Below the pieces are notes generated by a model. That model was not told the DNA's origin, searched no databases, and was given only the letters and a program-made list of their open reading frames with translations. Positions 1 through 64,000 of a stretch of 64,000 bases of DNA are shown here, one piece after another. The DNA is taken from assembly GCA_026004495.1 (NCBI GenBank), contig BPJG01000001.1, positions 277,133 through 341,132 of the forward strand, in the 5' to 3' direction. This stretch comes from Candidatus Parcubacteria bacterium. GTDB lineage: Bacteria; Patescibacteriota; Minisyncoccia; UBA6257; HR35. Numbering within the stretch: position 1 is the first letter of the stretch; each line of letters starts with the position of its first letter. The translations under genes and the position numbers were made by a program.

Positions 1-635
1 ATTTCCTGATTTACTTTTATCTTCTGAATTTTTTTAAGTCGTCTATAACTATTAATTAAATTAATTTTTTCTTGAGTAGATAATTTTTCATCCGACACTA
101 TAAACATGTATTCGTAAACATTAATGGATTCAAAAATTTTGTACAAAAGATAAAATAATTCATCTAAAATTGGTTCTAATAGTTTTTCGGTTGCCTCTAT
201 ATACATTTTGTATTGTTTTCTTGGCTTTTCCTCGTTTATAAAATCTACTGCAAATTTAGTTAAAGCGACACTATCTATAGTTTCTCTTTTGTCAGGCGAT
301 ACTAATTCCCCTTTTGGATTATATCGATTCAGAAAACCCATTGTATCCAAATCTGGAAATATGTTCTTTTTTAATGAATTAACTGTTCCTTGTTCAATTA
401 CATTTTCTAAAACATCAACAATTTTATAATAAGTTTCACAACCTTTTTGCTTTTTACCTTTCCAGTCGCCAATATGAATTTTGAAAATAGAGGTTCCGGC
501 AATATTATTAATTGTCTTTAAAATTTCTAATACCTTATCGAAAGGCAATCTATTATGTTGCGATAAGTGTATACCTCTATAGTCTTCACGTTTTATTCTT
601 TCAAAGATATATTTTAAAAATTTATTTTGGTCCAT
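1..635 (-). CDS. Hypothetical protein, partial (N-terminal 211 aa in window). Probably the restriction endonuclease of the adjacent R-M module.
   Basis: I translated the minus strand by hand. The ATG lies at 635-633, 7 nt downstream of the methyltransferase stop at 643. The reading frame stays open to position 1 with no stop codon (MDQNKFLKYIFERIKREDYRGIHLSQ...KIKVNQE). It lies in the same orientation and is tightly linked to two methyltransferases and a controller protein. The ORF is not in the supplied track because it runs off the window. I recognise no catalytic motif, so the function is inferred from position only. Confidence 0.4.
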   Translation of the reverse strand, partial: MDQNKFLKYIFERIKREDYRGIHLSQHNRLPFDKVLEILKTINNIAGTSIFKIHIGDWKGKKQKGCETYYKIVDVLENVIEQGTVNSLKKNIFPDLDTMGFLNRYNPKGELVSPDKRETIDSVALTKFAVDFINEEKPRKQYKMYIEATEKLLEPILDELFYLLYKIFESINVYEYMFIVSDEKLSTQEKINLINSYRRLKKIQKIKVNQE

Positions 636-642
636 ATAAAAT

Positions 643-1431
643 TTATTTAGATAATTTATTCATCTCCAATAGACGCTTTTGGGCAATCTCTACATATTTT
701 CTGTTATTATCGCATCCAATAAAATTTCTATTAAGTTTTTTTGCCGCGATTGCAGTTGTTCCTATGCCGATAAAGCAATCTAATACAAGATCGCCGGGAT
801 TGCTACTTGCTTTTATAATTCTTTCAATCATATCTAGTGGCTTTGGCGTTAAGTGGGGCAATTTAGGTGTCTTTCCATTAATTTTATTTTTATGTCTTTC
901 GCTCGAAAAATGCCATACATCGGTACATAATTTACCCTTAGGATTCGGAAACCACCTTTTCCCCTTCTTAAGAATTCCTTTAATTTTAGCATGCTCTATT
1001 CTTTCTGCCGACTCATAAGGAACTCTAATTTCATCTGTATTGAATGTGTAATTATTGCTTTTCGTGAAAAATAATATTGTCTCTTGTCCATTTGTATATT
1101 TTCTTTTCGCAGCAGATAACCCATCTCTTTTATCCCAAGTTATCCAGTTCTGGAAAATTAAACTTTTTTTTATCAAGTGTTGTAATATAAAAGCCGAGTT
1201 AAAAGGAGTATTAAAAATATACAAACTTCCAGTTTTTTTAAGTTTTGGTACTAAAGAATCTATCCATTTGTAAGTAAAGTTAAGAAAATCATCATGGGAT
1301 TTAAAGGTATCCCATTTTGCTTTTTTTAAATTGTAAGGCGGATCAATTACAGCGAGATCTATTACCTCATTGTCAATCTTGCTTAAAAAATCAAAACAAT
1401 CCATTAAATAAATTTTATTTATCTTAAGCAT
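643..1431 (-). CDS. DNA methyltransferase, beta-class N6-adenine or N4-cytosine (DPPY motif)
   Basis: Motif IV VIDLAVIDPPYNL is near the N-terminus and motif I LVLDCFIGIGTTAIAA is near the C-terminus. This permuted order is typical of beta-class amino-methyltransferases (N4/N6 methylase domain). Confidence 0.85.
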   Translation of the reverse strand: MLKINKIYLMDCFDFLSKIDNEVIDLAVIDPPYNLKKAKWDTFKSHDDFLNFTYKWIDSLVPKLKKTGSLYIFNTPFNSAFILQHLIKKSLIFQNWITWDKRDGLSAAKRKYTNGQETILFFTKSNNYTFNTDEIRVPYESAERIEHAKIKGILKKGKRWFPNPKGKLCTDVWHFSSERHKNKINGKTPKLPHLTPKPLDMIERIIKASSNPGDLVLDCFIGIGTTAIAAKKLNRNFIGCDNNRKYVEIAQKRLLEMNKLSK

Positions 1432-1436
1432 ATTTA

Positions 1437-2300
1437 CTAAAATAATTGTTTTTGTTTAATCTCAGCTAATCTTAATTTTTCTTCAATAATATCTTTATAA
1501 GTTTCCATTATTTCGTAACCGACATAGTTTCGGCCTAATTCTTTAGCCACCTTTAAAGTAGTCCCAGAGCCCGCAAATGGGTCTAAAACTATATCCCCAA
1601 TAAAAGTAAATAATTTTACACATCTCCTTACAATCTCTTCTGGCATAATAGCGGAATGTTTTCCGAATGCTATATCATCTTTACCGGGAATAGGTATATT
1701 CCAAATCTGCTTGGTGTATTCTGTCCATTCTTTTTCGGTAAGTTTACTTTTTTCTCGTATTTCTTCTGGCACATTGTTATCTGGTTTTCCATCTTTCACA
1801 TATACGGTAATAAATTCACTTGTATTTTGGGCATAAAAATTTCTGGGATATGGATAACTGCCAAACATTAAATCCTTTGATGGATTAGTTCTATTCCAAA
1901 TATAGATGTCATATAAAAATAATTTTGTATTGTTCAAAATGGAATGTTCTATATCAGCGTTAATATCAAAAATATGTCTATTGTAATGAGTATTAAAATC
2001 TTTTTTAAGCATTGGCATTAAAGGAACATTAATCACTAACTTTCCATTTGGTTTTAAAACCCTTTCGCATTCTTTCCAAACTTTTAACATTTCTTTAATG
2101 TATTGTTTATAATCCTCAATATCTCCAATTTGTCCTTCTTTTTTCTCAGTGATTTTATTTACTTGATAACCATCTTTTGAGTAATCTTTTATATTAAAAT
2201 ATGGCGGTGAGGTCACTATTAAATGAATAGAATTATCCGGAATTTCAGACATATTCCTTGCATCTTTATAAAATACTTTATTTATAAAATCTTTGGTCAT
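1437..2300 (-). CDS. DNA methyltransferase, beta-class (SPPY motif, N4-cytosine-like)
   Basis: IHLIVTSPPYFNIKDY is motif IV; SPPY/SPPF is common in m4C methyltransferases. Motif I (FxGxG) appears as LDPFAGSGTTLKVA near the C-terminus. The stop lies 6 nt upstream of the next methyltransferase start. Confidence 0.85.
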   Translation of the reverse strand: MTKDFINKVFYKDARNMSEIPDNSIHLIVTSPPYFNIKDYSKDGYQVNKITEKKEGQIGDIEDYKQYIKEMLKVWKECERVLKPNGKLVINVPLMPMLKKDFNTHYNRHIFDINADIEHSILNNTKLFLYDIYIWNRTNPSKDLMFGSYPYPRNFYAQNTSEFITVYVKDGKPDNNVPEEIREKSKLTEKEWTEYTKQIWNIPIPGKDDIAFGKHSAIMPEEIVRRCVKLFTFIGDIVLDPFAGSGTTLKVAKELGRNYVGYEIMETYKDIIEEKLRLAEIKQKQLF

Positions 2301-2515
2301 ACTTTTATTAACTGGTCTAAAGAAATATCCAAAGCCTTTGCAATTTTAGCAACGACAAAAACTGAAGGTTTTTTAATAACGCCAACCTCTATCTTTGTTA
2401 ATGTTGTATAGGGGACATCAGCTTTTCGAGCTAATTCGTCCTGCGAAAGATTCTTTTTTAATCTTAATTCTTTTATTTTTTTGCCTAATAAATTATTGAC
2501 TTGTTTATTTACCAT
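2297..2515 (-). CDS. XRE-family HTH protein, probably an R-M controller (C) protein
   Basis: A 72-aa protein with a helix-turn-helix signature: LSQDELARKADVPYTTLTKIEVG. Its stop overlaps the methyltransferase start (ATGA). It sits first in the apparent operon. Confidence 0.65.
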   Translation of the reverse strand: MVNKQVNNLLGKKIKELRLKKNLSQDELARKADVPYTTLTKIEVGVIKKPSVFVVAKIAKALDISLDQLIKV

Positions 2516-2526
2516 ATTGTGATATC

Positions 2527-2555
2527 ATTAAATTGTTGACACTGCTTACTTTCAA
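2527..2555 (-). promoter_or_regulatory. Candidate sigma-70 promoter for the controller-methyltransferase operon, giving a near-leaderless transcript
   Basis: On the minus strand: TTGAAA (2555-2550), a 17-nt spacer, then TTTAAT (2532-2527). The ATG at 2515 follows about 11 nt later. A perfect palindrome TGATATCA lies at 2520-2527, between the -10 element and the ATG. Confidence 0.3.
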
Positions 2556-2589
2556 GATTATAATAACATAAAATTAAAAATCAAACAAC

Positions 2590-2815
2590 AATTTTTCGCC
2601 CGCGAAGCGGGCGTGAAGGGTGGGCAGGCTCCGAAAATTAAGCCCGCAAAAATTTAATTCATTTTTAAAGGAAAAAATTTGTCGCCCGCCCTTAAATAAA
2701 ATTAAAAAATTTTGCGGGCTTGTCCGCTAAAGGCGGACTTTCGGAGCCATGGGTGGGAATCCGCGAAGCGGATTTCTGCCCCGCCCCGCAAAGCGGGGCG
2801 GGGCAGTTCAGTCAG
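2590..2815. other. GC-rich cluster of nested hairpins of unknown function (possible structured RNA or recombination-associated element)
   Basis: Hairpins: CGCCCGC-GAA-GCGGGCG (2597-2613), ATCCGC-GAA-GCGGAT (about 2758-2772), and a 13-bp stem TGCCCCGCCCCGC-AAA-GCGGGGCGGGGCA (about 2777-2805). Long-range complementary pairs: GGCTCCGAAA (2628) with TTTCGGAGCC (2737); AAGCCCGCAAAA (2640) with TTTTGCGGGCTT (2710); plus GTCCGC-TAAAG-GCGGAC. The GCGAAGC core also recurs inside the 72-bp inverted repeats. Confidence 0.35.
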
Positions 2816-2861
2816 CGTCAGGATTTTGTTGATAGAAAGTTCTAACTTTTTCAAGTAAGTT

Positions 2862-2933
2862 CCACCATAGACGATTTGTTTCGCCCTCGCCCCTCGCTTC
2901 GCTCGGGGCTCGGGCTTCGGCGGGCAGAAAATA
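2862..2933. repeat. Left copy of a perfect 72-bp inverted repeat (IR-L)
   Basis: By manual alignment, the reverse complement of 4429-4500 is identical to 2862-2933 over all 72 positions. About 65% GC. Contains CCACCATAG, the complement of the tRNA-Glu 3' end. Confidence 0.9.
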
Positions 2934-2991
2934 TTTTCGCCGAAGGCGAAAATTCAAAGCGAAATTTTTTAAAAATTGTCGGTGTAAAAAT

Positions 2992-4551
2992 ATGATTAAA
3001 TATTTCATCTATTGTCGAAAATCAACCGAGGAAGAAGAAAGACAAATTCTGTCTATTGAGGCACAACTTCAAGAGCTTCGGGATTTTGCAAAACAAAATA
3101 ATCTTTTTGTTGTCCGCGAATTTACCGAAAAACAATCGGCCAAAGAACCGGGCCGTCCGATTTTTAATGAAATGCTTTCACGAATTGAAAAAGGAGAAAC
3201 TAATGGAATTTTAGCGTGGAATCCCGACCGCCTCGCCAGAAATTCCATTGATGGCGGACGAATTATTTATCTCGTTGATACCGGAAAAATTACCTCGCTA
3301 AAATTCCCGACTTTCTGGTTTGAGCCAACGCCACAAGGAAAATTTATGCTTTCGGTGGCTTTTGGCCAAGCCAAATATTACACCGACAATTTGAGAGAAA
3401 ACATTTTGCGAGGAATAAGACAAAAACTTCGTAGAGGAGAATTGCCGGCAAAAGCGCCACTTGGCTATTTCAATGAGCCAAGATTAAGAACAATTGAACC
3501 AGACCCAAAAACTTTTAAGAAAGTAAAACAATGTTTGGAATCTTTTGCCACTGGCGAATATACTTTAACAAAAATTCAGAGCAAAATGTTTTCTCTTGGC
3601 TTGGTTGGCAAAGACGGAAAACCTTTGCATCTTTCAACAATTCAAGGAATTTTAACCAACCCCTTTTATTATGGAATGTTTTTGTATCGTGGCGAACTAT
3701 ATCAAGGAAGCCATAAGCCAATGATTACAAAGAAACTTTTTGACAAAATACAGGAAGCACTAAAACAAAATAGTAAGCCCCGCAAAAAGCGAAAAGAAAA
3801 ACAATTTTTGTTTTTAGGTTTTGCCCGCTGTGGTGAATGTGGTTATATGATTACTGCTGAAAAACACATTAAGAAAAGCGGTTTAGAATTTGTTTATTAT
3901 CGCTGTACTAAAAAGAGCAAAACAATAAAGTGTTCACAAAATCGCTTTTTGCGGGAAGAAAAATTAGCCGAGCAAATAAAAGATTATGTTCAAAAAGTTT
4001 CTTTACCCGATGAGTGGCGAGAGAAATATCTTGCTAAAGTTAACGAGTGGGAAAAAGAAAATCTTCACTCATCAGAACTTTTCGCTCAAAATCTTAAAAC
4101 TGAATTAGAGAAAGTAAAGTCAAAAATAAATCGCCTGATGGACGCGTATCTTGAAGGCGATTTGGAATTGCCAGAATTTCAGTTAAAGAAAAACGAATTG
4201 ATGACAAAAAAGAAAGATATTGAGGAAAAATTATCTGATTTTGAGCGAAAAGGCAATCATTGGCTCGAACTCACCAGAAATTGGATAATTGAAGCCAACC
4301 AAGCCAAAAATTTCGTTTTGGAAGGTAATTTTTCAGAGATGAGAAATTTTCTACAAAAAATCGGTTCGAACCGAACAATTCGCGACAAAAAACTTACAAT
4401 AGAATTTAAAAAACCTTGGGATTACCTTTATTTTCTGCCCGCCGAAGCCCGAGCCCCGAGCGAAGCGAGGGGCGAGGGCGAAACAAATCGTCTATGGTGG
4501 CCCCAAGGGGAATCGAACCCCTATTTCCACCTTGAAAGAGTGGTGTCCTAG
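2992..4551 (+). CDS. Large serine recombinase (resolvase/integrase family)
   Basis: N-terminal resolvase catalytic motif YCRKSTEEEERQ (nucleophile Ser). A recombinase domain follows. A Cys-rich zinc ribbon: ARCGECGY...YYRCTKKSKTIKC. Coiled-coil C-terminus. Total 519 aa. The last about 40 codons are encoded by IR-R and by the antisense tRNA-Glu, so the true stop is uncertain. GC content is higher than in the flanking genes. Confidence 0.85.
   Translation: MIKYFIYCRKSTEEEERQILSIEAQLQELRDFAKQNNLFVVREFTEKQSAKEPGRPIFNEMLSRIEKGETNGILAWNPDRLARNSIDGGRIIYLVDTGKITSLKFPTFWFEPTPQGKFMLSVAFGQAKYYTDNLRENILRGIRQKLRRGELPAKAPLGYFNEPRLRTIEPDPKTFKKVKQCLESFATGEYTLTKIQSKMFSLGLVGKDGKPLHLSTIQGILTNPFYYGMFLYRGELYQGSHKPMITKKLFDKIQEALKQNSKPRKKRKEKQFLFLGFARCGECGYMITAEKHIKKSGLEFVYYRCTKKSKTIKCSQNRFLREEKLAEQIKDYVQKVSLPDEWREKYLAKVNEWEKENLHSSELFAQNLKTELEKVKSKINRLMDAYLEGDLELPEFQLKKNELMTKKKDIEEKLSDFERKGNHWLELTRNWIIEANQAKNFVLEGNFSEMRNFLQKIGSNRTIRDKKLTIEFKKPWDYLYFLPAEARAPSEARGEGETNRLWWPQGESNPYFHLERVVS
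4429..4500. repeat. Right copy of the perfect 72-bp inverted repeat (IR-R)
   Basis: Exact reverse-complement match to 2862-2933. Overlaps the last 6 nt (CCACCA) of tRNA-Glu at 4495-4500. Confidence 0.9.
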
Positions 4552-4569
4552 CCGTTAGACGATGGGGCC
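4495..4569 (-). tRNA. tRNA-Glu (anticodon UUC), CCA encoded
   Basis: Hand fold of the reverse complement: acceptor GGCCCCA/TGGGGCC; D stem GTCT/GGAC; anticodon stem CCACT/GGTGG with loop CTTTCAA; T arm AGGGG-TTCGATT-CCCCT; discriminator A followed by CCA. Confidence 0.8.
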
Positions 4570-4598
4570 TTTTTTATAACTAAAATAAATTTTTAGTG

Positions 4599-4671
4599 AG
4601 GCACGGGTGGGATTTGAACCCACGTATAACGGTTTTGCAGACCGTTTCCTAACCTCTCGGACACCGTGCCG
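4599..4671 (-). tRNA. tRNA-Cys (anticodon GCA)
   Basis: Hand fold: acceptor GGCACGG/CCGTGCC; 3-bp D stem; anticodon stem ACGGT/ACCGT with loop CTGCAAA; T arm GTGGG-TTCAAAT-CCCAC; discriminator U. No CCA encoded. Confidence 0.8.
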
Positions 4672-4708
4672 TAATTTATATAATTATATTTTAAAAATTT
4701 ATTTATTT

Positions 4709-5035
4709 TTAATTTATTACTCTAAAAATTTTATCAATTTCTTCCATAGATTTCAAACTTTGATCATATCTAAAAAAAATTTTTTTAGGAATATATCTTA
4801 AAATTCTCATTTTTTTTATTATTTTTTTTATTTTAGGAATTTCTTTTTTAAGAATTTCAATTACTTCAAAAATTTTTACGTCAGGAAATACACTTAGATA
4901 AATAATCATATTCCCCTTTTTTGACGGCAAGTTAACATCTAAAATAGTTATAATAATTTTATGATCATCAATAATTTCCCTTAGAACCAAAGACAATTTT
5001 TTAATAAATTCAGATTTTTTTCTCTCTTGTAGCAT
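4709..5035 (-). CDS. rbfA: Ribosome-binding factor A
   Basis: A 108-aa protein immediately downstream of infB, which is the conserved gene order. The KH-like RbfA pattern is present (IIITILDVNLPSKKGNMIIYLSVFP). Confidence 0.65.
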   Translation of the reverse strand: MLQERKKSEFIKKLSLVLREIIDDHKIIITILDVNLPSKKGNMIIYLSVFPDVKIFEVIEILKKEIPKIKKIIKKMRILRYIPKKIFFRYDQSLKSMEEIDKIFRVIN

Positions 5036-5047
5036 TATTTAATTTTT

Positions 5048-6493
5048 CTAAATAATTAGTTTATCTCCTAAATTAATAGATGTTGTCGTTTGAATAATTA
5101 AACCACAAAGTTCATCCTTTTTAACTTCATTAGTTTTTATTTTGTTTTTTTCAAGACTTATAATTTTACCCTTACCAATTACTATACCATCTCTAATAAT
5201 TAAAACACGATCATTTAATCTAAGCTCTCCATAAATAACTTTACCGCCAATTGTTTTTTTATTGAGTAATTGATTGAAAACCCCTAAAACCTCTAATTCT
5301 CCTCTAGATTTTTGTTCTTTTTGTTTAATATCAATTAAATCTTTAATTTTATCTTTAATCTCATAAATAACATTTGCTTGGATTAAAATTAAATTTAAAT
5401 TTTTAATTTCTTCATAAATATTTTGGGCAAGCTTTATATTAAAGGCAATTAAAATACTTTCTGTTTGTTTAGCCAATTTCAAATCTTCGCTGGTAATATT
5501 TCCAACATCTCCTTTAATTATTTTAATTTCTATTTTATTTTCTTTGGCTAAATTGTCTAAAATATTTAAAATCGCATCCAAAGAACCATAAAGGTCTGTT
5601 TTAATTATTAAATTTATTCTGGTATCTGTTTCTGAATCTGACGAAAAGTATATTTGTTTTTTAAAACTAATTTCTTTTTCAATTAATTCTTTTTTTATCT
5701 TATCTATTTCGCTCCTATTGATAATTTTAAATATTTCTCCGGGCTGAGGTAAATTTTCAAAACCATTAATAAAAACAGGCATCGAAGGTTTAGCTACGTT
5801 TATTCTTCTAAAGAAAACATCTTCTAAAAATTTAATTTTCCCAGATATAGTAGCTGTCGTAATATAATCCCCCGATTTAACAATTCCATCAGTTATTATT
5901 CCTAAGGATAAAATTCCTTTCTTAGAATCTTTGGTAACCTCTAAAATGTAACCTTCTCCCATTTTATTGTCATCATAATTTAAATTCAAGATATCTCCTA
6001 ATAATAAAATCAAATCCAAAAGTTCATCTATTCCCAAATTTTTAATAGCTGAAATATTAACACAAGGCACTTGTCCTCCCCATTCTTCAACGATAATCCC
6101 TAGTTCAGAAAGTTGTTTTTTTATTTTATCTGGGTTGGCATTTGGTTTATCTATTTTATTTATAGCTACTATAAAGGGTAAATTAAATTTTTTAATATAA
6201 TCTATACATTCTATAGTCTGTGGTTTAATTCCTTCATCAGCAGCGATTATTAAAATAGCTATATCAGCTATTTTTGCTCCTTTTTCCCTTAAACTAAAAA
6301 AATCAGAATGCCCTGGAGTATCAATAAATGTTATTCTTCCATTTTTATACATTATTTCATAAGCAGATACCCTTTGAGTTATTCCGCCTGATTCTTGTTG
6401 GGTTATCTTAGTATTCTGAATTGTATCTAATAATGTAGTTTTCCCATGGTCAATATGACCCAGAATAACTACAATAGGTGGTCTTTTTGTCAT
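5048..6493 (-). CDS. infB: Translation initiation factor IF-2 (short form)
   Basis: G domain: ILGHIDHGKTTLLD, DTPGH, NKID. C-terminal beta-barrel domains follow. Total 481 aa, lacking the long N-terminal extension. Confidence 0.9.
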   Translation of the reverse strand: MTKRPPIVVILGHIDHGKTTLLDTIQNTKITQQESGGITQRVSAYEIMYKNGRITFIDTPGHSDFFSLREKGAKIADIAILIIAADEGIKPQTIECIDYIKKFNLPFIVAINKIDKPNANPDKIKKQLSELGIIVEEWGGQVPCVNISAIKNLGIDELLDLILLLGDILNLNYDDNKMGEGYILEVTKDSKKGILSLGIITDGIVKSGDYITTATISGKIKFLEDVFFRRINVAKPSMPVFINGFENLPQPGEIFKIINRSEIDKIKKELIEKEISFKKQIYFSSDSETDTRINLIIKTDLYGSLDAILNILDNLAKENKIEIKIIKGDVGNITSEDLKLAKQTESILIAFNIKLAQNIYEEIKNLNLILIQANVIYEIKDKIKDLIDIKQKEQKSRGELEVLGVFNQLLNKKTIGGKVIYGELRLNDRVLIIRDGIVIGKGKIISLEKNKIKTNEVKKDELCGLIIQTTTSINLGDKLII

Positions 6494-6503
6494 AGTTTAA
6501 AAA

Positions 6504-6586
6504 TGGGCAGGGAGGGATTCGAACCCTCACGCCTTGTCAGCACTGGGTTCTAAACCCAGCGCGTCTACCAATTCCGCCACCTGCCC
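6504..6586 (-). tRNA. tRNA-Leu (anticodon UAG), class II with long variable arm
   Basis: Hand fold: acceptor GGGCAGG/CCTGCCC; anticodon stem CTGGG/CCCAG with loop TTTAGAA; long variable arm; T arm GAGGG-TTCGAAT-CCCTC; discriminator A. Confidence 0.8.
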
Positions 6587-6646
6587 TTAATTAATTTTTA
6601 AAAAATCTATTTATTAAATTTGAGCTAAAATTAAAATCAATTTTAA

Positions 6647-6675
6647 ATTATAATTGAAATTATAATACTTGTCTA
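6647..6675 (-). promoter_or_regulatory. Candidate promoter upstream of tRNA-Leu / infB operon
   Basis: On the minus strand: TAGACA (6675-6670), a 17-nt spacer, then TATAAT (6652-6647). In AT-rich DNA this could arise by chance. Confidence 0.25.
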
Positions 6676-6685
6676 TATTAAAAAC

Positions 6686-8068
6686 TTATTCTGATTTTGA
6701 TTTTTTAGATTTAGATTTTAAAAATTTATTATAAGATTCTAAGACAATTTCCTTTTCATCCCAAGGAATAATCTCGTTATCCTTAATAATAGATTTTTCA
6801 TTCCCCTTACCTATTAAAACCAAAATGTCTCCTCTTTGGGCCTGTTGAATTAAAAACTCAATAGCTTCTTTACGATCGCTGATAATATGATAAGGTTTAT
6901 AGAATTCATATTCAGATAAATAATTTTTAATTCCATGTTCTATTTCTTTTATTATTTTTAGAGGATCTTCATTGTAGGGATCTTCATCGGTAATAATTAT
7001 TTCTGAGCAATATTTTGCTGCTATTTTACCTATTTCAGGTCTTTTCCATTTATCTCTAATTCCACCAGCCGAACTAATTAAACAAAGCATTCTTTTAGGT
7101 TTAAAAATTTCTAAAATATTTTTATATAATTCCTGAATCGAATCGGGGGTATGGGCATAATCAATTGCTACCTTAAAGCTTTTAAAATTAATTATTTCAT
7201 ATCTTCCAGGTAAATTATCTATATCTTTGAGTATATCCTTAACTAATTTTAGTGAAATATCCAAACTTTTAAAAACACAAAAGGTGGCCAAAATATTATA
7301 AAGATTTTGTTTGCCTAATAATTTAGTAAAATATTGAAAAGATTTTTTACTCTCTTCGTCTTCATTTAGATTAAAATAAGTTCCTGAAGAAGATAATTTA
7401 AATTTAGTAATTTGAAGATGATCGTAATTAGTTAAATTTTTTTCAAAACCAAAAGTAATTTTCCTTTCTGCCGGGAATGAAAGATAATAATCTGCTTCAT
7501 AATCATCGAAATTAGCAATTATTGTTTTTTTTACGACCTTACCTCTGAAAATTTTTCTTTCTCCCCTTAAAAGATTTTGAAATAATTTACCCTTATCTTT
7601 CTTATAGTTTTCAAAGCTTCCATGATGTTCAATATGCTCAGGATGAATATTTAAAAAAATAGCAATATCAAAATCAATAAATTTATGTCTATTTTGCATT
7701 AAGCCCTCTGAGCTAGCTTCAACAACGGCAACCTCACATCTATTATCAACTGCCTTTTTTAAAAATTCTTGTAAATATAGTCTCCCCGGCATTGTAATCC
7801 TTGACTTGTTTTCAATTTCTTCTTCGCCAAGATAAAAAAACTGACTTGAGGATAGAGCTGTTTTTATACCCAATGAATTTAATATCTTATATATTAGATA
7901 ACATGTTGTTGTTTTTCCTTTTGTTCCCGTAACTCCAATAACAATTATTTTTTTTGAAGGATATTTAAAAATTAATGCCCCTATTAAGGCATATAAATAA
8001 TGATAAAAATTAATAAATGACTTAGGTATTTTTTTTCTAATTTTATTTTTAAAATTAATCATCTTCAA
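6686..8068 (-). CDS. Mur ligase family protein (MurE-like UDP-MurNAc-tripeptide synthetase)
   Basis: P-loop VIGVTGTKGKTTT. Central-domain motifs HPEHIEHHGSFENYKKDK and DYAHTPDS (MurE has DYAHTPDA). The TDEDPYNEDP segment sits where the DNPR motif for diaminopimelate normally lies. The N-terminal domain is short. Confidence 0.6.
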   Translation of the reverse strand: MKMINFKNKIRKKIPKSFINFYHYLYALIGALIFKYPSKKIIVIGVTGTKGKTTTCYLIYKILNSLGIKTALSSSQFFYLGEEEIENKSRITMPGRLYLQEFLKKAVDNRCEVAVVEASSEGLMQNRHKFIDFDIAIFLNIHPEHIEHHGSFENYKKDKGKLFQNLLRGERKIFRGKVVKKTIIANFDDYEADYYLSFPAERKITFGFEKNLTNYDHLQITKFKLSSSGTYFNLNEDEESKKSFQYFTKLLGKQNLYNILATFCVFKSLDISLKLVKDILKDIDNLPGRYEIINFKSFKVAIDYAHTPDSIQELYKNILEIFKPKRMLCLISSAGGIRDKWKRPEIGKIAAKYCSEIIITDEDPYNEDPLKIIKEIEHGIKNYLSEYEFYKPYHIISDRKEAIEFLIQQAQRGDILVLIGKGNEKSIIKDNEIIPWDEKEIVLESYNKFLKSKSKKSKSE

Positions 8069-8172
8069 TTAATAAATTCTTAATTTTTAAAATCTCTTTA
8101 ATTTTATCATTAATTTCATTTTCTTTCTTCAGTTCACTTCTAAGATATTTTTTTATAGATCTAATATATTTT

Positions 8173-9075
8173 TTAATACTCTTGGGTAATCTTTTTTTGA
8201 ATTTCTTCTCTAATCTCTTCATAGTTGCCAATGCCTGCTTTAGGCATTAATCCACTTACATTAAAATCGAACTTAATATTAAAGTAATCGCTTGTCCATA
8301 ATTTACTATTTAAATCAATTAAAATTTCTTTAAATTCTGATTTTTTAATTTGCTTACTTATTTTAAATATTTCTGAATGGTTTAAATTAGTTTCATAATG
8401 ATTTTTGGATTGTAAAATTAAATTAAATAAGCCTAATAATTCATATTCAGAAGAATTCAATAACCTTTCTTTAAGAGAGGTTAAAATTATAAACTGATTT
8501 TTCATTCTTTCAAAGTCCCCTTGAGGATAATATCTTGATCTGACAATAAATTCAATCCAACTACTACTAAATTTCCTTTTTCCTGGCATTAGAGTATATC
8601 CAGTGACAGCATCAGTAACGGGATACTTAAGATCAACCTCTAACCCTCCTAAATAATCAATAGTCTTCTTTAGAATATAAAGATCAAAAACAAAATATTT
8701 TTTTATATTTAAACCTGTTAATTTAGAGATCTCGGAAAGAAGATAGTCTGTTTTTTTCAATGAATAAAGGGAATTTATTTTTAATAAATCATTATCAATT
8801 TTAACTATCAAATCTCGAGGAATATGAATAATATAAACTTTATTGTTTTTAAAAAGCATAGCAAAAATAGAATCGGTATTTTCTCCTCCGATATAACCTG
8901 TACCCATTTTGCCTAAAATTAAAACCGGTGGCAAGGATTTTTTTTCAAAACTAAAAAGTAGCTTACTTTCCTCTCTTATGAAGTCTAATTTTTTTGTAAT
9001 AAAAATAAAATTAAATAGAAAAATTAAAAAAAATATAAGAGCAATAAAAAATAATAAATATTCTAAACTTTTCAT
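8173..9075 (-). CDS. LytR-CpsA-Psr (LCP) family protein
   Basis: N-terminal transmembrane anchor, then DSIFAMLF...IHIPRDLIV, resembling the LCP core (DTIMLL..I.RD). Total 300 aa. Confidence 0.5.
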   Translation of the reverse strand: MKSLEYLLFFIALIFFLIFLFNFIFITKKLDFIREESKLLFSFEKKSLPPVLILGKMGTGYIGGENTDSIFAMLFKNNKVYIIHIPRDLIVKIDNDLLKINSLYSLKKTDYLLSEISKLTGLNIKKYFVFDLYILKKTIDYLGGLEVDLKYPVTDAVTGYTLMPGKRKFSSSWIEFIVRSRYYPQGDFERMKNQFIILTSLKERLLNSSEYELLGLFNLILQSKNHYETNLNHSEIFKISKQIKKSEFKEILIDLNSKLWTSDYFNIKFDFNVSGLMPKAGIGNYEEIREEIQKKITQEY

Positions 9076-9077
9076 TA

Positions 9078-10595
9078 TTAGTTATTTTTAAAATTAGATA
9101 TTTTAATTCCAAAAGCATCACCAACAATTTCTTCTGATAAAAATTTTAATTTATTATCTAAGCAAAAATTTAAACATTGACTAAGAAGATAACTAGAATT
9201 ATCCAAAAGAGAATTATTATTTTTAAAATAATTCTTAGCTAAAGAAACTATTTTACTAAAAGATCGGGGATATATTTCTATTTGATTATTTAAATAAGAA
9301 AGAACAAGTATTATTAAAACCTCTTTTTCGCTAAGATCTTTTAAGAATATTATTTTAAATCTGTCAATCAATTTGAATCTTATTTTTATACTTTCAAAAT
9401 TATCAGGAGTAGTGGTTAGAATTATGTTAAGATTAGAATTAATTAAAAATTCTTTTATTTCTAACAAATTGAAATTAAAATTAAATTTATGAATATCAGG
9501 AATAAACAATATTGAGTCAGGATAATTAATGGCTTCTAAAAAAACAGGTTTCAAATCGTTAATTGATTCTGTTTTTAATTCAAAAATTTTTTTATTTAAA
9601 AATTTTTCAGATACTTCATTTCGTATAATTAAATAAACTAAGTGATAAATTAATGATTTTTTACCTATGTTTTCTGGCCCAACTAAAATTAGACGAATAT
9701 TATTTTTTTGTTTTAAAATTTCTAATAATTCTTCCTCTCTATTTATTAGCCATCCAAATTTTTCTAGCTTTACTGAAATGTTTAAATTTGTAGTTAGTTT
9801 ATCTAAAAATTTATACCTTCTTAAATTTAAAAGATCATAATCTAACCAATCTATTTTAGAAATTAAATTAACAAAATTTTTAATAGGTTGACGATTAAAA
9901 AGGAGATAAGAAGCATAAATATCTAAATAATTAATTTTAAATTTAGTTAACAATAATTCTAAAAGAGGATGATTTCTTTCTAAAATGGAAATAAGTAGGC
10001 TAAAGGCTGTTATTTTGTCATTGTTAAAACATTTAGATATTTTATAACTCTTAATTAGTAGTGGTTCGAGATTTCGCCAGATGATTAAACCTTCTTTATT
10101 AAATGAATCTATTCGTTTATAATATTCAAAATCTTTTATGATTTCATTGAGCTCTTTTTTAATTTCATAGGTGTTAGTATTTAATTTAGTAAATAGCTGC
10201 GATATTTCTTTTAGCTCTATTAAATTATTAAAAATCAATAAATCTAATTGAGCAATATTTTTTGTTTCTAAAATTGAATTCAAAATAATAAGTTTTAAAT
10301 CTTCATCTAAATAATCGATTAAAAAATTCGTTTTTTCAAATAATAAATTTTTAAAAGATTTTTTTTTAAATATTAATATATCTAACAAAAAAATAAAAAA
10401 AAGCCAAAAGCTTATAACGGTTAAATATTTATTGTTAGATAAAAACAATCCTAAGCTAAAAAATAAAATTAAGTACTTTAATGAAAAATATAAAATTTTA
10501 TATATCCTAATTTGATAATTTTTAAGATTAATTAGTTTTAAAAAATTATTCATAGTATCAATAAAAAGCTTATAATAAAAGGTAGGCTTAGCCAA
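9078..10595 (-). CDS. Hypothetical membrane-anchored protein with a P-loop (LILVGPENIGKKS)
   Basis: A 505-aa ORF with N-terminal hydrophobic helices and a Walker-A-like GxxxxGKK motif in the C-terminal half. I recognise no family. Confidence 0.45.
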   Translation of the reverse strand: MAKPTFYYKLFIDTMNNFLKLINLKNYQIRIYKILYFSLKYLILFFSLGLFLSNNKYLTVISFWLFFIFLLDILIFKKKSFKNLLFEKTNFLIDYLDEDLKLIILNSILETKNIAQLDLLIFNNLIELKEISQLFTKLNTNTYEIKKELNEIIKDFEYYKRIDSFNKEGLIIWRNLEPLLIKSYKISKCFNNDKITAFSLLISILERNHPLLELLLTKFKINYLDIYASYLLFNRQPIKNFVNLISKIDWLDYDLLNLRRYKFLDKLTTNLNISVKLEKFGWLINREEELLEILKQKNNIRLILVGPENIGKKSLIYHLVYLIIRNEVSEKFLNKKIFELKTESINDLKPVFLEAINYPDSILFIPDIHKFNFNFNLLEIKEFLINSNLNIILTTTPDNFESIKIRFKLIDRFKIIFLKDLSEKEVLIILVLSYLNNQIEIYPRSFSKIVSLAKNYFKNNNSLLDNSSYLLSQCLNFCLDNKLKFLSEEIVGDAFGIKISNFKNN

Positions 10596-10831
10596 AAAAT
10601 TATTAACGATAAATAAATAATAAAATTAATGGAGATAAATAAAAATTGAAGAAAAATACTTAAAAATTTAATATTTTTAAAACCAAGTTTATAATTTAAA
10701 AAATAGGCAAATTTTAAATTATTGTTTTTAAATAGATAAGAAAGAATAATATTAGCCTCAAAAAAATAAAATTTTATAAATTTATAAATTAACTGAATTA
10801 AATCAGTAAATAATAAGTAAATCAAAGTCAT
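10550..10831 (-). CDS. Small hydrophobic hypothetical protein; possibly not a real gene
   Basis: A 93-aa ORF that is entirely hydrophobic and low-complexity. It overlaps the upstream gene by 46 nt. Confidence 0.2.
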   Translation of the reverse strand: MTLIYLLFTDLIQLIYKFIKFYFFEANIILSYLFKNNNLKFAYFLNYKLGFKNIKFLSIFLQFLFISINFIIYLSLIIFWLSLPFIISFLLIL

Positions 10832-10836
10832 TTATT

Positions 10837-12093
10837 TTAAAAAAGTGTTTTTTTGAGATTATTTGCTAAAGATTGATTATTAATAATCTTTATTTTACCA
10901 TATTCACCATCATAACCTGGTTGAATAAAAATTTCACCCTGAGAAATTTTTTCTAAGGCGTTATAAATATCAGGGTAATTAATCTTCATTTTTTCCTTAT
11001 CAAAATTTTCTAACAAAATATCAATTTCAGGACCAAAATTTTTAATAACATCTATATAAATATCTAAAATTTTTTTAGCTGTTGGCTGGGATCGATAGAT
11101 TTCAGCCAAAATTTCTGTTAAGGGAATAACTTTTTTAAAACTAGGACGATTATTATCAAAATAATATGCCGATCTGGAGGCTAATTCTTCTACCCTACTC
11201 ATTACTCCTATAGTTAATTTTTTTTTACAAACTGGACAAAGATAATTATTTTTTTTTGATTCTTCGGGCGAAAATGAAATATTGCACAATCTATGCCCAT
11301 CATAATGATATTTACCCTCTTCAGGGAAAAATTCAATTGTCATTAATATTTTATTTTTATCATCAGGATTTTTAAGAGCTTTAAATAAAAAATTGTAATT
11401 TAAATCTTCCAAATTAAAAATGGTAGCCTCACGACCAAGTCGATGAGGATATGCAGAATGAGCATCAGAAAAAGAAACTATGGCTAAATCATCAAGTTCT
11501 TCAATTCTCCAATTCATCTGAGGATCAGACGATAAACCAGTTTCAACTGCAGCAATATATTTCGTATTATCTCCAAAAGAATCATAAATAGAATCAAAGC
11601 CAGACATTGAACCATAAAGCGAAAACCAAGGTGTCCAAATATGAGCAGGAATAAAGATAACACTTTCATTTATATCTAAAGAAATTTTTAACACTTCATT
11701 GGCATCTAAACCTAAAATTGGTCGACCATCACTTTTTAAATTAGCAAAGACAGAAATCTTTTTTACAAATTTATCAACCGAATCGAAATCTGGAAAAATT
11801 ACTAAATAGTGAATTCTTCTAACTTTATCGTATTTTTTGTAAATTGAACTTAATTCACAACCTAAAAGAAAATATATGCTCTGTGGATCGTTTTTTAGTC
11901 GAAAAAAGCCATATTTTTCTTCTTTTAATTTTTTTCTCAATTCTAACAACCATAATGGGTGAGTAAAATCTCCGGTAGCAAGTAAGTTTAATCCTTTTAT
12001 TTTTGCCCAATAATTTAAAATCTCTAAGCTTAAATTTTTAGAACAACCTCGAGAATATTTAGAATGAAGATGAAGATCAGCTATAATTTGCAT
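10837..12093 (-). CDS. PHP-domain protein, endonuclease Q-like
   Basis: N-terminal PHP motif IIADLHLHSKYSRGCS. A Cys cluster near the C-terminus (YLCPVCKKK). Total 418 aa, the size of archaeal EndoQ. Confidence 0.5.
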   Translation of the reverse strand: MQIIADLHLHSKYSRGCSKNLSLEILNYWAKIKGLNLLATGDFTHPLWLLELRKKLKEEKYGFFRLKNDPQSIYFLLGCELSSIYKKYDKVRRIHYLVIFPDFDSVDKFVKKISVFANLKSDGRPILGLDANEVLKISLDINESVIFIPAHIWTPWFSLYGSMSGFDSIYDSFGDNTKYIAAVETGLSSDPQMNWRIEELDDLAIVSFSDAHSAYPHRLGREATIFNLEDLNYNFLFKALKNPDDKNKILMTIEFFPEEGKYHYDGHRLCNISFSPEESKKNNYLCPVCKKKLTIGVMSRVEELASRSAYYFDNNRPSFKKVIPLTEILAEIYRSQPTAKKILDIYIDVIKNFGPEIDILLENFDKEKMKINYPDIYNALEKISQGEIFIQPGYDGEYGKIKIINNQSLANNLKKTLF

Positions 12094-12567
12094 TTAAAAA
12101 AGATGATCGGCAATTTTGCTTGCCGCATATGACTCTGGTTTAATTTTTACCTCCAAGCCATAACCCCTGATAAGATTAATAAGTTCTTTAATTACACTTT
12201 TACTTTTTCCGTTAATACCCAAATCTAAATGAACCTCGAAATTAAATTTCAGATTTTTTTTAAGCAAAAGTTTTAATATTTTTTTACTTAATTCTAAACT
12301 TAAAATGGCTTCTTGCCAAAGTCTTGAATATAAATCTATTTTTTTATTTGTTGAAATTTTTTTCCAAAAATAACGAGCTCCATATCCAACCCGATGAACA
12401 ACAATTACTGAAATAAATTCCGTTATCTTTTCTTTGTTTTCAGAATCAGTTCCAATAAATATTTTATATTTATATTCCGGTTTTTCTAAAATAAAAGTTT
12501 CTATTATCTTTAATATTTCTTGAGAAGATATATTTTGACCATTTGCGCTTCTAAAACCTTCAAGCAT
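12094..12567 (-). CDS. Hypothetical protein (possibly RNase H-like fold, YkuK/DUF458-like)
   Basis: A 157-aa ORF containing KIFIGTDSE. The family assignment is from memory only. Directly adjacent to the PHP-domain gene. Confidence 0.35.
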   Translation of the reverse strand: MLEGFRSANGQNISSQEILKIIETFILEKPEYKYKIFIGTDSENKEKITEFISVIVVHRVGYGARYFWKKISTNKKIDLYSRLWQEAILSLELSKKILKLLLKKNLKFNFEVHLDLGINGKSKSVIKELINLIRGYGLEVKIKPESYAASKIADHLF

Positions 12568-13531
12568 TTTTATTTTTATTTAAGATGATCATACTATAAA
12601 GTTCAATTAAAACTAATGAAAGTGGTAAAATTGTTAGAATTCCTAACACCCCTCCTATTTTAGTGCCTACCAAAATAGAGGCTAAAGTTATTAATGGTTT
12701 TATCTGAAAAATTTTTTTAGCTATAAAAGGAATAAGTAAATTATTTTCTACTTGTTGAATTAAAACAAAGCTTGCCATAACTAAAAAAACTTTATCAGGT
12801 ACAATAGAAAATGTTATTAAAATAGCCAACGAGGCTGCAATAATTGGTCCTAAAATTGGAACAATTTCCAATAAACCAGCAATAAGAGAAATTAATCCCG
12901 CATAAGGAATTTTTAAAACTGATAAAACTAAATAGGTTAAAAGTCCTATAAAAATCATTAAAAATAATTGACCGGCAAGCCATAAAGAAAATTGTTTTTT
13001 TATTTTAATATATGTATTTATATAAAAATTATATTTATCACCAAAAATAAACTTAAATAAATCAGGAAAAAAATTAGGCTGAGTAGCTACATAAAAAGAA
13101 ATTATAATAATTAGAAAAAAATTAAAAAATCCTCCTAGGATATTTATAAAATAAGAAGAAATGCCAAAAACTGTTTCGGGTGTTGTTTTTAAAAATTTAT
13201 TAAAAATAAAATTTAAATCCAAGTCTAAACCATAATCACTTAAAAAGTCTTGAATTTTAGGATAAAGATTTTTAAATTCTTTAGTAAACACAGGCAGCAA
13301 AAAATAGATTGAAATTATTAATATAAAAATAAAAATTAAATAGATTAAGATTATATTAACAAAGAATGGAATTTTTAAATATTTTCTGATTAAAATTGCC
13401 CATTCTTGGATAGCGATACCTAAAGCTGTAGAAAAAAATAAAATAAAAAATATATCTTTTATATACCAAAGAAAAAATAAAAAAGTAGGTATTAACCAAA
13501 AATAAATATTTGACAAATTTTGTTGATTCAT
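12560..13531 (-). CDS. Polytopic membrane protein, AI-2E (UPF0118) transporter-like
   Basis: A 323-aa protein with about 8 predicted transmembrane segments arranged as in the AI-2E/PerM family. Confidence 0.45.
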   Translation of the reverse strand: MNQQNLSNIYFWLIPTFLFFLWYIKDIFFILFFSTALGIAIQEWAILIRKYLKIPFFVNIILIYLIFIFILIISIYFLLPVFTKEFKNLYPKIQDFLSDYGLDLDLNFIFNKFLKTTPETVFGISSYFINILGGFFNFFLIIIISFYVATQPNFFPDLFKFIFGDKYNFYINTYIKIKKQFSLWLAGQLFLMIFIGLLTYLVLSVLKIPYAGLISLIAGLLEIVPILGPIIAASLAILITFSIVPDKVFLVMASFVLIQQVENNLLIPFIAKKIFQIKPLITLASILVGTKIGGVLGILTILPLSLVLIELYSMIILNKNKNA

Positions 13532-13555
13532 TTTATTAAATTATATCATACCAAA

Positions 13556-14587
13556 TTAAATTTTTAGATTAGGATGAACTTCTAAATTGGCCGGGAGGAT
13601 AGATTCATCTTTAAAAAAATAACCACTAAAAGCAATTTTAATTCCATTATCTGTAGCTAATGATTTTACCGGGAAAATTATTTTATTTTTACCAAAATAT
13701 TTAATAAACATTTTTCTTAAATAATAATTAGCTGCTACTCCACCTGAAATAATTAAAGATTTAGGTTTATATTTTTCATCGGCCATTTTGGTTTTAATAA
13801 GTAAAATTTCAAATGCTGTTTTTTGATAAGAAGCAGCTAAATCTGCCTTAGTAACTTCATCTAATTTTTTATATCTTTTAATCTCCTCAACTAATTCCCA
13901 AAAGGCTGTCTTTAGGCCTGAAAAACTAAAATTAAAATTTTTAGTTGCCATTAAGGGATAAGGCAAATTAAAAATAGGCCTTCCTTTTTTAGCTAATTTT
14001 TCTAATTTAGGACCGCCGGGATACTCCAGGCCCAATATTCTAGCAGATTTATCTAAACTTTCTCCAATAGCATCATCAATAGTTTCACCAATTTTTTTAA
14101 TTTTATCTAAAGATTCAAAATAAACCAACAAGGTATGTCCTCCAGAAATTAGAAGGCCAATTGCCGGCAGGGATATTGTTTTTATTTTTTGCCAAATATT
14201 TAACTTATTTTTATTAATTAAAACAGAATAAAAGTGGGCAATCAAATGATTGATTGGTATAATATTAACATTTAGTTTATTAGCTAAATCAATAACAAAT
14301 TCCTTTCCGGAAATTAAAGATGGTGGCAATCCAGGACCATTACTAAAAGCAAGAAAATCAATTTTTTCTTCTGAAAAATTAATTTCTCTAATTAATTGTT
14401 GATAAAGTATTGGTAAATTTTTTTTATGTTCTCTGGCGGCTAAAATAGGAACAATTCCGCCATAAACTGAATGAATATTATTCTGACTTCTTAATTTGTG
14501 ATTTAAAATTCTAAATCTAGAATTTTTAAATTCTATTAAGGCTAATCCAGTTTCATCGCAAGTAGTTTCAATTCCTAGTATTATCAT
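13556..14587 (-). CDS. tsaD: tRNA N6-adenosine threonylcarbamoyltransferase
   Basis: N-terminus MIILGIETTCDETGLALIE. Kae1/TsaD architecture. Total 343 aa. Confidence 0.9.
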   Translation of the reverse strand: MIILGIETTCDETGLALIEFKNSRFRILNHKLRSQNNIHSVYGGIVPILAAREHKKNLPILYQQLIREINFSEEKIDFLAFSNGPGLPPSLISGKEFVIDLANKLNVNIIPINHLIAHFYSVLINKNKLNIWQKIKTISLPAIGLLISGGHTLLVYFESLDKIKKIGETIDDAIGESLDKSARILGLEYPGGPKLEKLAKKGRPIFNLPYPLMATKNFNFSFSGLKTAFWELVEEIKRYKKLDEVTKADLAASYQKTAFEILLIKTKMADEKYKPKSLIISGGVAANYYLRKMFIKYFGKNKIIFPVKSLATDNGIKIAFSGYFFKDESILPANLEVHPNLKI

Positions 14588-14622
14588 AAGAAAATATAAA
14601 TTAAGTTTTTTAGTAGTTAAAA

Positions 14623-15996
14623 TTATTCGTTACACCTTCGATATCGATTCCTAATAGATGGATCATTGCAATTACAGTAACTACTATCAATTTGACCCTG
14701 ATAAGGCTCCCAGGCTCCCCAGCTTCCATCAGCACGACGACAACTTCTTTCAATGCCTCCGGTAGTTTGTCTATATAAACAATTACACTCTTCAACGCTA
14801 ACAGTTGGACACTGAGCAGAGGTTGTGGTGTTTAAGGCTAATACAGTAGCTGTAGCATAATATGTTCCTGAAGCTGTCCAAGTGACGCTTGTGGTTACTG
14901 AACCACTAATTGAATTAATTATAGCTGAAGTATTGAATCGTAAGTATTGACCGCCAGAAGTAGCAATTAATAAAGTAAAGGTAGCATTAACTAATTGTTG
15001 AGAGCTTGAAGCAGTTAAAATGTAAGTAGTACTACTATTTATTCTTAAACCAGAAGCAGGAATGGCATTACACGAAAGAGAAAGAGTGGGTGGGGTAATA
15101 TTATTGTTAATTGTTATGGAAGCAAAATTAGAAATAATAGTATTGTCTGTTTGGAATTTTTTTAAATATAATCTATAATCACCACTCAGCGCATTATTAT
15201 AGATATTTAAATTCCTAACTACGAAAATATTATTTAGTTGATAATCGCTATTTCTAATATTATTAAATAATGGTCTATCAAATCCTGTAGTAGTAGGAGA
15301 AATGGTTGCTTCTCCTTCAACTAAATTATTAGGACAATATATTTTCTTATAATAAATTTGATAAGGAATTTTTGCCGAAGGATTACTATTTGTCAAAGTC
15401 ACAGAAGTAGCTATTGGTATTAAATAATATTGATTATTATTAGGATTTAAAGCAGTACTACTTGAAACTAAATAAAAATTTATTTGACCTAAACTTTGAC
15501 CCCCTCGTGACGATGATGCCGAAATTAACCAATGTTCATATTCAGTACTAGTTGTTCTAGTTAACATACCATAAATAACACAATTCGAACCCTGAATATT
15601 TCCATTTAATGAAACGCAAGATGTACTATTTAATAATCTTGGACTTGAAGAGGGATAAATTCTCTCGAATTTCAAATTAATATTAGTTATTGCTGGTATG
15701 GTTAATTTATAAAATGATTTATCTAAGGCAGTTACATATGGAGATATGTTATATAATTTAGCAAATTCATCACCATTAATATTTGTTGTTATTCCAATCG
15801 AAGTTGAAGAACCTAGGTTTTGATAATTAGCCCTAGGATACACTTCTAAACTTATTGAATTAATACCATCATTTGGATTAATTATTTGACTTAATACTGT
15901 AGATTTATTTTCTTTAAAATAAAAAAAGGTTAAATAAACGAAAACTATTAAAAATATAAAATAAACGGTATTTACTATGATTTTATTTAATTTCAT
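14623..15996 (-). CDS. Secreted or anchored Ser/Thr-rich protein with a Cys-rich C-terminal domain
   Basis: N-terminal signal anchor. Ser/Thr/Asn-rich repeats. The last about 55 aa contain 7 Cys (CNCLYRQ...CRRADGSWGAWEPYQGQIDSSYCNCNDP...RRCNE). This C-terminal part is encoded by DNA of visibly higher GC. Confidence 0.55.
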   Translation of the reverse strand: MKLNKIIVNTVYFIFLIVFVYLTFFYFKENKSTVLSQIINPNDGINSISLEVYPRANYQNLGSSTSIGITTNINGDEFAKLYNISPYVTALDKSFYKLTIPAITNINLKFERIYPSSSPRLLNSTSCVSLNGNIQGSNCVIYGMLTRTTSTEYEHWLISASSSRGGQSLGQINFYLVSSSTALNPNNNQYYLIPIATSVTLTNSNPSAKIPYQIYYKKIYCPNNLVEGEATISPTTTGFDRPLFNNIRNSDYQLNNIFVVRNLNIYNNALSGDYRLYLKKFQTDNTIISNFASITINNNITPPTLSLSCNAIPASGLRINSSTTYILTASSSQQLVNATFTLLIATSGGQYLRFNTSAIINSISGSVTTSVTWTASGTYYATATVLALNTTTSAQCPTVSVEECNCLYRQTTGGIERSCRRADGSWGAWEPYQGQIDSSYCNCNDPSIRNRYRRCNE

Positions 15997-16049
15997 TTTT
16001 AATTAAATTATAAATCAAATTAAAAAATTATCAATAATTAAAAATATAA

Positions 16050-17252
16050 TTACTTATTCTTAATTAATTTAGCTAAAATATTAACTAAATAATCAATATC
16101 CTTATTTTTTGTTTCTCTACCAAAAGAAAACCTTAGGCTATTTTTGCCTCTTTCGGGATATAATTTCGTCACAACCTCATTTGGCAATGGTGCTCTTGAT
16201 TTACAAGCCATACCTGAAGAAACAAAAATATTATTTTGATCTAAATAAATTAATATTTCTTCAGCAGTTTTTTGAGGAAAATAAAGATTGATTATTTTAG
16301 GCGTCGAAAGATTTAAATCGGCATTAATTTCAAAATTAATTTTATTTTGACTAATTTTATTTAAAAAATAAGTTCTTAAATTATCTAAATAATTTCTCAA
16401 ACTTATTCTATTATTAACAGCTATTTCCAACGCCTTAGCAAAACCAACTATTAGGGGAACATTCTCTGTTCCTGATCTTAAATTAAATTCCTGCTCTGAA
16501 CCAGAAATTAATTTTTCAAAAAATATATTATTTTTTTTATAAAGACAAGCAACTCCTTTGGGGCCATATATTTTATGACTAGATAATGTCATTAAATCAA
16601 CACCTAAGTCTTTAACAGAAATATTTTCTGTTAATGGCGCTTGACTAGCATCAAGATGAAACAAAATTTTCAAATCTCTATTTTTGTTAATTTCTTTTAT
16701 TATGTCAAAAATTTTTTTTACTGGTTGAATAATGCCTATTTCACTATTAACATAATGAATGGTTATTAAGCAAGTATTATTTTTAATAAACTTGAAAATT
16801 GAATCTAATTTTATTAAGCCATTTTTATCTAATGGCAAAAAATCATAATCAATTAAATTTATTTTTTTTAAATCTTTTAATGGCTCGATTATGGAAGGAT
16901 GTTCAATTTCAGTGGTAATAAAATGAGGTTTAATTCTTAATTTAAAGTAATAAAAAAAAGCTAAGCCTTTGATAACTAAATTATTACTCTCGGTAGCAGA
17001 AGAGGTGAATATAATTTCATTAAAATAATCAGCGGCAATTAAATTCTTAATTTTTTGACGCGATTCATCAATTACTTTTAGTGCTTTTTGGCCAAAACTA
17101 TGAATACTTGATGGATTAGCGAAAATCATCGAAAAATAAGGTTTCATTTCTTCAAAGACTTCGTTTAAAACAGGAGTAGTTGAGGCATAATCTAAATAAA
17201 TTATCTTTTTTCTGCTTTTATAGCTAAAATGTGCCAACCTGTTCTTAGCCAT
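16050..17252 (-). CDS. Cysteine desulfurase (IscS/NifS, aminotransferase class V)
   Basis: PLP-lysine motif SSHKIYGPKGVACLY. The catalytic-Cys region SGMACKS is near the C-terminus. The annotated start overlaps the upstream ORF by 52 nt, so the true start may be internal or non-ATG. Confidence 0.85.
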   Translation of the reverse strand: MAKNRLAHFSYKSRKKIIYLDYASTTPVLNEVFEEMKPYFSMIFANPSSIHSFGQKALKVIDESRQKIKNLIAADYFNEIIFTSSATESNNLVIKGLAFFYYFKLRIKPHFITTEIEHPSIIEPLKDLKKINLIDYDFLPLDKNGLIKLDSIFKFIKNNTCLITIHYVNSEIGIIQPVKKIFDIIKEINKNRDLKILFHLDASQAPLTENISVKDLGVDLMTLSSHKIYGPKGVACLYKKNNIFFEKLISGSEQEFNLRSGTENVPLIVGFAKALEIAVNNRISLRNYLDNLRTYFLNKISQNKINFEINADLNLSTPKIINLYFPQKTAEEILIYLDQNNIFVSSGMACKSRAPLPNEVVTKLYPERGKNSLRFSFGRETKNKDIDYLVNILAKLIKNK

Positions 17253-18037
17253 CTGTTTTCATTTATAACTGTTGAAATTGTTCTACAATTACTAATATCC
17301 AATGGTCTACTACTTGTTGGCATTGCCGAAAAAACAAAAATGAGATAATTTCCTTCTTCACGAATTAGGTTATTAATTTCAATTTTAGCGCTTGTTTCGG
17401 TACAAAAAACTGATTTAGCTTGAGAGGGATAACGAGCTATTTTTTTAGTTTCACCCTTAATATTGGGAAATTCAGTTAAATTACTATAGATCACATTATA
17501 AATTTCTATGCCGTTTCTTAAATAACTTGAGCCATAAATACCCCAACAATCTTGATCTACTAACATCGGTAATGGTTTATAGGTACAAAAAACATAAGCT
17601 TGCAGAGGTCTGGTATCTATATTAAAACTTAGATTACATCCAGAACTTGAAGTAGTAATTGAAATACTCGAACTATCAATTATTGTCCCAGCAACATCGC
17701 TTACTAAAGCATCATCGCCAATTAATTCACAAAAAAATGTTGCTGAGGTTGACGAAGTAGTGGTACTATTGATAATGTTGTTAGAATTATTAGAAAAAGA
17801 AATATTATCAGCTACATTTTCTTTTTCTAAAAAAGATAAAATAATAACAGGCAAAGAATAAACTGATATTAACAAAATTAAGCCTAAAATAACATAAGGT
17901 AAATTTTTTTTAACTTCATCAAATTTTTTAAAATAAAATAATAAACCAAGATAAATAAAAATTCCTATTGAACCTAAAATAATAATTACTTGAATTATCC
18001 TTAAAATATTATTCAAAATGTTAATTATTTCTTGCAT
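17201..18037 (-). CDS. VirB2/TrbC-like pilin-fold membrane protein with a C-terminal extracellular domain
   Basis: An N-terminal hairpin of two hydrophobic helices separated by a short K/N loop (IILGSIGIFIYLGLLFYFKK...VILGLILLISVYSLPVIILSF). A Ser/Thr-rich C-terminal domain with conserved Cys follows. Confidence 0.5.
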   Translation of the reverse strand: MQEIINILNNILRIIQVIIILGSIGIFIYLGLLFYFKKFDEVKKNLPYVILGLILLISVYSLPVIILSFLEKENVADNISFSNNSNNIINSTTTSSTSATFFCELIGDDALVSDVAGTIIDSSSISITTSSSGCNLSFNIDTRPLQAYVFCTYKPLPMLVDQDCWGIYGSSYLRNGIEIYNVIYSNLTEFPNIKGETKKIARYPSQAKSVFCTETSAKIEINNLIREEGNYLIFVFSAMPTSSRPLDISNCRTISTVINENRWLRTGWHILAIKAEKR

Positions 18038-18040
18038 TTA

Positions 18041-18295
18041 TTAAAAATTGGGCACAAATATTTTAATTATTTCAAAAAATAATTCTCTTTTAATAAAAAT
18101 TATACCTAAAATTAAAATTCCTAAAATAATAAATAAAAGTGATATCTTTAAATCTGAGTAATTTTTATTTTGAAAATAAATTTTTATACCGAAATAAATT
18201 AAACTAAAAATCGAAATTAAAATAGCAAAAATTAAAAGATAATTTACTAAATTTACAAAAAAATTAAGAATTGGTTGCGTAAAATGAGAAAACAT
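18041..18295 (-). CDS. Small two-helix membrane protein (pilin-like)
   Basis: An 84-aa protein with the two-helix hairpin pattern of the array. Separated from the neighbouring gene by 3 nt. Confidence 0.45.
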   Translation of the reverse strand: MFSHFTQPILNFFVNLVNYLLIFAILISIFSLIYFGIKIYFQNKNYSDLKISLLFIILGILILGIIFIKRELFFEIIKIFVPNF

Positions 18296-18298
18296 TTA

Positions 18299-18574
18299 TT
18301 ATTGAAGAAAAGAAAAAATAATTAAAGGGATAGAAAAAGAGGCAATGATTAAAATAATTCCTAAAATAATAAAAATTAATTCATTATGCCAATTTTTACC
18401 TTGGGTAGATATATATTTAATACCAGCAACAATTAACAATCCTATACCTAAAATTAAGCCTATATTAAAAAAAATCCATAACAACCCCTCTATTTTACAT
18501 AAAAAATATTCTAGACCAGATAAATCACCGCAACCCACTTCTTTACCTATTTGAGCTAAAGCATAGAATGACAT
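18299..18574 (-). CDS. Small two-helix membrane protein (VirB2/TrbC pilin-like)
   Basis: A Cys pair (GCGD...FLCK) precedes helix 1. The hairpin is LLIVAGIKYISTQGKNW...ILGIILIIASFSIPLIIFSF. Total 91 aa. Confidence 0.5.
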   Translation of the reverse strand: MSFYALAQIGKEVGCGDLSGLEYFLCKIEGLLWIFFNIGLILGIGLLIVAGIKYISTQGKNWHNELIFIILGIILIIASFSIPLIIFSFLQ

Positions 18575-18575
18575 C

Positions 18576-20147
18576 TTAATGACTTATTAGAATATTTTTA
18601 GAATATGGCAACCTAATTTTAGTATTACAATCTTTGATATCTAAAATTTCATACTCAACCTGAATAAAGGTATTGCTAGGTAGACCACTTAAGGGCAATT
18701 GGATAACTTTATTTGTCTTATTTCTTTCATAAGGAAGCCTGAAATTAAAGGATTGAATAAATCGGGTAAAGTTAGCACTAACAACTCTATTATTGCTTAT
18801 GTTTAAATTATTAGCCCTAGCGGCTCTTAATGATAATGTAATATTACAATAACCATTAGTTGAGGGCGCTGGATCAAAACTATAATTAAATCTAATGTAA
18901 AATGGAGGATCAAATAATGAATAATCAGAAATACCTGTAATTATATTTCTGAATATCGAATTTAAAACAGAATTTAAACTATTAAAATTCATATCTATAG
19001 CAAATGTTTGTCTACCAAAAATTTCAATATTAATATCTCTTAAAACAATCTCTCTCCTTTCTTGAGGAATAGTTAATGAATATTGACTTAGATTAACATT
19101 ACAATCATTTGATTCGAAATAAATAATTAAATTATCTCCAGGTTGAGGATCAAGGGAAGCAACTTGAATAGTTCGAATTTGATTATTAACACCAATATCT
19201 AATCTTTGAGAGCTAAAATTTTGAGATGGTCGACTACGATTATAAACTGAAACATTTAATCTGCATTGACCTGAATTAGTTCTGGCTAAAAAATTAATAT
19301 TATTATTAAAATAAACAATACTACCCTGATCAATTAAAATATTATTTCTAATTTGACCACTTTGATTTTGTTGACCACCTTGATTTTGTTGAGTAGAAGC
19401 TACAAATGTCCCTCGAGTTAAACCTATTTCTAGTGCCCTAACAAAACTAAATGCTAAAACAGCGATAATAACACCTAATAATCCGTAATAAAATCGAGCA
19501 TGAATATTAGAAGCTTCAGTTGGTTTAGTGATATATAAAATACCAGCCCAAATTAAAAATATAACTGCTAAAAAGAGAGCTAAACTATAAACAAATCTTA
19601 AAATAAGAATTAAAATCCATAGAACGCATTGATTTATTCCCTGCTCACAGAAATTAACCCTGGGCAAAGAACCTTGTCGAGAACTTACTCCTAGATAAAC
19701 AGATTCTAAACTACCTCCTGGACTTATTTTAACATTTAGAACAGTTAAATCTACAGCTTCGTTAGGACTAATACCTAAGTTTGAGGCAAGTCTATTTCTT
19801 TCTAGTGCATCTGTTTGAATTACCTCATTAGATGCCTGAATTAAAAGCAAACTCCAATTTCCAAAATTTTCTCTTACAGCTAAATTAACATCAATTGAAG
19901 GATCATTGCTGATAATGGTTGGACCACTAACTTGAAAAAGAGTGCTTGTTCCATAAGCTCTATTAAGTATTTCAGCAGCCTTTTCTCTAACTTTAGTTCT
20001 AAATTGCGAATCATCAATCACTCTAACCTCTTTTGTAGTTTTTATACCAAATTCGAAGGGATTAAAAAAATAATCTTGAGAAAAAGAAAATAAAGGCAAG
20101 AGAAAAAAATTTAATATCACAATTAAGAATCTAAATTTATTTATCAT
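18576..20147 (-). CDS. Pilin-fold core flanked by large N- and C-terminal extracellular domains
   Basis: Signal peptide. An N-terminal domain of about 170 aa. Then a Cys pair (CEQGINQC) followed by the two-helix hairpin ending in ...SFVRALEIGLTR. A Gln/Asn-rich linker. Finally a C-terminal domain of about 270 aa. Confidence 0.55.
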   Translation of the reverse strand: MINKFRFLIVILNFFLLPLFSFSQDYFFNPFEFGIKTTKEVRVIDDSQFRTKVREKAAEILNRAYGTSTLFQVSGPTIISNDPSIDVNLAVRENFGNWSLLLIQASNEVIQTDALERNRLASNLGISPNEAVDLTVLNVKISPGGSLESVYLGVSSRQGSLPRVNFCEQGINQCVLWILILILRFVYSLALFLAVIFLIWAGILYITKPTEASNIHARFYYGLLGVIIAVLAFSFVRALEIGLTRGTFVASTQQNQGGQQNQSGQIRNNILIDQGSIVYFNNNINFLARTNSGQCRLNVSVYNRSRPSQNFSSQRLDIGVNNQIRTIQVASLDPQPGDNLIIYFESNDCNVNLSQYSLTIPQERREIVLRDINIEIFGRQTFAIDMNFNSLNSVLNSIFRNIITGISDYSLFDPPFYIRFNYSFDPAPSTNGYCNITLSLRAARANNLNISNNRVVSANFTRFIQSFNFRLPYERNKTNKVIQLPLSGLPSNTFIQVEYEILDIKDCNTKIRLPYSKNILISH

Positions 20148-20208
20148 AATATTTTTATTAATGCCAATAAATAAATTATAAATTCATTTTTAAATCTTTA
20201 AACTATAT

Positions 20209-20604
20209 CTATCTGGTTAAAGTAAATTCTATTCCTCTTACTAAACTAAAAGATAAAATTGTAATTATCGCGCCTATAATTGCCCATATTAAATATTTTT
20301 TAGCATTCTCATCATTTGGTTTAGTTGAAAAAAGAAATCCACTATATATTATAAATCCAACTGATAATAAAAGAGAAATTGTATAAATGAGAGTTAAAAT
20401 TCTATTAGCAAATATTAACAAACATCTACTTAATAACCCAGGTGGCACTGGATTACCTCTTAATACTTGTAAAATATCAAATGGCACACAGTTTATTTTT
20501 TGAGGAACAAACTGCAATGATTGAGCGTAAATATTTTCGATAATAGATAAGCTAATATACAAAAAAACTGGTAAAAAAATTAGATAAATATAATTATTTT
20601 TCAT
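20209..20604 (-). CDS. VirB2/TrbC pilin-like two-helix protein
   Basis: A Cys pair (CVPF...SRC), then the hairpin ending ...SFSLVRGIEFTLTR. The close paralog 18576-20147 ends its hairpin with ...FVRALEIGLTR. Confidence 0.5.
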   Translation of the reverse strand: MKNNYIYLIFLPVFLYISLSIIENIYAQSLQFVPQKINCVPFDILQVLRGNPVPPGLLSRCLLIFANRILTLIYTISLLLSVGFIIYSGFLFSTKPNDENAKKYLIWAIIGAIITILSFSLVRGIEFTLTR

Positions 20605-20605
20605 T

Positions 20606-20932
20606 TTAACCTATCGAACCAGTTGAGGCTATTCTTTCTATCAATAAAACTAATGAATAAGAAACGAGTGCTGATACAAGTCCAATGATTATCCAAATTA
20701 AATTCTTGCTATAATTCTTAAATTCTTGTGGACTAACGATTATCTTTAATCCTGTAATTAATATCATAATAATCGAAAAAGCTAATGACAGCCAAATCAA
20801 AATACTAAATACCCATCTAAATAGCAAAAGCAGACAGGGTAGAACATCATCACAAACCAAAGGAACTGGAGGATTATTTGGAGAGGTCAAGCCAAAGCGG
20901 CTATCAAATGGATAGTTAACCTGAAATAACAT
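20606..20932 (-). CDS. VirB2/TrbC pilin-like two-helix protein
   Basis: A Cys pair (VCDDVLPC), then two helices. The ORF ends 1 nt before the start of the next paralog. Confidence 0.5.
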   Translation of the reverse strand: MLFQVNYPFDSRFGLTSPNNPPVPLVCDDVLPCLLLLFRWVFSILIWLSLAFSIIMILITGLKIIVSPQEFKNYSKNLIWIIIGLVSALVSYSLVLLIERIASTGSIG

Positions 20933-20949
20933 AAAAACTTATTTTAATC

Positions 20950-21321
20950 TTATTGACCAAGTTGTCCAGTTTGAACAAATCTTGATACCAAAGAAACGAC
21001 TGCCCAAGAAATTAAGGAAATTACTAAACCAATAATACCATAAATTATGTAATTCTTTCCAGAAGACATATCTCCCTTAAAAATAATTAAAATTCCTGCA
21101 TAGGCGAAAAATATAACAGCAAAACCTAAAGCTATCCAAATTAATACCCTAAAAACTATTTGAAATATATTGGTGATTGTTGACCTAGGATTATCTTGAA
21201 TTAGCCCACTGTCTGGGTTATCTACGTCAAATTGGGGCAAATCTTGGCCCTTAATGTAAATGGGTAAAAATAAACCAATAAAAAGATATATTAAAAAGCT
21301 ATAAATTAATAATTTTCTCAT
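20950..21321 (-). CDS. VirB2/TrbC pilin-like two-helix protein
   Basis: A signal-like N-terminus, then the hairpin ALGFAVIFFAYAGILIIFKGDMSSGKNY...ISLISWAVVSLVSRF. Confidence 0.5.
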   Translation of the reverse strand: MRKLLIYSFLIYLFIGLFLPIYIKGQDLPQFDVDNPDSGLIQDNPRSTITNIFQIVFRVLIWIALGFAVIFFAYAGILIIFKGDMSSGKNYIIYGIIGLVISLISWAVVSLVSRFVQTGQLGQ

Positions 21322-21434
21322 TATAAATTTTATTCTTTTAATTTTACGACCAATTATAATTTTTTTTAAATATTTAAAGATTATAATATTATATTTACAT
21401 TATATTATATTTTTTTATTAATTAAGCAAATAAT

Positions 21435-21443
21435 TGTGGATAA
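21435..21443 (-). promoter_or_regulatory. Perfect DnaA box (TTATCCACA on the minus strand), 6 nt upstream of the comM ATG
   Basis: The 9-mer TGTGGATAA at 21435-21443 matches the consensus DnaA box exactly. Confidence 0.4.
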
Positions 21444-21449
21444 GCAAAA

Positions 21450-22964
21450 ATGTTATCTAGGGTATATTCAGCAATTTTAGACGGTTTAAGTGGTAATATT
21501 ATAGAAATTGAAACTGGGATAATGGTTGGCTTAAATAACTTTTCAATAATTGGTTTAACTGACAAAGCTATCCAAGAATCAAAAGAAAGAATTAATTTAG
21601 CATTAAAATCAATTAACGCTAAGCCCCCATTAAAATTCAATAGGCGAATAGTGATTAATTTAGCTCCAGCGGATTTAAAAAAAGAAGGTTCCTATTTAGA
21701 TTTGGGAATTACGATTAGCTTTTTAATTGCTACAGAACAAATAAAGAATCCTGATAAAAAAATATTATTTCTAGGAGAGTTAGGTCTTGATGGAAGCTTA
21801 AAGAGAATAAGAGGGGCCTTGCCTATAATTTTAAGTTTATATAATCAATTTGAAGAAATATATCTACCTGAAGAAAATATTAATGAAATAAAATTCCTAG
21901 AAAATATTGATAATATTTATCTTTTTAAAAATCTTAAGGAAGTTATAAATCATTTAGAAAAAACCAAAATAAAAGAAAGATTCGTAGCCAATAAATTCAG
22001 TGAATTATATAATAATCGAAATGAGCATTCGTTAGAATCAATAAAAATTTCTGAATTTATCTTGAGAGCTTTATTAATTTCTGCGTCGGGAAATCACAAT
22101 TTATTACTCTTTGGACCACCAGGAACAGGCAAAACTCTAATTGCTAAAAATTTAGTTAACCTTCTGCCAGATTTAGATTACAAAGAATCATTAGAAGTAA
22201 GTAGTATTTATAGTGCTTATGGTTATAATATCGACAATTTAATCATTAGGCCACCATTTAGAAATCCTCACCATACTGCTTCAACAGTAGCTATAATCGG
22301 TGGTGGGCATCCAATTAGGCCTGGAGAAATTACTTTATCTCATCGAGGTGTTCTTTTTTTAGATGAATTACCTGAATTTAAAAGAGATGCCCTAGAATCA
22401 CTTAGAGAACCATTGGATAATGGCGAAATAAATATTACAAGGGCTAAAAATAAAATAAGATTTCCAGCCAAATTTTTATTAGTTAGCGCTTGTAATCCTT
22501 GTCCTTGTGGTTTTTATAGTGATAAACTTAAAGAATGCCATTGTAGTATAACTGAAATAAAAAAATATCAAAAAAAAATTTCGGGACCGATATTAGACAG
22601 AATAGATATGAAAATAAATGTTCCTCGTTTAACTTCTGAAGAAATTTTTAATAATTCTGAATTGGATGTCAAGAATATAATTAACAAAATAAAAGAATTA
22701 AAAGAAAGACAAATTAAAAGACAAAATAAATATAACAGCGAACTGTCGCCTAAAGAAATAAAAAAATATTGTCGTTTAACCCAGCAAGCAGAAAATTTAT
22801 TAAAAAATTCGATTGATAAATTGTATCTTTCCGCTAGAGGAATACATAAAATTATAAAAATAGCTAAAACAATTGCTGATTTAGATAATAAAGATATCAT
22901 TGATGAAAATCATATCGCTGAAGCCATTCAATATCGATTAACAGATTTTAATAATAATGATTAA
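21450..22964 (+). CDS. comM: YifB/ComM family Mg-chelatase-like AAA+ ATPase
   Basis: N-terminus MLSRVYSAILDGLSG...IEIE. Walker A GPPGTGKT. A C-terminal Cys cluster CNPCPCGFY. Total 504 aa. Confidence 0.85.
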   Translation: MLSRVYSAILDGLSGNIIEIETGIMVGLNNFSIIGLTDKAIQESKERINLALKSINAKPPLKFNRRIVINLAPADLKKEGSYLDLGITISFLIATEQIKNPDKKILFLGELGLDGSLKRIRGALPIILSLYNQFEEIYLPEENINEIKFLENIDNIYLFKNLKEVINHLEKTKIKERFVANKFSELYNNRNEHSLESIKISEFILRALLISASGNHNLLLFGPPGTGKTLIAKNLVNLLPDLDYKESLEVSSIYSAYGYNIDNLIIRPPFRNPHHTASTVAIIGGGHPIRPGEITLSHRGVLFLDELPEFKRDALESLREPLDNGEINITRAKNKIRFPAKFLLVSACNPCPCGFYSDKLKECHCSITEIKKYQKKISGPILDRIDMKINVPRLTSEEIFNNSELDVKNIINKIKELKERQIKRQNKYNSELSPKEIKKYCRLTQQAENLLKNSIDKLYLSARGIHKIIKIAKTIADLDNKDIIDENHIAEAIQYRLTDFNNND

Positions 22965-24081
22965 ATTAAAAAAAAATATTCTATTACAAAATAATAAACA
23001 AAAAATTGTAAATAAAAATATTTTGGTTAGAGTTGATTATAATATAGATTTAAAAAATAAAAATTTCGAAGATTTATATCGTATTAAAGAAAGCATCCCA
23101 ACAATTAAATTTTTATTAAAAAATAAAGCCAATAGAATCATTTTAATTACCCATATAGGTAGACCTAAAAATAAGAATGATAGAAAAAATTTATCAACCC
23201 AAAATTTAATTCCTCTTTTAAAAAAATTTCTTCCTCAAGTAGAATATTATAAATGGCATAGAGGCCTAGAAATTCCTAATAAAAAATTATTAATTTTAGA
23301 AAATATAAGATTTTTTAAAGAAGAAGAGCAAAATGATAAAAAATTTGCCCTTCAATTAAGTAAATTAGGAGATATTTTTATAAATGAAGCATTTTCTGTT
23401 TCTCATCGCAAGCACTCATCAATTTATCAACTAAAAAAAATTTTACCCACTTTATATGGATTTAATTTTCAAAAAGAAATTGAAAACTTAAATAAAGTTC
23501 TAAAAATAAAAAGAGGATTATGCTTAATTATAGGAGGATTAAAGATTGAAACTAAATTACCTTTGATTAAAAAATTTTTAACCAAAGCTGAAACAATTAT
23601 CTTAGTGGGCGGTATAGCTAATACTTTTTTAAAAGCCAAGGGATTCAATGTCGGTCAATCAATAATTGATAAAAATTATTTAAATGAAGCAAGGAAAATC
23701 TCCAGTTCTAAAATATTATTACCCTTTGATTTTGTAACTAATAAAAATAAGGAAATTTATTTAGGAAAAATTGAAAAAGACGAAATAATTTATGACGTTG
23801 GTCAACAGAGTATTGAATACTTTAAATCAGAAATTAAAAAAGCAAAATGTATAGTTTGGAATGGTCCTTTAGGGTGGATAGAAGATAAAAAATATTTTAG
23901 AGGTTCCAAATTAATGGCTAAATTTTTAGCAAGTATAAATAATATTAAATTCGCAGGTGGAGGAGAAACACTTTCGGTAATTAATAAACTAAAATTAAAT
24001 AATAAATTTAATTTTCTCTCAACTGGCGGCGGAGCAATGATTTATTATCTAGCCTATAAAAAACTGCCTATTTTTGATTAA
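22957..24081 (+). CDS. pgk: Phosphoglycerate kinase
   Basis: ILVRVDYNIDL...IPTIKFLL...ILITHIGRPK matches the PGK N-terminal domain. GGGA is present near the C-terminus. Confidence 0.85.
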   Translation: MIKLKKNILLQNNKQKIVNKNILVRVDYNIDLKNKNFEDLYRIKESIPTIKFLLKNKANRIILITHIGRPKNKNDRKNLSTQNLIPLLKKFLPQVEYYKWHRGLEIPNKKLLILENIRFFKEEEQNDKKFALQLSKLGDIFINEAFSVSHRKHSSIYQLKKILPTLYGFNFQKEIENLNKVLKIKRGLCLIIGGLKIETKLPLIKKFLTKAETIILVGGIANTFLKAKGFNVGQSIIDKNYLNEARKISSSKILLPFDFVTNKNKEIYLGKIEKDEIIYDVGQQSIEYFKSEIKKAKCIVWNGPLGWIEDKKYFRGSKLMAKFLASINNIKFAGGGETLSVINKLKLNNKFNFLSTGGGAMIYYLAYKKLPIFD

Positions 24082-24154
24082 AAAGATATAAGGTTTTTAA
24101 GTTTTATTTTTAATACTTTTGACAATTAATTTTTTTTATAATAAAATTTAATCA

Positions 24155-24415
24155 ATGGAAAACTATAAAAAGATATCCAATAATTTAATGTGGGTTTGTG
24201 CTATGAGTATTATAGCTTATTTTATTTTTTTACCATTAAATTATAATCGACCTAATCCTATTCAAAAATCACCTTCTGAAGAAAAAATAGGACTTCCCTT
24301 AGAGGCAAACCCCTTATATTTATTCAAGGAAGAAGAGGAAATAAAACAAATCATTACTACTACCTCTACAGCAACTCCCGAATTTCCCAGGGCTCTAACT
24401 CCTACTATTGAATAA
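24155..24415 (+). CDS. Hypothetical small membrane-anchored protein
   Basis: An 86-aa ORF with one hydrophobic helix. No recognised homology. Confidence 0.3.
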   Translation: MENYKKISNNLMWVCAMSIIAYFIFLPLNYNRPNPIQKSPSEEKIGLPLEANPLYLFKEEEEIKQIITTTSTATPEFPRALTPTIE

Positions 24416-25366
24416 TTTATTGGCTAAATTAAAAGGATTGAAGCCAACTACTGAAAAGGCATAAATTTCTAAGGCACCAATATCGGAGTTAATTTTATTA
24501 GCTTCACCTCTGTTAACAGTAAAACCTAGAATATTGGAATTGTATTCAATAACAAAAAAATTAAAATTTTCAATGCCCAAAAAATAATATTTATAAACTA
24601 AATTAGTTAGTCCCTCTAAGTTATTTTTTATTCCTCCCTGATTAAAAAAAATAATTTCATCATCTTTGAAGGGTGTTAAGTTGATGCAAGCTTTAAGGTT
24701 ATTTATATTTTTCCCCAATTTTAAAGATTTAGATAATAAAAAAATATCTTCTAAATAATCACTTCGATATTTATTTTTATATTCTTTAAATTTTTCAAAT
24801 AAATAATTAATTTTTAATGGAAGGTAATCCAAAGCAAATATCTGAAGATGAGGATGAAAAATACTTGCTCCCGCTCGATAACCATAATTCCAAATAATAA
24901 TCCTATAACTAGAATTAAATTTACTAAACCATTCAATAGCCAAGCTAAAGGAATTTTTAATATCATTTTTATTAAAAAAATGTTTCTTAAATATAACCAA
25001 AGAATGATTTTTAGTTGATTTAGCCAAATTACTGGCGGTTATTGCTGATTTATTTTCTAAACGGCCGAAATTATCTTCGGGAGTTAGATTATAAACATCA
25101 CAAAAGGGATCATATTCATTTTTCAATTCATTGTTTTTTCGAGGTTCTTTTCTTATTGATCGCCAGAAATTAAAATGGGTCTCTTGATTTAAAATTTTAT
25201 TTCTTATAATAACAATAGTTTGATTTTGAGCCTGAGAAAAATTTTTTAATAATTTAGGTGTTAATTTCAAGTATGCTTTTTCATCTATAATTTCAAAAAT
25301 TCTATTGAAGATATTTCTTTCTTTATTTTTTAATCTATTTAATCTTTTAAATAATTCTTTTTTCAT
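24395..25366 (-). CDS. HIT-superfamily nucleotidyltransferase, GalT-like
   Basis: The HPHLQ motif in GASIFHPHLQIF resembles the GalT H-P-H-x-Q active site. Total 323 aa. Confidence 0.4.
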   Translation of the reverse strand: MKKELFKRLNRLKNKERNIFNRIFEIIDEKAYLKLTPKLLKNFSQAQNQTIVIIRNKILNQETHFNFWRSIRKEPRKNNELKNEYDPFCDVYNLTPEDNFGRLENKSAITASNLAKSTKNHSLVIFKKHFFNKNDIKNSFSLAIEWFSKFNSSYRIIIWNYGYRAGASIFHPHLQIFALDYLPLKINYLFEKFKEYKNKYRSDYLEDIFLLSKSLKLGKNINNLKACINLTPFKDDEIIFFNQGGIKNNLEGLTNLVYKYYFLGIENFNFFVIEYNSNILGFTVNRGEANKINSDIGALEIYAFSVVGFNPFNLANKLFNSRS

Positions 25367-25415
25367 TAAATAAATTAAGACCTAAGCAACTTAAAAATAA
25401 AAAAGTTGACTTATA

Positions 25416-25503
25416 CGGAAGGGGTGGGATTCGAACCCACAAGGGCTAACATAACCCAACGGCTTTCGAGGCCGTCCCAATAAGCCAATTCTGGCACCCT
25501 TCC
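25416..25503 (-). tRNA. tRNA-Ser (anticodon CGA), class II
   Basis: Hand fold: acceptor GGAAGGG/CCCTTCC; anticodon stem ACGGC/GCCGT with loop CTCGAAA; long variable arm; T arm GTGGG-TTCGAAT-CCCAC; discriminator G. Confidence 0.75.
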
Positions 25504-25523
25504 CTAAAAAATTTTATAAACTT

Positions 25524-25595
25524 TGGGCGGGAGAGGAATTGAACCTCTGTCCTTCTCGTTGTAAGCGAGACGCTCTACCACTGAGCTACCCGCCC
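25524..25595 (-). tRNA. tRNA-Val (anticodon UAC)
   Basis: Hand fold: acceptor GGGCGGG/CCCGCCC; D arm GCTC-AGTGGTA-GAGC; anticodon stem TCTCG/CGAGA with loop CTTACAA; T arm AGAGG-TTCAATT-CCTCT. Confidence 0.8.
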
Positions 25596-25897
25596 TATTT
25601 TAACCAATTAATAAAATGTAAAAGAATATTAGCAATAAATTCTTTTATTGATCTAAAAATATTTACAATATCTAAACCAAAATAATTTTTAATTTTATCA
25701 AAAAAATCATTAAAATTAAGGCCGGTAGTTTCTTGAATAAATTGCCAAAATTTTTGCCATCCTTTACTTAGGGTTCTTAAAAAAACCTCCCAATTAAAAT
25801 ATGGATTTAACCATTGCCAAAATGAATCAGGTAAAATAGCAAAAACAATTAAAATAATTATAAAATATATAAATAAACGAAAAATTAATTTAATCAT
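25595..25897 (-). CDS. Hypothetical small membrane protein
   Basis: A 100-aa ORF with a hydrophobic N-terminus. Separated from gltX by 2 nt. Confidence 0.4.
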   Translation of the reverse strand: MIKLIFRLFIYFIIILIVFAILPDSFWQWLNPYFNWEVFLRTLSKGWQKFWQFIQETTGLNFNDFFDKIKNYFGLDIVNIFRSIKEFIANILLHFINWLK

Positions 25898-25899
25898 TA

Positions 25900-27327
25900 T
25901 TAACTTAATTTGTTAATTGCTTTTTCTATTAATTTTAATGTTTTTTCTTTGCCTAATATTTCCATAATTTCTATTGGTGGAGGTGAGTATTGTAATCCTG
26001 TTAGGGCTACCCTAAGAGGCCAATAAATGTAGCCTTTATCGTTATGAAGATTATCTAAAATATTTTTTAAATAGCCAGCTTTAAACTTTTCATCCTCTAA
26101 TAAAGATAAATTTTTTAATGTTGTTTCAAGAGAAACTTTTATTTCATCTAGTGAATAATCTTTCCATTTTAATAAAGAAACATCAAAATCAAATTCTTTA
26201 AAGAAAAAATTTACCGAAGAAAATATTTCTTTTATAGTATTAGCTCTTTCTTTGCCTAATTCAATAATTTTATTTATTTGTTCATCATTATAATTTGTAT
26301 TTTTAATAATTTCTTTAATATCTGAAAAATATTCATCAGAGTTAATAATTTTAAGTATTTCTTGACTTAATTTTTTTCTTAAATAAATTCTATTTAACCA
26401 AGATAATTTTTTCAAATTTAAGGCACAAGGACGTACTTCTAATTTTTCCAATTCAAATTGTTGAATTATTTCTTCAAGGGAAATAATTTCTTGTTCCCCC
26501 TCGGGATGCCAACCTAAAAGAATTAAAAAATTAATAATCGCTTCAGGCAAATGGCCTTCTTTTTTATATTCTAATATTGACTTAGCTCCCTTTCTTTTAG
26601 ATAATTTACCACCTCCTTCATTTAAAAGAAGAGGTATATGAACATAAATTGGCAATTTCCAATTCATCTGCTTATAAATCATAATTTGTTTGGGGGTATT
26701 TGAAATATGTTCGGCTCCTCGGATTATATGGGTAATTCCTTGATAGTAATCATCTATGGGAGTAGATAGATGAAACAGTGGTTCTGTTAAGGATTTAGCA
26801 ATTACAAAATCACCTATTAAGCTTAAATCGAACTTAATTTCTCCTCTTAAAAAATCTTTAAAAATCAATACTTGATCAGGTACCCTTAATCTTATAACAT
26901 ATGGTATATTTTGAGAAATTTTTTTATTAATTTCTTCTTTAGATAGCTTTAAACAAGTTCTATCGTATCTTGGTGTTAACCCTTGAGAAATTTGAAATAT
27001 TTTTTTTTGTTCTAGTTCTTCTTTGCTACAAAAACAATAATAAGCTTTACCCTCCTTAAGCAATTGATCAATAATTTTTTGATAGAGAGAAATTCTTTCA
27101 GATTGAAAAATGGGCCCTTCGTCCCAATTTATATTTAACCACCTTAAGCTTTCTAAAATATCATTAACAAACTCTACTTTTGATCTTTTTTTATCTGTGT
27201 CTTCAATTCTTAAAATAAATTGGCCCTTTGTCTTCTTGGCATAAATATAATTAAATAAAGCCGTTCGAGCACCACCTAAATGAAGATAACCAGTAGGCGA
27301 AGGCGCAAATCTTACTTTTGTTATCAT
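25900..27327 (-). CDS. gltX: Glutamyl-tRNA synthetase
   Basis: Class I motifs: the HIGH-region FAPSPTGYLHLGG and the KMSKS-like KLSKR. Confidence 0.9.
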   Translation of the reverse strand: MITKVRFAPSPTGYLHLGGARTALFNYIYAKKTKGQFILRIEDTDKKRSKVEFVNDILESLRWLNINWDEGPIFQSERISLYQKIIDQLLKEGKAYYCFCSKEELEQKKIFQISQGLTPRYDRTCLKLSKEEINKKISQNIPYVIRLRVPDQVLIFKDFLRGEIKFDLSLIGDFVIAKSLTEPLFHLSTPIDDYYQGITHIIRGAEHISNTPKQIMIYKQMNWKLPIYVHIPLLLNEGGGKLSKRKGAKSILEYKKEGHLPEAIINFLILLGWHPEGEQEIISLEEIIQQFELEKLEVRPCALNLKKLSWLNRIYLRKKLSQEILKIINSDEYFSDIKEIIKNTNYNDEQINKIIELGKERANTIKEIFSSVNFFFKEFDFDVSLLKWKDYSLDEIKVSLETTLKNLSLLEDEKFKAGYLKNILDNLHNDKGYIYWPLRVALTGLQYSPPPIEIMEILGKEKTLKLIEKAINKLS

Positions 27328-27352
27328 TAAATAATATTATATTAAAAAAATA

Positions 27353-28597
27353 TTATAAATTATAAATTTCCTTATTGGCGGGAAATTCTAAAATAAAAGT
27401 TGTCCCTATATTTTTTTTAGATTCAACTCTGATATTACCCTTATGAGCCTTAGTTAGACTATAAACAAGATAAAGACCCAAACCAAAGCCTATAGGTTTA
27501 ATTTCTTTGGCTTCATTGCTTCTAAAATATTTTTTAAATATATTATTTAAATCATCTTCACTCATACCAATACCAGTATCTGAAATTTTTATAACTATAT
27601 AATTTCTATCTAAATCTTTATTAATATTAAAAATAATTTTTCCGTTTGGTTTATTATAATCAATGGCGTTTTCGATTAAAGCTAGCATTATAGAAAATAT
27701 AATATTTTTATCAAAATAAAATTTTTCAGCAGCCTCATCTAAATAAACTTCTACTTTAATATTTTTATCCTCTAACGATGACTTAAATAAACTTAAGCAA
27801 CTATTAATTAATTCTTGAATACTATTTAATTCTAAGCTAACATTAACATCACCTTCTTCTGTTTTTCTGCTTAATATTATCATTTGAGTTAAAAATAGGG
27901 CTCTATTTATAATATCAATTTCTTGATTATAAATACTTTTATCTATTAATTCTTTATTTTCTTCAATTAGCCATTTTAGTTGATTTAATGGCGTACGTAA
28001 ATGATGTGCCAAAAGATCAAGTAATTCTAATGATTGTTTATTTTGTTTAATTTCTTGAGAGTGATCTAAGATAATCTTAAGATTAAATTCCTTTTTATTA
28101 TAATTAACCTTGGTATTAATAATAGAAATAAATATTTCATTTTTATAACTAATATCTATAATATCAGGATCACCAGATTTAATAATTTTTATATTTTCTG
28201 CAGTTAACGAAGGAAAAAAAATTAAAGCTAATTTAAGGTACTTTTCATTTTTTATTATCCAAGTATCTATTTTAAAATTAATAATTAATTTTTTATCTAG
28301 GCCGATAAATTTTTCAAAGGCATTATTAATATATAATACTTTCATTTCCTTATCATAAACAACCAGTGGATTGTTAATAAGATTAAATATTTTATCTAGT
28401 TTTAAGTAGAAATCTTCTTCACCGGTAATAATTTCTTCTTTTTTTAATCCAATCAAGATAAATAAAAAAAATAAATTTAAGATCAATAAAGCAAAAATTG
28501 ATAACTTTAAATAATTAAAATTAGGAATAAATAAAAAAAATAATAAGATAATTGTATTTACTAATAAAGATATTAAAAAAAATTTTGATCTATTCAT
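27353..28597 (-). CDS. Sensor histidine kinase (membrane-anchored, with a PAS-like region)
   Basis: H box LAHHLRTPLNQL. N box NAIDYN. G boxes DTGIGM and GFGLGL. An N-terminal transmembrane segment. Its start overlaps the polA stop (ATGA). No response regulator lies adjacent. Confidence 0.8.
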   Translation of the reverse strand: MNRSKFFLISLLVNTIILLFFLFIPNFNYLKLSIFALLILNLFFLFILIGLKKEEIITGEEDFYLKLDKIFNLINNPLVVYDKEMKVLYINNAFEKFIGLDKKLIINFKIDTWIIKNEKYLKLALIFFPSLTAENIKIIKSGDPDIIDISYKNEIFISIINTKVNYNKKEFNLKIILDHSQEIKQNKQSLELLDLLAHHLRTPLNQLKWLIEENKELIDKSIYNQEIDIINRALFLTQMIILSRKTEEGDVNVSLELNSIQELINSCLSLFKSSLEDKNIKVEVYLDEAAEKFYFDKNIIFSIMLALIENAIDYNKPNGKIIFNINKDLDRNYIVIKISDTGIGMSEDDLNNIFKKYFRSNEAKEIKPIGFGLGLYLVYSLTKAHKGNIRVESKKNIGTTFILEFPANKEIYNL

Positions 28598-31056
28598 TTT
28601 ATTTCTTTTAAATTATTACCTTCTCTAATTTTAACACAAAGTGGTACCTTTAAGTTAACAATATTTTCAAAAATATTTTTAAGTCTAAGTTTAACTTTGG
28701 CAACAAAATCATTTCTTATTTCAAATATTATTTCATCGTGAACGATTAATTTAAATCTAACTTCATTTAAAATATTTTTTTCTTTTAAATATTTAAATGC
28801 ATCGATTAAGGCTAACTTTAAAATATCAGCTGCCGTACCTTGAATAGGGCTATTAATGGCTATTCTTGTTGCTTTAATTGAATTACTTTCAAAGAAAAAT
28901 CTTTTTCTACCTAACAAAGTTTCAGTATGACCAAAAGAATTAAATCTATTTATAAGTTCATCTAAGAATTTTTTTACTCCGGGAAAATTTCTAAAATAAT
29001 TATTTATTAATTCTTTAGATGTATTTATTGATAATCCAGTTTTTTGAGCTATACCCGAAGGAGTAATGCCATAAATAATACCATAATTAATTATCTTGGC
29101 TAATCTTCGAGTCTTTTCATTTTCTTCCTTAAATAATAATTTAGCAATAATTGTATGAATATCTAAATTTTGGTAAAAAATATTTAATAAGTTTTCATCT
29201 TCGGAAAAATGAGCTAAGATTCTTAATTCTATTTGAGAATAGTCGTAGCTCAAAAAAATATAGTTTTTTTGAGAAGGTATAAAAACTTTTCTCAATTCTA
29301 AGGGAATATTCTGTAAATTGGGATAGAGAGATGTAATTCGACCTGTATTTGTTCCTGTTATTTCAAAGTTCGTATATATTTTATTATCATTTATATGTTT
29401 TAAAAAATTTTTAATAAAATTATTTAACAATTTTGATTTATTTTTATAATCTAAAATTTTTTTAATTAGAGGATGAAAATCAATTAATTTTTGCAGTTCA
29501 CTTTCCTTAACAGAAATTTCTCCTTTAGGAGTTTTTTTTATATTTTTTTTAGTTAACTTAAGTTTTTCGAAAATAATTTTTCTTAATTCATTGGAGGAAT
29601 TTATATTAAATTCAGTCTTAGCTAAATTATAAATCTCCATTTTAATATTTTTTAAATCTTCCAAAATATTTAATCTAATTTGGCTTAATTTTTCTTTGTC
29701 TATATTTAAGCCATAATTTTCCATAATTGCCAGTATAGAACTGACTTTTTGATCTATAATTAAAACATTTTGAAGTTGATTATTTATAATTTGCATATTT
29801 AAATCGTCATAAATTTTAGGCATTATTTTAAGAAAAATATTATTTTTGTTTATGTTATCGGTTATATCTTTAGAATAAAAATAGAGTATTTTTGTAATAT
29901 CTGGCTTAATAATATTTTTAACCAACCAGAAAGCTATCTTTATATCGAAAAATTTATCTATATTATCGACTTCTAATTGAAATTTATAACAATGTTTTAA
30001 AAATAACTTTAAATCATAAACAATAATTTGCTTAGAGTTTAAAATTTTTTTAAATATTTCTAAGTTTAAATTAAAATAGTAATATTTTTCGCCATCAGAA
30101 ATATAAATTACCTCATTATCAATAAAACAAAATAGATCATCAAAAAATAAAGGTAATTTTTCTTCAAATTTTATTTCACTAAAATCATTAGCCTCATTAA
30201 GTTGATTAATTTTTAATCTCTTAATAATTGAATAAAAATCAAATTCTTTTAAAACATTATAAACATTATCTAAATTAAAATATTCATATTTTTTTATTTT
30301 AAAATTTAAATCTATATCAGTAACTATGGTAGCTAACTCTTTGTTTAAAATTAATCTCTCTTTATTATCAATAATTAAATTCCTTAATTTTTCAGGTAGG
30401 ATTTTTTTTTCAGCAGCATATATTATTTGTTCTATATTATTAAATCTAAGCAATAAATCAATAGCAGTTTTTTGGCCAATCCCTTTTATTCCTAAAATAT
30501 TATCTGAACTATCACCAATTAATCCTTTCAAATCTGCTAATTGATAAGGTTGAAGATGAAATTTTTCTCTAACTTTATTTTTGTCATAAACCTCTACTTC
30601 AGAAATTCCCCTTTTAAAGAATTTTAAAATAGTGTTCTCGTCTAATATTTGTAATAAATCTAAGTCTCCACTGTAAATTACTTTTAATTTATAATTTAAT
30701 TTTTTAACAAAAAATCCTATTAAATCATCTGCTTCATAATTTTCCTTTTGAATAATTTCTATATTAAAAGCTTTTAATATTTTGGGTACTAAATTTAATT
30801 GAACCTTAAGGTCGTTAGGAATTTTAGGCCGTTGAGCTTTATAATTAATATCTTTTTTATGTCTAAATGTTTTTGTTTTGGAATCCAGACAGGCAATAAT
30901 ATAGTCTGGATTTTCTTCGTTTATTATCTTTAATAAAGCATTGGTTAAACCAAATAAAGCATTAGTAGGAATATTATTATGAGAAGTAAATAAAGGTAGA
31001 GCATAATAAAATCTATAAATTAAAGAGCTAATATCTAAAATTACTATTTTTTCCAT
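28594..31056 (-). CDS. polA: DNA polymerase I
   Basis: A 5'-3' exonuclease N-terminus. Polymerase motif A DYSQIELR. Motif B RRLAKIINYGIIYG. Motif C VHDE. Total 820 aa. Confidence 0.9.
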   Translation of the reverse strand: MEKIVILDISSLIYRFYYALPLFTSHNNIPTNALFGLTNALLKIINEENPDYIIACLDSKTKTFRHKKDINYKAQRPKIPNDLKVQLNLVPKILKAFNIEIIQKENYEADDLIGFFVKKLNYKLKVIYSGDLDLLQILDENTILKFFKRGISEVEVYDKNKVREKFHLQPYQLADLKGLIGDSSDNILGIKGIGQKTAIDLLLRFNNIEQIIYAAEKKILPEKLRNLIIDNKERLILNKELATIVTDIDLNFKIKKYEYFNLDNVYNVLKEFDFYSIIKRLKINQLNEANDFSEIKFEEKLPLFFDDLFCFIDNEVIYISDGEKYYYFNLNLEIFKKILNSKQIIVYDLKLFLKHCYKFQLEVDNIDKFFDIKIAFWLVKNIIKPDITKILYFYSKDITDNINKNNIFLKIMPKIYDDLNMQIINNQLQNVLIIDQKVSSILAIMENYGLNIDKEKLSQIRLNILEDLKNIKMEIYNLAKTEFNINSSNELRKIIFEKLKLTKKNIKKTPKGEISVKESELQKLIDFHPLIKKILDYKNKSKLLNNFIKNFLKHINDNKIYTNFEITGTNTGRITSLYPNLQNIPLELRKVFIPSQKNYIFLSYDYSQIELRILAHFSEDENLLNIFYQNLDIHTIIAKLLFKEENEKTRRLAKIINYGIIYGITPSGIAQKTGLSINTSKELINNYFRNFPGVKKFLDELINRFNSFGHTETLLGRKRFFFESNSIKATRIAINSPIQGTAADILKLALIDAFKYLKEKNILNEVRFKLIVHDEIIFEIRNDFVAKVKLRLKNIFENIVNLKVPLCVKIREGNNLKEIK

Positions 31057-31502
31057 TTGAGATAAATTAATCTTTTTTGTTTGCTTAGAATTTTAATTTC
31101 TACTAAAAAATATTTTAATTTGTTTTTATTTAAATAAAAAATTAATTTTTCGCCCCATTCTATTAAAAAAAGATTGTATTTTTCATTTATTTTAGTTTTT
31201 AATGATAATTTCAATAGCTCATTAGCACTTATTCTATAAAGATCAATATGATTAAGCTTAAATTTTTGTGATTTAAGATTGAATAAATATATTCGCCATA
31301 AAATAAAAGTAGGGCTTATTATGTTATCTTTTATTTTAAGTTTTTTGGCAAGTAATTTTACTAAAGTAGTTTTACCAGCTCCAAGATTTCCTTTTAAAAT
31401 TAATATTAATTTCTTATTTTTTAATAATTCACCTTCTACTAAGGAAAATAAATAATTATTTATAAATTCTTTAAAATCTTTTAAACTTTTAATAATTATC
31501 AT
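31044..31502 (-). CDS. tsaE: tRNA threonylcarbamoyladenosine biosynthesis protein TsaE
   Basis: A 152-aa protein with the P-loop GNLGAGKTTLVK. Confidence 0.75.
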   Translation of the reverse strand: MIIIKSLKDFKEFINNYLFSLVEGELLKNKKLILILKGNLGAGKTTLVKLLAKKLKIKDNIISPTFILWRIYLFNLKSQKFKLNHIDLYRISANELLKLSLKTKINEKYNLFLIEWGEKLIFYLNKNKLKYFLVEIKILSKQKRLIYLKWKK

Positions 31503-31803
31503 AAAAAAATTTTAATTAATTTTAGGCCAAAAATTAAGATACCCTATTAATAGGGTATCTTAATTTTATTTTGGGAAATTTTACAATTAACCTATTTTAT
31601 TCAATTTCTTCTCCCTCATTTTCATCATCGTTTTCATCACCTTCATCACCCCAAGAATCTTCTTCGGTTTCAAAATCATCAAAATCTTTTTCTTCTTCAA
31701 AATCAAATTCTTCATTTTCTTCTAACTCATCTTCTTGCATTAAAAACAGTTTTTTCATTTGTAGAATATCAAATTATAAATTATTAATTCGACCAAAAAA
31801 CTA

Positions 31804-32493
31804 TTAATAATAAACCTCATAAACATCATCATGATTTAAAAGTTTATCAACTAAATCATTAAGGTTTTCTTTATTTTTTATAATACCATAACTTTTGTTA
31901 ATATACCTAATTTCTGTGGATATAATTTTTATATTCAATTTTTCTAAAAAATATTTCAAATTATATAAATTACTAACATCAGTATAAAATATTATTTTAT
32001 CATTATTTTCTCTAAAATCTTCAATAAGGTTATAATTTTTTTCAAAAATTTCTTCCTTAAAATCTAATTTATTTATTATGATAATTCCAACTTCTTTAAA
32101 TAACCAACTAACAGAACCTGGTTCTGCTAATTTGGCATTATTTTTATTTAAAATACTTTTTATTTCTCCAATAGTTCGATTACGATTATTAGATAGACAT
32201 TTAATTAAAATTCCATTACCATCAGAATCATAAGCTTCTAAAATAAATTCTTCTAAATCATTAAATTTTTTTTCCTTAATCTTTTTTAAATTTCTTTCTA
32301 TTACTTCTTGAGAGATACCAAAATCCTTTGCTCTTTCAATAACTGCTCTTAATTTAGGATTAGTATCAGGATTTGGATTATCTTTAGCGCTAGCTAAAAT
32401 TAAATTGACTAATTTAGCAATTAATTGACTTTTCTTTTTATCGATTGCACTCTTTTTATGTTTTATTTGAGCCCAATGAGAATGTCCAGCCAT
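31804..32493 (-). CDS. yebC: YebC/PmpR family transcriptional regulator
   Basis: N-terminus MAGHSHWAQIKHKK. Total 229 aa. Confidence 0.85.
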   Translation of the reverse strand: MAGHSHWAQIKHKKSAIDKKKSQLIAKLVNLILASAKDNPNPDTNPKLRAVIERAKDFGISQEVIERNLKKIKEKKFNDLEEFILEAYDSDGNGILIKCLSNNRNRTIGEIKSILNKNNAKLAEPGSVSWLFKEVGIIIINKLDFKEEIFEKNYNLIEDFRENNDKIIFYTDVSNLYNLKYFLEKLNIKIISTEIRYINKSYGIIKNKENLNDLVDKLLNHDDVYEVYY

Positions 32494-32527
32494 TTTTTAG
32501 AAAAAATATAAAAATGTAATTTTTTGT

Positions 32528-35497
<2,970 letters not shown>

Positions 35498-35664
35498 AAA
35501 AATTACATTAACTTATAAATATTTTCTATCTTAAAATAAATTTTGAGAGAACATTCAAAATAATTCTCTTTATTTTCTATAATTATTTTTAAATAATATC
35601 TCTCAGCCAAGAATATCTATTTTTTTAAATTTTTATAAAATCAAATTATCTATTGTTATTTATT

Positions 35665-35693
35665 ATTATAAATAAATTAAAATATCCTGTCAA
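35665..35693 (-). promoter_or_regulatory. Consensus sigma-70 promoter upstream of the 23S rRNA
   Basis: On the minus strand: TTGACA (35693-35688), a 17-nt spacer, then TATAAT (35670-35665). This lies about 160 nt upstream of the mature 23S 5' end. Confidence 0.45.
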
Positions 35694-35745
35694 GTATCTC
35701 GGTAAATTTTTATAATATTGAATTCTGTAATAAAATATTTAATTT

Positions 35746-36438
35746 TTAAAATTTATCCCTTAAACGATGGAGAAAGTCTCTTGCTACATCTTGGCCACCT
35801 AATCCAAATGATAATCCTATTGCTAATGCAAAGGCCAAAGCCATTCCAAACAATAATATATTAAAAACATCAGTAGCGATTCCTAATTGGTTAAGTGATA
35901 ATATTAATCCAAAAATTACTATAACATAATAAATGATATCAGAACCTAATTCTGCTCCTTTTGTTTCAATACCCCTTAAAAAAACATAGACTAATCTTTT
36001 TATTAAATCTCCTAAAAATATTGCTAGAACAAAAATAAGCCCAGCAACTAAAGCTCTAGGTAAAAATCTGATAATTTCATTCAATAATTGACTAAAAGAC
36101 GATAAACCTAAAATATCAAAAGCAGAAACTAGAAATACAAGAAATATTAACCAAAAGACTAATTTACCTAAAAAAATTTCAGCCCTTAGTTCAACATTAG
36201 ATTTTTCTAAAAATTTTCCAAAACCTAAATCAATTAAATATTTATTAATACTTAATTTAGCAACAATATATTTTATGAAAGTTTCGAAAACCCATCCTAT
36301 CAAATAACCCAATAAAATAAACAATAGAGCCAAGATTAAATTTGGTATAAAATTAATAAGTCTACCAATTATATCTAAAAAATAAAATTGGATTAAATCA
36401 ACAGGAGTATTAGGATAATTAACAGCTAAGTTGTTCAT
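35746..36438 (-). CDS. Polytopic membrane protein (hypothetical; conserved-transmembrane-helix or mechanosensitive-channel-like)
   Basis: A 230-aa protein with at least 5 hydrophobic helices. No firm family assignment. Confidence 0.45.
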   Translation of the reverse strand: MNNLAVNYPNTPVDLIQFYFLDIIGRLINFIPNLILALLFILLGYLIGWVFETFIKYIVAKLSINKYLIDLGFGKFLEKSNVELRAEIFLGKLVFWLIFLVFLVSAFDILGLSSFSQLLNEIIRFLPRALVAGLIFVLAIFLGDLIKRLVYVFLRGIETKGAELGSDIIYYVIVIFGLILSLNQLGIATDVFNILLFGMALAFALAIGLSFGLGGQDVARDFLHRLRDKF

Positions 36439-36572
36439 TTTAATTTTTTATTTTTTTATAATTTTTCTCTCTATCCACACAACGGGATATAGAGAGGCAA
36501 AGGGTTTAATTTTGAATATTTTTAATCTATAAATTTAAATTTTAATATAATTTAATTTTTTTTAAATAAAAT

Positions 36573-36581
36573 TGTGGATAA
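36573..36581 (-). promoter_or_regulatory. Perfect DnaA box in a 350-bp divergent intergenic region
   Basis: TGTGGATAA at 36573-36581. A one-mismatch box CTATCCACA lies at 36471-36479 inside a bulged stem-loop at 36467-36496. Confidence 0.35.
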
Positions 36582-36783
36582 TAATATCTTGACTAATACT
36601 TAAAAAAGATGTATAATATTTTTAAATTAAAGATAAAAAATTTTGTTTTAAATGAAATTATTTAGAAATATCATTAAGCAAATTAATCAAATACCCAAGG
36701 AGGGGGTATAATTTTTGTTTTTAATAAAAATATAAAAATAATGAAAACCCCCTCCCAAAGAGGGGGTTTAAAAATTTCTAAAT

Positions 36784-37350
36784 ATGAACAGTAATAAATT
36801 TTTAAAAGAAATAGATAAATTATATAATTTAAAAAATTGGGAATTAAATTTATTTGAGTTTAATTTCGTTGATAAGGATGAAATTTCTGCTTATTTAAAA
36901 TTTTCTAATAATTTTAATAATTTAGATGGGATATTTTCTAACATTCAACTAAATCAAGAAAATATTAAAAAGAATGTCCTGCTTTATTTACTCATAAGGA
37001 ATTTAGTTAATAGCAATAATGATCACAATTTTTCGTTAATTAATAATAAAATAAAAACCTTAAAGCTGATAAAAGAATTAAACTTTAATTACCAAGAAAA
37101 TATTCTAAAAACTTATGTTTTGAGTGGAATTTACTTTATCAAAGAAAATATTGATCATCCATTTATTAATTTTAAAAAATCTTTATTAAAATATTTTCAT
37201 GATAGCGGAGGGTTTGACATTGATGTTTGGGGAGTAAATATTAAGATAAATATTTTAATAGAATTGATAGATAGAAATGATTTAGAAATAATTCTTAATA
37301 AAAATAAAAATATAGATTGGCAACAATTTTATATGTTAACTTATTATTAA
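36784..37350 (+). CDS. Hypothetical protein
   Basis: A 188-aa ORF preceded by a G/C-tract hairpin in the 5' leader. No recognised motifs. Confidence 0.45.
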   Translation: MNSNKFLKEIDKLYNLKNWELNLFEFNFVDKDEISAYLKFSNNFNNLDGIFSNIQLNQENIKKNVLLYLLIRNLVNSNNDHNFSLINNKIKTLKLIKELNFNYQENILKTYVLSGIYFIKENIDHPFINFKKSLLKYFHDSGGFDIDVWGVNIKINILIELIDRNDLEIILNKNKNIDWQQFYMLTYY

Positions 37351-38627
37351 AATATCTTTTTAATTAAAACAGTAAAACCCAAAGCTAAAATTAAAAAAAT
37401 AGGTACTATAATAATATATAAAGTATAAACATCATGATCACCAAGATTATCATTAATATTAGCGGTTAAATTCTTATCTTTTTTTTCATTTTTATTATTT
37501 AGGGAATTATAATTTTTATATGATTCATTTTCTAAAATATTAAAGTTATTTTTTTTGTCTAAGCCTATAAAAATATTATGTTTTCCTGGGGTAGGTTCGG
37601 TAAAGTACCATTTGCCATTAATATCTCGGGAAAGGCTTTTTCCTTGTGGTGCCCTTCCGTTATATTTGATTGAAAAAACTTTATCATTTTTCCAAAATAA
37701 ACTTAAATTTTCACCTCTATTTTTTATTGAAAATTTATATTCTTTATTGTCAATAACAAAATATCCTTTAGGATCAATAAATCCCTTTAATTTATTTTTT
37801 TTATTACCTACTTCAAGAATAAAATTAGTTAAATTTATTTTTTCATCAGAATCATTAAATAATTCAATAAATTCATTTCCTTGATCTTTGCCTTCAGGAT
37901 TAGGCAAAAATTCATTTATTATTAAATTAAAAGCAGTTTCATTCTCATCTTGATTTAAAGAAGATAAAAAATTATTAATAAGCAAGCTTGAACTTGCTTT
38001 ATTTAAATTATTTGATGAAGTTAAATTTTTATTTATATTTACTATTCGATTATCCTCTTGTTTATTATAGTCTATATTATTATCATTATTATAATTATTG
38101 TTTTTATTATTAATTTTATAAACATTATCATCAATTAATATCCCTGGCGTGCCACCTTTTATTTTATTTTCTTTACAGGTATCATTTTCAAAAATTATTG
38201 AATAGCCATTATTAAAACCTCCACAATTTTTATTATAATAAACTTCTCCAATTAATTTTTTTTCATCATCAAATATTTGAATTTTACCTTCATTATTTTT
38301 TAAAGAAAAATTAGCTTCAATTAACTGAGAATTAACTTTGGGATATTCTTTTAAAAATAAATTTTTATCTTGAACAATAACAAAAACTTCATTTTCTTTT
38401 ATTTCTATATTTTGTTTAAAAATATGATTTTCGCCATCATTAATTTTCCAGCCCGATCTTCCGCTTTTTATTTTTATTGTTTCTTGATATTTATTAATAA
38501 CTTCTATCCACTCCCTACCATCATCATTGCCTTCAGGATTATACATACATTCTTTAATTAATAATTGAGCCAGAGATATTTGATAATTTAAAATAAATAT
38601 CAAAGTAAATATAAAAAGAGGCATCAA
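37347..38627 (-). CDS. Secreted protein with two lamin-tail domains (LTD) and a C-terminal membrane anchor
   Basis: Two copies of the LTD signature: CMYNPEGNDDGREWIEVIN and LPNPEGKDQGNEFIELFN. An Asn-rich linker. A C-terminal hydrophobic helix. Confidence 0.6.
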   Translation of the reverse strand: MMPLFIFTLIFILNYQISLAQLLIKECMYNPEGNDDGREWIEVINKYQETIKIKSGRSGWKINDGENHIFKQNIEIKENEVFVIVQDKNLFLKEYPKVNSQLIEANFSLKNNEGKIQIFDDEKKLIGEVYYNKNCGGFNNGYSIIFENDTCKENKIKGGTPGILIDDNVYKINNKNNNYNNDNNIDYNKQEDNRIVNINKNLTSSNNLNKASSSLLINNFLSSLNQDENETAFNLIINEFLPNPEGKDQGNEFIELFNDSDEKINLTNFILEVGNKKNKLKGFIDPKGYFVIDNKEYKFSIKNRGENLSLFWKNDKVFSIKYNGRAPQGKSLSRDINGKWYFTEPTPGKHNIFIGLDKKNNFNILENESYKNYNSLNNKNEKKDKNLTANINDNLGDHDVYTLYIIIVPIFLILALGFTVLIKKIF

Positions 38628-38965
38628 ATTTTTTTTAATTTTTTCCTCAATTTATGATCAGAAATATTTCTAACAAAATATAATTTTGCTCTTCTTGTTT
38701 TTGCCCTAGAAATCACTTCAATTTTATTAATAACTGGTGAGTAATAAAAAAATGTTTTTTCTAAATACTGACCAGCAACTTTTCCCCTTACAGTGAATGT
38801 TTTATTTAAGCTATTTTTATTTTTAACTCTAATAACTATCCCCTCAAAAATAGAATAATTATTATCAGAAACACTTTCCCAAACCTTAATAGTCATTCCT
38901 GGTTTAATTTCGGGCAAACTATCTTTTGTTTTTAATTTATTTAAATACATTCTTAAGGTATCCAT
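38624..38965 (-). CDS. rplS: 50S ribosomal protein L19
   Basis: FEGIVIRVKN...TFTVRGKVAGQYLEKTFFYYSP...KLYFVR matches the L19 consensus. Confidence 0.85.
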   Translation of the reverse strand: MDTLRMYLNKLKTKDSLPEIKPGMTIKVWESVSDNNYSIFEGIVIRVKNKNSLNKTFTVRGKVAGQYLEKTFFYYSPVINKIEVISRAKTRRAKLYFVRNISDHKLRKKLKKI

Positions 38966-38966
38966 T

Positions 38967-39038
38967 TGCCCCGAGAGGGATTCGAACCCCCGACCTCCTG
39001 CTTAAAAGGCAGTTGCTCTACCAGCTGAGCTACCGGGG
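38967..39038 (-). tRNA. tRNA-Lys (anticodon UUU)
   Basis: Hand fold: acceptor GCCCCGG/TCGGGGC; D arm GCTC-AGCTGGTA-GAGC; anticodon loop CTTTTAA; T arm GGGGG-TTCGAAT-CCCTC. Confidence 0.75.
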
Positions 39039-39147
39039 CAAATCTTAAAAAAATTTTAAAAATAAAATATAAATAATATCTAAAAATATTAATTATTTAA
39101 ATTATAAACAATTTCAGATATTTTTCTACTCTTATAAAATTTTTTAA

Positions 39148-40470
39148 TCAAATTTCAGTAAAATTGGTATAAGGAATTAGTTCTTTGGGTATTTTAACTC
39201 TTTCACCATGTTGATGATTTTCTAAAATAGCAATCAACACCCTTCCTAAAGCGAAAGCAGTTCCATTTAAAACATTAACTAATTTTAAAATATTCTTATC
39301 TCGATATCTGATATTTAATCTTCTTGATTGATAATCAGTTGTCAAAGAACAGGAATGCGTTTCTCTATATTTATTTTCGCTGGGCAACCAAACTTCAACA
39401 TCAAAACCCTTAGCCGTTGGATGACCTAAGTCAGCAGTACATCTTTCAATTACCCTATAGGGTAATTCAAGTAATCTCATTAATTTTTCCTCAATAGCTA
39501 GTAAAAAATTTAACTCATTTATAGAATTTTCTGGTAAACAAAAAGAAATCATTTCTATTTTATCAAATTGATGAACTCTCAATATTCCTCTTGTGTCTTT
39601 GCCATAACTTCCTGCTTCCTTTCGAAAACAAGTTGAAAATCCTAAAAATCTAATTGGTAAATCTTCCTTGTTCAAAATTTCATCTTTAAAATAAGGAACT
39701 AAAGAATGTTCGGCTGTTCCAATTAAATAAAAATTATTTTCTTTAATTTCAAAAAAATCTATTAAGCCGCTATCCAAATAACCTAGGCCGTTCATGATTT
39801 CTTTTTTAATAAAGACTGGTGGCAAAATAGGTATAAATTCATTATTTTTTACATTTAAATTAAATTCTTCAATAACTTTATTAATAAATTCTTTATTGGT
39901 TAATTTATCAAAAACAAAATTTATAATAGCAAATTCTAGTAAAACTAATTTATTTTTAAGGAAAGCAAATCTTGAACCAGAAATTTTACTTGCTCTTTTA
40001 ATATCAATAAGGTCATTATTTAGCGAAAAATTTAAATAATCAGTTTTATTTTTAGATTGTTTAATGTCTCCAAAATATCTAATAACAACGTTATCTTTGT
40101 CGCTCTCTCCAATAGGCACATTGTCTAATGCTGGATTAGGAATTTTCTTTAAAGAATCAGAAATTTCTAACTCTAATTTACTAATTTCATCCTCAATTAC
40201 TTTAATTTTATTTTTTATTTTTTTAAGATAATTAATTTCTAATTTACTTGGTTTATTAATAGATAATTTGTTTATTTCAAATCTTAAATTATCTCTTTTT
40301 TTTATCAATCTATTTAAAAAATTTTTTTTCTGAATTAAAATATCAATTAATTCATCAAGGTTATAGCCTTTATCTTTGCTTGTTTTTTTATAAAAATCTG
40401 GACGTTTTATAAGGTCTTTAATGTCAATCATAATAAAATTATAAATATGAAAAGAAAAAAATATAGTCAA
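39148..40470 (-). CDS. serS: Seryl-tRNA synthetase
   Basis: An N-terminal coiled-coil arm. Class II motif 2 FRKEAGSYGKDTRGILRVHQFDKIEM. Confidence 0.9.
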   Translation of the reverse strand: MTIFFSFHIYNFIMIDIKDLIKRPDFYKKTSKDKGYNLDELIDILIQKKNFLNRLIKKRDNLRFEINKLSINKPSKLEINYLKKIKNKIKVIEDEISKLELEISDSLKKIPNPALDNVPIGESDKDNVVIRYFGDIKQSKNKTDYLNFSLNNDLIDIKRASKISGSRFAFLKNKLVLLEFAIINFVFDKLTNKEFINKVIEEFNLNVKNNEFIPILPPVFIKKEIMNGLGYLDSGLIDFFEIKENNFYLIGTAEHSLVPYFKDEILNKEDLPIRFLGFSTCFRKEAGSYGKDTRGILRVHQFDKIEMISFCLPENSINELNFLLAIEEKLMRLLELPYRVIERCTADLGHPTAKGFDVEVWLPSENKYRETHSCSLTTDYQSRRLNIRYRDKNILKLVNVLNGTAFALGRVLIAILENHQHGERVKIPKELIPYTNFTEI

Positions 40471-41097
40471 TATTTTAATGTTATTAATATAATTTTAGTT
40501 GGATTTTTAATTATTGTCTTTTTTACTAAATTTACTCTTTTAATTGATAATAGCTATAAAAGAAGTATATATTTAGGAGAATACTTATTATTAAAAAATA
40601 GTCTAATAACAAATATATTTCAGCAATATCCAGAAATTATCAAAATTAAAACAAAAATATACCCTCTGGAAAAGAAAATTGAGTTAAAAACAATAAAGGA
40701 AAAACCAGTAGCCAAAATTTGTTATCAAAATAATTGCTATTTTTTAGGAGAACATAATTATATTTATCAGCCATCAACTAAAAATACCAGCGATGTTTCT
40801 TTATTAACAATAAATTCTAGATTACCAATAATTAACAAAAGTATTTTAGATAAAAATATAAGTGATACTCTAGAAAAAATATTTGAATATTCTAATACTA
40901 ATAATTATTTCTTAACAAAAATAGAAATCTTATCTAATAAAGATCTAAAGATCTACACAACAGATTTCAATTTTTTAATTGATCCCTTTAAAGATATTAA
41001 CAATCAAATCAAAAAACTTACTTACTTCTTAAATAACTACAAGGGTAAGTATAAGGAAATTGATCTTAGGATCAACGATAGAATATATTTTAAATAA
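40447..41097 (+). CDS. Hypothetical membrane-anchored protein
   Basis: A 216-aa ORF with an N-terminal transmembrane helix. Confidence 0.45.
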   Translation: MKRKKYSQYFNVINIILVGFLIIVFFTKFTLLIDNSYKRSIYLGEYLLLKNSLITNIFQQYPEIIKIKTKIYPLEKKIELKTIKEKPVAKICYQNNCYFLGEHNYIYQPSTKNTSDVSLLTINSRLPIINKSILDKNISDTLEKIFEYSNTNNYFLTKIEILSNKDLKIYTTDFNFLIDPFKDINNQIKKLTYFLNNYKGKYKEIDLRINDRIYFK

Positions 41098-41111
41098 TTT
41101 TTATTAGCTAT

Positions 41112-41277
41112 TTAAGCATTCACGATGATAAACAGGCCTAAGTAAATTACCATTCTCGTCTCTAAATGGTTCAAATGGTAATTCATGTATTTCTTCTCCA
41201 CATTTAGCACAAATCCATTTTTCTCCATTTTGAGGCCTGTACATCTTTCTACCTCCTCGATTTCTATTTCTTTGCAT
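41112..41277 (-). CDS. Small zinc-ribbon protein (44-55 aa), not in the ORF track
   Basis: Translation on the minus strand gives MQRNRNRGGRKMYRPQNGEKWICAKCGEEIHELPFEPFRDENGNLLRPVYHRECL. It contains a CxxC...HxxC arrangement. A strong Shine-Dalgarno sequence AGGAGGT lies 6 nt before the internal ATG at 41244. Confidence 0.3.
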
Positions 41278-41325
41278 TTTAGAAGCTTATTAATTTAACG
41301 ACTTTTAAATTATAATCTAAAAAAT

Positions 41326-42102
41326 TTATTCTACAAGTTTTTCCTTTAAAAAATTAATTATTTGCTGATATAAATCTGGATGTTTATCAAAAATATAGGT
41401 TCCATGAAGATTATCATCGTAAACAACCTTGGTTGCCGATGGAGTTATAAGATTAAATGTATCTAATGAGGTATAAGATTGTATATCTTGTTTTGAAAAA
41501 ATAATTAAAATTTTATCTTCTAAATTTTTGTCTAAAAAATTATCAATAATTAACCCTCGATAATTTTTGCCTGGAGAAATTAAAATTGCAGCTTTAATAT
41601 CTTTATGTTGAGAAATAAATTGGAGACTAAGATTAGCTCCTATACTTGCTCCTATTAAAAATTGATATTTAAGATCAAACCCTTCCTTAGTTAAGAAATT
41701 GCTAACAGCCTTAATATCAAATATAGAATTTTGGTGTTCTTCATCGCTAAAATTTTTATAGTTTAATTTTCCTACCGAAGAATTAATGCTTTCTCCATGT
41801 CCCCTTAAATCGATAGCTACGGCGGAATAGCCATTTTTATTTAAGATTTTGGCTAATGTTTTCATGCTCTTTCTATCAGCAGGCATCATATGAATTAAAA
41901 TACCAACAAATTTACTCCCTGGAAGATAGTAGTAATCCCCAACAATTTCTACGCCATCATCTGTAAAAATAGAAATTTTTTTTATTTGATTATTATTTGA
42001 AGTTTTTGAAAATTCTAGCTTAGTTTTAATTAAATATCCAAAATAATAAATTATTATAATTAAAATTACTATAAAGAAAATAAAAAAAATATTAAATTTC
42101 AT
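41326..42102 (-). CDS. Alpha/beta hydrolase (dienelactone hydrolase / S9-like), membrane-anchored
   Basis: The nucleophile-elbow motif GASIGAN (GxSxG). DLRGHGES is present. An N-terminal transmembrane helix. Confidence 0.7.
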   Translation of the reverse strand: MKFNIFFIFFIVILIIIIYYFGYLIKTKLEFSKTSNNNQIKKISIFTDDGVEIVGDYYYLPGSKFVGILIHMMPADRKSMKTLAKILNKNGYSAVAIDLRGHGESINSSVGKLNYKNFSDEEHQNSIFDIKAVSNFLTKEGFDLKYQFLIGASIGANLSLQFISQHKDIKAAILISPGKNYRGLIIDNFLDKNLEDKILIIFSKQDIQSYTSLDTFNLITPSATKVVYDDNLHGTYIFDKHPDLYQQIINFLKEKLVE

Positions 42103-42125
42103 TACTTAAATTATAAATCTTTTTG

Positions 42126-42200
42126 CGGGGATGACGGGATTTGAACCCGCGACCTCCTGCGTGACAGGCAGGCGCTCACTCCTGGCTGAGCTACATCCCC
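42126..42200 (-). tRNA. tRNA-Asp (anticodon GUC)
   Basis: Hand fold: acceptor GGGGATG/CATCCCC; anticodon stem CCTGC/GCAGG with loop CTGTCAC; T arm with TTCAAAT. Confidence 0.8.
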
Positions 42201-42383
42201 TTAAATTTTTTATTATAATCTTGATTTTCCTAACAAAAAAATTTATAATATTAATATAATAAAAATTTTGGATATTATTTAAATTATAGCATAAATAATT
42301 TTATCTAAAAAACTTTTAAATTAAAGTTTTTGATTAAAAAAATTTTAAGTACTTTTATTTTTTATTTTTTTTAGTTTTTTTAT

Positions 42384-42454
42384 TGCGGGGTGGTGGAGAA
42401 GTACCACGCGGGTCTCATAAGCCCGAGACGCAGGTGCAATTCCTGCCCCCGCAA
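42384..42454 (+). tRNA. tRNA-Met (anticodon CAU); initiator or elongator not resolved
   Basis: Hand fold: acceptor TGCGGGG/CCCCGCA; D arm GTGG-AGAAGTA-CCAC; anticodon stem CGGGT/GCCCG with loop CTCATAA (three consecutive G-C pairs); T arm GCAGG-TGCAATT-CCTGC. The gene is short, so the boundaries are +/-1 nt. Confidence 0.65.
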
Positions 42455-42473
42455 ATATTTTTATATATTTTTT

Positions 42474-42482
42474 TTATCCACA
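42474..42482 (+). promoter_or_regulatory. Perfect DnaA box TTATCCACA
   Basis: An exact 9-mer match, lying between tRNA-Met and the 3D-domain gene. Confidence 0.3.
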
Positions 42483-42577
42483 ATAATATATTTTAACGAA
42501 ATAAATTTTGATATAATTTTATTTAATGGAAACCTATATTAATAGGTTTTTTTATTTTTACATAACAACTAAATCAA

Positions 42578-43036
42578 ATGCAGCGTCTTAAAAAGATATT
42601 TGTAATTTTGATATTTTTAATATATTTTTATTATACCAATTATGTAATCTCACCAACTGTTGCTATTGTTAACCCCTTAACTATAGAAGAAAATATTTTC
42701 TTAGATAACAATAAATATAATTTTAAAAATAAAACAAATCAAAAATACATAGTAGTGCTTACGGGGTATTCATCCAGTCCAGATGAAACTGATGATGATC
42801 CCTGGATTACTGCTTCAGGTGAGTGGGTATCTGATGGAACAGTAGCTTCTAATTTTCTATCATTAGGAACTAAAATTAAAATTCCAGAAATTTTTGGAGA
42901 TAAGATTTTTGTTGTAAAAGATAGGATGAATAAAAGATATGATAATAAAAATCATATTGATGTTTGGTTTCCTACTAAAGAAGAAGCTCTTGTTTTAGGA
43001 AAAAAAATAACTCAAATAATTGTAATTTCAGATTAA
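42578..43036 (+). CDS. 3D-domain protein (MltA/RlpA-like lytic transglycosylase fold)
   Basis: Signal anchor. The C-terminal motif DETDDDPWITASGEW...KDRMNKRYDNKNHIDVWF carries the three-Asp signature. Confidence 0.6.
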   Translation: MQRLKKIFVILIFLIYFYYTNYVISPTVAIVNPLTIEENIFLDNNKYNFKNKTNQKYIVVLTGYSSSPDETDDDPWITASGEWVSDGTVASNFLSLGTKIKIPEIFGDKIFVVKDRMNKRYDNKNHIDVWFPTKEEALVLGKKITQIIVISD

Positions 43037-44692
43037 ACTTCCAGTTACTCTTTCAACCTCTTCTAGGGTAGTAATTTTTTTTATAGCCCTTAAAATACCT
43101 GATTGCTTAAGATTAATAAAACCTGATAATTTTAAGGCCTCTAAAAGATTTTGTTCGTTAATTTCACCTTGATAGATAATTTTTTTAATATTTTCATTTA
43201 TTTCTAATAATTCTAAGATTGCTATCCTCCCTTTATAACCAGTATAGAAACAATTTTCACAACCTTGTGGCTTTAAAAGGCTAATTTTTTCAAAATTTAT
43301 ACTATTATAAATATCTTGAGGTATATAAGCTAAATTATTCTTAATAATAGTTAATAATCTTTCATCGGGATAATATTCTTGAGAACAATTATTACAAACT
43401 CTTCTTAATAAACGCTGGGCAATTACTAATTTTAAGGCTGATGGAATTAATGATCTATCTACTCCTAATTCAATTAGTCGTGGTATTGCCCCTAAAGAAT
43501 CATTCGTATGAAGAGTTGAGATAACTAAATGGCCAGTTAATGAAGCATTTATTGCGATTTTGGAAGTTTCTTCATCTCTAATTTCTCCAACTAAAATGAC
43601 ATCTGGATCTTGTCTTAAAATAGACCTTAATCCACTAGCGAAGGTATAATTTTCAGAAATATTTACTTGAGTTTGAGTAATGCCTTCAATTTGATATTCA
43701 ATAGGATCTTCGATAGTAATAATTTTGATTTCTGTTCTTTTAATTTTATTTAAAATAGCATAAAGAGTCGTCGTTTTACCGCTACCCGTTGGACCTGTAT
43801 TTAATATTAAACCATTTGGTTGATAGATATAATAATTAATTTTTTTTAATTCATAATCTTCAAACCCTAATTCTTCTAATGAAAGCATTATTTTTTCTGG
43901 ATTTAATAACCTCATAACTATTGTTTCATCGTAAGCGCTAGGAATTGTACTTACTCTAATATCAATTTTTTTATTACCCAAAGAAATAGAAAATCTGCCA
44001 TCTTGAGGCTTTTGAGTTATATTTAAAAACAATCCTGAAAATAATTTAATTCTATTTTTAATAATTAAATAAGAAGATTTATTTATTTGTGCCACTTCGT
44101 ATAAAATACCATCTATTCTTAGTTTGAAAATAACTTTATTTTCTAAGGGTTCCAAATGAATATCCGAGGAATCAAATTTAAAAGCTGCTGCCATTAGATA
44201 ATCTAAAATAAGTAATGGTTGTGAGCTTTGAATTTCATCAATTAATTTACCTAAATCTTCTTTTTGTTTCAGTTTCTCAATAATACTTTCAATTTTCTCC
44301 TCATTAATTTCTAAAATTTGAGTATACTTAGGTTTATCTTTTTTAATAAATTCATAATCAATAAAACCCCTTTCAAAACTTGATTTAGAAATAACACCTA
44401 AATCAATTGAATAGCCTTTTTGTTTAAGCTCCTCAATAAATTTTATAACCCTATCATCAGTAGGATCAACAACTCCCAAAATTAAATTATTGCCCTTTTT
44501 TTCTATAGGCAAAATGAGTAAATTATTGGCAGTTTCTTTATCTATTATTTTTAGAGCTTCGGGATTGAGATGTTTTATTTTAAGATTAAAATATTTCAAT
44601 TTTAAAACATCAGCTAATTTTTGGGCTAATTCTTCCTCTTCCTTTTCTCTTATTTTAATAATCAATTCATTTAAATCATTATCGTTTTGCAT
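43028..44692 (-). CDS. pilB: PilB/GspE family secretion/pilus assembly ATPase
   Basis: Walker A LNTGPTGSGKTTT. Asp box and His box present. A tetracysteine motif CNNC...CENC. Total 554 aa. Confidence 0.85.
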   Translation of the reverse strand: MQNDNDLNELIIKIREKEEEELAQKLADVLKLKYFNLKIKHLNPEALKIIDKETANNLLILPIEKKGNNLILGVVDPTDDRVIKFIEELKQKGYSIDLGVISKSSFERGFIDYEFIKKDKPKYTQILEINEEKIESIIEKLKQKEDLGKLIDEIQSSQPLLILDYLMAAAFKFDSSDIHLEPLENKVIFKLRIDGILYEVAQINKSSYLIIKNRIKLFSGLFLNITQKPQDGRFSISLGNKKIDIRVSTIPSAYDETIVMRLLNPEKIMLSLEELGFEDYELKKINYYIYQPNGLILNTGPTGSGKTTTLYAILNKIKRTEIKIITIEDPIEYQIEGITQTQVNISENYTFASGLRSILRQDPDVILVGEIRDEETSKIAINASLTGHLVISTLHTNDSLGAIPRLIELGVDRSLIPSALKLVIAQRLLRRVCNNCSQEYYPDERLLTIIKNNLAYIPQDIYNSINFEKISLLKPQGCENCFYTGYKGRIAILELLEINENIKKIIYQGEINEQNLLEALKLSGFINLKQSGILRAIKKITTLEEVERVTGSLI

Positions 44693-44734
44693 TTAAAATT
44701 ATTATAAAATACTTATAAAAAGCAAAAAGTTAAA

Positions 44735-46798
44735 ATGTTATTAATAAAAAGATTAATATTTAATATTCTTTTAATAATAGGATTTTTTAGCTTTATATTT
44801 TTTTCACTATTGTTTATTATTTCTGCTTATTTAATATATCAATTGCCACCATTAGAGGTAATTAATAATCCTACCAATTTAGGTGGTACTAGAATATATG
44901 ATAGATCGGGAAACATAATTTTATATGAAATTGGACTTAGAAGATATCCAGTAAAATATGAAGAAATACCTCAAAAAATAATCTTAGCTACCTTAGCAGC
45001 CGAAGATGATTCTTTTTTTACCCACAAAGGAATTAGTCTAAAAGGAATTATAAGATCTATAATTTTAAATTTAAAAGAAAGAAAATTAAATTATGGTGGT
45101 TCAACTATTACACAACAATTAGCTAAAAATTTATTTTTAACCAATGAAAAAAGTTTAATTAGAAAATTAAAAGAGATATTTTTAGCCCTTGAATTAGAAA
45201 GAAAATTTAGTAAAGAAAAAATATTAGAGCTTTATCTAAATTCTATTAATTATGGTGGTGGAAACATAGGAATTAAAGCAGCGGCTGATTTTTATTTTAA
45301 TAAAAATTTAACTGAATTAAATTGGTCAGAGGTAGCTATTTTAAGTAGTATTCCTAAATCTCCGCGAAATTATACTCCTATTTATGAAGAAAATATAAAA
45401 AGGTTAAAAGAGAGACGTAATCTTATTTTAAAAAGATTACTTAATTTAGGTTGGATATCAAAAGATGAATATTTTTTAGCTATCAACAAAGAAATATCAA
45501 TCTCTCAAAAAAAATATTCAAAAATTTCAGCACCTCATTTTGTTTTAAAGGTTAGAAAAATATTAGAAAACATGTATCCTAATTTAGATTTAGAAACAGC
45601 AGGCTTAAAAGTTATTACTACTTTAAATTATCAGTATCAAAAAATCGCTGAAGAGATTATAAAAGAAAAAGCTAAAGAGAATGAAATAAAATATAAAGCT
45701 AAAAATGCTAGTTTATTAATGATGGATACAAAAACAGGAGAAATATTAGTCATGGTAGGCTCTAGAGATTTTTTTGATAATTCTATTCAGGGCCAAGTAA
45801 ATATGACTACTTGGCCAAGACAGCCTGGATCAGTATTTAAACCTATTTCTTATATAACTCTTTTTCAATTAGGTTATCCAATAGAAACTATTATCTTTGA
45901 TACTCCTACTAATTTTGGTACATTTAATAATCCTTATAAACCTAATAATTTTGATAAAAAATTCAAGGGGCCTATAAATCTTAAACAAGCTTTAGCTGAA
46001 TCAAGAAATATTCCTGCTGTTAAAGTTTTTTACTTGACTAATCCAGAAAGAATTATAGAAAATGCCAAAAAATTTGGTATTACCTCAATTAAAGATTATA
46101 AAAATTATGGACTATCGTTAGCCCTAGGAACGGCTGAGATTAGTATGATTGAAATGGTTAAAGCTTATAGCGTTTTCGCTAATGACGGAGAGCTTATTAG
46201 TCAATCTTTAATTTTAAAGATTTTAAATGATAAAAATGAAGTAATTTATGAGTATAAACCCAAGAAAGAAAGAGTAATAGATTATCAATCAGTTAGAATG
46301 TTAAATTTAATATTAAAAGATTTTGAAGCAAGGAGGGGGTTATTTCAAAACAGCATAAAATTTACTAAGATAGATGATTATGATATAGCTATTAAAACGG
46401 GAACTTCACAATTTTATCGTGATGCCTGGACATTTGGTTATAGTCCAAACTTTGTAATAGCTGTTTGGGCAGGTAATACAGATGGTAAACGAATTCCCGA
46501 AGGTTTAAGTATAGTTTTAACACTTCCTATTTGGCATGAATTTACCAGTAAAATTATTAAAGATTATCCTAAAACTAGATTTTTAAATCCTATTCCTTAT
46601 AAAGTAAATAAGCCTATGTTAAATGGTGAATGGTTTAGTGATTATGGTATTCATGATATATTATTCTATGTTGATAAAAATAACCCCTTAGGTCCTATAC
46701 CTAAAAATCCTTATTTAGATCCACAATTTTTAAATTGGGAAGAGGGTGTTAATTGGTGGCTTCAAAGATCAGAATATTTTCCGGAAAATGAATTTTAA
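44735..46798 (+). CDS. Class A penicillin-binding protein (transglycosylase + transpeptidase)
   Basis: GT51 motifs EDDSFFTHKG and GGSTITQQLAKN. Transpeptidase motifs SVFKP (SxxK), SRN and KTGTS. An N-terminal transmembrane helix. Confidence 0.85.
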   Translation: MLLIKRLIFNILLIIGFFSFIFFSLLFIISAYLIYQLPPLEVINNPTNLGGTRIYDRSGNIILYEIGLRRYPVKYEEIPQKIILATLAAEDDSFFTHKGISLKGIIRSIILNLKERKLNYGGSTITQQLAKNLFLTNEKSLIRKLKEIFLALELERKFSKEKILELYLNSINYGGGNIGIKAAADFYFNKNLTELNWSEVAILSSIPKSPRNYTPIYEENIKRLKERRNLILKRLLNLGWISKDEYFLAINKEISISQKKYSKISAPHFVLKVRKILENMYPNLDLETAGLKVITTLNYQYQKIAEEIIKEKAKENEIKYKAKNASLLMMDTKTGEILVMVGSRDFFDNSIQGQVNMTTWPRQPGSVFKPISYITLFQLGYPIETIIFDTPTNFGTFNNPYKPNNFDKKFKGPINLKQALAESRNIPAVKVFYLTNPERIIENAKKFGITSIKDYKNYGLSLALGTAEISMIEMVKAYSVFANDGELISQSLILKILNDKNEVIYEYKPKKERVIDYQSVRMLNLILKDFEARRGLFQNSIKFTKIDDYDIAIKTGTSQFYRDAWTFGYSPNFVIAVWAGNTDGKRIPEGLSIVLTLPIWHEFTSKIIKDYPKTRFLNPIPYKVNKPMLNGEWFSDYGIHDILFYVDKNNPLGPIPKNPYLDPQFLNWEEGVNWWLQRSEYFPENEF

Positions 46799-46964
46799 TA
46801 ATAGTTTCAATATGATTTTTTGTATAAAAATTAATTTTTTCTTTTGATTTTATAATAATTTTATTATTAAAAATATTTATTTTTAGGTTTAAATCTGGAT
46901 AATTATCTTTTATTTCTTTGGCTATTATAAGAATCTTATCTTTAGATAGATTTATTTTATCCAT
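46749..46964 (-). CDS. Hypothetical small protein
   Basis: A 71-aa ORF downstream of dnaN. It overlaps the convergent PBP gene by 50 nt. No motif recognised. Confidence 0.3.
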   Translation of the reverse strand: MDKINLSKDKILIIAKEIKDNYPDLNLKINIFNNKIIIKSKEKINFYTKNHIETIIKIHFPENILIFEATN

Positions 46965-46969
46965 AATAA

Positions 46970-48097
46970 CTAAAAAGGCATTAAAATATAAATAAAATCA
47001 TCTTCTAAGGGAGATTTTATTAAGATTGGTTTGATATTAATATCTGATGGTAAGTTTATTCCTAGAAAAATCTTCTCACTATCTATAGATTTAATACCAT
47101 CCAAGAGAAAATCTAAATTAAAAGACATTTCAAAATTATCGTCAATATTGATATAATTTATATCAAAAAATACTTTATTAATATTTTCTCCAATTAATTC
47201 ATTTTTGGTATAAAAATCAATACTTTTTTCTTGAATATTAAATTTAATTTTTAATTCTTTAGTTTTATCCATAAAAACATTATTTAATTTAATAACCTTT
47301 AATATTTCATCTTTATTAACAATAATTTCTAAATTAAAATCCTGGGGAATAATTTGTTGATAATCAGGGTAATCAATGGTTAATAACTTAGAAATTAAAA
47401 CTTGATCTTCTAAATCTAATGTTATTTGATTTTCTTCTATGTAAATTTTTGTTTTAATTGGTTTTTTTCTTATTTTTAAAAATTCATCAATGATTTTAAA
47501 AGGAATTAAAATTTTTATTTCTTTTTTTATATTTGTTAAAATAATATCTTTTTTTAATTTAAATTCACTTAATCTTATTGAATCGGTACTTACTAATTTT
47601 AAATAATTATTATCTAACCAAAAATAAACACCAGCAAATTCAGGTTTAATTAAATTAGCTGTTTTAATAGGATTTATTATTTTTTCTAAAATTTTTTCAA
47701 ATAAAATACTATCAATTTCTATATATTCATTATTTGAAAATTCAGGTAATAAAGGAAATTCTTCTTCACTAATACTTACTAAACTACAAAAAATATTATT
47801 TCCTCTAATAATTAAATTATTTTCTTTTGTTTCTAAATTAACCTCGTCTTCATAAAAATTATTAATAATTTCTAAAAATTGTTTAGCTGGGATTAAAAAT
47901 TCACCATCTTCCTTGATATTTCCTATTATAGTAGCTTGATAAGATATTTCTAAATCTGTAGATACTAAAAATATTTTTTTATTTTTGGTATAAATCTTAA
48001 AAAAATTTAAAATATTAAGATCAGATTTTTTAGGAGTAATTCTATTAATTATTAATAACTTATCTAATAATGATTGTTTTAAAACACTTAACTTCAT
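46970..48097 (-). CDS. dnaN: DNA polymerase III beta sliding clamp
   Basis: A 375-aa protein. The N-terminus MKLSVLKQSLLDKL...LVSTDLEISYQATI follows the DnaN pattern. Located downstream of dnaA. Confidence 0.85.
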   Translation of the reverse strand: MKLSVLKQSLLDKLLIINRITPKKSDLNILNFFKIYTKNKKIFLVSTDLEISYQATIIGNIKEDGEFLIPAKQFLEIINNFYEDEVNLETKENNLIIRGNNIFCSLVSISEEEFPLLPEFSNNEYIEIDSILFEKILEKIINPIKTANLIKPEFAGVYFWLDNNYLKLVSTDSIRLSEFKLKKDIILTNIKKEIKILIPFKIIDEFLKIRKKPIKTKIYIEENQITLDLEDQVLISKLLTIDYPDYQQIIPQDFNLEIIVNKDEILKVIKLNNVFMDKTKELKIKFNIQEKSIDFYTKNELIGENINKVFFDINYINIDDNFEMSFNLDFLLDGIKSIDSEKIFLGINLPSDINIKPILIKSPLEDDFIYILMPF

Positions 48098-48235
48098 TAT
48101 TTTTAATTATAAAATAAAGTAATTAATATTAATAATAATTTTTGTTAATATGTGGATAATTTATAAAAAATATAAAAAAACAAATTTATTTAAAAATTTT
48201 TATATGTTAATAAATTCTTAATAATATTTTAATAT
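48098..48235. promoter_or_regulatory. Putative oriC core (dnaA-dnaN intergenic region) with a perfect DnaA box at 48151-48159
   Basis: A 138-bp, extremely AT-rich spacer. It contains TGTGGATAA (the DnaA box on the minus strand) plus the AT-rich repeats ATGTTAATA and TGTTAATAT. Confidence 0.45.
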
Positions 48236-49591
48236 TTAATTTAAAATTTTTTCTTTTAAAATTTCTATTTCTTGATAGAGATCTAAATTATTTTTAATTT
48301 CTTTTTCTATTTTTTCATATGAATAAAGGATAGTTGTATGATCTCTTTTATTTAATAAATCGCCAATAAAAGAATAAGAGAATTTACCAACCTCTCTTAA
48401 TAAATAAATTAAAATTTGTCTTGGCTTTATAACTTCTTTTTTCCTTATTTTTTTTATTAAATCATCTTCTTTAATGTTATAGAATTCTGATATTATTTTT
48501 AGAATCTTTTTATAAGAAACTCTTCTAAGGTTTTGTTTAAGATATTCATTTATTAAATTTAAAACCTTACTTTCATCATAATTATTTAACCTACTAAGCT
48601 TAAAAGCGATATAATTTAGACAACCTTCTAATTCTCTAATATTTTTAGTTATTTTTTGGGCTAATAATTCTAAGATTTGATCAGAAAGAAAATAACTCTT
48701 TTCCTGATTTTTTATTTTTAAGATAGCTAACCTAGTTTCATAATCAGGTGGAGTAATATCAATAATTAATCCTCCCTCAAATCTTGATTGAAGTCTTTCT
48801 TCAATATCTGGTATTAATCTAGGCGGTCTATCTGAAGAAAAAATTATTTGTTTTTTTAAGTTATAAAGTTCATTGAAAGTATGAAATAATTCTTCTTGTG
48901 ATTTATTTTTTCCTGATAAAAAATGAACATCATCTAAAATTAAAACATCAATTTCTCTAAACTTTTGTCTAAATTCATCAATATTTTGATTTTTAAGAGA
49001 ATTAATTAAATCATTAGTAAATTGTTCAGTAGTAGCATATCTAACTTTTTTACTTAAGCCATATTTTTTAATAACTTCATTTCCTATTGCTTGTAAAAGA
49101 TGGGTTTTTCCTAATCCTACTCCACCATAAATAAATAAAGGATTTATTTTTTCTCCCAAATTATTAACAACTCCTTGAGCTGCAGCAAAAGCTAATTCAT
49201 TATTGCTTCCAATAACAAAATTTTCAAATCTATATCTTGGGTTTAAATTAGTTGAAGGATTTGTTTCAAAAATAGTTAAGTGTTGTTGATAAGAAATTTT
49301 TTTAAATATACTTTTTTTGTAATAAAATTGTGATTTATTTACTTCTATAATATAATCTATTTTCTTTAAATCAGGTAAAAATTCTTTAGCTGTTTTAATT
49401 AATAAAATATTAAATTTGTTTTCAAGCCAATTTTTTACTAATTTATTAGGTACTGCTATTTTTAAAACTCCATTAAAAAATTGAAATGGTTCAACATTAG
49501 TAAACCAAGTTTTTAAAATAGCCTTAGGTATTTGTTTTTCTAAATTTTCTAATATTCTTAACCAATTTTCCTTTAAAAGATTATTTTCCAT
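48236..49591 (-). CDS. dnaA: Chromosomal replication initiator protein DnaA
   Basis: Walker A GGVGLGKTHLL. Walker B/sensor ILDDVHFLSGK. The C-terminal DNA-binding domain contains KPRQILIYLLRE. Confidence 0.9.
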   Translation of the reverse strand: MENNLLKENWLRILENLEKQIPKAILKTWFTNVEPFQFFNGVLKIAVPNKLVKNWLENKFNILLIKTAKEFLPDLKKIDYIIEVNKSQFYYKKSIFKKISYQQHLTIFETNPSTNLNPRYRFENFVIGSNNELAFAAAQGVVNNLGEKINPLFIYGGVGLGKTHLLQAIGNEVIKKYGLSKKVRYATTEQFTNDLINSLKNQNIDEFRQKFREIDVLILDDVHFLSGKNKSQEELFHTFNELYNLKKQIIFSSDRPPRLIPDIEERLQSRFEGGLIIDITPPDYETRLAILKIKNQEKSYFLSDQILELLAQKITKNIRELEGCLNYIAFKLSRLNNYDESKVLNLINEYLKQNLRRVSYKKILKIISEFYNIKEDDLIKKIRKKEVIKPRQILIYLLREVGKFSYSFIGDLLNKRDHTTILYSYEKIEKEIKNNLDLYQEIEILKEKILN

Positions 49592-49730
49592 AGAAAAATA
49601 AATTTTTTATATTATAATTATATTAAAGCTTAAGACAAAATTAAAATAAGGTAAATTATAATAATTATAAGTACTTTCGTCAATCTTTATTAAGTTAACT
49701 TAAATAATAATTATATATCTTAAATTTTAA

Positions 49731-49865
49731 ATGATAAAAATTAAAAAAATTAGCCTTAAAAAAAGAAAAAGGAAAATAGGGTTTTTATCAAGAAATAAGA
49801 CCAAGGGTGGGCAAAAAATAATTTCTCAAAGAAGAAGGAAAGGAAGAAAAAGATTAGCTGGTTAA
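49731..49865 (+). CDS. rpmH: 50S ribosomal protein L34 (44 aa), absent from the ORF track
   Basis: Hand translation gives MIKIKKISLKKRKRKIGFLSRNKTKGGQKIISQRRRKGRKRLAG, matching the L34 consensus (KRKR..GF..R..T.GGR.VL..RR.KGRKRL). The TAATG at the 3' end overlaps the rnpA start. Confidence 0.8.
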   Translation: MIKIKKISLKKRKRKIGFLSRNKTKGGQKIISQRRRKGRKRLAG

Positions 49866-50173
49866 TGTTAGCTAAAAAATTTAGATTTAAAAATTTTAAT
49901 TTTAAAAATTTTTTTAAATCAGATAAAATAAAAGCCGACAATTTTTTAGTTTATAGATTAAATTATAATAGTCAAAAAAAATTTGCTGTTTGGCCTTCTA
50001 AAAAAATATTTAAAAAAGCAGTTGAAAGAAATAAAATAAAAAGACAAATTTATGAAATTATTAAAAATAAAATAAATAAAATAGAAGATGGTTATTATTT
50101 AATAATTCCCTTAAAAAAAATAAAATTTGATATTTTAAAAAGAGAATTATTAAAAATTTTTATTAAACAATAA
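49865..50173 (+). CDS. rnpA: RNase P protein component
   Basis: A 102-aa protein. KKAVERNKIKRQIYEI matches the RnpA RNR-motif region. It follows rpmH. Confidence 0.75.
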   Translation: MLAKKFRFKNFNFKNFFKSDKIKADNFLVYRLNYNSQKKFAVWPSKKIFKKAVERNKIKRQIYEIIKNKINKIEDGYYLIIPLKKIKFDILKRELLKIFIKQ

Positions 50174-50781
50174 TGAAAGATATTTTTTATTCATATTTAG
50201 TTAATCCTATTATTTTAATATGCTTATATATTTTTTATTTCATAAAAGATGCCGGCTTAACAATTATAATAATAACTTTTTTTTTAAAAATAACACTTTT
50301 GCCTTTAAATTATATTATTTATCAAGAAGAAGAAAAGATTAAAAAGGTTAATAAAAAAATTAATGAAACTACAAAAAACATAAAAGATTTAGTTAAAAAA
50401 TCGGAGATAATATCTAAAATTTACAAAGAAGAAGGAATATCACCCTTTAAAAATCTTTTTCTCCAATTAATAAACTTACCTATTTTGATAGCTGTTTTTA
50501 TTGCTATTCCTCAGTTTTTAAATAAAATTAATAATTATTTCTTATTTAATTTTATGAATTTAAAATCTCCTAACATTACCTTAGGATTAATAGTTTTTAT
50601 GGCTCAATTATTATTAATTTTTTTCTTAACTGCTCCTGAACAAAGAAAGATCTCCTTATTTATCTCTTCACTTCTTGCTCCAATATTTTTTATTATTCCT
50701 TCAGGTTTATTGATTTATATTTTTGCTACTATTATATTTACTCTTTTAGAGCGAAAGGTTATCTTTGTTAATAAAGTATAA
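50173..50781 (+). CDS. yidC: YidC/Oxa1-family membrane insertase (short form)
   Basis: Conserved first-transmembrane-helix motif AGLTIIIITFFLKITLLPL. Multi-transmembrane protein of 202 aa. It follows rnpA. Confidence 0.65.
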   Translation: MKDIFYSYLVNPIILICLYIFYFIKDAGLTIIIITFFLKITLLPLNYIIYQEEEKIKKVNKKINETTKNIKDLVKKSEIISKIYKEEGISPFKNLFLQLINLPILIAVFIAIPQFLNKINNYFLFNFMNLKSPNITLGLIVFMAQLLLIFFLTAPEQRKISLFISSLLAPIFFIIPSGLLIYIFATIIFTLLERKVIFVNKV

Positions 50782-51876
50782 TTTAGCATCATTTCTGTTG
50801 TAAAAAATAATCCCTAGGGGCGTTAATTTAGGTTGGATGATATCAAAATCGCCGTCTATTTTCACTACTTGGAAAAAATCTTTTTGGGGATCATAAATTA
50901 TTAAATTATCATTAAATGATGACTTTAAATAATACCAATTTTCAATTTTGTTAAACCCTTGATCTTTAGGTACACCACAAATAAGCAATTCTTCGAAGGT
51001 ACACTTTTCTTTAATCGTACCAAAGGTAAATTCTTTACTGATGACATTATTTCTTCCATCAATTAATAATGACTTCCAAGAGTTTTCAATAAATGAAGCG
51101 AAAACTAAATCATTTTTATTAGTTATAAAACTCAAATATCTTTTAGGTGGGAAAATTAATTCTATACTTTTATTCATTTTTTTTAAATAAAGAGGTGAGG
51201 CAGGTGAATATTTCAAATTTTCAGCAATTAAAATTCCGTTAGTTAAAAAATCTATGTCAGGATTAAGAATAAATATATCCATAAAACGCGTTTCATTATC
51301 TTGAAATTTTGCTAAATAACCATTAGTAGTTAATCCTGAAATAAAAAGATAGGGGGTGTTTTGATAAAAAAATACCTTTTGAGTTAAGTAATTTAAAGAA
51401 TATTTTTTATCTTTTAAACGATCAATAAGATAAAATACATTTTTAGACTTTATAAAGAATCTATCGTTATTATTTGAGGGAAATAAAGCATAGATTATAT
51501 TTTCGTCCTTATATAATTCTTTATAAGATTTATCTTCAATATTATAAGTTCTTACTGTTTTAGATTGGGGGTCATAGGCATATACTTCGGGATAATTTAT
51601 ATTTGGAGAAATTAGGGGAAAGTCAAATAATAAAATTGGCTTTTTAGTAGTTTCCGTTAGCGAGGTTGTTGATATAATGTTTTCTAGGGTTGATGTTAGT
51701 GAGGGCAAATCTCTAGACTCTTTAATAGATTCTTCTTCTTTAATAGTAGATTCAGGTTCTTCTAAAAAAATAGTTTTTTCTGGTTTTTTAATAAAATATT
51801 CCTTATAAATTAAAATAACGAAAGCAATAAAAACTATTAAACCTAAACCAATAAAGATTTTTCTAATTAAATTCAT
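50746..51876 (-). CDS. Hypothetical membrane-anchored protein (last gene of the type IV secretion-like operon)
   Basis: A 376-aa ORF with an N-terminal transmembrane helix, a Ser/Thr-rich linker, and a beta-rich C-terminal region. Lies 6 nt downstream of the preceding gene. Confidence 0.45.
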   Translation of the reverse strand: MNLIRKIFIGLGLIVFIAFVILIYKEYFIKKPEKTIFLEEPESTIKEEESIKESRDLPSLTSTLENIISTTSLTETTKKPILLFDFPLISPNINYPEVYAYDPQSKTVRTYNIEDKSYKELYKDENIIYALFPSNNNDRFFIKSKNVFYLIDRLKDKKYSLNYLTQKVFFYQNTPYLFISGLTTNGYLAKFQDNETRFMDIFILNPDIDFLTNGILIAENLKYSPASPLYLKKMNKSIELIFPPKRYLSFITNKNDLVFASFIENSWKSLLIDGRNNVISKEFTFGTIKEKCTFEELLICGVPKDQGFNKIENWYYLKSSFNDNLIIYDPQKDFFQVVKIDGDFDIIQPKLTPLGIIFYNRNDAKLYFINKDNLSL

Positions 51877-51881
51877 TTAAA

Positions 51882-52520
51882 TTATTTTCTTAATTTTTTA
51901 ATTATTATAAAGCTTAATAAAGCTATAGTTAATAGCGATAACGCTGTTAAAATAATAATTTGGAAAAAATAATTTTGGGGTGGCGTAATTGTTGATATTG
52001 ATTGGGTCGATATATTATCGGTGTCTTGTTGAATAAATGTAGTTTGGGGATAATTAATGTTTTTAATATTTGGACAATCTAAGGGACACTTTTCCTCTTC
52101 TCCAGCTTCACATATATTGTTTTCGTTACAAACACTTATTGGCGATAAATCTAATTCTTCTTTTTTATTTTCTAACAAATTCTCTAATTCAACATAACCA
52201 AAATTAGAATAATTAGGTATGGCTATTATTTCAAAATTAGCCTCATTAGAAGGATTAAAAGTAGTTTCTTCAATTAAATTTCCTTTAATTGAAAAAACTT
52301 TTAATTTATAATTTCCGTTATCTGTTCTAATAATGGTTTCTTGGTTTTTATCTTTTGAAAAATCAATTGGTTTCTGATAATTAATTGAGATTTCATTCTG
52401 GTTTTTAATAAGATAAATTAAAATAAAATTATTATTTATTTCTTTTTCTTCTTCATTTAATATATAATCATCAGTCTCTAAATCTTCGGGCAAAATTGTT
52501 AATAGTTTATAATTTTCCAT
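51882..52520 (-). CDS. Hypothetical protein with a Cys-rich segment and a C-terminal transmembrane anchor
   Basis: A 212-aa ORF containing CNENNICEAGEEEKCPLDCPN and a C-terminal hydrophobic helix. Confidence 0.45.
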   Translation of the reverse strand: MENYKLLTILPEDLETDDYILNEEEKEINNNFILIYLIKNQNEISINYQKPIDFSKDKNQETIIRTDNGNYKLKVFSIKGNLIEETTFNPSNEANFEIIAIPNYSNFGYVELENLLENKKEELDLSPISVCNENNICEAGEEEKCPLDCPNIKNINYPQTTFIQQDTDNISTQSISTITPPQNYFFQIIILTALSLLTIALLSFIIIKKLRK

Positions 52521-52537
52521 TATTATAATTTTATATC

Positions 52538-53668
52538 TTATTTTTGATTTAATTTAATGTTGCCAATAATACAGACCTTAGCATAATCAGATTTTTTTTG
52601 ACCAAAACTATCTATCGCTTCTTTACCTATGCCAGCATAAAGATCTAACCATTTATCTTTTCCCCATATTTTGCCGCCTGAACCTGTATCAGTTATTATA
52701 AAAACATTATCTTTTATACCACAACTTACAGATTCGTATTCACCCCCCCCCTTTTTTCTTAAGCAGTCTATTATTTTAACTGCTTGATATTCACCATTTA
52801 CTGACCCTTTAAATACTGTACTTTCATTATCTCTGGCGGCTGTTTGACCGGGAATTACTGGTCCATAAGCTCCTCTAATATAATCATTAATTTCTGTTGA
52901 ACTGCTGATAATTAAATTTTCTGTAGTTGTTACATTTAAGGCACCTTCATAATGTTTTACTGATTCTTTTTGACTAGTTTCTGCTTTTGGGCAATTTTTT
53001 GTTCCTCTTCCTTCCATTTTAACCCAAGTAAATACCCAACCATCTTTGCACTTATCTAATTTTTTGCCAGACAACTTAGCAGTTTCAAGAATACCTTTGG
53101 CATTTAAAGGAGTTAAAATGCTTACAGTACCAGATGTTGTATTAATAATTCCCTTTCCTTGCATTGTTATATCTGATAAAAACTTATGTTTATTTGGTTC
53201 CTGTGGTAAGACAGGTGTATAATATTGAGTTGTTCTTATAGTTATAGGATTATTTATACAGGTTCGCTGAGATAAATCTTGTAATACTTTTTCATCTATA
53301 TTAGCAAGAGAAATATTAAAATTATTCCCGTTGATATTTAAATTTTGATTGTTTATAGTAAAATTGACTTTAATTACGTTGGTAGTTATTCTATAAACAA
53401 CAATTCGAGGATCAAAAATAAAAGGATTAATCCAATAAAGAATAGATCCTGAAACAAAAATAACAACTAAACCAATAATAGCGTTTCGCATCATACTTTT
53501 GCCCTCCATCTTAACATCAGGCACAACACTTAATAAATTCTTAAAAGCACCAAAAAGAAACATAAAAAAAGCCAACATTACAGCTAAAGCAACACCTAAA
53601 TTATATAAGCCCTGAAGACAGCTTTGAATAGAGTAACAATAAGAGTTAATAAATTCTTGGGGGTTCAT
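52538..53668 (-). CDS. Pilin-like two-helix N-terminus fused to a 3D-domain (lytic transglycosylase-like) C-terminus
   Basis: N-terminus: a Cys pair (SYCYSIQSC), then the hairpin GVALAVMLAFFMFLFGAF...AIIGLVVIFVSGSILYWINPF, matching the pattern of the 17201-21321 array. C-terminus: FIITDTGSGGKIWGKDKWLDLYAGIG resembles the 3D/MltA core (DTGGAI.G..IDLF). Confidence 0.55.
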   Translation of the reverse strand: MNPQEFINSYCYSIQSCLQGLYNLGVALAVMLAFFMFLFGAFKNLLSVVPDVKMEGKSMMRNAIIGLVVIFVSGSILYWINPFIFDPRIVVYRITTNVIKVNFTINNQNLNINGNNFNISLANIDEKVLQDLSQRTCINNPITIRTTQYYTPVLPQEPNKHKFLSDITMQGKGIINTTSGTVSILTPLNAKGILETAKLSGKKLDKCKDGWVFTWVKMEGRGTKNCPKAETSQKESVKHYEGALNVTTTENLIISSSTEINDYIRGAYGPVIPGQTAARDNESTVFKGSVNGEYQAVKIIDCLRKKGGGEYESVSCGIKDNVFIITDTGSGGKIWGKDKWLDLYAGIGKEAIDSFGQKKSDYAKVCIIGNIKLNQK

Positions 53669-54300
53669 TTTTTAATCATTATTTGATCAGAGGCTAATTC
53701 TTGGGAATTATCCAGATTATAAACCCTTAAATTTATCTTAATTTCTCCAGTTAAAGAACTTATATCCAATAGAAAAGTATTATAGTAATTAGTTTCATTC
53801 ACAGTCCAGACGTAAGCTAAATTATTAGAGGAAAAATTGTAAACTAATGGATAGAGTACTTCAGTTTTATTTAAATTATTTTCAGTTAATGGTAAGGCTA
53901 AGTTGTTATTTTTATCATATTTAGCAATTACAACTCGCGGAAGCTGTTTATTAGTAAAATAAAAATGCTTCTCTATCTCATAATTAAAATTTTTAGGGCT
54001 AAGAGTAACTATGCCTGATAATTTATTATTTATTTCTGGGATAAATAAAAAAGGTTTGTATGTTTTAATTTTTTCGTAATTATCACCTAAATCCACCTTC
54101 CATTCATATGACAATTCTTCGCTTGAATATTTTTTACCATTTATTAATATATAACCCTCAAGCCCAATTAACAATTCTTCTCTATTTTTTTTAAATGAAA
54201 AATATAAATTACTATCATCAACTTGATCTTGAGATTTTGCCTTTTGATAATTAATTAAAAATATAATTAAAAAAAATAAGAAAATTAATCTTTTAATCAT
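53665..54300 (-). CDS. Hypothetical secreted protein
   Basis: A 211-aa ORF with a signal peptide. It overlaps both neighbouring genes (4 and 8 nt), indicating operon coupling. Confidence 0.45.
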   Translation of the reverse strand: MIKRLIFLFFLIIFLINYQKAKSQDQVDDSNLYFSFKKNREELLIGLEGYILINGKKYSSEELSYEWKVDLGDNYEKIKTYKPFLFIPEINNKLSGIVTLSPKNFNYEIEKHFYFTNKQLPRVVIAKYDKNNNLALPLTENNLNKTEVLYPLVYNFSSNNLAYVWTVNETNYYNTFLLDISSLTGEIKINLRVYNLDNSQELASDQIMIKK

Positions 54301-54799
54301 TATTATATTTATAAGCTAAAATTTTAGGATAGATATAAAATAAAAATACAACTGATAAGGTTTCAATTGGTAGAGCATCAATAATCGCGCCAATAATAGG
54401 AATCAATTTAGTGGCGATAGAAACACTTAAAATAGATCTTATTATTCTGATAATTTTTTTGGCGTTATTTTTTATATCTTCAATATTCTTTTTAGCCAAT
54501 TTTCTTGCTCCATAATAAGAATAATCAAATTTATTGCTTTCTATCCAAAACCAAATTAAATAAGCAATATAAATTAAGCTTCCTATTATTCTTAATATCC
54601 AACCTACAATTCCTATGCTGGCTAAATCAATTAAACCAAAAATTATTCCTAGGACATCAACAAATAAAGCAAAAATTAATAAAATAAAAACACCACCATT
54701 ACCCCAAAACCAACCAACCTCTTCTTGGCTTTTAGGCAATTCATTTAAATAGTCTTTAACATTATTATTATTATTATTATTTGAATGAATAACTTCCAT
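54293..54799 (-). CDS. Small polytopic membrane protein (poly-Asn N-terminus, about 4 transmembrane helices)
   Basis: A 168-aa protein. The N-terminus has a run of seven consecutive Asn. Multiple hydrophobic helices follow. It lies immediately downstream of the VirB4-like gene. Confidence 0.45.
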   Translation of the reverse strand: MEVIHSNNNNNNNVKDYLNELPKSQEEVGWFWGNGGVFILLIFALFVDVLGIIFGLIDLASIGIVGWILRIIGSLIYIAYLIWFWIESNKFDYSYYGARKLAKKNIEDIKNNAKKIIRIIRSILSVSIATKLIPIIGAIIDALPIETLSVVFLFYIYPKILAYKYNND

Positions 54800-56590
54800 T
54801 TATTCTAAGGCTCTTTTAATAGCCAATAATTGTTCCGGCGTTGATTTAATAATTTGATCTTCGGCATATGAACCCAAAACATAAAGAGGAATTCTTTTAA
54901 ATCCAGCAATTAAAATACCTTTTCCTCTTTCTGATTGAAGCAGGAACATTTTTTCTCCTTCTGATAAGGAAAATACTTGTCCAATTAAATTAATAGTTGC
55001 TGGCGATTGTTTCATTAGAAAAACTATAGCAGCATTGGTAATAATAGGTTTGCCATAGGGAGAATTTAAAAAATCTTCAACATCTTGAGTAATAGTTGTG
55101 ATGGCTAATAAATACTTCCTGCCTCTTTTAATAGCATTAAGCAAAAAATTGGCCCCTGATTCATTTTTCATAATCCACCAAGCCTCATCTAAAATAACTA
55201 TTCTTTTTTTTCTTTGCCTTCTTATTTTATTCATTAAATCATTTAGAACCATATACATTCCTATTGGTCGTAATTCATCTTTTAAATCTCGAAAACCAAA
55301 AACAACTATTCTTTTTTCTAAATTAACATTTGTTTGTTGGTTAAGAAAACCGGAATAATTTCCTTGAGTATAAGGGTATAATTTTTCAGCTATATGTTTT
55401 CCTCCTTCAATACTCATCAAAACCCTCTCAAAGTCATTTAAGGTCGGAAATATTTCTATTTTAGCAAAATCAGAATCGGGAAAAATGTTAAAAGAAGTGT
55501 ATGTTTGACTTAAGGCTCTATCAACAATAGTAAGCTCTTCTGCAGTAAATTTATCGCCAATAATTATTTCCAGCAAACCTATAATATCAGCAATTTTTTC
55601 TTTATAAACCTCAGCTGGATCTTCGTTAGGTAAGGGAATTGGTAAATCTAAAGGATTAATTTTGTATTCAGATTTTAACGAAATAGGAATAAATGAGCCT
55701 CCGTAAATTTCAGCTATTGATTGATATTCATTTTCAGGATCCAAAACAATCACTTCCTGATTCATCATTAAACTCCTCATTATTTCTAACTTAGCTGTAT
55801 AACTTTTACCTGAACCAGAACGAGCAAAAATAACCATATGAGCATTTTCAAAGGCAAATCTATCAAATATAACTAAAGAATTATCGGCTAAATTTATTCC
55901 TAATAGAATACCATTTTCCATTGATAATTCGGAAGAAATAAAAGGAAAAAATGAACTGGCTGTTGAAGAGTTCATTAAATAGTTAACATTAAGCTCATCT
56001 AAGCATAGAGGCAGGGTAGAATTAAAAGCCTCTTGTTGTTCAAATACAACTGGCTTAGCTAAAATTAAACTACTCTCTAAAATTTTTAAAATCTTTTTTT
56101 CTTTTATTGATAATTCCTCCGTATTATCAGAAAAAATAGTTAAATAGACACCAACGTTTAAAATTTTTTCTGTACCTTGAACAATGGCATCTCTTAAAAA
56201 TTCAATATTTTGATAAGCGGTTTCTAATTCAGGAGATCTAGCCATTCCTCTTTCTTGTCGTTCATTAATTTGACTTTCTATTCTTAAAAGTTGTTTTTCC
56301 AATTGTTTTAAGATAGTAGAAGCATCACGAGGAATAAAAAATAAGGATAAATTAAAAATTTCTTCTAGAGAAATAATTTTTTCTAACCAGCCAGCAAATA
56401 AAAATTTAGGATAATTAATAATAATTAAAGTTTTTGCGTAAATCTCTCCTATTTGGAAATCAGAGACATTAAAAATTACGCCCGGCGGAGCAATTATATT
56501 TTTTATTTGATTAAATTTATTATCCTCTTTATTTTCCTGATTTTGTTGATTGTTCTTTATTTTTTTAATAAAAGGAAAATTTAATTTCAT
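54800..56590 (-). CDS. VirB4/TraC/TrbE-like type IV secretion ATPase (AAA_10 / DUF87-type)
   Basis: Walker A VIFARSGSGKSYTAK. Walker B RIVILDEAWWIM; the DEAW motif is characteristic of VirB4-family ATPases. Total 596 aa. Confidence 0.7.
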   Translation of the reverse strand: MKLNFPFIKKIKNNQQNQENKEDNKFNQIKNIIAPPGVIFNVSDFQIGEIYAKTLIIINYPKFLFAGWLEKIISLEEIFNLSLFFIPRDASTILKQLEKQLLRIESQINERQERGMARSPELETAYQNIEFLRDAIVQGTEKILNVGVYLTIFSDNTEELSIKEKKILKILESSLILAKPVVFEQQEAFNSTLPLCLDELNVNYLMNSSTASSFFPFISSELSMENGILLGINLADNSLVIFDRFAFENAHMVIFARSGSGKSYTAKLEIMRSLMMNQEVIVLDPENEYQSIAEIYGGSFIPISLKSEYKINPLDLPIPLPNEDPAEVYKEKIADIIGLLEIIIGDKFTAEELTIVDRALSQTYTSFNIFPDSDFAKIEIFPTLNDFERVLMSIEGGKHIAEKLYPYTQGNYSGFLNQQTNVNLEKRIVVFGFRDLKDELRPIGMYMVLNDLMNKIRRQRKKRIVILDEAWWIMKNESGANFLLNAIKRGRKYLLAITTITQDVEDFLNSPYGKPIITNAAIVFLMKQSPATINLIGQVFSLSEGEKMFLLQSERGKGILIAGFKRIPLYVLGSYAEDQIIKSTPEQLLAIKRALE

Positions 56591-57217
56591 TTATAAATTA
56601 TTGATTAATTCTTCAAATATATTTAATGGTGCCATTCCCCATCGCAAATTAGGATTATATAATTCATAAAATAATTGTAATATTTCGCCTGTTTTTAACC
56701 TAATAGGAATTAGGCCCGTAATTGATAGTTTTTCTGAAATATAAGAAACTCTGGTTTCTAGTTGTTCTAATTTTTGTCTATAATTTTCATCCTTTTTATA
56801 ATCTTTTTTACCAAACTTACCTCCAATTGAAACAACTTCACTTTGATAAGGAATAATCAAATAAAAAATTTTCTTCATAACATTATGGGTCTCAATATAA
56901 TCCTTTATAAATTTAATATACTCTTCTAATTGAACTTTTATTAATGGTTCTGTTTCTTCTTCTAGTCTTTCTTTTAGAGTATTAAGATATTTTTCAATAT
57001 AAGCCAATCTAGAAATAACTAATATTTGTAAGTTAAAATCAATCCCATCTAAAATTTCTTTAAAATTACCAATAGTAATTTCTCTTTCTTTTTCTCCTAA
57101 AATATTAAAATTTATACCTGGAACAACTAAAATTGCCCTTAAACTACCATCTTCCATTATAATTATGTCATCTCGAATATCTTCTATTTTTATTAAATTA
57201 GTTGTTAAATCACTCAT
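56591..57217 (-). CDS. Hypothetical soluble protein (operon member)
   Basis: A 208-aa ORF directly abutting both neighbouring genes. Confidence 0.45.
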   Translation of the reverse strand: MSDLTTNLIKIEDIRDDIIIMEDGSLRAILVVPGINFNILGEKEREITIGNFKEILDGIDFNLQILVISRLAYIEKYLNTLKERLEEETEPLIKVQLEEYIKFIKDYIETHNVMKKIFYLIIPYQSEVVSIGGKFGKKDYKKDENYRQKLEQLETRVSYISEKLSITGLIPIRLKTGEILQLFYELYNPNLRWGMAPLNIFEELINNL

Positions 57218-57724
57218 TTATTTTTTAGGCAATTTGGGAATAGGAAAATTGATATAAGGATCTTGAGGATTATAACCATGTTTATGAGCATATTGAATTA
57301 ATTTTGAAAAATGAATTTTTTTAACCTCTTTTTCGATATCTAACTTCTGATTATTCAATTCTTGTTCTAATAACTTAAAATATTTTTGAACCTCTGGTAC
57401 CTTAATAACGTTTTTCATTATTTGAAAATTTCCCCTCCAAATAAATCTTCTATTGGAAATTAATATTTTTATCAATTTTGGCAAAAAACTTATAATATAC
57501 TTATTATTAATTTTAAGCCATCCTAAAATAATAGCTAAAAAAAAACTTATAAATAATACAATTATGGCAATTAAACCAGGCAAAAGTTTATAAGCTGCGT
57601 AAGAAACTAAAAAAGCGCCAAAAAGTAAAAATAATTGCTTTAATGTAATTCCTACGGGTCCAATTAAAATTTTATCTTCAACCGTGATAAATTGTGGAAC
57701 ATTGAATCTCATTTTTAATTTCAA
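57218..57724 (-). CDS. Two-helix membrane protein, putative VirB3 / TcpE / PrgI-like
   Basis: A 168-aa protein with two adjacent hydrophobic helices near the N-terminus. It lies upstream of the VirB4-like ATPase, the usual position of VirB3. Confidence 0.35.
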   Translation of the reverse strand: MKLKMRFNVPQFITVEDKILIGPVGITLKQLFLLFGAFLVSYAAYKLLPGLIAIIVLFISFFLAIILGWLKINNKYIISFLPKLIKILISNRRFIWRGNFQIMKNVIKVPEVQKYFKLLEQELNNQKLDIEKEVKKIHFSKLIQYAHKHGYNPQDPYINFPIPKLPKK

Positions 57725-57739
57725 AATTAAATTATAATT

Positions 57740-58531
57740 TTAATATTGAGATAAATCAATTATTCCTTCTTCTGGCGGTGATTTTTTCTGTTGTTTAATT
57801 ATTATTATTGATGATTTATCTTCACTTTCTTTTTTAAGTTTTTCCATTTCTTCTTTTGAGGATTGAGTATTGGTTTTTAACCCCTCTTCTTTTAATTGAG
57901 GAATATTAAATGTTAATTTTTCTTCGTCTTTATCCTTGCCTAATTCATCAATTGATTCCTTAAATAATTTTTTAATAGATTCTTTATTTGAGGATTCCAG
58001 ACCTTCTGTTTTTAATTTAGGGATTTCAATTTTAATAGTTTTTACCTCATCTGGTTTTTGAATATTAATTGCCGAAACAATATTTTCTTTTTCTTTTCTA
58101 GGTGGAATTACTTTTTGAAGATTTAAAATTTTCCCAGGTTTTGTTTTTGCTTTAATCTCTTGAATTCTTTTAAGTAAATTGGCAATTTCAGGAGGGGAAG
58201 ATTTAATTTCTTTAGTTTCTTTTTCTTTTTGCCATAAAATATTTATTTTAGGAATAAATTGAGAAAATAAAATATAAGCCATTTGATTAGCATCATTTTC
58301 ATTAAGACTTAATCTTTTTATAATTTCATCTTTAAGTTCCATAATACTTTTAGGTTCAAAAACTTTAAAAATTAAATCCTGAAGAAGATAAATAAAATCA
58401 ATCTCTTTATTTTCATTAATTTCAAATTTTTTTAAATATTCTTCTAAATAATCATAATATTCATTAGAATAAATAAAATTTCTAACATTCGTTGGAGAAT
58501 TAATATAATTATGACTAAAACTAACTGTCAT
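57740..58531 (-). CDS. Hypothetical Lys/Glu-rich protein with an internal repeat
   Basis: A 263-aa ORF. It contains the repeated segments IPKLKTEGLESSNKESIKKLFKES and IPQLKEEGLKTNTQSSKEEMEKLKKES. Confidence 0.45.
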   Translation of the reverse strand: MTVSFSHNYINSPTNVRNFIYSNEYYDYLEEYLKKFEINENKEIDFIYLLQDLIFKVFEPKSIMELKDEIIKRLSLNENDANQMAYILFSQFIPKINILWQKEKETKEIKSSPPEIANLLKRIQEIKAKTKPGKILNLQKVIPPRKEKENIVSAINIQKPDEVKTIKIEIPKLKTEGLESSNKESIKKLFKESIDELGKDKDEEKLTFNIPQLKEEGLKTNTQSSKEEMEKLKKESEDKSSIIIIKQQKKSPPEEGIIDLSQY

Positions 58532-58620
58532 TATATAATATTATTATAAATTTATTTTTTCTTTTTAATCAAAAAATATTGGTGCTTTTAGTCGTTTTAT
58601 GTTTTTATTATTTGATTATA

Positions 58621-60768
58621 TTATTGATTATTATTATTTGTTTCTTCATTTTTTTCTATAGTACTTGTGCTTGGTTTCTCAACTGGTCTTGTTTGAAGTG
58701 CTGATTGAAGTTGAGATATTAATTTATTTAATTCTTCAGAGGGTACATCTTTTATATCTACTTGAATATTTAAATTATTCATTATTTCACTTAATTCATT
58801 TCTTAATCTATCTGCAGTTAATGACATTACATCTAAGCCACCGGTTATATATCTTTGTAAATAAGCTTCTAATATTTGTTCTCTTTCTCTTTCGGCTTCT
58901 ATTAATTGTCTTAAAATATTATCCATAATTTCATTAAATACTCTATAATGAGGAGTTTTCTTTATAGTATTTTCTTCACTCTGAAGAATGGTTTCTAATC
59001 CCCACTCTCTTATTTTTTTAATATTATTAGGATCGGAAAAGAAATTAATTTTTCCTCCCCGCGTCATATTATTGATTAAAAATTGAACCAATTCTCCTCT
59101 TTCTTTTTCTTGAATTTGAAGTAATCTTTCTAAATCTTCTAAGGTAACTCTATTGAAATCTAGACTGGATGCTAATTTTTGCATTGCTGTTCTTTTATCT
59201 CCCCTGGCTACATCATCAAAAGAGCATTTAACTCTTTGGCAAATAATTTTTCTTGCCTTAATATCATTTTGGAGTTCAGGTGATTGACTATAAATTTTAA
59301 ATATTTCATCTGGTGATTTATCTCTACTTACAAGCCGGGTAAAATTATATAAATCTTCACCCTTTAATTTTTTTATAGCTTCAGCAATTTCATTTAAGTT
59401 TTTATATTTATAGACTTCCCACATAGCTTCAATTGCCTCCTTACTTCTTTCTTTTACTGGTTTTTGCATTCTTTCTCCTGTTCCCCTTATCCTTTTAGCT
59501 ATCAATGCCCAAGTCGGACCTCGCTCGGCAACTGTATTAGCAATTTTATTTAATTTTTCACCTAATCCATAAAGAGGTTTTCTAGCTAATGATTTTCCTC
59601 CTTCAGCTATTAAGGAACCTGTTTTAAGCCAAGTCCATTTAGTAAAATCATAACCAGCCTTTGAGAATCTTCCGCCTAATCTCAGGGCTAATATTGTGAC
59701 TATTAAATAATAAATTATAATAATTAAGATTCTACTAGAATAAACAAAAGCTGGAGCCAAAAGAGAAATTAATGCTCCAATACCTGTTGTTGGTTGATTT
59801 TTAGTACTATCTTGAATATCACTTATCATAAAAATATCATTAATAATTTGATTAGCGCCAGCAGTTGAGGCAAAAAGAAAAATTCCTATTGAAACTAATA
59901 AAATTAAAATCAAAATATTTATATTCCAGGTAAAAAATGTTTGCCACCATTGATCAAAATATCTTTTTTGATTAGGCAGAATATAAGCTATACAAGCTAG
60001 GGGAAGTAAACCAACTAAAAAGGAGATAATAAAGAATTTTCCTACGGCAATACCGGCAAACATAGCCATTATTACTGATCCAATAAAACTCATAAGTAGA
60101 AGAAATAAATTAAAAGCTAAATCAGTGACAACTTTCGTCATATCTATTTGTTCTCCTGTAAGATTTATATTTGATATCTGTTCGTTAATTTGGTTCCCTA
60201 TCTCTTTAGCTTTATCACCAATAAGCAGAGCCATTGAAAGGTATAAAGTGTTACCAAAATCGGTTTGATAAATATTATTATCCTTAGTTGAAACTTCACC
60301 TACAATTTGAATAACAGCTTTAGTAAGGTGCCAAAAGAAAGAAAAAAATTCTTTAGCCAAAACAAAAGTAAAATTAATAAGAAAAGCAACTATTAAAATT
60401 CCGATTAATAATCTTCGAGCTTCATCTTCTTTATTTAAAATAAATTGTAAGCCAGCATATAGACTTAGAAAAATTAAAACTACATAAGCAATATTTTTAA
60501 AAAATTCCCATAAAATAGGTGCAACTGTTAAATGGCTAAAAGGATTAAGAAGAATAAAAGTGTTAATAATAAATGCTGAAAGTTGAGCAATGGCATCAAA
60601 AAATAATTTTACAGCTGGAAGAATAAATCCTAAGATGTAATTTATTAAAGTCAATAAAAACTCAGTGATTTTGCCCCCAAAGTACCAAAAAGCTCCTACT
60701 AATAAAGCTCCAGCAAGCAATGGTATAATAGCACCTCTTTGAGATAAATGCATTTTATTTAATTTCAA
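58621..60768 (-). CDS. Large polytopic membrane protein, putative VirB6/TrbL-like channel component with a cytoplasmic C-terminal domain
   Basis: A 715-aa protein. About 8 hydrophobic helices fill the first 420 aa. A charged, coiled-coil-like C-terminus follows. Its start overlaps the upstream giant ORF by 14 nt. Confidence 0.45.
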   Translation of the reverse strand: MKLNKMHLSQRGAIIPLLAGALLVGAFWYFGGKITEFLLTLINYILGFILPAVKLFFDAIAQLSAFIINTFILLNPFSHLTVAPILWEFFKNIAYVVLIFLSLYAGLQFILNKEDEARRLLIGILIVAFLINFTFVLAKEFFSFFWHLTKAVIQIVGEVSTKDNNIYQTDFGNTLYLSMALLIGDKAKEIGNQINEQISNINLTGEQIDMTKVVTDLAFNLFLLLMSFIGSVIMAMFAGIAVGKFFIISFLVGLLPLACIAYILPNQKRYFDQWWQTFFTWNINILILILLVSIGIFLFASTAGANQIINDIFMISDIQDSTKNQPTTGIGALISLLAPAFVYSSRILIIIIYYLIVTILALRLGGRFSKAGYDFTKWTWLKTGSLIAEGGKSLARKPLYGLGEKLNKIANTVAERGPTWALIAKRIRGTGERMQKPVKERSKEAIEAMWEVYKYKNLNEIAEAIKKLKGEDLYNFTRLVSRDKSPDEIFKIYSQSPELQNDIKARKIICQRVKCSFDDVARGDKRTAMQKLASSLDFNRVTLEDLERLLQIQEKERGELVQFLINNMTRGGKINFFSDPNNIKKIREWGLETILQSEENTIKKTPHYRVFNEIMDNILRQLIEAEREREQILEAYLQRYITGGLDVMSLTADRLRNELSEIMNNLNIQVDIKDVPSEELNKLISQLQSALQTRPVEKPSTSTIEKNEETNNNNQ

Positions 60769-63700
60769 TCTTTTTTGGCTTAATAAAATTAATTGTCTCG
60801 AATATATTGCCTGTTAAATTTTTAACGATTAAAGCTAAAAACTTACCAAAATTATTTGCTGATCCTCCATCACCTCCATCTTCTTCTAGGGGCGGACCCG
60901 AAGAACCACTACTTTGATTTCTTATTTGAGCATTAATAGAAGCTTCTAATTCAATAATTGAATTATTATAATCCTCACATAACGAAGAAAGTTCGGTATC
61001 GATATTATTTAATTCTTCTATTATTTTTTGTATTTCTTGATAAACATTATTTATTTGATTTTGATCAATTCCTGATTGTTGGAAAATCTTATCCATTTCA
61101 TTGTCATGTTGTTGCTTTAATTTAGTTAATTGAGTATTTAATTGATTTATTTGATTTTGAGTGTTAATAATATTATTTTTGTTTATAAAATTAAATAAGT
61201 CTTTAAAATTAGATGAAATTCTTAATAAAAGTCGAAATACTTCTCGAGTATTAAGTTGAATTGAATAATTATTAGGACCTTGTAAAGTAAAGGAATGATT
61301 TAAGTCAGACAATTTTGGATCACTGGTATTGTTAATAAATTTTAAAGTTCTTGAAGCAATCTCTTCTAAATTAGTAAAAAAAGTATTTAATCTATCAATA
61401 TCTGGTTTAGTCATGGTAGCAGTACCGTTAAGGAAATTGTTTAATTGACTAGTAACTGCAGTTAATAAATTCTGTTGATTTTCTGAAACAGCTGCTGATT
61501 GCGGAATGCTATATAAAATAGCAAAAATTTTAGCTGACATATCTGCAATCACAAAATCTGGATGTCGTTCAATATTAATAGACGTTCTTTTTGACCCAAA
61601 AACATCTTCTGTTATAATTATCGATGCTAAATTTGTATTAAAAAAAGAGCCAATATTATTAAGCCCTGCTATTGCATTAACTAATTCAGGATAAAAATGG
61701 TCATAAAAACTTAACCTTATTGAGGAGCCTAAGCTTAAAATTTTTATATTTGAGCCATACTCCGAATTACTAAATGGAATATTAAATATAGGCTCATGAT
61801 AATAATACCTAGGATCAGGATGAATGTCGTTTACATTGGCATTAAGAAAAAGATTGCTAATTTTAGGATTGTTAACATCTCTTAAAATTTGATCTATTTT
61901 TTCTTGAATTTGTTTTTTTGTTTGCTCAATGTCTGATGAAAGTTTATTAATTTCTTGATTTAACCTATCAATTTCTTTAGTTATAGTTGAATTATTTAGG
62001 TTATTTAAAGTAGTAATTAATTGATTTAATGTTGTACTGGCTAAGTTGAGGTGTTGTTGAGTGTTAGAACTTAATTCGTTTAACCTTGATGAGATATTCT
62101 CTAGTCCATTAGAATAATTATTAAGTTGACCCAAGAATAACCCTGGATTGTTAAGAAATGCTATATAATTTGTAGTTATGGTGGTAATAGCATCTGTTAT
62201 GGTAGCATAATAAGCTGAGTTTTTATTTTGTAAATTAGGTATAAGCTCAATAATTTGTTTAATTTCGATTAATTTATTTTGAACGTTAAATGTATTCATT
62301 CCTAAACCAAGTGCTCTGTTGTCAAAAACAACATTTTGACAGACTTCTTTTAGCCCAGTAACTCCAGAATTATTTAATTTGTCACAATCTTTTTGTTGTT
62401 GAGAGTATATTTTGTCCAAATTATTTTGTATAAATAATTCTTGGTTTTCTCCTTTATTAAAATCAGCAAAGCCTTTATCGATTAAATTAAATAAACTACT
62501 GTTTATCCATCCCCTGATAAAGGTTGCAATAACATTACCTGAAGAAGATTGATTAAGAAAATCAAATGTATTTTTTGAAATTTTTTCTCGTAAATCTTCA
62601 TAGGTAGCAATTGGATTTTTAATTTCGTCCTTTTTAATACAAAAACTACTTTCACCAGTGATTCCACTCTTTCTTTGCTGGTCAGCAATTTTTTTATATT
62701 CGTTAATGGTATTTTGTAAGCTAGCTATTTTATTATTATCAGGGTTTGATTTTTTTTGTTCTTCTTCTAATTGAGCTTGAAGGGTTTCTAATTTAGCTTC
62801 AGCATCAGTTTTAAGACAGGCAGTTTTAGGCATAAATGTTGTTCCGCCTGGTTCATTAGAATAGGCATTAAATGTTGATAATTCTTCATCTAATTCTTGA
62901 AATATTTTAGCTGTTGAAGTATTAAAAATTAAATTACAATTAGCAATTTCAATAGCCTGATTAATAATTTGCTCTTGATCAATTAGTTTATTTTGATCAA
63001 GATTATTTCTTGTTTGTCCCAAAAGATTCCTTAAGTTAATAATTTTAAAAGGATTAGCAAAGAAATTTCCTAATTTAAGGGCTAAATTTTTTTCATTATT
63101 TTCTGCCCTAGCCAAGATTTGATTAGTTGGTTTAATATAGGCAGTTAAAGTAGCTGAACTTTTTTGAACTATAACCGAAGGACTTAAGCCTAAGGCTGTA
63201 TATATGTGAAAGGTATTGGGATCATTAGGATCACAATTAGGTTTATTTAAAATACTAAATCTATTTGTTTTAGTTATCGATCTAAAAATTTTTTTTGCTG
63301 CCTTAGGATCTTTTGATTTATCCATAAATGCACTCGCTTTAGCATTTAGTTCCTTTAATAAGTTATAAGCACAAGCTTTTACTTCAAAGGGTAAACATTG
63401 AATATTTTCATCTTGAGTATAAGGTTTTAATAATTTATCAACAGCTCGAGTATAGGCTTGACTCATCCTTAAGTATCTATATTGTTGAATATCAGGAATA
63501 AAATTCTTGGATATTTTATTATAGACCAAATTTTCTAAAGTAGATTTTAATTTAAATTTAAAATAATCTTGGGAATCACTAAGTCCTAATTTTATTCCTG
63601 TTTCAAGTTGGGTAACAAAATTTTTTGCTGTTTCTTCAATGCTTTTGCCAATTAATCCTTGGGAACCCTTATCATCAGTAGGCACACTACCACCACCAAA

Positions 63701-64000
63701 TAATCCTCCCAATCCTCCCAAAAGATTTCCTAAAAAATTACCAACAATACTAGCAATTTTAGACATGCCCTCCATTATTAATTGATTTTTTACCATTTCA
63801 ATAAATGTTTTAAAATTAAAATTAAAATTACCCTTACCAACACCAGGCATTGGTAGGGGTAGATAACCATAATCAGGAACAGCATTTTCTAAGCACTCAA
63901 TAACTTGATTTAAATTATTAACTATAGTAGGAAAGTTTCTTGAAATACAACCTGTATTAATCCCAGATGACCCAACACAAGATCTAAGATTATTAAAATC
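60755..64000 (-). CDS. Very large protein (>1080 aa, N-terminus beyond the window) with a Gly-rich segment and coiled-coil/Asn-rich regions; first visible gene of the type IV secretion-like operon
   Basis: The track ORF 60755-63850 begins at an internal ATG. Hand translation of the minus strand over 63851-64000 (DFNNLRSCVGSSGINTGCIS...YGYLPLPMPG) shows the frame stays open to the window edge. It contains GNLLGGLGGLFGGG and long Q/N/L-rich heptad-like stretches. Confidence 0.55.
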   Translation of the reverse strand, partial: DFNNLRSCVGSSGINTGCISRNFPTIVNNLNQVIECLENAVPDYGYLPLPMPGVGKGNFNFNFKTFIEMVKNQLIMEGMSKIASIVGNFLGNLLGGLGGLFGGGSVPTDDKGSQGLIGKSIEETAKNFVTQLETGIKLGLSDSQDYFKFKLKSTLENLVYNKISKNFIPDIQQYRYLRMSQAYTRAVDKLLKPYTQDENIQCLPFEVKACAYNLLKELNAKASAFMDKSKDPKAAKKIFRSITKTNRFSILNKPNCDPNDPNTFHIYTALGLSPSVIVQKSSATLTAYIKPTNQILARAENNEKNLALKLGNFFANPFKIINLRNLLGQTRNNLDQNKLIDQEQIINQAIEIANCNLIFNTSTAKIFQELDEELSTFNAYSNEPGGTTFMPKTACLKTDAEAKLETLQAQLEEEQKKSNPDNNKIASLQNTINEYKKIADQQRKSGITGESSFCIKKDEIKNPIATYEDLREKISKNTFDFLNQSSSGNVIATFIRGWINSSLFNLIDKGFADFNKGENQELFIQNNLDKIYSQQQKDCDKLNNSGVTGLKEVCQNVVFDNRALGLGMNTFNVQNKLIEIKQIIELIPNLQNKNSAYYATITDAITTITTNYIAFLNNPGLFLGQLNNYSNGLENISSRLNELSSNTQQHLNLASTTLNQLITTLNNLNNSTITKEIDRLNQEINKLSSDIEQTKKQIQEKIDQILRDVNNPKISNLFLNANVNDIHPDPRYYYHEPIFNIPFSNSEYGSNIKILSLGSSIRLSFYDHFYPELVNAIAGLNNIGSFFNTNLASIIITEDVFGSKRTSINIERHPDFVIADMSAKIFAILYSIPQSAAVSENQQNLLTAVTSQLNNFLNGTATMTKPDIDRLNTFFTNLEEIASRTLKFINNTSDPKLSDLNHSFTLQGPNNYSIQLNTREVFRLLLRISSNFKDLFNFINKNNIINTQNQINQLNTQLTKLKQQHDNEMDKIFQQSGIDQNQINNVYQEIQKIIEELNNIDTELSSLCEDYNNSIIELEASINAQIRNQSSGSSGPPLEEDGGDGGSANNFGKFLALIVKNLTGNIFETINFIKPKKIEIK

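Follow-up and report, generated by a model that had tools for sequence, protein, structure and literature searches.

Genes and features at the locus

The window, by which is meant the whole stretch of 64,000 nucleotides that was analyzed, opens with a leftward gene cassette placed back to back with a rightward recombinase gene, and the recombinase reading frame runs into the first of two tRNA genes. The features are listed below by position and strand; roles in attachment (att) sites are putative and are read from sequence geometry.

1..635 (ORF 3-635), minus strand: ORF0, first 211 codons (N-terminal part) of the cargo cassette's third gene, which the window edge truncates; candidate restriction endonuclease, type IIS-like
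643..1431, minus strand: N6/N4 DNA methyltransferase 1, 262 aa, cargo (PF01555, E 2.4e-65)
1437..2300, minus strand: N6/N4 DNA methyltransferase 2, 287 aa, cargo (PF01555, E 1.9e-51)
2297..2515, minus strand: XRE-type HTH_3 regulator, 72 aa, putative backbone gene and first gene of the leftward cargo operon (PF01381, E 6e-17)
2536..2564, plus strand: consensus sigma-70-type promoter, TTGACA-17-TATAAT, 12/12 matches
2584-2557, minus strand: weaker, divergent promoter-like site for the HTH gene
2571..2817, plus strand: GC-rich hairpin leader (previously termed a hairpin cluster), folding z about -8.5
2818..2861, plus strand: motif M, conserved 44-nt putative attP-type (P) half-site
2862..2865, plus strand: CCAC core of a putative internal, intact, inverted attP (M-CCAC-A)
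2862..2933, plus strand: left arm (A) of inverted repeat 1, 72 nt, 100%; putative P' side of the internal attP
2992..4551, plus strand: large serine recombinase, 519-aa ORF (Resolvase, Recombinase and Zn_ribbon_recom domains)
4429..4500, plus strand: right arm (A') of inverted repeat 1, 72 nt, 100%; putative element side of attL
4495..4569, minus strand: tRNA-Glu(UUC); its 3' half, by motif spacing, is the putative attB-type (B) half-site of attL
4598-4670, minus strand: tRNA-Cys

A preliminary description of this DNA had named two methyltransferases, a recombinase flanked by inverted repeats, a hairpin cluster and adjacent tRNA-Glu and tRNA-Cys genes, and all of these are present. The recombinase contains a Resolvase catalytic domain (PF00239, E 8.6e-22, residues 5-150), and its translation includes YCRKSTEEE (the Y-x-R-x-S nucleophile motif) and PDRLARN (the D-R-L-x-R motif). 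In the C-terminal part, Pfam matches are found to PF07508 (E 1.8e-11) and to the zinc beta-ribbon PF13408 (E 9.9e-10), and residues 190-427 match the C-terminal domains of the A118 integrase (4kis, E 4.9e-10). The NCBIfam CcrB model matches at E 2e-30, which is under that model's cutoff. The catalytic domain, the C-terminal domain with its zinc ribbon and a 5-bp half-site offset described below are together those of a large serine recombinase (LSR). The conserved part of the protein ends near position 4428, and the tail of the reading frame continues through arm A' into the antisense strand of tRNA-Glu. The two 72-nt arms are 100% complementary, far beyond chance, and their outer ends sit at CCAC/GTGG within the tRNA-Glu 3' end. 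Arm A' overlaps the tRNA gene by its last 6 nt, which places the junction in a tRNA 3' end as in genomic islands, and the core GTGG at 4497-4500 corresponds to C72-A73-C74 and neighboring bases of the tRNA.

Upstream of the recombinase, the consensus promoter would read into the leader, the internal attP and the recombinase gene itself; similar promoter elements align at the equivalent position in three related loci (L030, L040 and L044). The region 2566-2995 folds strongly relative to dinucleotide shuffles on both strands (z = -8.6 on the plus strand and -8.4 on the minus strand), and a search of Rfam returned no family matching the hairpin leader. Leaders of related loci are structured in 19 of 23 cases, with a median z of -4.6 for the transcribed strand versus -3.0 for the other strand.

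Cargo genes and base composition

The stop codon of the HTH gene overlaps the start of the second methyltransferase gene by 4 nt (ATGA). Methyltransferases 1 and 2 are 79% and 78% identical, respectively, to those of a cassette in Candidatus Altiarchaeum, and the whole order of methyltransferase, methyltransferase and third gene is colinear with that cassette at 73% DNA identity, in a setting that contains no LSR. The two PF01555 proteins are the DNA methyltransferases expected of a type II/IIS restriction-modification (R-M) system. About 450 nt of ORF0 lie to the left of the window. The part inside is 67% identical to a 360-aa Altiarchaeum protein, with homology beginning at codon 30 (about position 548), and has no match in Pfam or NCBIfam. 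A structure model of the Altiarchaeum homologue bears a weak likeness to type IIS recognition domains (N.BspD6I and BpuJI; Foldseek E about 0.02, TM 0.41), and its catalytic part is poorly modeled (pLDDT <50 at residues 235-311). Because there is no family match, a conserved cassette order and a weak fold match only, the earlier designation of ORF0 as a putative endonuclease is plausible but not proven.

The small HTH protein had been described as a controller of the R-M genes. An HTH_3 gene is indeed present; a dedicated role as an R-M C protein was rejected, since its homologues are tied to the recombinase backbone and head unrelated cargo, and the Altiarchaeum cassette lacks an HTH gene. 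In about 19 loci a homologue with 40-79% identity is encoded upstream of the recombinase, at a distance of 290-760 nt, and by this comparison the regulator is a conserved backbone gene of the element that also heads non-R-M cargo elsewhere. Since the R-M cassette occurs without an LSR in the archaeon, its membership in the element rests on its position and on the 4-nt overlap with the backbone HTH gene.

Raised GC content had been claimed by eye for all of the genes, with GC and tetranucleotide profiles proposed as a check. The window mean is 0.264, and background windows of 2.3 kb average 0.248 ± 0.026. Only positions 2516-4500 are clearly raised (0.36-0.44 vs 0.25 in the background), with the hairpin region at 0.439 and the recombinase at 0.358, or about z = 4-5. 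The methyltransferases (0.31 and 0.29) and the HTH gene (0.30) are less extreme; the R-M block 1-2300 as a whole, at 0.289, has a value reached by 1% of background windows and a GC3 at the 91st-96th percentile, and is mildly atypical. Tetranucleotide distances deviate by z = 4.2 for 1-2300 and z = 11.4 for 2516-4494 (GC 0.387). The claim thus stands strongly for the recombinase and the hairpin and attP part, mildly for the R-M genes, and not for ORF0, which at 0.263 resembles the host (infB, 0.265). Positions 1-4500 are atypical for the host, as islands are, while ORF0 alone is host-like.

Related loci and putative attachment sites

Homologues of the recombinase with 68-81% identity, and the loci around them, were taken from 80 CPR-type metagenome-assembled genomes; at 69% identity or more to the recombinase, over 100 protein clusters are found. 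Among the genomes compared, the nearest InfB is 43% identical to that of the window's host. The loci share a common architecture that, in the direction of the tRNA, begins with the tRNA 3' end, CCAC, arm A, the recombinase, arm A' and GTGG, and continues from this GTGG through M' and the hairpin leader', an HTH-led cargo operon, the leader and M, and CCAC into host DNA. The same inverted repeat surrounds the recombinase in 59 loci. Where the arms are full length (41 loci), the two arms of a locus have a median identity of 100%, compared with 89% for the best match between loci; arm A measures 72 nt in the window and 124-136 nt in the relatives. A convergent tRNA gene abuts the arm in 56 loci (53 Ala, 2 Val and 1 Glu), and the window is a further Glu case.

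Motif M and the leader accompany arm A in all 37 loci examined. In the relatives they form a long P-side arm that is repeated in inverted orientation at the distal end of the element. This distal boundary was found in 19 loci, 1.6-5.6 kb away and in direct orientation relative to the tRNA junction. The second, inverted copy of leader and M (inverted repeat 2) spans 145-397 nt at 94-100% identity (at least 98% in 14 of the 19 loci) and ends at CCAC, beyond which the host DNA is specific to each locus. The distal mark had been expected to be a direct repeat of the tRNA 3' end; it is instead the inverted hairpin leader with its 44-nt motif, ending at the 4-nt core. Two perfect inverted-repeat pairs thus join at one internal CCAC, overlapping by exactly these 4 nt, and direct orientation, a requirement of conservative insertion, is seen only for the two outermost sites. 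The cargo varies among elements with near-identical backbones and often consists of R-M or other defense genes: of the 19 elements that could be delimited, 7 encode at least a DNA methyltransferase, and 4 of these 7 also a recognizable restriction enzyme. In one locus (L109) the element splits a TsaE/5'-3' exonuclease synteny that is uninterrupted in a related species (L119-L124).

The spacing of a conserved GTTC allows the two kinds of half-site to be told apart. In the tRNA half-site, GTTC (the T loop) starts 18 nt before CCAC in 55 of 57 loci, whereas in motif M, which resembles a tRNA 3' half with a 5-nt insertion, it starts 23 nt before CCAC in 36 of 37 loci; the window has the same spacing in both. 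In the LI (A118) integrase, the zinc-ribbon motif is shifted by 5 bp between attB and attP (PMC3783163). Because the offset of GTTC equals this attB/attP offset of serine integrases, the sites are read as attL, an intact inverted attP and attR. The inner half-sites (A and Z) contain little conserved zinc-ribbon-type motif, which counts against these assignments. The shared core narrows to CCAC (CCA in L018), within which the 2-bp crossover of the putative attP x attB recombination would lie.

A probable small integrative element at the tRNA-Glu 3' end

These observations make it likely, on the strength of sequence comparison, that positions 1-4500 of the window are the tRNA-proximal, right-hand part of a small integrative element inserted by its LSR at the 3' end of tRNA-Glu. 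An integrated mobile element beside a tRNA, with its left end outside the window, is what the preliminary description had proposed, and this is supported by comparison with the 80 related loci: by the half-site geometry, the distal boundaries in 19 relatives, the variable cargo, and presence or absence in related species. The extent given then, 1-4671, has to be revised on the right, where the boundary is the CCAC at 4497-4500 within the tRNA-Glu 3' end and tRNA-Cys (to 4671) lies outside. On the left, the end is expected beyond position 1, because the window holds only the proximal boundary motif, in a single copy with no second, distal M among its sequence, and because ORF0 is truncated. The total size would be about 4.5 kb or more. 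The family is apparently undescribed and is widespread in the CPR (Patescibacteria), and its members retain an additional, inverted copy of their putative attachment site.

In the proposed model, the LSR would have inserted the element at the tRNA-Glu 3' end through the CCAC core, in an attP x attB integration. In the direction of the tRNA, the order would be attL (tRNA-Glu 3' half, CCAC and arm A) and the LSR gene, then a complete second attP in inverted orientation (A', GTGG, and motif M' with the hairpin leader'), and then the backbone HTH regulator heading a cargo operon that here comprises two methyltransferases and a probable type IIS-like endonuclease. The attR (leader and M, CCAC, host) is expected just left of the window by analogy with the 19 relatives. 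The LSR may also excise the whole unit as a circle with two inverted attP regions, the HTH protein may repress the divergent promoter, from which transcription would pass through the leader to the LSR gene, gene conversion presumably keeps the arms identical, and the LSR segment and the cargo segment may each be able to flip between their own repeats.

Why would an integrated element retain a second attP? To our knowledge, the standard rules for serine integrases assign no role to a second intact attP within an integrated element, and such a site would pose a hazard if the enzyme were expressed. We tentatively suggest, as a possibility that we consider rather doubtful, that the spare attP and the two long homogenized repeat pairs serve a function and are no mere by-product. 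The LSR, whose choice of sites may be relaxed, might invert the recombinase and cargo segments independently of each other; the LSR gene would then be expressed alternately from the HTH-controlled promoter and by tRNA read-through, and the cargo would change its orientation. Alternatively, the excised circle would carry two inverted attP regions and might integrate through either one. If true, such a design would be the serine-recombinase counterpart of 2-micron or shufflon logic in a minimal CPR cargo shuttle.

Alternative explanations

One alternative is that the locus is a resident DNA-inversion switch, Hin-like with an LSR, which is not mobile and flips its own (perhaps also the cargo) segment, with the R-M genes as what is switched. 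Perfect inverted repeats do enclose the recombinase, a promoter outside the segment reads into it, and both orientations with respect to the tRNA are represented among close relatives: L077 and L080 share 91.6% identity, with the similarity stopping exactly at CCAC, the loci L042, L049 and L057 differ from their relatives in the same way, and L036 has flipped cargo. However, inversion leaves the junction sequences as they are, so that it would change little beyond the direction of the recombinase gene. The two outermost sites have the same orientation, with half-sites of attL/attR-like types, and the same backbone occurs, at 88-97% nucleotide identity, at different tRNAs in unrelated contexts, with variable cargo and with presence or absence between related species. 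A resident switch is thus unlikely, and flipping may be a side activity of a mobile element.

Another hypothesis concerns the hairpin cluster, which could be a structured non-coding RNA made from the consensus promoter and working with the recombinase (for example in target choice or regulation), beyond its part as a DNA arm of attP. The perfect promoter faces the cluster, strong folding recurs (19 of 23 loci) and is somewhat more pronounced for the transcribed strand, hairpin positions are kept while sequences differ between loci, and no known RNA family matches. Against such a role, the loops are not conserved in sequence and are found with either polarity (TCC and GGA, for instance), and the leaders can hardly be aligned at the level of primary sequence. 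A DNA copy of the region also stands at the distal end, from which it reads into the host, and serine integrases need no RNA; we regard an RNA role as distinctly improbable.

Least probable of all is that only 2862-4500 is mobile, as a unit resembling an IS, bounded by long terminal inverted repeats and directed to tRNA 3' ends, with unrelated R-M and HTH genes beside it. The identical ends of the arms do look like terminal inverted repeats, many insertion sequences likewise have a reading frame that extends into the right arm, nucleotide similarity between elements often ends near the arms or M, and the R-M cassette exists independently in the archaeon. The junctions of this segment, however, carry the non-palindromic core in opposite orientations (CCAC and GTGG), therefore making conservative serine-recombinase insertion of that segment alone impossible, M and the leader always accompany arm A (37 loci) and are repeated beyond the cargo, and arm A is joined directly to unrelated host DNA in none of the loci seen.

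Significance and comparison with known systems

Mobile elements of the CPR/Patescibacteria are poorly known, and these organisms lack genetic tools. The family of integrative elements described here is present in at least 80 species-level genomes and many metagenomic contigs, and appears to be a main carrier, in CPR genomes, of small cassettes for R-M, defense, resistance and transport. Its natural serine integrases, whose target is predictable and universally present (the 3' ends of tRNA-Ala, Val or Glu genes) and whose att sites are readable, could be tried for genome engineering. The long perfect repeats may explain why many CPR assemblies break beside tRNA-Ala genes.

The enzyme has the same three-domain organization with a coiled coil as the large serine integrases (A118/LI, phiC31, Bxb1 and SPbeta SprA), its C-terminal domains match A118, and like them it would use short sites on a small core, with attB/attP-type half-sites offset by 5 bp and, in the relatives, attL and attR in direct orientation. 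In contrast to those integrases, its target is the 3' end of a tRNA gene, and the sequence repeated around the site is 270-530 bp as opposed to about 50 bp. The integrated element keeps a second complete, inverted attP, so that two perfect inverted-repeat pairs meet at one core; retention of such a site departs from the life cycle that textbooks give for serine integrases. The element, of only about 4-8 kb, has neither phage nor conjugation genes, and a directionality factor was not identified in it.

Islands inserted at tRNA genes by tyrosine integrases, and the tycheposons of Prochlorococcus, likewise have an integrase by a tRNA gene, variable accessory and defense cargo, and presence or absence between relatives; here, in contrast, the recombinase is of the serine type, and the ends are inverted copies of element sequence around a 4-nt shared core, without a direct repeat of the tRNA 3' end. 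SCCmec-type cassettes (with CcrAB or CcrC LSRs) are also small cargo cassettes at the 3' end of a conserved housekeeping gene, but the present element differs in having only one recombinase gene, in targeting a tRNA gene where SCCmec uses rlmH, in its internal inverted attP, and in residing in CPR bacteria.

With R-M operons of type II/IIS that contain a C protein, the cargo shares a small HTH gene that precedes and overlaps an operon of two methyltransferases and a probable endonuclease, and two methyltransferases would fit the asymmetric site of a type IIS system; it differs in that the same HTH family heads non-R-M cargo and that the homologous Altiarchaeum cassette has no HTH gene, and no C-box was noted at the locus. 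Finally, the Hin/Gin/Cin segments and the yeast 2-micron FLP system similarly place a recombinase gene between inverted repeats with presumed sites, and each orientation occurs naturally. Hin-type enzymes belong to the small serine recombinases and depend on an enhancer and Fis, and FLP is a tyrosine recombinase on a plasmid, whereas an LSR is found here, the repeats are split copies of the attP region, and the whole unit lies in the chromosome. A Hin/Gin-type invertase system is ruled out by the 479-519-aa LSR with its zinc ribbon and by repeats of 72-136 nt and 145-397 nt.

Recombinase locus and its composition

The preliminary description had proposed an island of raised GC content beside tRNA-Glu and tRNA-Cys, carrying restriction-modification (R-M) genes, a controller, a hairpin cluster and a recombinase. 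ORF calls together with domain and tRNA searches recovered all of these genes within positions 1-4700.

Features of the recombinase locus in the window
3-635, minus strand: ORF0, truncated, candidate endonuclease
643-1431, minus strand: N6_N4 methyltransferase (MTase1)
1437-2300, minus strand: N6_N4 methyltransferase (MTase2)
2297-2515, minus strand: HTH_3 gene, 72 aa, stop overlapping the MTase start
2536-2564: sigma-70 consensus promoter (12/12), oriented toward the non-coding hairpin stretch
between the HTH gene and the recombinase: non-coding GC-rich stretch
2992-4551, plus strand: large serine recombinase (LSR)
4495-4569, minus strand: tRNA-Glu
4598-4670, minus strand: tRNA-Cys, followed by rbfA and infB

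The LSR sits between the arms of a perfect inverted repeat of 72 nt (2862-2933 and 4429-4500); that inverted repeats flank the recombinase had been noticed in the preliminary description. The final six bases of tRNA-Glu (CCACCA) fall within the right arm, and the LSR ORF continues across this arm onto the strand antisense to the tRNA. Folding of the non-coding stretch is far above that of shuffled sequences on both strands (z about -8.5), which bears out the hairpin cluster. Against a window mean of 0.264 in a very AT-rich CPR host genome, GC content is clearly raised across 2516-4500 (0.36-0.44) and slightly so in the methyltransferase and HTH genes (0.29-0.31), whereas ORF0 (0.263) does not rise above infB (0.265). 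The tetranucleotide composition of the R-M block nonetheless falls outside the range of the host (z = 4.2), and its GC3 is high. The earlier observation was right in substance, with the difference in GC overstated. The palindrome TGATATCA lies at 2518-2525, just upstream of the HTH start in the divergent HTH/leader promoter region (2516-2590), and similar TGATA/TATCA-like repeats in the aligned region of other loci may be operators.

Recombinase family and its inverted repeats

More than 100 protein clusters from many CPR lineages matched the window LSR at 69-90% identity, and many of their members lie on contigs of 1.6-2.5 kb. A scan of species-representative genomes gave 514 matches; the 80 best-matching loci (68-81% identity) were retrieved, and L-numbers designate these and the other loci compared here. 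An inverted repeat surrounds the LSR in 59 of these 80 and is usually 124, 133 or 136 nt long, compared with only 72 nt in the window; its outer end starts with CCAC, and it takes in the last ~60 nt of the conserved LSR coding region. A convergent tRNA adjoins the right arm in 56 loci (Ala in 53, with any anticodon; Val in 2; Glu in 1), and every one of these tRNAs ends in CCACCA or CCAC. Among the 41 loci with full-length arms, the two arms of a locus have a median identity of 100% (22 perfect), whereas the median is 89% for the best match from one locus to another. This pattern shows concerted evolution of the arms, for which gene conversion between the repeats is the simplest explanation. 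In four loci the LSR segment is flipped such that the tRNA adjoins the other arm; the closest relatives of these loci (88-92% nucleotide identity) are normally oriented, and similarity ends exactly at CCAC. In one locus (L074:108-1674), the spacer from the left arm to the start of the recombinase gene, 100-150 nt long elsewhere, contains an insertion of ~1.44 kb.

Could such an arrangement arise from misassembly? Dozens of independent assemblies repeat the architecture with locus-specific arm sequences, which rules out an artefact. A phage origin was likewise rejected: in IMG/VR, only two contigs (L097 and L098) matched, and each encodes just the N-terminal 118-136 aa of a related, truncated LSR. 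In both, the fragment lies in the first 430 nt and stops abruptly, the gene looks disrupted, and a 238-aa ORF, an ORF of N6/N4-like methyltransferase size and a transposase-like ORF follow. A recurrent plus-strand ORF over the leader and arm in GC-richer loci is probably spurious, since it runs antisense to the 3' end of the LSR gene and the window lacks it.

A second repeat pair and the geometry of the attachment sites

Directly outside the left arm lies a 44-nt motif (M; window 2818-2861) that is conserved in 37 loci and resembles a tRNA 3' half plus five extra bases. The distance from the start of GTTC to CCAC is 18 nt in the tRNA half-site (55 of 57 loci) and 23 nt in M (36 of 37), and both spacings hold in the window. 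The difference equals the offset shown for the integrase of Listeria phage A118 (LI), where attB half-sites have the zinc-ribbon motif 5 bp nearer the centre than attP half-sites do (PMC3783163); the window LSR is homologous to this enzyme across the domains relevant to zinc-ribbon recognition.

In 19 loci, a position-weight scan located M again, on the opposite strand and 1.6-5.6 kb upstream. The repeat reaches inward from M through the hairpin leader over 145-397 nt; its copies are 94-100% identical, and 14 of these loci reach at least 98%. The distal copy stops at CCAC (CCA in L018), beyond which lies locus-specific sequence with ordinary host genes. In L030, L004 and L013 the repeat finder reported exactly two inverted pairs; those of L030 (2379-2677/5479-5777 and 5774-5897/7377-7500) overlap by the four bases CCAC. 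Only one copy of M occurs in the 64-kb window and ORF0 is cut, which would place the left boundary outside it, as previously proposed.

The leader itself is GC-rich, 150-400 nt long and structured in 19 of 23 loci, slightly more so on the transcribed strand, and its loop sequences differ between loci. Rfam gathering-threshold and E-value searches of the window and 11 loci found no known RNA family for it, returning only tRNAs, rRNA and chance matches. Many contigs from metagenome-assembled genomes (MAGs) stop 45-150 nt past the left arm; we conjecture that this may be because the leader and M repeat is longer than assembler k-mers. A variant, L021:5495-7600, has the leader and M pair (206 nt, 100%) without the arm A repeat, and at its right junction there is no tRNA but a GTTC spaced as in attP (23 nt).

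Proposed model for integration and excision

Read in the direction of the tRNA, the order of the delimited elements is tRNA, CCAC, A, LSR, A', GTGG, M', leader', cargo, leader, M, CCAC, host, where A and A' are the arms and CCAC/GTGG the core. The two outer sites share one core orientation and have the half-sites B|P' and P|B', as would be expected of attL and attR, and the middle site (M-CCAC-A) would be a complete attP in inverted orientation. Integration would have split one of two identical attP regions, which would explain why each repeat pair stops at the core. Excision by attL x attR recombination would then yield a circle in which two inverted attP regions (270-530 bp) lie between the LSR and cargo segments. 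Recombination within the repeats, by RecA or the LSR, would account for flipping of the LSR segment in four loci and of the cargo segment in L036; the cargo segment is probably flipped in L061, L021 and L016 as well. Within L036 the loop of a small hairpin is also flipped between the two leader copies (589-677 and 5541-5627), the type of event expected from recombination within palindromes.

An alternative with two nested elements, each having a palindromic attP, was rejected: each segment has opposed, non-palindromic cores and only the outermost pair is direct. Insertion of the LSR cassette only fails similarly, since a segment bounded by oppositely oriented cores allows no conservative insertion by itself. 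A single-strand fold-back substrate, as in CTX phage or integron attC sites, was dropped as well, since a serine recombinase that cut both strands of the hairpin would leave the chromosome with hairpin-capped ends. Judged by its enzyme and site geometry, the locus probably works like an integrative element of the serine-integrase type.

Occupied and element-free sites

The order in L109 is RuvB, T2SSE, TsaE, element, 5'-3' exonuclease, HisKA, and the element itself reads tRNA 3' fragment, CCAC, A, LSR, attP, HTH, S49 and, distally, M and CCA. In a related species (L119-L124; TsaE 81% identical), the TsaE gene directly overlaps the exonuclease gene and no element is present. The comparison of the occupied locus with the element-free species, together with the delimited relatives and the enzyme and site geometry, supports the earlier interpretation of an integrated mobile element beside a tRNA. 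A search with the host flanks of the distal junction among the fetched loci gave nothing usable as an empty tRNA site. An InfB-based metagenome scan found only distant relatives of the window genome (at most 43% identity); in one, tRNA-Leu and housekeeping genes come after rbfA and tRNA-Cys, an uninformative order.

The B half-site of L109 (7590-7632; the attL partner) is a tRNA 3' fragment alone, with no complete tRNA. Stray 3' fragments (T arm and acceptor) also lie by element ends in L066 (1686-1880), where a second 3' fragment separates a full tRNA-Ala from arm A, and in L035 (about 3500-3590) and L054 (about 1930-2020), 25-50 nt past the distal site. These fragments may be footprints of earlier events. 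Some MAGs carry two element copies on different contigs and at different tRNAs (L002+L006, L010+L053, L028+L062, L050+L055); L002 and L006 are only about 89% identical, an indication of separate acquisitions or old duplications and not of a recent burst.

In L070 (7510-7942), L012 and L033, the element directly follows tRNA-Ile(GAT)-tRNA-Ala(UGC) downstream of the 16S rRNA 3' end, which is the rRNA-operon spacer; no 23S gene was found within ~1 kb past the distal end. Such insertions could contribute to unlinked rRNA genes in CPR. In the window, a 23S rRNA gene stands alone at 32533-35487 and Rfam detected neither a 16S nor a 5S gene across the 64 kb, so the rRNA genes are unlinked here.

Cargo and the R-M cassette

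An HTH homologue (40-79% identity) occurs at the inner edge of one leader copy in about 19 loci, divergent from a promoter-like element and first in a tight operon. Because it leads varied cargo, the HTH gene is a backbone gene of the element; the preliminary description had read it as a controller, and in the window it may still control the overlapped R-M operon. A DNA methyltransferase is present in 7 of 19 delimited elements, four of which also have a recognisable restriction enzyme. The cargo comprises a C5 methyltransferase, R.HinP1I and an OLD-family nuclease in L004, two methyltransferases, a DpnII-like enzyme and OLD in L013, and TaqI with a methyltransferase in L016; the remaining methyltransferase-bearing elements are L030, L036, L070 and L072. 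Further cargo includes a two-component system, transporters, an S49 peptidase, APH with an Erm-like methylase, and an LD-carboxypeptidase.

The window block MTase2-MTase1-ORF0 is colinear with a cassette of Candidatus Altiarchaeum (window 1-2300 against L103:2255-5083, Candidatus Altiarchaeum hamiconexum), with 73% identical DNA and protein identities of 78%, 79% and 67%. Since the archaeal cassette has neither LSR nor XRE HTH, the window block is an independently travelling R-M unit that was captured as cargo. The two hosts, a CPR bacterium and an archaeon associated with DPANN, both come from groundwater-type samples, and the DNA identity points to a recent inter-domain transfer. A model of a 360-aa ORF0 homologue (pLDDT 69) weakly matches type IIS recognition domains; this match would agree with the two methyltransferases, which is not proof.

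Comparison with known systems

In open-access full text, we found no description of this family of LSR elements or of an integrated LSR element that keeps an inverted attP. The elements resemble tRNA-linked genomic islands and SCC-type cassettes in lifestyle, and their likeness to the Hin and 2-micron designs is limited to the placement of a recombinase between inverted repeats.

Follow-up and report, generated by a model that had tools for sequence, protein, structure and literature searches.

The GC-rich block analyzed here (positions 2597 to 2806) lies near the start of a 64,000-nt stretch of a Candidatus Parcubacteria genome with 25% GC, referred to below as the window, and consists of four strong hairpins and a three-way junction. 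It belongs to an island in which restriction-modification (R-M) cargo, an XRE-type regulator gene, back-to-back promoters, the block, an inverted copy of the 3' end of a recombinase gene, the recombinase gene itself, and a tRNA-Glu gene follow one another (Table 1). Islands of this family span 2 to 7 kb, and the window opens within the cargo. The encoded large serine recombinase (LSR) carries three Pfam domains (Resolvase, E = 9e-22; Recombinase, 2e-11; zinc ribbon, 1e-9), is ~25% identical to its PDB relatives A118 Int and SPbeta SprA, and has thousands of homologues in CPR bacteria at 70 to 90% identity.

Table 1. Features of the island in the window (positions relative to the first nucleotide of the window)
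Feature	Position	Strand	Basis or remark
ORF running off the window start	3-635	-	No Pfam match
N6/N4 DNA methyltransferase gene	643-1431	-	Pfam PF01555 (the two methyltransferases: E = 2e-65 and 2e-51)
N6/N4 DNA methyltransferase gene	1437-2300	-	Pfam PF01555 (see previous line)
XRE-type HTH regulator gene, 72 aa	2297-2515	-	Pfam HTH_3, E = 6e-17
Sigma-70-type promoter TTGACA-17-TATAAT pointing into the block	2536-2564	+	12/12 match; predicted start ~2571
Promoter-like TTGATT-16-TATAAT for the HTH gene	2557-2584	-	Motif match
Hairpin 1, CGCCCGC-GAA-GCGGGCG	2597-2613	+	Direct reading, fold
G-rich motif GGGTGGG, 5' side of the junction domain	2618-2624	+	Second copy at 2751-2757
Junction domain D	2627-2748	+	MFE folds, covariance model R1
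P1 of domain D, GGCTCCGAAA with TTTCGGAGCC	2627-2636/2739-2748	+	
P3 of domain D, AAGCCCGCAAAAATTT with AAAATTTTGCGGGCTT	2640-2655/2706-2721	+	94% complementary
P4 hairpin, GTCCGC-TAAAG-GCGGAC	2722-2738	+	Direct reading, MFE folds
Second GGGTGGG, 3' side of P1	2751-2757	+	Could lengthen hairpin 5 via three G.U pairs
Hairpin 5, AATCCGC-GAA-GCGGATT	2758-2774	+	Direct reading, fold
Hairpin 6, perfect 14-bp G/C stem, AAA loop	2776-2789/2793-2806	+	Adjoins the tail reading frame
Native C-terminal recombinase tail NLLEKVRTFYQQNPDAD + stop, doubling as P-type (P') att half-site	2808-2861	-	
72-bp inverted repeat, left copy	2862-2933	+	100% identical to 4429-4500; starts CCACCA
Spacer	2934-2991	+	Hairpin TTTTCGCC-GAA-GGCGAAAA at 2934-2952
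LSR gene, 519 aa	2992-4551	+	Pfam Resolvase + Recombinase + Zn_ribbon_recom
72-bp inverted repeat, right copy	4429-4500	+	Within the recombinase ORF
tRNA-Glu (UUC), integration target, attB right half B'	4495-4569	-	

An earlier sequence-only reading had described nested hairpins in a GC-rich block here, and folding bears this out: as RNA, the + strand reaches a minimum free energy (MFE) of -117.3 kcal/mol (z = -8.1) and the - strand one of -115.4 kcal/mol (z = -8.4), none of 200 dinucleotide shuffles matched the folding energy of either strand, and folding with DNA parameters gives z = -8.2. Moreover, the block is the sole stretch of at least 60% GC outside tRNA, rRNA, and coding sequences in the window, the mean of which is ~25% GC. 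The two long-range pairings said to enclose the hairpins were found as P1 and P3 of the junction domain, with P3 enclosing an A/T-rich interior of ~50 nt that contains CGCCCGCCC, and the G/C stem with the AAA loop is perfect, with 14 bp rather than the 13 bp given; this hairpin 6 and the stop codon of the tail frame described below are 1 nt apart. A GCGAAGC core had also been said to recur in the 72-bp repeats. Each repeat copy does hold one and the block holds two, and the recurrence is genuine yet only marginally significant (4 copies against 1.15 expected, with at least 4 reached in 3 of 100 shuffles). The same reading had rightly set aside two familiar classes. Repeat searches revealed no tandem, periodic, or CRISPR-like direct repeats, which excludes a CRISPR array with its regular repeats and spacers, and an intrinsic (Rho-independent) terminator is rejected because no U-tract or T-run follows any block hairpin on either strand, the only terminator-like match being a spacer hairpin at 2933 to 2953 on the - strand. 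Canonical terminators are not in excess in the host, so the host-wide terminator test is uninformative.

No 12/12 sigma-70 site was found in 20 kb of host sequence. The + strand promoter is kept at 12/12 in L081, a relative whose recombinase is 90% identical to that of the window, and 29 of 68 loci have a + strand promoter matching at least 10/12 positions at the equivalent relative place; many of these promoters overlap the start codon of the HTH gene. The -10 boxes of the two divergent promoters overlap in the palindromic ATTATAAT. In addition, HTH ORFs homologous to the XRE gene (65 to 71 aa) were detected in 21 loci, 260 to 450 nt off the left repeat.

The 72-bp repeats, which the earlier reading had noted, do exist and are actually an inverted pair bounding the recombinase gene. 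The left copy repeats the last codons of the recombinase ORF in reverse complement. The gene's own 3' end, where it abuts tRNA-Glu, forms the right copy, the last 6 nt of which (TGGTGG) are the CCACCA 3' end of the tRNA. Identity between the copies stops inside this CCA end, and the final 17 codons of the ORF run antisense through the tRNA gene. The stretch between the block and the left repeat, passed over in the earlier reading, encodes the native C-terminal tail of the recombinase as a frame of 17 codons on the strand opposite to the gene. Its motif K[VI]RTxFxxNP is kept as protein, with synonymous AGA/CGA codons. As an att half-site, the tail carries a GAAC motif (25 nt from the start of TGGTGG in the window) that begins at +27 on the tail side (43 of 64 tails) and at +22 on the tRNA side (51 of 73), i.e., 5 bp farther out on the tail side; the attP and attB half-sites of the A118 type reportedly have such a displaced-motif geometry. 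With recombinase domains, a hybrid junction at the tRNA, and the displaced P/B half-site motif all present, the island has the features of an LSR integrative element. A serine invertase switch of the Hin/Gin type would show the segment between its inverted sites in both orientations; among complete recombinase ORFs, 125 of 127 have their arc convergent with the tRNA. The native tail is attached to the gene in 6 of 120 protein clusters plus the loci L157, L188, and L189 (~5% of assemblies), which assembly through the repeat may explain. No gene for a recombination directionality factor was seen in the island, and a minus-strand ORF at 2808 to 3008 is not supported as a separate gene or directionality factor, the ATG-started ORF of L081 using another frame. 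The spacer contains a conserved AAATTGTCGGTGTAA box immediately ahead of the recombinase ATG.

The island plan is shared by ~135 of 161 related loci, in 67 of which the repeats are 100% identical. A tRNA or tmRNA gene stands at the junction in nearly all of the ~55 loci scanned, the targets of the relatives being tRNA-Ala, -Gln, -Asn, -Arg, -Leu, or -Gly, or tmRNA, and the left junction between host and tail is visible in 18 to 22 relatives. The cargo of the family includes R-M, Gabija/OLD-like, GmrSD, MORC-like, and TIR genes as well as erm + aph. Among the cargo ORFs of 18 islands, which comprised R-M, defence, resistance, and other genes, no Rep or relaxase was found, and the block is accordingly not the single-strand origin of a rolling-circle replicon. 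The cargo arc occurs in both orientations, with the HTH gene beside the far copy in L034 and a similar arrangement in L063. Sister islands carry the block within a 110- to 400-bp, usually perfect inverted repeat that flanks the cargo on both sides (94 to 100% identical); that it is thus half of a long repeat around the cargo had also been overlooked. The window shows one such arm, the left end of the island lying outside it. A cargo-less element, L092, has no block, and in the "native" arrangement of L157, L188, and L189 the promoter-block unit converges on the recombinase gene. A phage origin was rejected, since the family is essentially absent from IMG/VR, where one 45% relative and one contig (L184) were found; in L184, a structured arm is inserted in a C5-methylase gene.

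Comparison of these loci revealed that the block is conserved in fold, not in sequence. When the block was used as a BLAST query, the first 80 loci yielded no matches, and its homology emerged only with closer metagenome relatives and a covariance model. In L081 the block is 85% identical: the stems of hairpins 1 and 6 are rewritten yet still paired (in hairpin 1, now GCCTGCC/GGCGGGC, four pairs are changed on both sides and one pair is U.G), hairpin 6 is replaced by another perfect stem, 13 bp long and capped by a TTCG loop, and hairpin 5 is unchanged. A hairpin at the position of hairpin 6 recurs in other families. The covariance model R1, built from 13 other loci with the window excluded, matches 2628 to 2747 on the + strand with 45 bits (E = 2.3e-7), compared with 25.9 bits on the - strand. 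All 32 pairs of R1 covary (64 distinct sequences), with 93.9% of cells paired versus 72% in shuffles and a covariation score of 0.406 versus 0.128 in shuffles and 0.06 to 0.085 with slid partners. The pairing pattern is therefore conserved in homologous islands with compensatory changes. Stem mismatches in R1 comprise 14 G.T and 16 A.C among 699 cells, with no G.U excess; the corresponding counts for automatically found hairpins (12 versus 22) are too noisy to read, most of these being spurious A/T hairpins. Of 58 non-redundant loci, 29 have a fold with z < -3 in the 230 nt preceding the tail, and the MFEs of the + and - strands do not differ (p = 0.14).

Unpaired parts are also conserved across families, namely, the M1 loop, the M3 loop, the P3 interior, and the GGGTGGG flanks. 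The GGG(T/A)GGG flanks around P1 are shared by loci of the L065/L110 type, and the motif recurs in other families in the loop of the promoter-proximal hairpin M1, which has seven different perfect stems around its conserved G-rich loop and is never flipped in orientation. Three modules are inverted between loci, i.e., the M3 loop, the loop of the tail-proximal hairpin, and the P3 interior. Read in the sense of outward transcription, the triloops are GAA in 16 and AAA in 10 cases versus TTC in 3. The block is variable and mosaic among close relatives, and its GC-rich stems are retained in hosts of 25 to 55% GC.

The position of the block separates it from the recombination site proper. It starts ~55 bp from the crossover, outside the ~50-bp minimal att site and beyond the P-type half-site, and it is missing from L092. 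Both facts remove it from the minimal site, and it represents an att flank, not an att core. With this correction, the accessory recombination site proposed earlier may hold. With Rfam 15 at gathering thresholds, only tRNA and LSU rRNA were detected in the window and 12 related loci, the best sub-threshold match at permissive settings reaching 22.6 bits against a threshold of 45, and no description of this element was found in the literature searched. A GC-rich palindromic mini-element had also been suggested. The GC scan and the covariance model each give one copy in the window, which argues against a dispersed palindromic element (REP/BIME, MITE) and leaves a palindromic element tied to the island family. 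A protein-coding block was rejected as well: some relatives have + strand ORFs of 87 to 118 aa with a Shine-Dalgarno-like AAAGGGAG, but the frame is not kept between L098 and L079, and the signal is absent from the window.

Considering these results, it is very probable that the block, structured and non-coding, flanks the att region in a mobile CPR/Patescibacteria island whose LSR inserts at tRNA CCA ends. The attP site appears to overlap the 3' end of the LSR gene, so that insertion would replace the last 17 codons by tRNA-antisense codons, and a complete inverted copy of the attP region (repeat, crossover site, tail, and flank) would lie upstream of the gene, with the block as its outer part, bordered on one side by the P-type half-site/tail and on the other by the divergent promoters of the putative XRE repressor gene. 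What the block does is a more tentative matter; it may work as a transcribed hairpin barrier or structured leader, a function that we consider possible but somewhat likelier to be wrong than right. From the promoter at 2536 to 2564 we infer that the block is transcribed as the first ~240 nt of an RNA running toward the att copy and the LSR gene. The very stable stack of GC hairpins would then form a transcription or RNA barrier, or a structured leader, that keeps transcription of the cargo/regulator module from crossing the att site into the recombinase gene, and recombinase expression would be kept low, under XRE control. In sister islands, the same-sense block at the far end of the cargo operon would halt read-out into the host.

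The barrier function is supported by the duplication of the block at both cargo exits, the strand bias of the triloops, its absence from the cargo-less L092, and the persistence of GC-rich stems despite a host of 25% GC. Against it stand the lack of a U-tract behind any hairpin and of an excess of canonical terminators in the host, as well as the near-equal G.T and A.C counts, the perfect Watson-Crick arms fitting homogenization of a DNA palindrome equally well. Moreover, the flipped loops and interiors count against an RNA role, since sequence-specific RNA loops would not tolerate inversion. A branched domain with a conserved 50-nt interior also exceeds the needs of a barrier, and the block varies in a mosaic manner between close relatives. 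Taken together, the island family and the hairpin barrier make up an explanation whose chance of being correct falls somewhat short of even.

Alternatively, the nested palindromes may act at the DNA level, as extruded cruciforms or as hairpins on a transient single strand, which we regard as rather unlikely. They might form an architectural or accessory region for the recombinase, serving synapsis, directionality, or autoregulation from the upstream att copy, or they might promote the recombination and gene conversion that keep the long inverted repeats identical and flip the cargo module. The stems are almost purely Watson-Crick, with G.T about as frequent as A.C, and the loops and interiors flip between loci, both of which point to palindrome maintenance at the DNA level and weaken the structured RNA or antisense regulator of the earlier reading, of which the conserved strong promoter into the block stands. 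The DNA fold, the membership of the block in a long perfect inverted repeat, the two cargo orientations, and the dominance of C-GAA-G triloops of the d(GCGAAGC) type among the block loops are consistent with such a role; triloops of this type are said to be exceptionally stable in DNA. However, characterized large serine recombinases need merely ~50-bp sites, whereas the block starts outside the half-site and is missing from the apparently intact minimal element L092, and no protein partner is known. The triloop strand bias and the never-flipped M1 hairpin argue for a strand-specific rather than a duplex role.

A regulatory RNA, initiated at the + strand promoter, is unlikely too. Its 3' part would pair perfectly, as an antisense sequence, with the end of the recombinase mRNA, spanning the reverse complement of the tail and the 72-bp repeat, and the hairpin block would serve as a stabilizing or protein-binding 5' domain; the pairing would control stability or translation of the recombinase mRNA, possibly differently in the integrated and excised states. 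This would agree with the strong conserved promoter, the transcript from which would necessarily include the complement of 4429 to 4500, with the classic cis-antisense layout of L157, L188, and L189, with the M1 hairpin, whose loop and orientation are fixed while its stems vary, and with the three G.U pairs that extended hairpin 5 could form on the + strand alone. Overall, however, the stems show no G.U excess, modules flip between loci, the block sequence is not conserved between sub-families, and no Rfam family matches. Nor does a terminator delimit a discrete small RNA, and the RNA may thus simply be the leader of the recombinase mRNA.

It is quite improbable that the block has no function of its own, consisting of selfish or neutral quasi-palindromes that are carried along with the moving island, with the apparent covariation as a by-product. 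Template switching and gene conversion between arms would both create these palindromes and keep them perfect, just as they would maintain the identity of the long inverted repeats. Perfect Watson-Crick stems without wobble tolerance, the flip-flop of loops, the cassette-like mosaic variation among close relatives with complete absence in L092, and the half of the loci not significantly structured at the block position are all compatible with this, but against it speak the unpaired motifs conserved across families, the GC-rich stems persisting in hosts of 25 to 55% GC, the junction architecture found by the model across sequence-dissimilar families, and the strong strand bias of the triloops.

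CPR bacteria are thought to depend on DNA uptake. Very unlikely, though conceivable, is that the block and the inverted attP-region duplication are adaptations to a single-stranded DNA stage of an island spreading by natural transformation, or that the structured RNA or DNA partners the exchangeable tail to set direction without a directionality factor. As the structured flank occurs once per orientation, either entering strand would carry one correctly oriented hairpin array, which could prime complementary-strand synthesis like an sso, and folding of the strand could bring its two att copies together as a preformed double-stranded attP. Integration of a single-stranded DNA hairpin itself was set aside, since a serine recombinase cleaves both strands and the chromosome would be left with ends capped by hairpins. 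That the block is a guide or IS110-type bridge RNA programming the tRNA choice of the recombinase by base pairing is hardly credible: a structured non-coding region does adjoin the gene, and the 90% identical recombinases of the window and L081 use different tRNAs (Glu and Ala), but the longest block-tRNA match is no longer for the own tRNA than for those of other loci (6.87 versus 7.06 nt in 53 loci, p = 0.77), the target promiscuity is accounted for by a protein half-site within TCGAAC, the universal T-loop sequence, a minimal element lacks the block, and the recombinase is of a different class, serine recombinases not being known to use guides.

CPR/Patescibacteria have tiny genomes and few described mobile elements. 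Here, one recombinase family, at 70 to 90% protein identity, is spread over many CPR lineages and builds islands at tRNA 3' ends, with an unusual and highly regular architecture of an attP in the recombinase gene, an exchangeable C-terminal tail, and nested perfect inverted repeats. Control of recombinase expression or of directionality by the block, if proven, would account for the regulation of a serine integrase island that has no visible directionality factor; as a mere barrier or neutral palindrome, the block would be an ordinary by-product of a mobile element. The generic targeting of the tRNA T-loop could also interest developers of integrases as tools.

Among known systems, the inverted repeats of the 2-micron plasmid and of chloroplasts likewise separate two unique arcs by identical repeats holding a recombinase site, and the two orientations of the cargo arc, with repeat identity maintained, resemble the 2-micron flip-flop isomers. 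In contrast to the 2-micron plasmid, the island is integrated, non-replicating, and 2 to 7 kb long, with a serine integrase instead of Flp, and 2-micron-like inversion of the recombinase arc might be reflected in the ~5% of assemblies with a native tail, which are ambiguous. REP/BIME elements are also mosaics of GC-rich imperfect palindromes in non-coding DNA at gene ends, in either orientation and with C-GAA-G loops like those of the GNA-triloop DNA mini-hairpins, whereas the block has one copy in the 64 kb, lacks a RAYT-type transposase, and is confined to the island family. The sso of rolling-circle plasmids, integron attC, and CTX attP are similarly folded, strand-biased, cassette-like non-coding regions of 150 to 300 nt, and the inverted att-region duplication that is the hallmark of the folded CTX attP is shared by the island. 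Unlike them, the island has no Rep, relaxase, or tyrosine recombinase and shows no sign of a single-stranded stage, and its serine recombinase, cutting both strands, is incompatible with the hairpin-substrate integration of the attC/CTX type. With the integrases of A118, Bxb1, phiC31, and SPbeta (SprA) the island shares a three-domain recombinase (~25% identical to A118 Int and SprA), and with phage large serine integrase systems in general a short att core with central crossover, hybrid junctions upon integration, and a P/B half-site motif displaced by 5 bp. It differs from them in having attP inside the recombinase ORF, in its target, which is the generic 3' end with the T-loop that many tRNAs and tmRNA offer, and in carrying an inverted second attP region (72- to 190-bp repeat, tail, and flank) upstream of the gene; the model serine integrase systems have nothing corresponding to its nested inverted repeats, which are long and perfect, or to its hairpin-rich flank. 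Temperate mycobacteriophages reportedly include some with attP inside the repressor gene and an integration-dependent alteration of that gene. There, too, an ORF is cut at attP and its C terminus changed, with both termini under selection, but these phages alter the repressor and use a tyrosine integrase, whereas the island alters the tail of its own serine recombinase and keeps a spare inverted copy of that tail.

The block, a GC-rich hairpin region in an island inserted at the 3' end of tRNA-Glu, was the sole GC-rich noncoding stretch of the window besides tRNA and rRNA genes (genome average, ∼25% GC). The hairpins and long-range pairs that a sequence-only reading had placed within 2590-2815 were present on inspection, with one amendment: the G/C stem with an AAA loop is perfect at 2776-2806 but 14 rather than 13 bp long. 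Folding of both strands gave RNA z scores far from chance (-8.1 for the plus and -8.4 for the minus strand), and DNA parameters gave -8.2. The GCGAAGC core did recur (4 copies versus 1.15 expected), and the block was rightly taken to be neither a CRISPR array nor a standard terminator, as it showed no CRISPR-like or tandem periodicity and no U-tract followed any of its hairpins. A 12/12 promoter match like the one aimed into the block was found nowhere in 20 kb of host DNA.

Features of the block and its surroundings in the window
Feature	Position	Strand
Two N6/N4 methyltransferase genes	left of block	
Unassigned ORF running off the window	left of block	
XRE-type HTH gene, 72 aa	left of block	-
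Two overlapping back-to-back promoters	between HTH gene and block	
Promoter TTGACA-17-TATAAT, 12/12 match, aimed into block	2536-2564	+
Hairpin 1, CGCCCGC-GAA-GCGGGCG	2597-2613	
Long-range pair GGCTCCGAAA/TTTCGGAGCC	2627-2636/2739-2748	
16-nt pair, 94% complementary, enclosed by long-range pair	2640-2655/2706-2721	
Hairpin GTCCGC-TAAAG-GCGGAC, directly after 16-nt pair	2722-2738	
Hairpin AATCCGC-GAA-GCGGATT	2758-2774	
Recombinase tail, NLLEKVRTFYQQNPDAD	2861 down to 2808	-
Large serine recombinase gene, 519 aa	2992-4551, right of block	

The 72-bp repeats noted earlier are real but form an inverted pair, 100% identical (2862-2933/4429-4500). The right copy lies at the end of the recombinase ORF; its six final bases (TGGTGG) correspond, on the opposite strand, to the CCACCA terminus of tRNA-Glu, and thus the ORF closes antisense through the tRNA. 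The ∼50 nt to the left of the left repeat are conserved across the family, and their minus strand continues the recombinase frame (WW-x-L-x-K-[VI]-R-T-x-F-x-x-N-P-stop) with synonymous codon changes. This tail is the native C terminus of the recombinase and also an att half-site, and attP spans the end of the gene. On the tail side, GAAC begins at +27 in 43 of 64 distinct sequences; on the tRNA side, where it belongs to the T-loop TCGAAC, it begins at +22 in 51 of 73. The motif is exactly 5 bp farther from the crossover on the element side. In A118-type integrases, a 5-bp outward motif shift reportedly separates attP from attB half-sites, a finding attributed to Rutherford et al. in 2013, and the matching shift here places the crossover within TGGTGG. 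Insertion swaps the native 17-residue tail for tRNA-antisense codons (4501-4551, plus strand), and the native version remains upstream of the gene on the other strand (2808-2861, minus strand); an E-x-N-P-D-like stretch occurs in both because both half-sites resemble the tRNA T-arm. A tail-dependent switch of recombinase activity is conceivable. The enzyme apparently recognizes the universal T-loop (TCGAAC), a feature common to all tRNAs, which would account for 90%-identical recombinases at different tRNAs (Glu in the window, Ala in its closest relative, L081) and would open almost any CCA-encoding tRNA or tmRNA gene as a target.

Relatives of the recombinase number in the thousands at 70 to 90% identity and span many CPR lineages; a large number lie on contigs no longer than 1.6 to 2.5 kb. 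We compared 160 retrieved loci (161 with the window), among which 135, the window counted, carry a similar inverted repeat, typically 124 to 135 bp and up to 188 bp in relatives versus 72 bp in the window. The two copies are 100% identical in 67 of the 135 pairs, and such frequent identity of repeats that vary widely among genomes points to concerted evolution. The right copy is always the last ∼150 nt of the recombinase ORF (∼45 residues); a tRNA scan of ∼55 loci showed the ORF converging on a tRNA or tmRNA 3' end in nearly every one, and 125 of 127 complete ORFs are convergent with the tRNA. Targets are mostly tRNA-Ala, with Gln, Asn, Glu, Arg, Leu, and Gly tRNAs and tmRNA also represented.

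A third copy of the tail, in opposite orientation, lies 2 to 5 kb leftward in 18 to 22 relatives, and the extended match is a repeat of 110 to 400 bp (94 to 100% identical) covering most of the block. The general island plan reads host, tail plus block (reverse complement), cargo, HTH gene, promoters, and block plus tail (reverse complement), followed by repeat (reverse complement), spacer, recombinase, repeat, and tRNA. The left end of the window's island lies beyond window position 1; in L081, which has one copy of the block, host genes adjoin a decayed HTH gene; and the cargo-less element L092 has 22 nt of the tail in a palindrome and no block. The cargo arc was found in both orientations (L034 and L063). 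In a minority of assemblies, the recombinase bears its native tail: L157, L188, L189, and 6 of 120 protein clusters (proteins P0025, P0031, P0033, P0036, P0087, and P0088), two of which comprise 36 and 105 sequences. The block comes next, in the other sense, and after it an HTH gene and cargo that run the same way. Such loci, on short-read contigs that begin inside the repeat, could reflect inversion of the recombinase arc, excision as a circle, or an artifact of assembly across the repeat. The element that carries the block is a mobile island whose general kind is known and whose architecture is unusual.

Only L081 (85% over 340 nt) and, in fragments, L123 and L125 resembled the block in sequence. 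In L081, hairpin 1 is GCCTGCC/GGCGGGC versus CGCCCGC/GCGGGCG in the window and the terminal hairpin is CTGCCCGCTCGCC-TTCG versus CTGCCCCGCCCCGC-AAA, the two hairpins still being perfect; the U.G pair closing helix P4 is C-G, and P1 is shorter on both sides. Hairpin blocks of other subfamilies are different yet recognizably modular. One module, a junction domain with P1 around P2, P3, and P4, aligns with window 2627-2748; its long, A/T-rich P3 has a GC clamp, and the P3 interior is conserved. A covariance model of this domain from 13 loci, the window left out, matched window 2628-2747 on the plus strand (45 bits, E = 2.3e-7) and also found L081, L125, and far-left copies in opposite orientation. 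Pairing is conserved in related islands, with all 32 model pairs changed on both sides, 93.9% paired cells (72% in shuffles), and a covariation score of 0.406 versus 0.128 in shuffles and 0.06 to 0.085 with slid partners. The 230 nt upstream of the tail folded with z < -3 in 29 of 58 nonredundant loci, the window (z, -8.3) and L081 (z, -10.3) being among the most structured. The block matched no Rfam family, and a literature search found no description of the element. It is a new, uncatalogued structured module that forms part of a mobile island, not an ncRNA gene standing alone. Two further pairings, both kept without variation in L081, would compete with the main fold: AAGGGTGGG (2616-2624) can pair with CCCGCCCTT (2685-2693) inside P3, and GGGTGGGAATCCGC (2751-2764) with GCGGATTTCTGCCC (2768-2781) via three G.U pairs, at the expense of the base of the 14-bp hairpin.

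Evidence on an RNA-level versus a DNA-level role points in both directions. In favor of a strand-specific role, probably as RNA, a strong plus-strand promoter occurs at the same position in 29 of 68 loci, where it often overlaps the start codon of the HTH gene, and triloops read in its sense are GAA (16) and AAA (10) versus TTC (3). Since the block copies are inverted, this sense is that of transcription exiting the cargo module on either side. Moreover, M1, which in other families is the promoter-proximal hairpin, has a fixed orientation and a G-rich conserved loop, with perfect stems of seven different sequences. Several observations favor DNA-level maintenance of the palindromes: 23 plus-sense domains hold 635 Watson-Crick, 14 G.T, and 16 A.C cells, the near equality of the last two indicating no wobble tolerance; the M3 loop, the tail-proximal hairpin loop, and the P3 interior are each inverted in some loci; the element plainly homogenizes inverted repeats that run to hundreds of bases; compensatory change would be imitated by template switching in quasi-palindromes; and the MFE of the two strands is not different. 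An architectural or recombination role of the block as DNA is a rival reading, less likely than the one proposed below. In the flip-flop cases (L012:2299-2437, L159:79-232, and the M3 hairpins of L065, L071, L102, L110, L115, L119, and L143), the loop or interior is inverted relative to its context between loci, the sequence itself being conserved; the M3 loop, GGAAGGGGGT(T/C)(G/T)GGGGGAAGG, is a near mirror repeat of purines.

We infer the function of the block from such comparisons and propose, with modest confidence, a barrier of hairpins or a structured leader. Its transcription would start at the promoter linked to the XRE gene, and it would act where the cargo/regulatory module meets the recombination module, limiting read-through over the att copy into the recombinase gene; its twin would limit read-through from the cargo operon into the host. 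Such a barrier or leader fits where the block lies, the presence of a copy with the same transcript sense at each of the two exits, the lack of a block in the cargo-less element, and the GC stems retained in an AT-rich host; the missing U-tracts and the branched domain with a conserved interior weaken it. Antisense regulation of the recombinase 3' end by the block is rather doubtful, slightly more so than the DNA-level role, and neutral palindromes are improbable. A guide RNA was excluded on sequence, as blocks match their own tRNA no better than other tRNAs. Hairpin-plus-T-run terminators in window 4601-24600 numbered 6 versus 6.2 in shuffled sequence, showing no enrichment, and the organism may not rely on canonical intrinsic terminators.

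Cargo was highly variable, including defense-type genes (HinP1I/EcoRI-type R-M, OLD/Gabija-like ATPase-nuclease, GmrSD, MORC-like ATPase, and TIR) as well as Ltp, erm plus aph, tyrosine integrase, and radical-SAM enzymes, with no Rep or relaxase among the cargo of the islands examined. The island family looks like a defense-gene shuttle for CPR bacteria. Defense genes, with a small XRE gene before each, dominate the cargo of L002, L016, L073, L079, and L063. L013:3322-5242 encodes an Erm-type rRNA adenine dimethylase and an APH-family phosphotransferase, putative genes for resistance to macrolides and aminoglycosides that a mobile island carries in a CPR genome. L004 and L015, from the same MAG (KR13_S3.mb.134), carry two distinct recombinases of this family, with 77% and 72% identity to the query, so one genome can hold several such islands. 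On a 77-kb contig classed as viral (IMGVR_UViG_3300032070_000632), L184:10730-11079 holds a tail and structured arm copy, fused in frame with the end of a C5 DNA methyltransferase ORF and with no nearby tRNA, which may be a secondary insertion site or remnant; its junction domain scores 136 bits. Elsewhere in the window, a 23S rRNA gene (32533-35487) had no 16S or 5S rRNA match nearby, and the rRNA genes thus appear unlinked.

Follow-up and report, generated by a model that had tools for sequence, protein, structure and literature searches.

A tRNA-targeting island of candidate-phyla-radiation bacteria with a probably self-truncating large serine recombinase and an inverted spare copy of its gene end

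Based on the layout of a large serine recombinase (LSR) gene in a 64-kb stretch of DNA from a Candidatus Parcubacteria bacterium (the window), and on the recurrence of the same arrangement in more than 100 related loci from candidate-phyla-radiation bacteria, we propose that the perfect 72-bp inverted repeats around this gene are probably two copies of the P-arm of an attP site. They would belong to an island of roughly 6.2 kb that sits in the 3' end of a tRNA-Glu gene and whose attL lies beyond the left edge of the window. One copy appears to have been formed by integration through an attP located inside the recombinase gene itself, while the other is part of an inverted spare copy of the gene end and attP, which most plausibly serves to restore an intact integrase by inversion.

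The two arms, at 2862-2933 and 4429-4500, were recovered by a repeat search as 100% complementary and 1495 nt apart, and a script confirmed that they are exact reverse complements, as the original prediction had it. Their GC richness was also correctly perceived, the values being 62.5% for the arms and 26.4% for the window in place of the earlier estimates of about 65% and about 27%. With up to 3 mismatches allowed, the 64-kb window has only two matches to a 48-nt core of the arm, and 100 shuffles gave none. ARAGORN and Rfam (65.5 bits) both place a tRNA-Glu(UUC) gene on the minus strand at 4495-4569, and the right arm therefore covers its last 6 nt, CCACCA. The 519-aa recombinase ORF (2992-4551, plus strand) reads through this arm into the antisense of the tRNA: its body (2992-4428) is followed by arm-encoded linker codons (4429-4500) and by 17 host-derived codons read from antisense tRNA-Glu (4501-4551). 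Both the overlap and the read-through had been anticipated, as had the presence of one peptide on both strands, FLPAEARAPSEARGEGETNRLWW, which is encoded by the recombinase frame in the right arm and by a minus-strand ORF at 2808-3008. The 1495-bp segment between the arms had been described as holding essentially only the 519-aa recombinase; the final 41 codons of the gene lie outside it, in the right arm and the tRNA. The gene is preceded by a leader (2934-2991, plus strand) with a hairpin at 2933-2953 and the motif AAATTGTCGGTGTAA at 2973-2987, a motif also found upstream of the ATG in nearly all the loci displayed.

By its domain set (Resolvase, Recombinase and Zn_ribbon_recom) the 519-aa protein is classed as a large serine recombinase or serine integrase. 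PF00239, the N-terminal catalytic domain of resolvase type with its serine nucleophile, matches residues 5-150 (E 8.6e-22), including a Y-C-R-K-S motif at residues 7-11 that is invariant across 60 relatives, and Pfam also returned PF07508 and PF13408. Among solved structures the serine integrase of A118 comes closest (4KIS, E 3e-8, a match to the C-terminal domain), and an AlphaFold2 model has a zinc ribbon with a coiled-coil insertion, its long helices (340-387 and 393-420) being modelled with moderate confidence. The tail of the protein is modelled with low confidence (pLDDT about 50), and its docking place therefore cannot be read from the model. An exact-protein lookup of the 519-aa ORF gave no match, and the lookup of a cargo methyltransferase retrieved an independent contig. 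With the full-length query the family comprises about 6,200 database proteins; a 145-aa query in the protein search returned short fragments only.

To the left of the left arm, and in frame with it, lies a spare copy of the recombinase's native C-terminal tail (NLLEKVRTFYQQNPDAD and a stop codon; 2808-2861, minus strand), here called rc(T). It adjoins a GC-rich (52%), hairpin-rich block, rc(G) (2593-2807, minus strand), an inverted copy of the native 3' untranslated region of the recombinase gene with folding z-scores of -7.8 and -9.9. This block contributes to the proximal arm of another pair of inverted repeats, which brackets the cargo; in at least 16 loci its equivalent recurs in inverted orientation 2-6 kb to the left with 94-100% identity. 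A site matching the sigma-70 consensus at 12 of 12 positions (TTGACA-17-TATAAT, 2536-2564, plus strand) faces the recombinase gene through the spare copy and may function as a promoter; 11 of 20 related loci have a similar TTGACA-17-TAtnAT site upstream of the GC-rich arm. Beyond it, at 1-2515 and on the minus strand, is the right-hand part of the island cargo: a partial ORF (1-635), two N6/N4 DNA methyltransferases (643-1431 and 1437-2300) and an HTH controller-type protein (2297-2515), which together look like a Type II restriction-modification module. A contig from an independent Logan assembly (L086) matches window positions 1-2622 at 100% identity and extends 1495 nt past the left edge of the window, adding two further ORFs. 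Both of its ends terminate in one and the same 30-nt sequence, inverted relative to each other, at window position 2593; inverted G ends thus bracket the cargo of the window itself.

The attachment sites could be reconstructed cleanly in 11 loci, in which attL, attR and attP share only GTGG, placing the crossover dinucleotide no more finely than within these 4 nt. The expectation that LSRs act on short sites with a small crossover thus holds here too, attP and attB being dissimilar outside this core. The reconstructed attB consists of a tRNA 3' end and an unrelated flank, and contains CCAC in all 11 loci whether or not the tRNA has a complete CCA. In the window the tRNA-Glu gene would be the integration target and the B half-site of attB, with nucleotides 71-74 (CCAC) as the crossover core; the encoded 3' CA of this tRNA is supplied by the element, and the neighbouring tRNA-Cys has no encoded CCA. 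The right arm (plus strand) would then be the P-arm of attR, made up of the recombinase's 3' coding sequence as far as the crossover (core GTGG at 4497-4500), and the left arm (plus strand) the P-arm of the spare, inverted attP (core CCAC at 2862-2865). GTTCGA lies 18-13 nt from the core in the tRNA half-sites and GTTCTGA 23-17 nt from it in the T arm; the shared GTTC-GA motif corresponds to the tRNA T-loop and is shifted 5 nt towards the core in attB relative to attP. The half-sites follow the canonical serine-integrase geometry, in which, as Rutherford et al. 2013 reportedly described, attB half-sites have their outer, zinc-ribbon motif about 5 nt closer to the centre than attP half-sites do.

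Copies of the repeat sought in related genomes show it to be a conserved design feature rather than a chance one. The family numbers more than 500 loci in a set of one genome per species, and near-perfect arms of 124-136 bp (68-84 bp in the subgroup of the window) occur in almost all of 80 genome loci. A convergent tRNA gene adjoins the arm in 58 reference-genome loci (54 Ala, 2 Val and 2 Glu), which upholds the earlier idea of an LSR-driven mobile element targeting tRNA 3' ends. Arm identity has a median of 100% within loci against 51% between loci. In 47 of 47 loci the recombinase frame crosses the arm without a stop codon and ends 3-240 nt past the arm, within the antisense tRNA. Full-length proteins with the native tail also exist, and integration at this site within the ORF alters the 3' end of the gene. 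The native tail is located at attL and in the spare copy; it is present in 19 of the 120 top database homologues, and two loci (L083 and L108) are robust cases of an unrecombined in-gene attP with this tail. Between unrelated hosts, homology extends beyond the left arm for about 45-60 nt further left. This stretch is a conserved coding tail, whose peptide, WW-C/S-L-L/F-EKVRT-H/F-F/Y-EQNP, is conserved in about 40 loci and whose stop codon marks the end of inter-locus homology. Its coding nature is apparent from entropy that is highest at the third position and from synonymous to nonsynonymous counts, which are 1408:2446 in the coding frame and 522:2987 and 186:3346 in the two other frames; 35 of 36 loci keep the spare frame open. 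The true left junction of the related islands is found 2-6 kb further left, past cargo genes that are mostly for restriction-modification and other defence, including OLD/Gabija-like genes, besides miscellaneous ones, and there the distal inverted copy of T and G begins exactly at GTGG beside unrelated sequence. Among these cargo genes we recognised no candidate for a directionality factor.

These observations show the following layout. The attP lies inside the recombinase's own 3' coding end, in the order X'-GTGG-T-G, and crossover at CCAC (tRNA nucleotides 71-74) fuses the gene body and X' to the antisense tRNA, generating attR with the right arm; the last 15-20 native codons (T) and the GC-rich 3' region (G) are displaced to attL across 1.5-5.7 kb of cargo. 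Because of a second, complete, inverted G-T-core-X copy between cargo and recombinase (window 2593-2933), which includes the left arm, two pairs of inverted repeats lie side by side: the X arms enclose the recombinase segment, and the T+G arms enclose the cargo. For the window this predicts an attL reading host DNA, GTGG and AACTTACTTGAAAAAGTTAGAAC..., followed by an inverted copy of 2593-2807, and an empty site in which tRNA-Glu ends in ...GGGGCCAC with host DNA directly after; no related strain with such an empty site was found. Judging from the sequence, loss of the conserved tail would disable or change the enzyme, and the insertion would therefore be self-limiting and stable. Recombination between the arms would re-fuse the gene body to the intact spare tail and bring the gene downstream of the tRNA promoter, so that an intact enzyme would be at hand when the island is to be excised. 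Homologous exchange of the RecA type could perform this inversion and would also explain why the arms are identical within loci.

Two robust assemblies bear on the use of the spare site. In L087 a tRNA is followed by X and then by an intact recombinase gene co-directional with the tRNA, and in L121 the recombinase segment stands alone with tRNA genes on both sides; in both the spare site has demonstrably recombined with a tRNA gene. Of the 80 genome loci, 3 likewise have a co-directional tRNA upstream (L042, L049 and L077), whose contigs all stop inside the right arm and may be assembler turn-arounds. An apparent 8,026-bp circle with 448-bp repeats (L088) is consistent with a circular or tandem form; we do not take it as a proven circle, as the 53 nt at its start do not match what a wrap-around should give and the same contig could arise if the assembler walked cyclically through collapsed 448-bp repeats. 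We tentatively entertain, as a conjecture that we think may well prove wrong, that the spare copy is a built-in repair switch giving the integrase directionality without a separate factor, with locking by truncation and re-arming by rare inversion between the 72-136-bp arms. The inverted gene would come under read-through transcription from the tRNA, and the re-armed element could undergo excision or a further attP x attB reaction, which, as L121 suggests, might invert chromosome segments between tRNA genes.

Among the alternatives, the one that fares best, though we regard it as unlikely, is that the spare copy has no restoring role, being either the relic of a second gene kept uniform by gene conversion or a regulatory element, which could be a recombinase-bound operator upstream of its own gene or a 5' leader pairing with the mRNA's 3' end. 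As might be expected of a decaying second gene, the spare copy comprises a 3' fragment whose length varies, with 60 to about 650 coding nt (L084 and L085); most of the spare arm is missing from L007 and the whole spare copy from L002, so that it is dispensable in some copies. For a regulatory element speak the strong promoter-like site, which would transcribe the spare copy as a leader, and a conserved GC hairpin, detected in the arms by a per-sequence search with shuffled controls and built from 18 different stem sequences. When 35 arms were aligned with MAFFT, RNAalifold gave no base pairs, the hairpin being misaligned by indels, and an Rfam scan of the GC-rich block and arms in the window and five related loci returned tRNAs only. 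Against a copy devoid of a restoring role, however, its frame is almost always open, its tail is conserved at the amino-acid level, it is present in nearly every locus with arms that are usually 100% identical, and it has served as a recombination site. A regulatory role may exist in addition to the restoring one.

A Hin-like switch, in which the LSR chiefly inverts 2934-4428 between the arms and so toggles its own or its neighbours' expression, seems to us improbable. It would suit the perfect inverted arms that flank the gene, the occurrence of both arrangements (with the gene co-directional with the tRNA in L087), the finding of cargo in either orientation relative to the recombinase and the annotation of relatives as 'DNA invertase Pin-like' in databases. 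Yet the arms are accounted for as attR and attP arms together with an identifiable attL, attB and cargo, and the enzyme is a 500-aa, three-domain integrase type rather than an invertase of roughly 190 aa with a C-terminal HTH. Moreover, serine integrases are reported to recombine attP with attB and, given a directionality factor, attL with attR, but no other pairs (PMC3783163), so that an attR/attP pair would be non-recombining. The self-encoding invertible segment put forward in the original prediction draws little support from the data: 58 independent assemblies show a single orientation, although L087 and L121 do show the other junction.

That prediction's other reading, an IS-like element (about 1.7 kb here) bounded by long terminal inverted repeats and targeting tRNA 3' ends, is contradicted by the data. 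The compact arm-gene-arm unit beside a tRNA, the many contigs that end near the left arm and the solitary segment of L121 between two tRNA genes would agree with it. However, unrelated hosts share conserved sequence beyond the left arm that codes for the native tail, the conserved unit runs on through the GC-rich arm and cargo to the distal junction at attL, the outer end of the left arm is an intact attP and not a junction with target DNA, and contig breaks are what assemblers are expected to produce at such repeats. An assembly artefact (a fold-back or mis-joined repeat) has next to no probability: perfect inverted repeats are known to mislead assemblers, and several related contigs end in or turn round at the arms, but the architecture recurs with lineage-specific arms in more than 100 independent assemblies from different projects and assemblers, and the independent Logan assembly matches the window at 100% up to the repeat. 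We also dropped a prophage origin, viral contigs having given two partial matches only, and a single-stranded hairpin attP of the CTX-phage kind, as a serine recombinase exchanges both strands in concert and would thus leave chromosome ends capped by hairpins.

The self-truncating island proposed here belongs to a family of small islands with cargo that is very widespread among candidate-phyla-radiation bacteria, in which mobile elements are poorly known. It would extend the integrase with a crossover inside its own gene, reviewed as a peculiarity of archaeal tyrosine recombinases, to a large bacterial serine-recombinase family, with the added design of an attachment site carried as a complete, inverted spare. 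Many natural attP/attB pairs are available in the family on a universal target (the tRNA acceptor end and T-loop) for an enzyme class used in genome engineering, and its repeats account for frequent contig breaks beside tRNA genes in these metagenome-assembled genomes.

An LSR gene overlapping attP is already described for the Dehalococcoides ssrA islands; in the literature searched we found no description of an inverted spare copy of gene end and attP. In those islands DsiB, an LSR of roughly 540 aa, is encoded beside the junction at the 3' end of the tmRNA gene, whose acceptor end is tRNA-Ala-like, and its own 3' end overlaps attP/attL and runs into the antisense of the RNA gene, making its stop codon context-dependent; the authors considered that full function might be attained only on the circular form or beside a fragment supplying the 3' end (McMurdie et al. 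2011, PMC3146451). Those islands likewise have variable cargo and no replication genes. They differ in 20-bp direct repeats at the junctions and insertion at the T-loop, compared with a 4-nt core at tRNA nucleotides 71-74 here, and in a small serine recombinase, DsiA, and other module genes that accompany DsiB, whereas the recombinase here is alone. An inverted repeat goes unmentioned in their description (0 occurrences in PMC3146451), in contrast to the inverted spare 3' end and attP of the present islands. In the SSV-type 'suicidal' tyrosine integrases, which belong to archaeal viruses and plasmids, attP lies inside the integrase gene, which is partitioned by integration into a tRNA gene; the intact gene has been proposed to act as its own directionality control, and the type is stated to be exclusively archaeal (PMC8371274). 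Those enzymes use tyrosine chemistry, their genes are split into large parts and they have no spare fragment, whereas the bacterial protein here has serine recombinase domains only and would lose just its last 15-20 codons. Phage serine integrases (A118, phiC31 and Bxb1) share the domain set and use short, imperfectly symmetric sites with a small core; they are phage borne, with one attP outside or merely near the gene and a separate directionality factor, whereas the islands here gave 2 partial viral matches. With the Hin/Gin/Pin invertases the element has in common a serine recombinase gene and inverted repeats, but the small size, C-terminal HTH, 26-bp sites, enhancer and absence of an integration function that mark those systems are not seen here. 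The yeast 2-micron plasmid carries 599-bp inverted repeats and FLP, a tyrosine recombinase that acts on identical sites and amplifies a replicating plasmid; unlike that plasmid, the element here shows no replication genes. If its free form is a circle, it would nevertheless resemble the 2-micron plasmid in having long perfect inverted repeats (448 bp in L088), each with a recombinase site, that divide the circle into two unique segments, one of them encoding the recombinase.

The window carries two copies of a 72-nt sequence (2862-2933 and 4429-4500) that a repeat search found to be 100% complementary, 1495 nt apart and present only twice in the 64 kb, where chance would yield none. These arms have a GC content of 62.5% versus 26.4% for the window, whose only GC-rich spots besides rRNA and tRNA genes are the arms and a block at ~2590-2840, left of the left arm; on the minus strand at ~32700-35500, GC-rich segments in series with AT-rich interruptions resemble a 23S rRNA gene. 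A large serine recombinase (LSR) ORF (2992-4551; 519 aa; Resolvase, Recombinase and Zn_ribbon_recom domains) runs through the right arm into the antisense strand of a minus-strand tRNA-Glu(UUC) gene (4495-4569), whose terminal CCACCA is covered by that arm, confirming the perfect repeat around the LSR and its placement on the tRNA 3' end in the original prediction. The CCA of this tRNA-Glu is encoded, its CA being supplied by the inserted element, and a tRNA-Cys gene (4598-4670) has no encoded CCA end.

With each species represented by one genome, a scan recovered more than 514 relatives with 68-80% amino-acid identity, nearly all from Patescibacteria, i.e. candidate-phyla-radiation (CPR) bacteria; a search of viral contigs found almost none. 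Near-perfect inverted arms of 124-136 bp (68-84 bp in the window's subgroup) surround the gene in almost every locus with sufficient flank, and the right arm's outer end shares 4-6 nt with the 3' end of a convergent tRNA in 58 loci, the targets being tRNA-Ala with all three anticodons (54), tRNA-Val (2) and tRNA-Glu (2). The LSR frame is open across the arm, reading TGG-TGG (WW), and stops only within the antisense tRNA, 3-240 nt past the arm, in 47 of 47 loci; among 80 JGI metagenome loci, too, the tRNA-fused state prevails. Four metagenome-assembled genomes hold two copies on different contigs (L002/L006, L010/L053, L028/L062, L050/L055), in agreement with a genome offering several usable tRNA targets. 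Within a locus the arms have a median identity of 100% (perfect in 24/47), against 51% between loci, which points to continuing homogenisation or regeneration.

Beyond the outer end of the left arm, 40-60 nt remain conserved even between unrelated hosts; read on the minus strand in the arm's frame, they encode a conserved tail, WW-CLLEKVRTHFEQNPD-stop, which in the window is NLLEKVRTFYQQNPDAD (2808-2861, minus strand). Its variation is highest at third codon positions, 35 of 36 loci keep the frame open, and its synonymous to nonsynonymous codon differences number 1408:2446 in frame versus 522:2987 and 186:3346 out of frame; judged from sequence, it behaves as a coding region. Based on this in-frame coding tail, we infer that the left arm and tail together duplicate the LSR gene's native 3' end in inverted orientation; the full-length gene has host-derived codons in place of the native tail. 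Among the 120 top-ranking full-length homologues in the database, 19 have the native tail. Where the left flank was long enough, the tail (T) was found again together with 100-350 nt of the GC-rich region after it (G), 94-100% identical, on the opposite strand and 2-6 kb farther to the left; this distal copy starts exactly at GTGG, adjoining unrelated DNA. With X' (inverted copy, X) denoting the arm up to the crossover, comparison of three junctions in 11 loci gave attL as host + GTGG + T, attR as X' + GTGG + tRNA, and the spare site as X' + GTGG + T, an intact attP. The core shared by these sites, CCAC, corresponds to tRNA nt 71-74 and occurs in every reconstructed attB of these loci, CCA encoded or not. 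On the tRNA strand, the distance to the core is 18-13 nt for GTTCGA of the T-loop in attB and 23-17 nt for GTTCTGA in the T arm, a 5-nt difference that matches the half-site offset between attB and attP that is reportedly the rule for serine integrases. The three junctions thus define the integrated layout as host, GTGG-T-G, cargo, rc(G)-rc(T)-CCAC-X, leader, LSR body, X'-GTGG, tRNA, with rc marking inverted copies and the spare-site core as the meeting point of two inverted-repeat pairs.

Further arrangements come from loci whose arms are too different for assembler collapse. One (L083; arms 78% identical) has the spare copy, an LSR with native tail, G, HTH and cargo; in another (L108) the tail into which the LSR runs and the locus's spare copy belong to different lineages, a pattern expected for a tandem array. 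On a 46-kb chromosomal contig (L087), a same-strand tRNA-Ala is joined at CCACCA to X, followed by the leader and an intact native-tail LSR. In L121 the LSR segment lies between tRNA-Ala(cgc) upstream and tRNA-Ala(tgc) downstream, with the outer 60 nt of its arms from different lineages. The L087 and L121 junctions show that the spare site is recombination-competent. We observed the recombinase segment alone between two convergent tRNA-Ala genes at L121:149-2023 and possibly L042, from which it follows that each of the two attP copies recombined with a different tRNA gene; if these genes were far apart, the intervening chromosome segment would be inverted and the cargo left at the other breakpoint. 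Less secure are L042, L049 and L077, which have an upstream tRNA but whose contigs stop inside the right arm. L088, with 448-bp perfect repeats at an 8,026-bp period, is consistent with a circle or tandem, though a cyclic walk by the assembler could also explain it.

We conclude that this LSR island inserts at tRNA 3' ends via an attP within the LSR gene and bears a functional spare attP and 3' end in inverted orientation. Integration would strip the conserved tail, thereby limiting the enzyme, and dominance of the fused state may reflect the stability of this self-limited form; insertions through the spare site would keep the enzyme intact and an attP free, and the latter could rearrange the chromosome, as in L121, and arm-to-arm recombination could restore the LSR gene. 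Alternatively, the spare copy might be a regulatory leader or operator: a sigma-70 promoter-like site (2536-2564, plus strand, 12/12 consensus matches) aims through it at the LSR, with similar sites in 11 of 20 loci, and a second (2557-2584, minus strand) lies back-to-back with it, the pair occupying the gap that separates the HTH controller gene from the GC-rich block. It might also be the remnant of a second gene, or just offer the element another opportunity to integrate. The original suggestion that the LSR segment is flipped by a dedicated invertase is unlikely, and that of an IS-like element is refuted by the conservation outside the left arm and the true left junction 2-6 kb beyond.

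In the integrating island with its spare site, the arms usually carry, ~40 nt from the core, a GC hairpin whose loop is 3 nt long (18 distinct stems; stems of at least 8 bp in 45% of arms versus 0.3% of shuffles). The residues it encodes map to a low-confidence, probably disordered linker in an AlphaFold2 model, so the constraint seems to be on nucleic acid rather than protein. The G block (2593-2807), duplicated with the tail, is hairpin-rich and matched no Rfam family. Among the G arms of the window and L004, L005, L018, L021, L035, L040, L044, L054, L070 and L088, a stem, GGGCGGGCAAAAA...TTTTTGCCCGCCC, is present in many loci, its loop being G-rich (GGAGGGG-N3-5-GGGGAGG) or the C-rich complement, in either orientation relative to the tail; terminator, accessory site and origin are candidate roles. 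A Logan contig with 100% identity to window 1-2622 extends 1495 nt past the left edge, and both its ends terminate in the same 30 nt, inverted, at window 2593, implying a cargo of ~4.06 kb bracketed by inverted G arms and containing the HTH controller, two methyltransferases and two more ORFs. By sequence reckoning the element would span ~6.2 kb, with attL ~1.8 kb left of the window. Across 19 related islands, most cargo genes belong to Type II restriction-modification systems accompanied by HTH controllers, encode OLD/Gabija-like ATPases or are accessory genes of various kinds.

In more distant relatives (36-60% identity) the frame likewise runs into an antisense tRNA, here tRNA-Gln (L057), tRNA-Asp (L165) or tRNA-Asn (L171); since no spare tail copy was detected upstream in these three, the in-gene attP may predate the inverted spare copy. 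Very many of the public CPR contigs L001-L171 start or stop inside the repeats or within ~300 nt of them, marking this family as a recurrent cause of assembly breaks beside tRNA genes, and possibly of assembler turn-around mis-joins there. A full-text literature search found no account of this LSR family in CPR bacteria or of an inverted spare attP; the window locus is the visible tip of a widespread and apparently undescribed serine-integrase island variant. It resembles the Dehalococcoides ssrA islands, in which the LSR gene dsiB overlaps attP/attL and runs into the antisense tmRNA, and whose authors made the same speculation on the context-dependent completeness of dsiB (PMC3146451). The archaeal SSV-type integrases, reviewed as exclusively archaeal (PMC8371274), likewise split their own gene at tRNA sites, but they are tyrosine recombinases, whereas here the gene is partitioned by a serine recombinase in bacteria.
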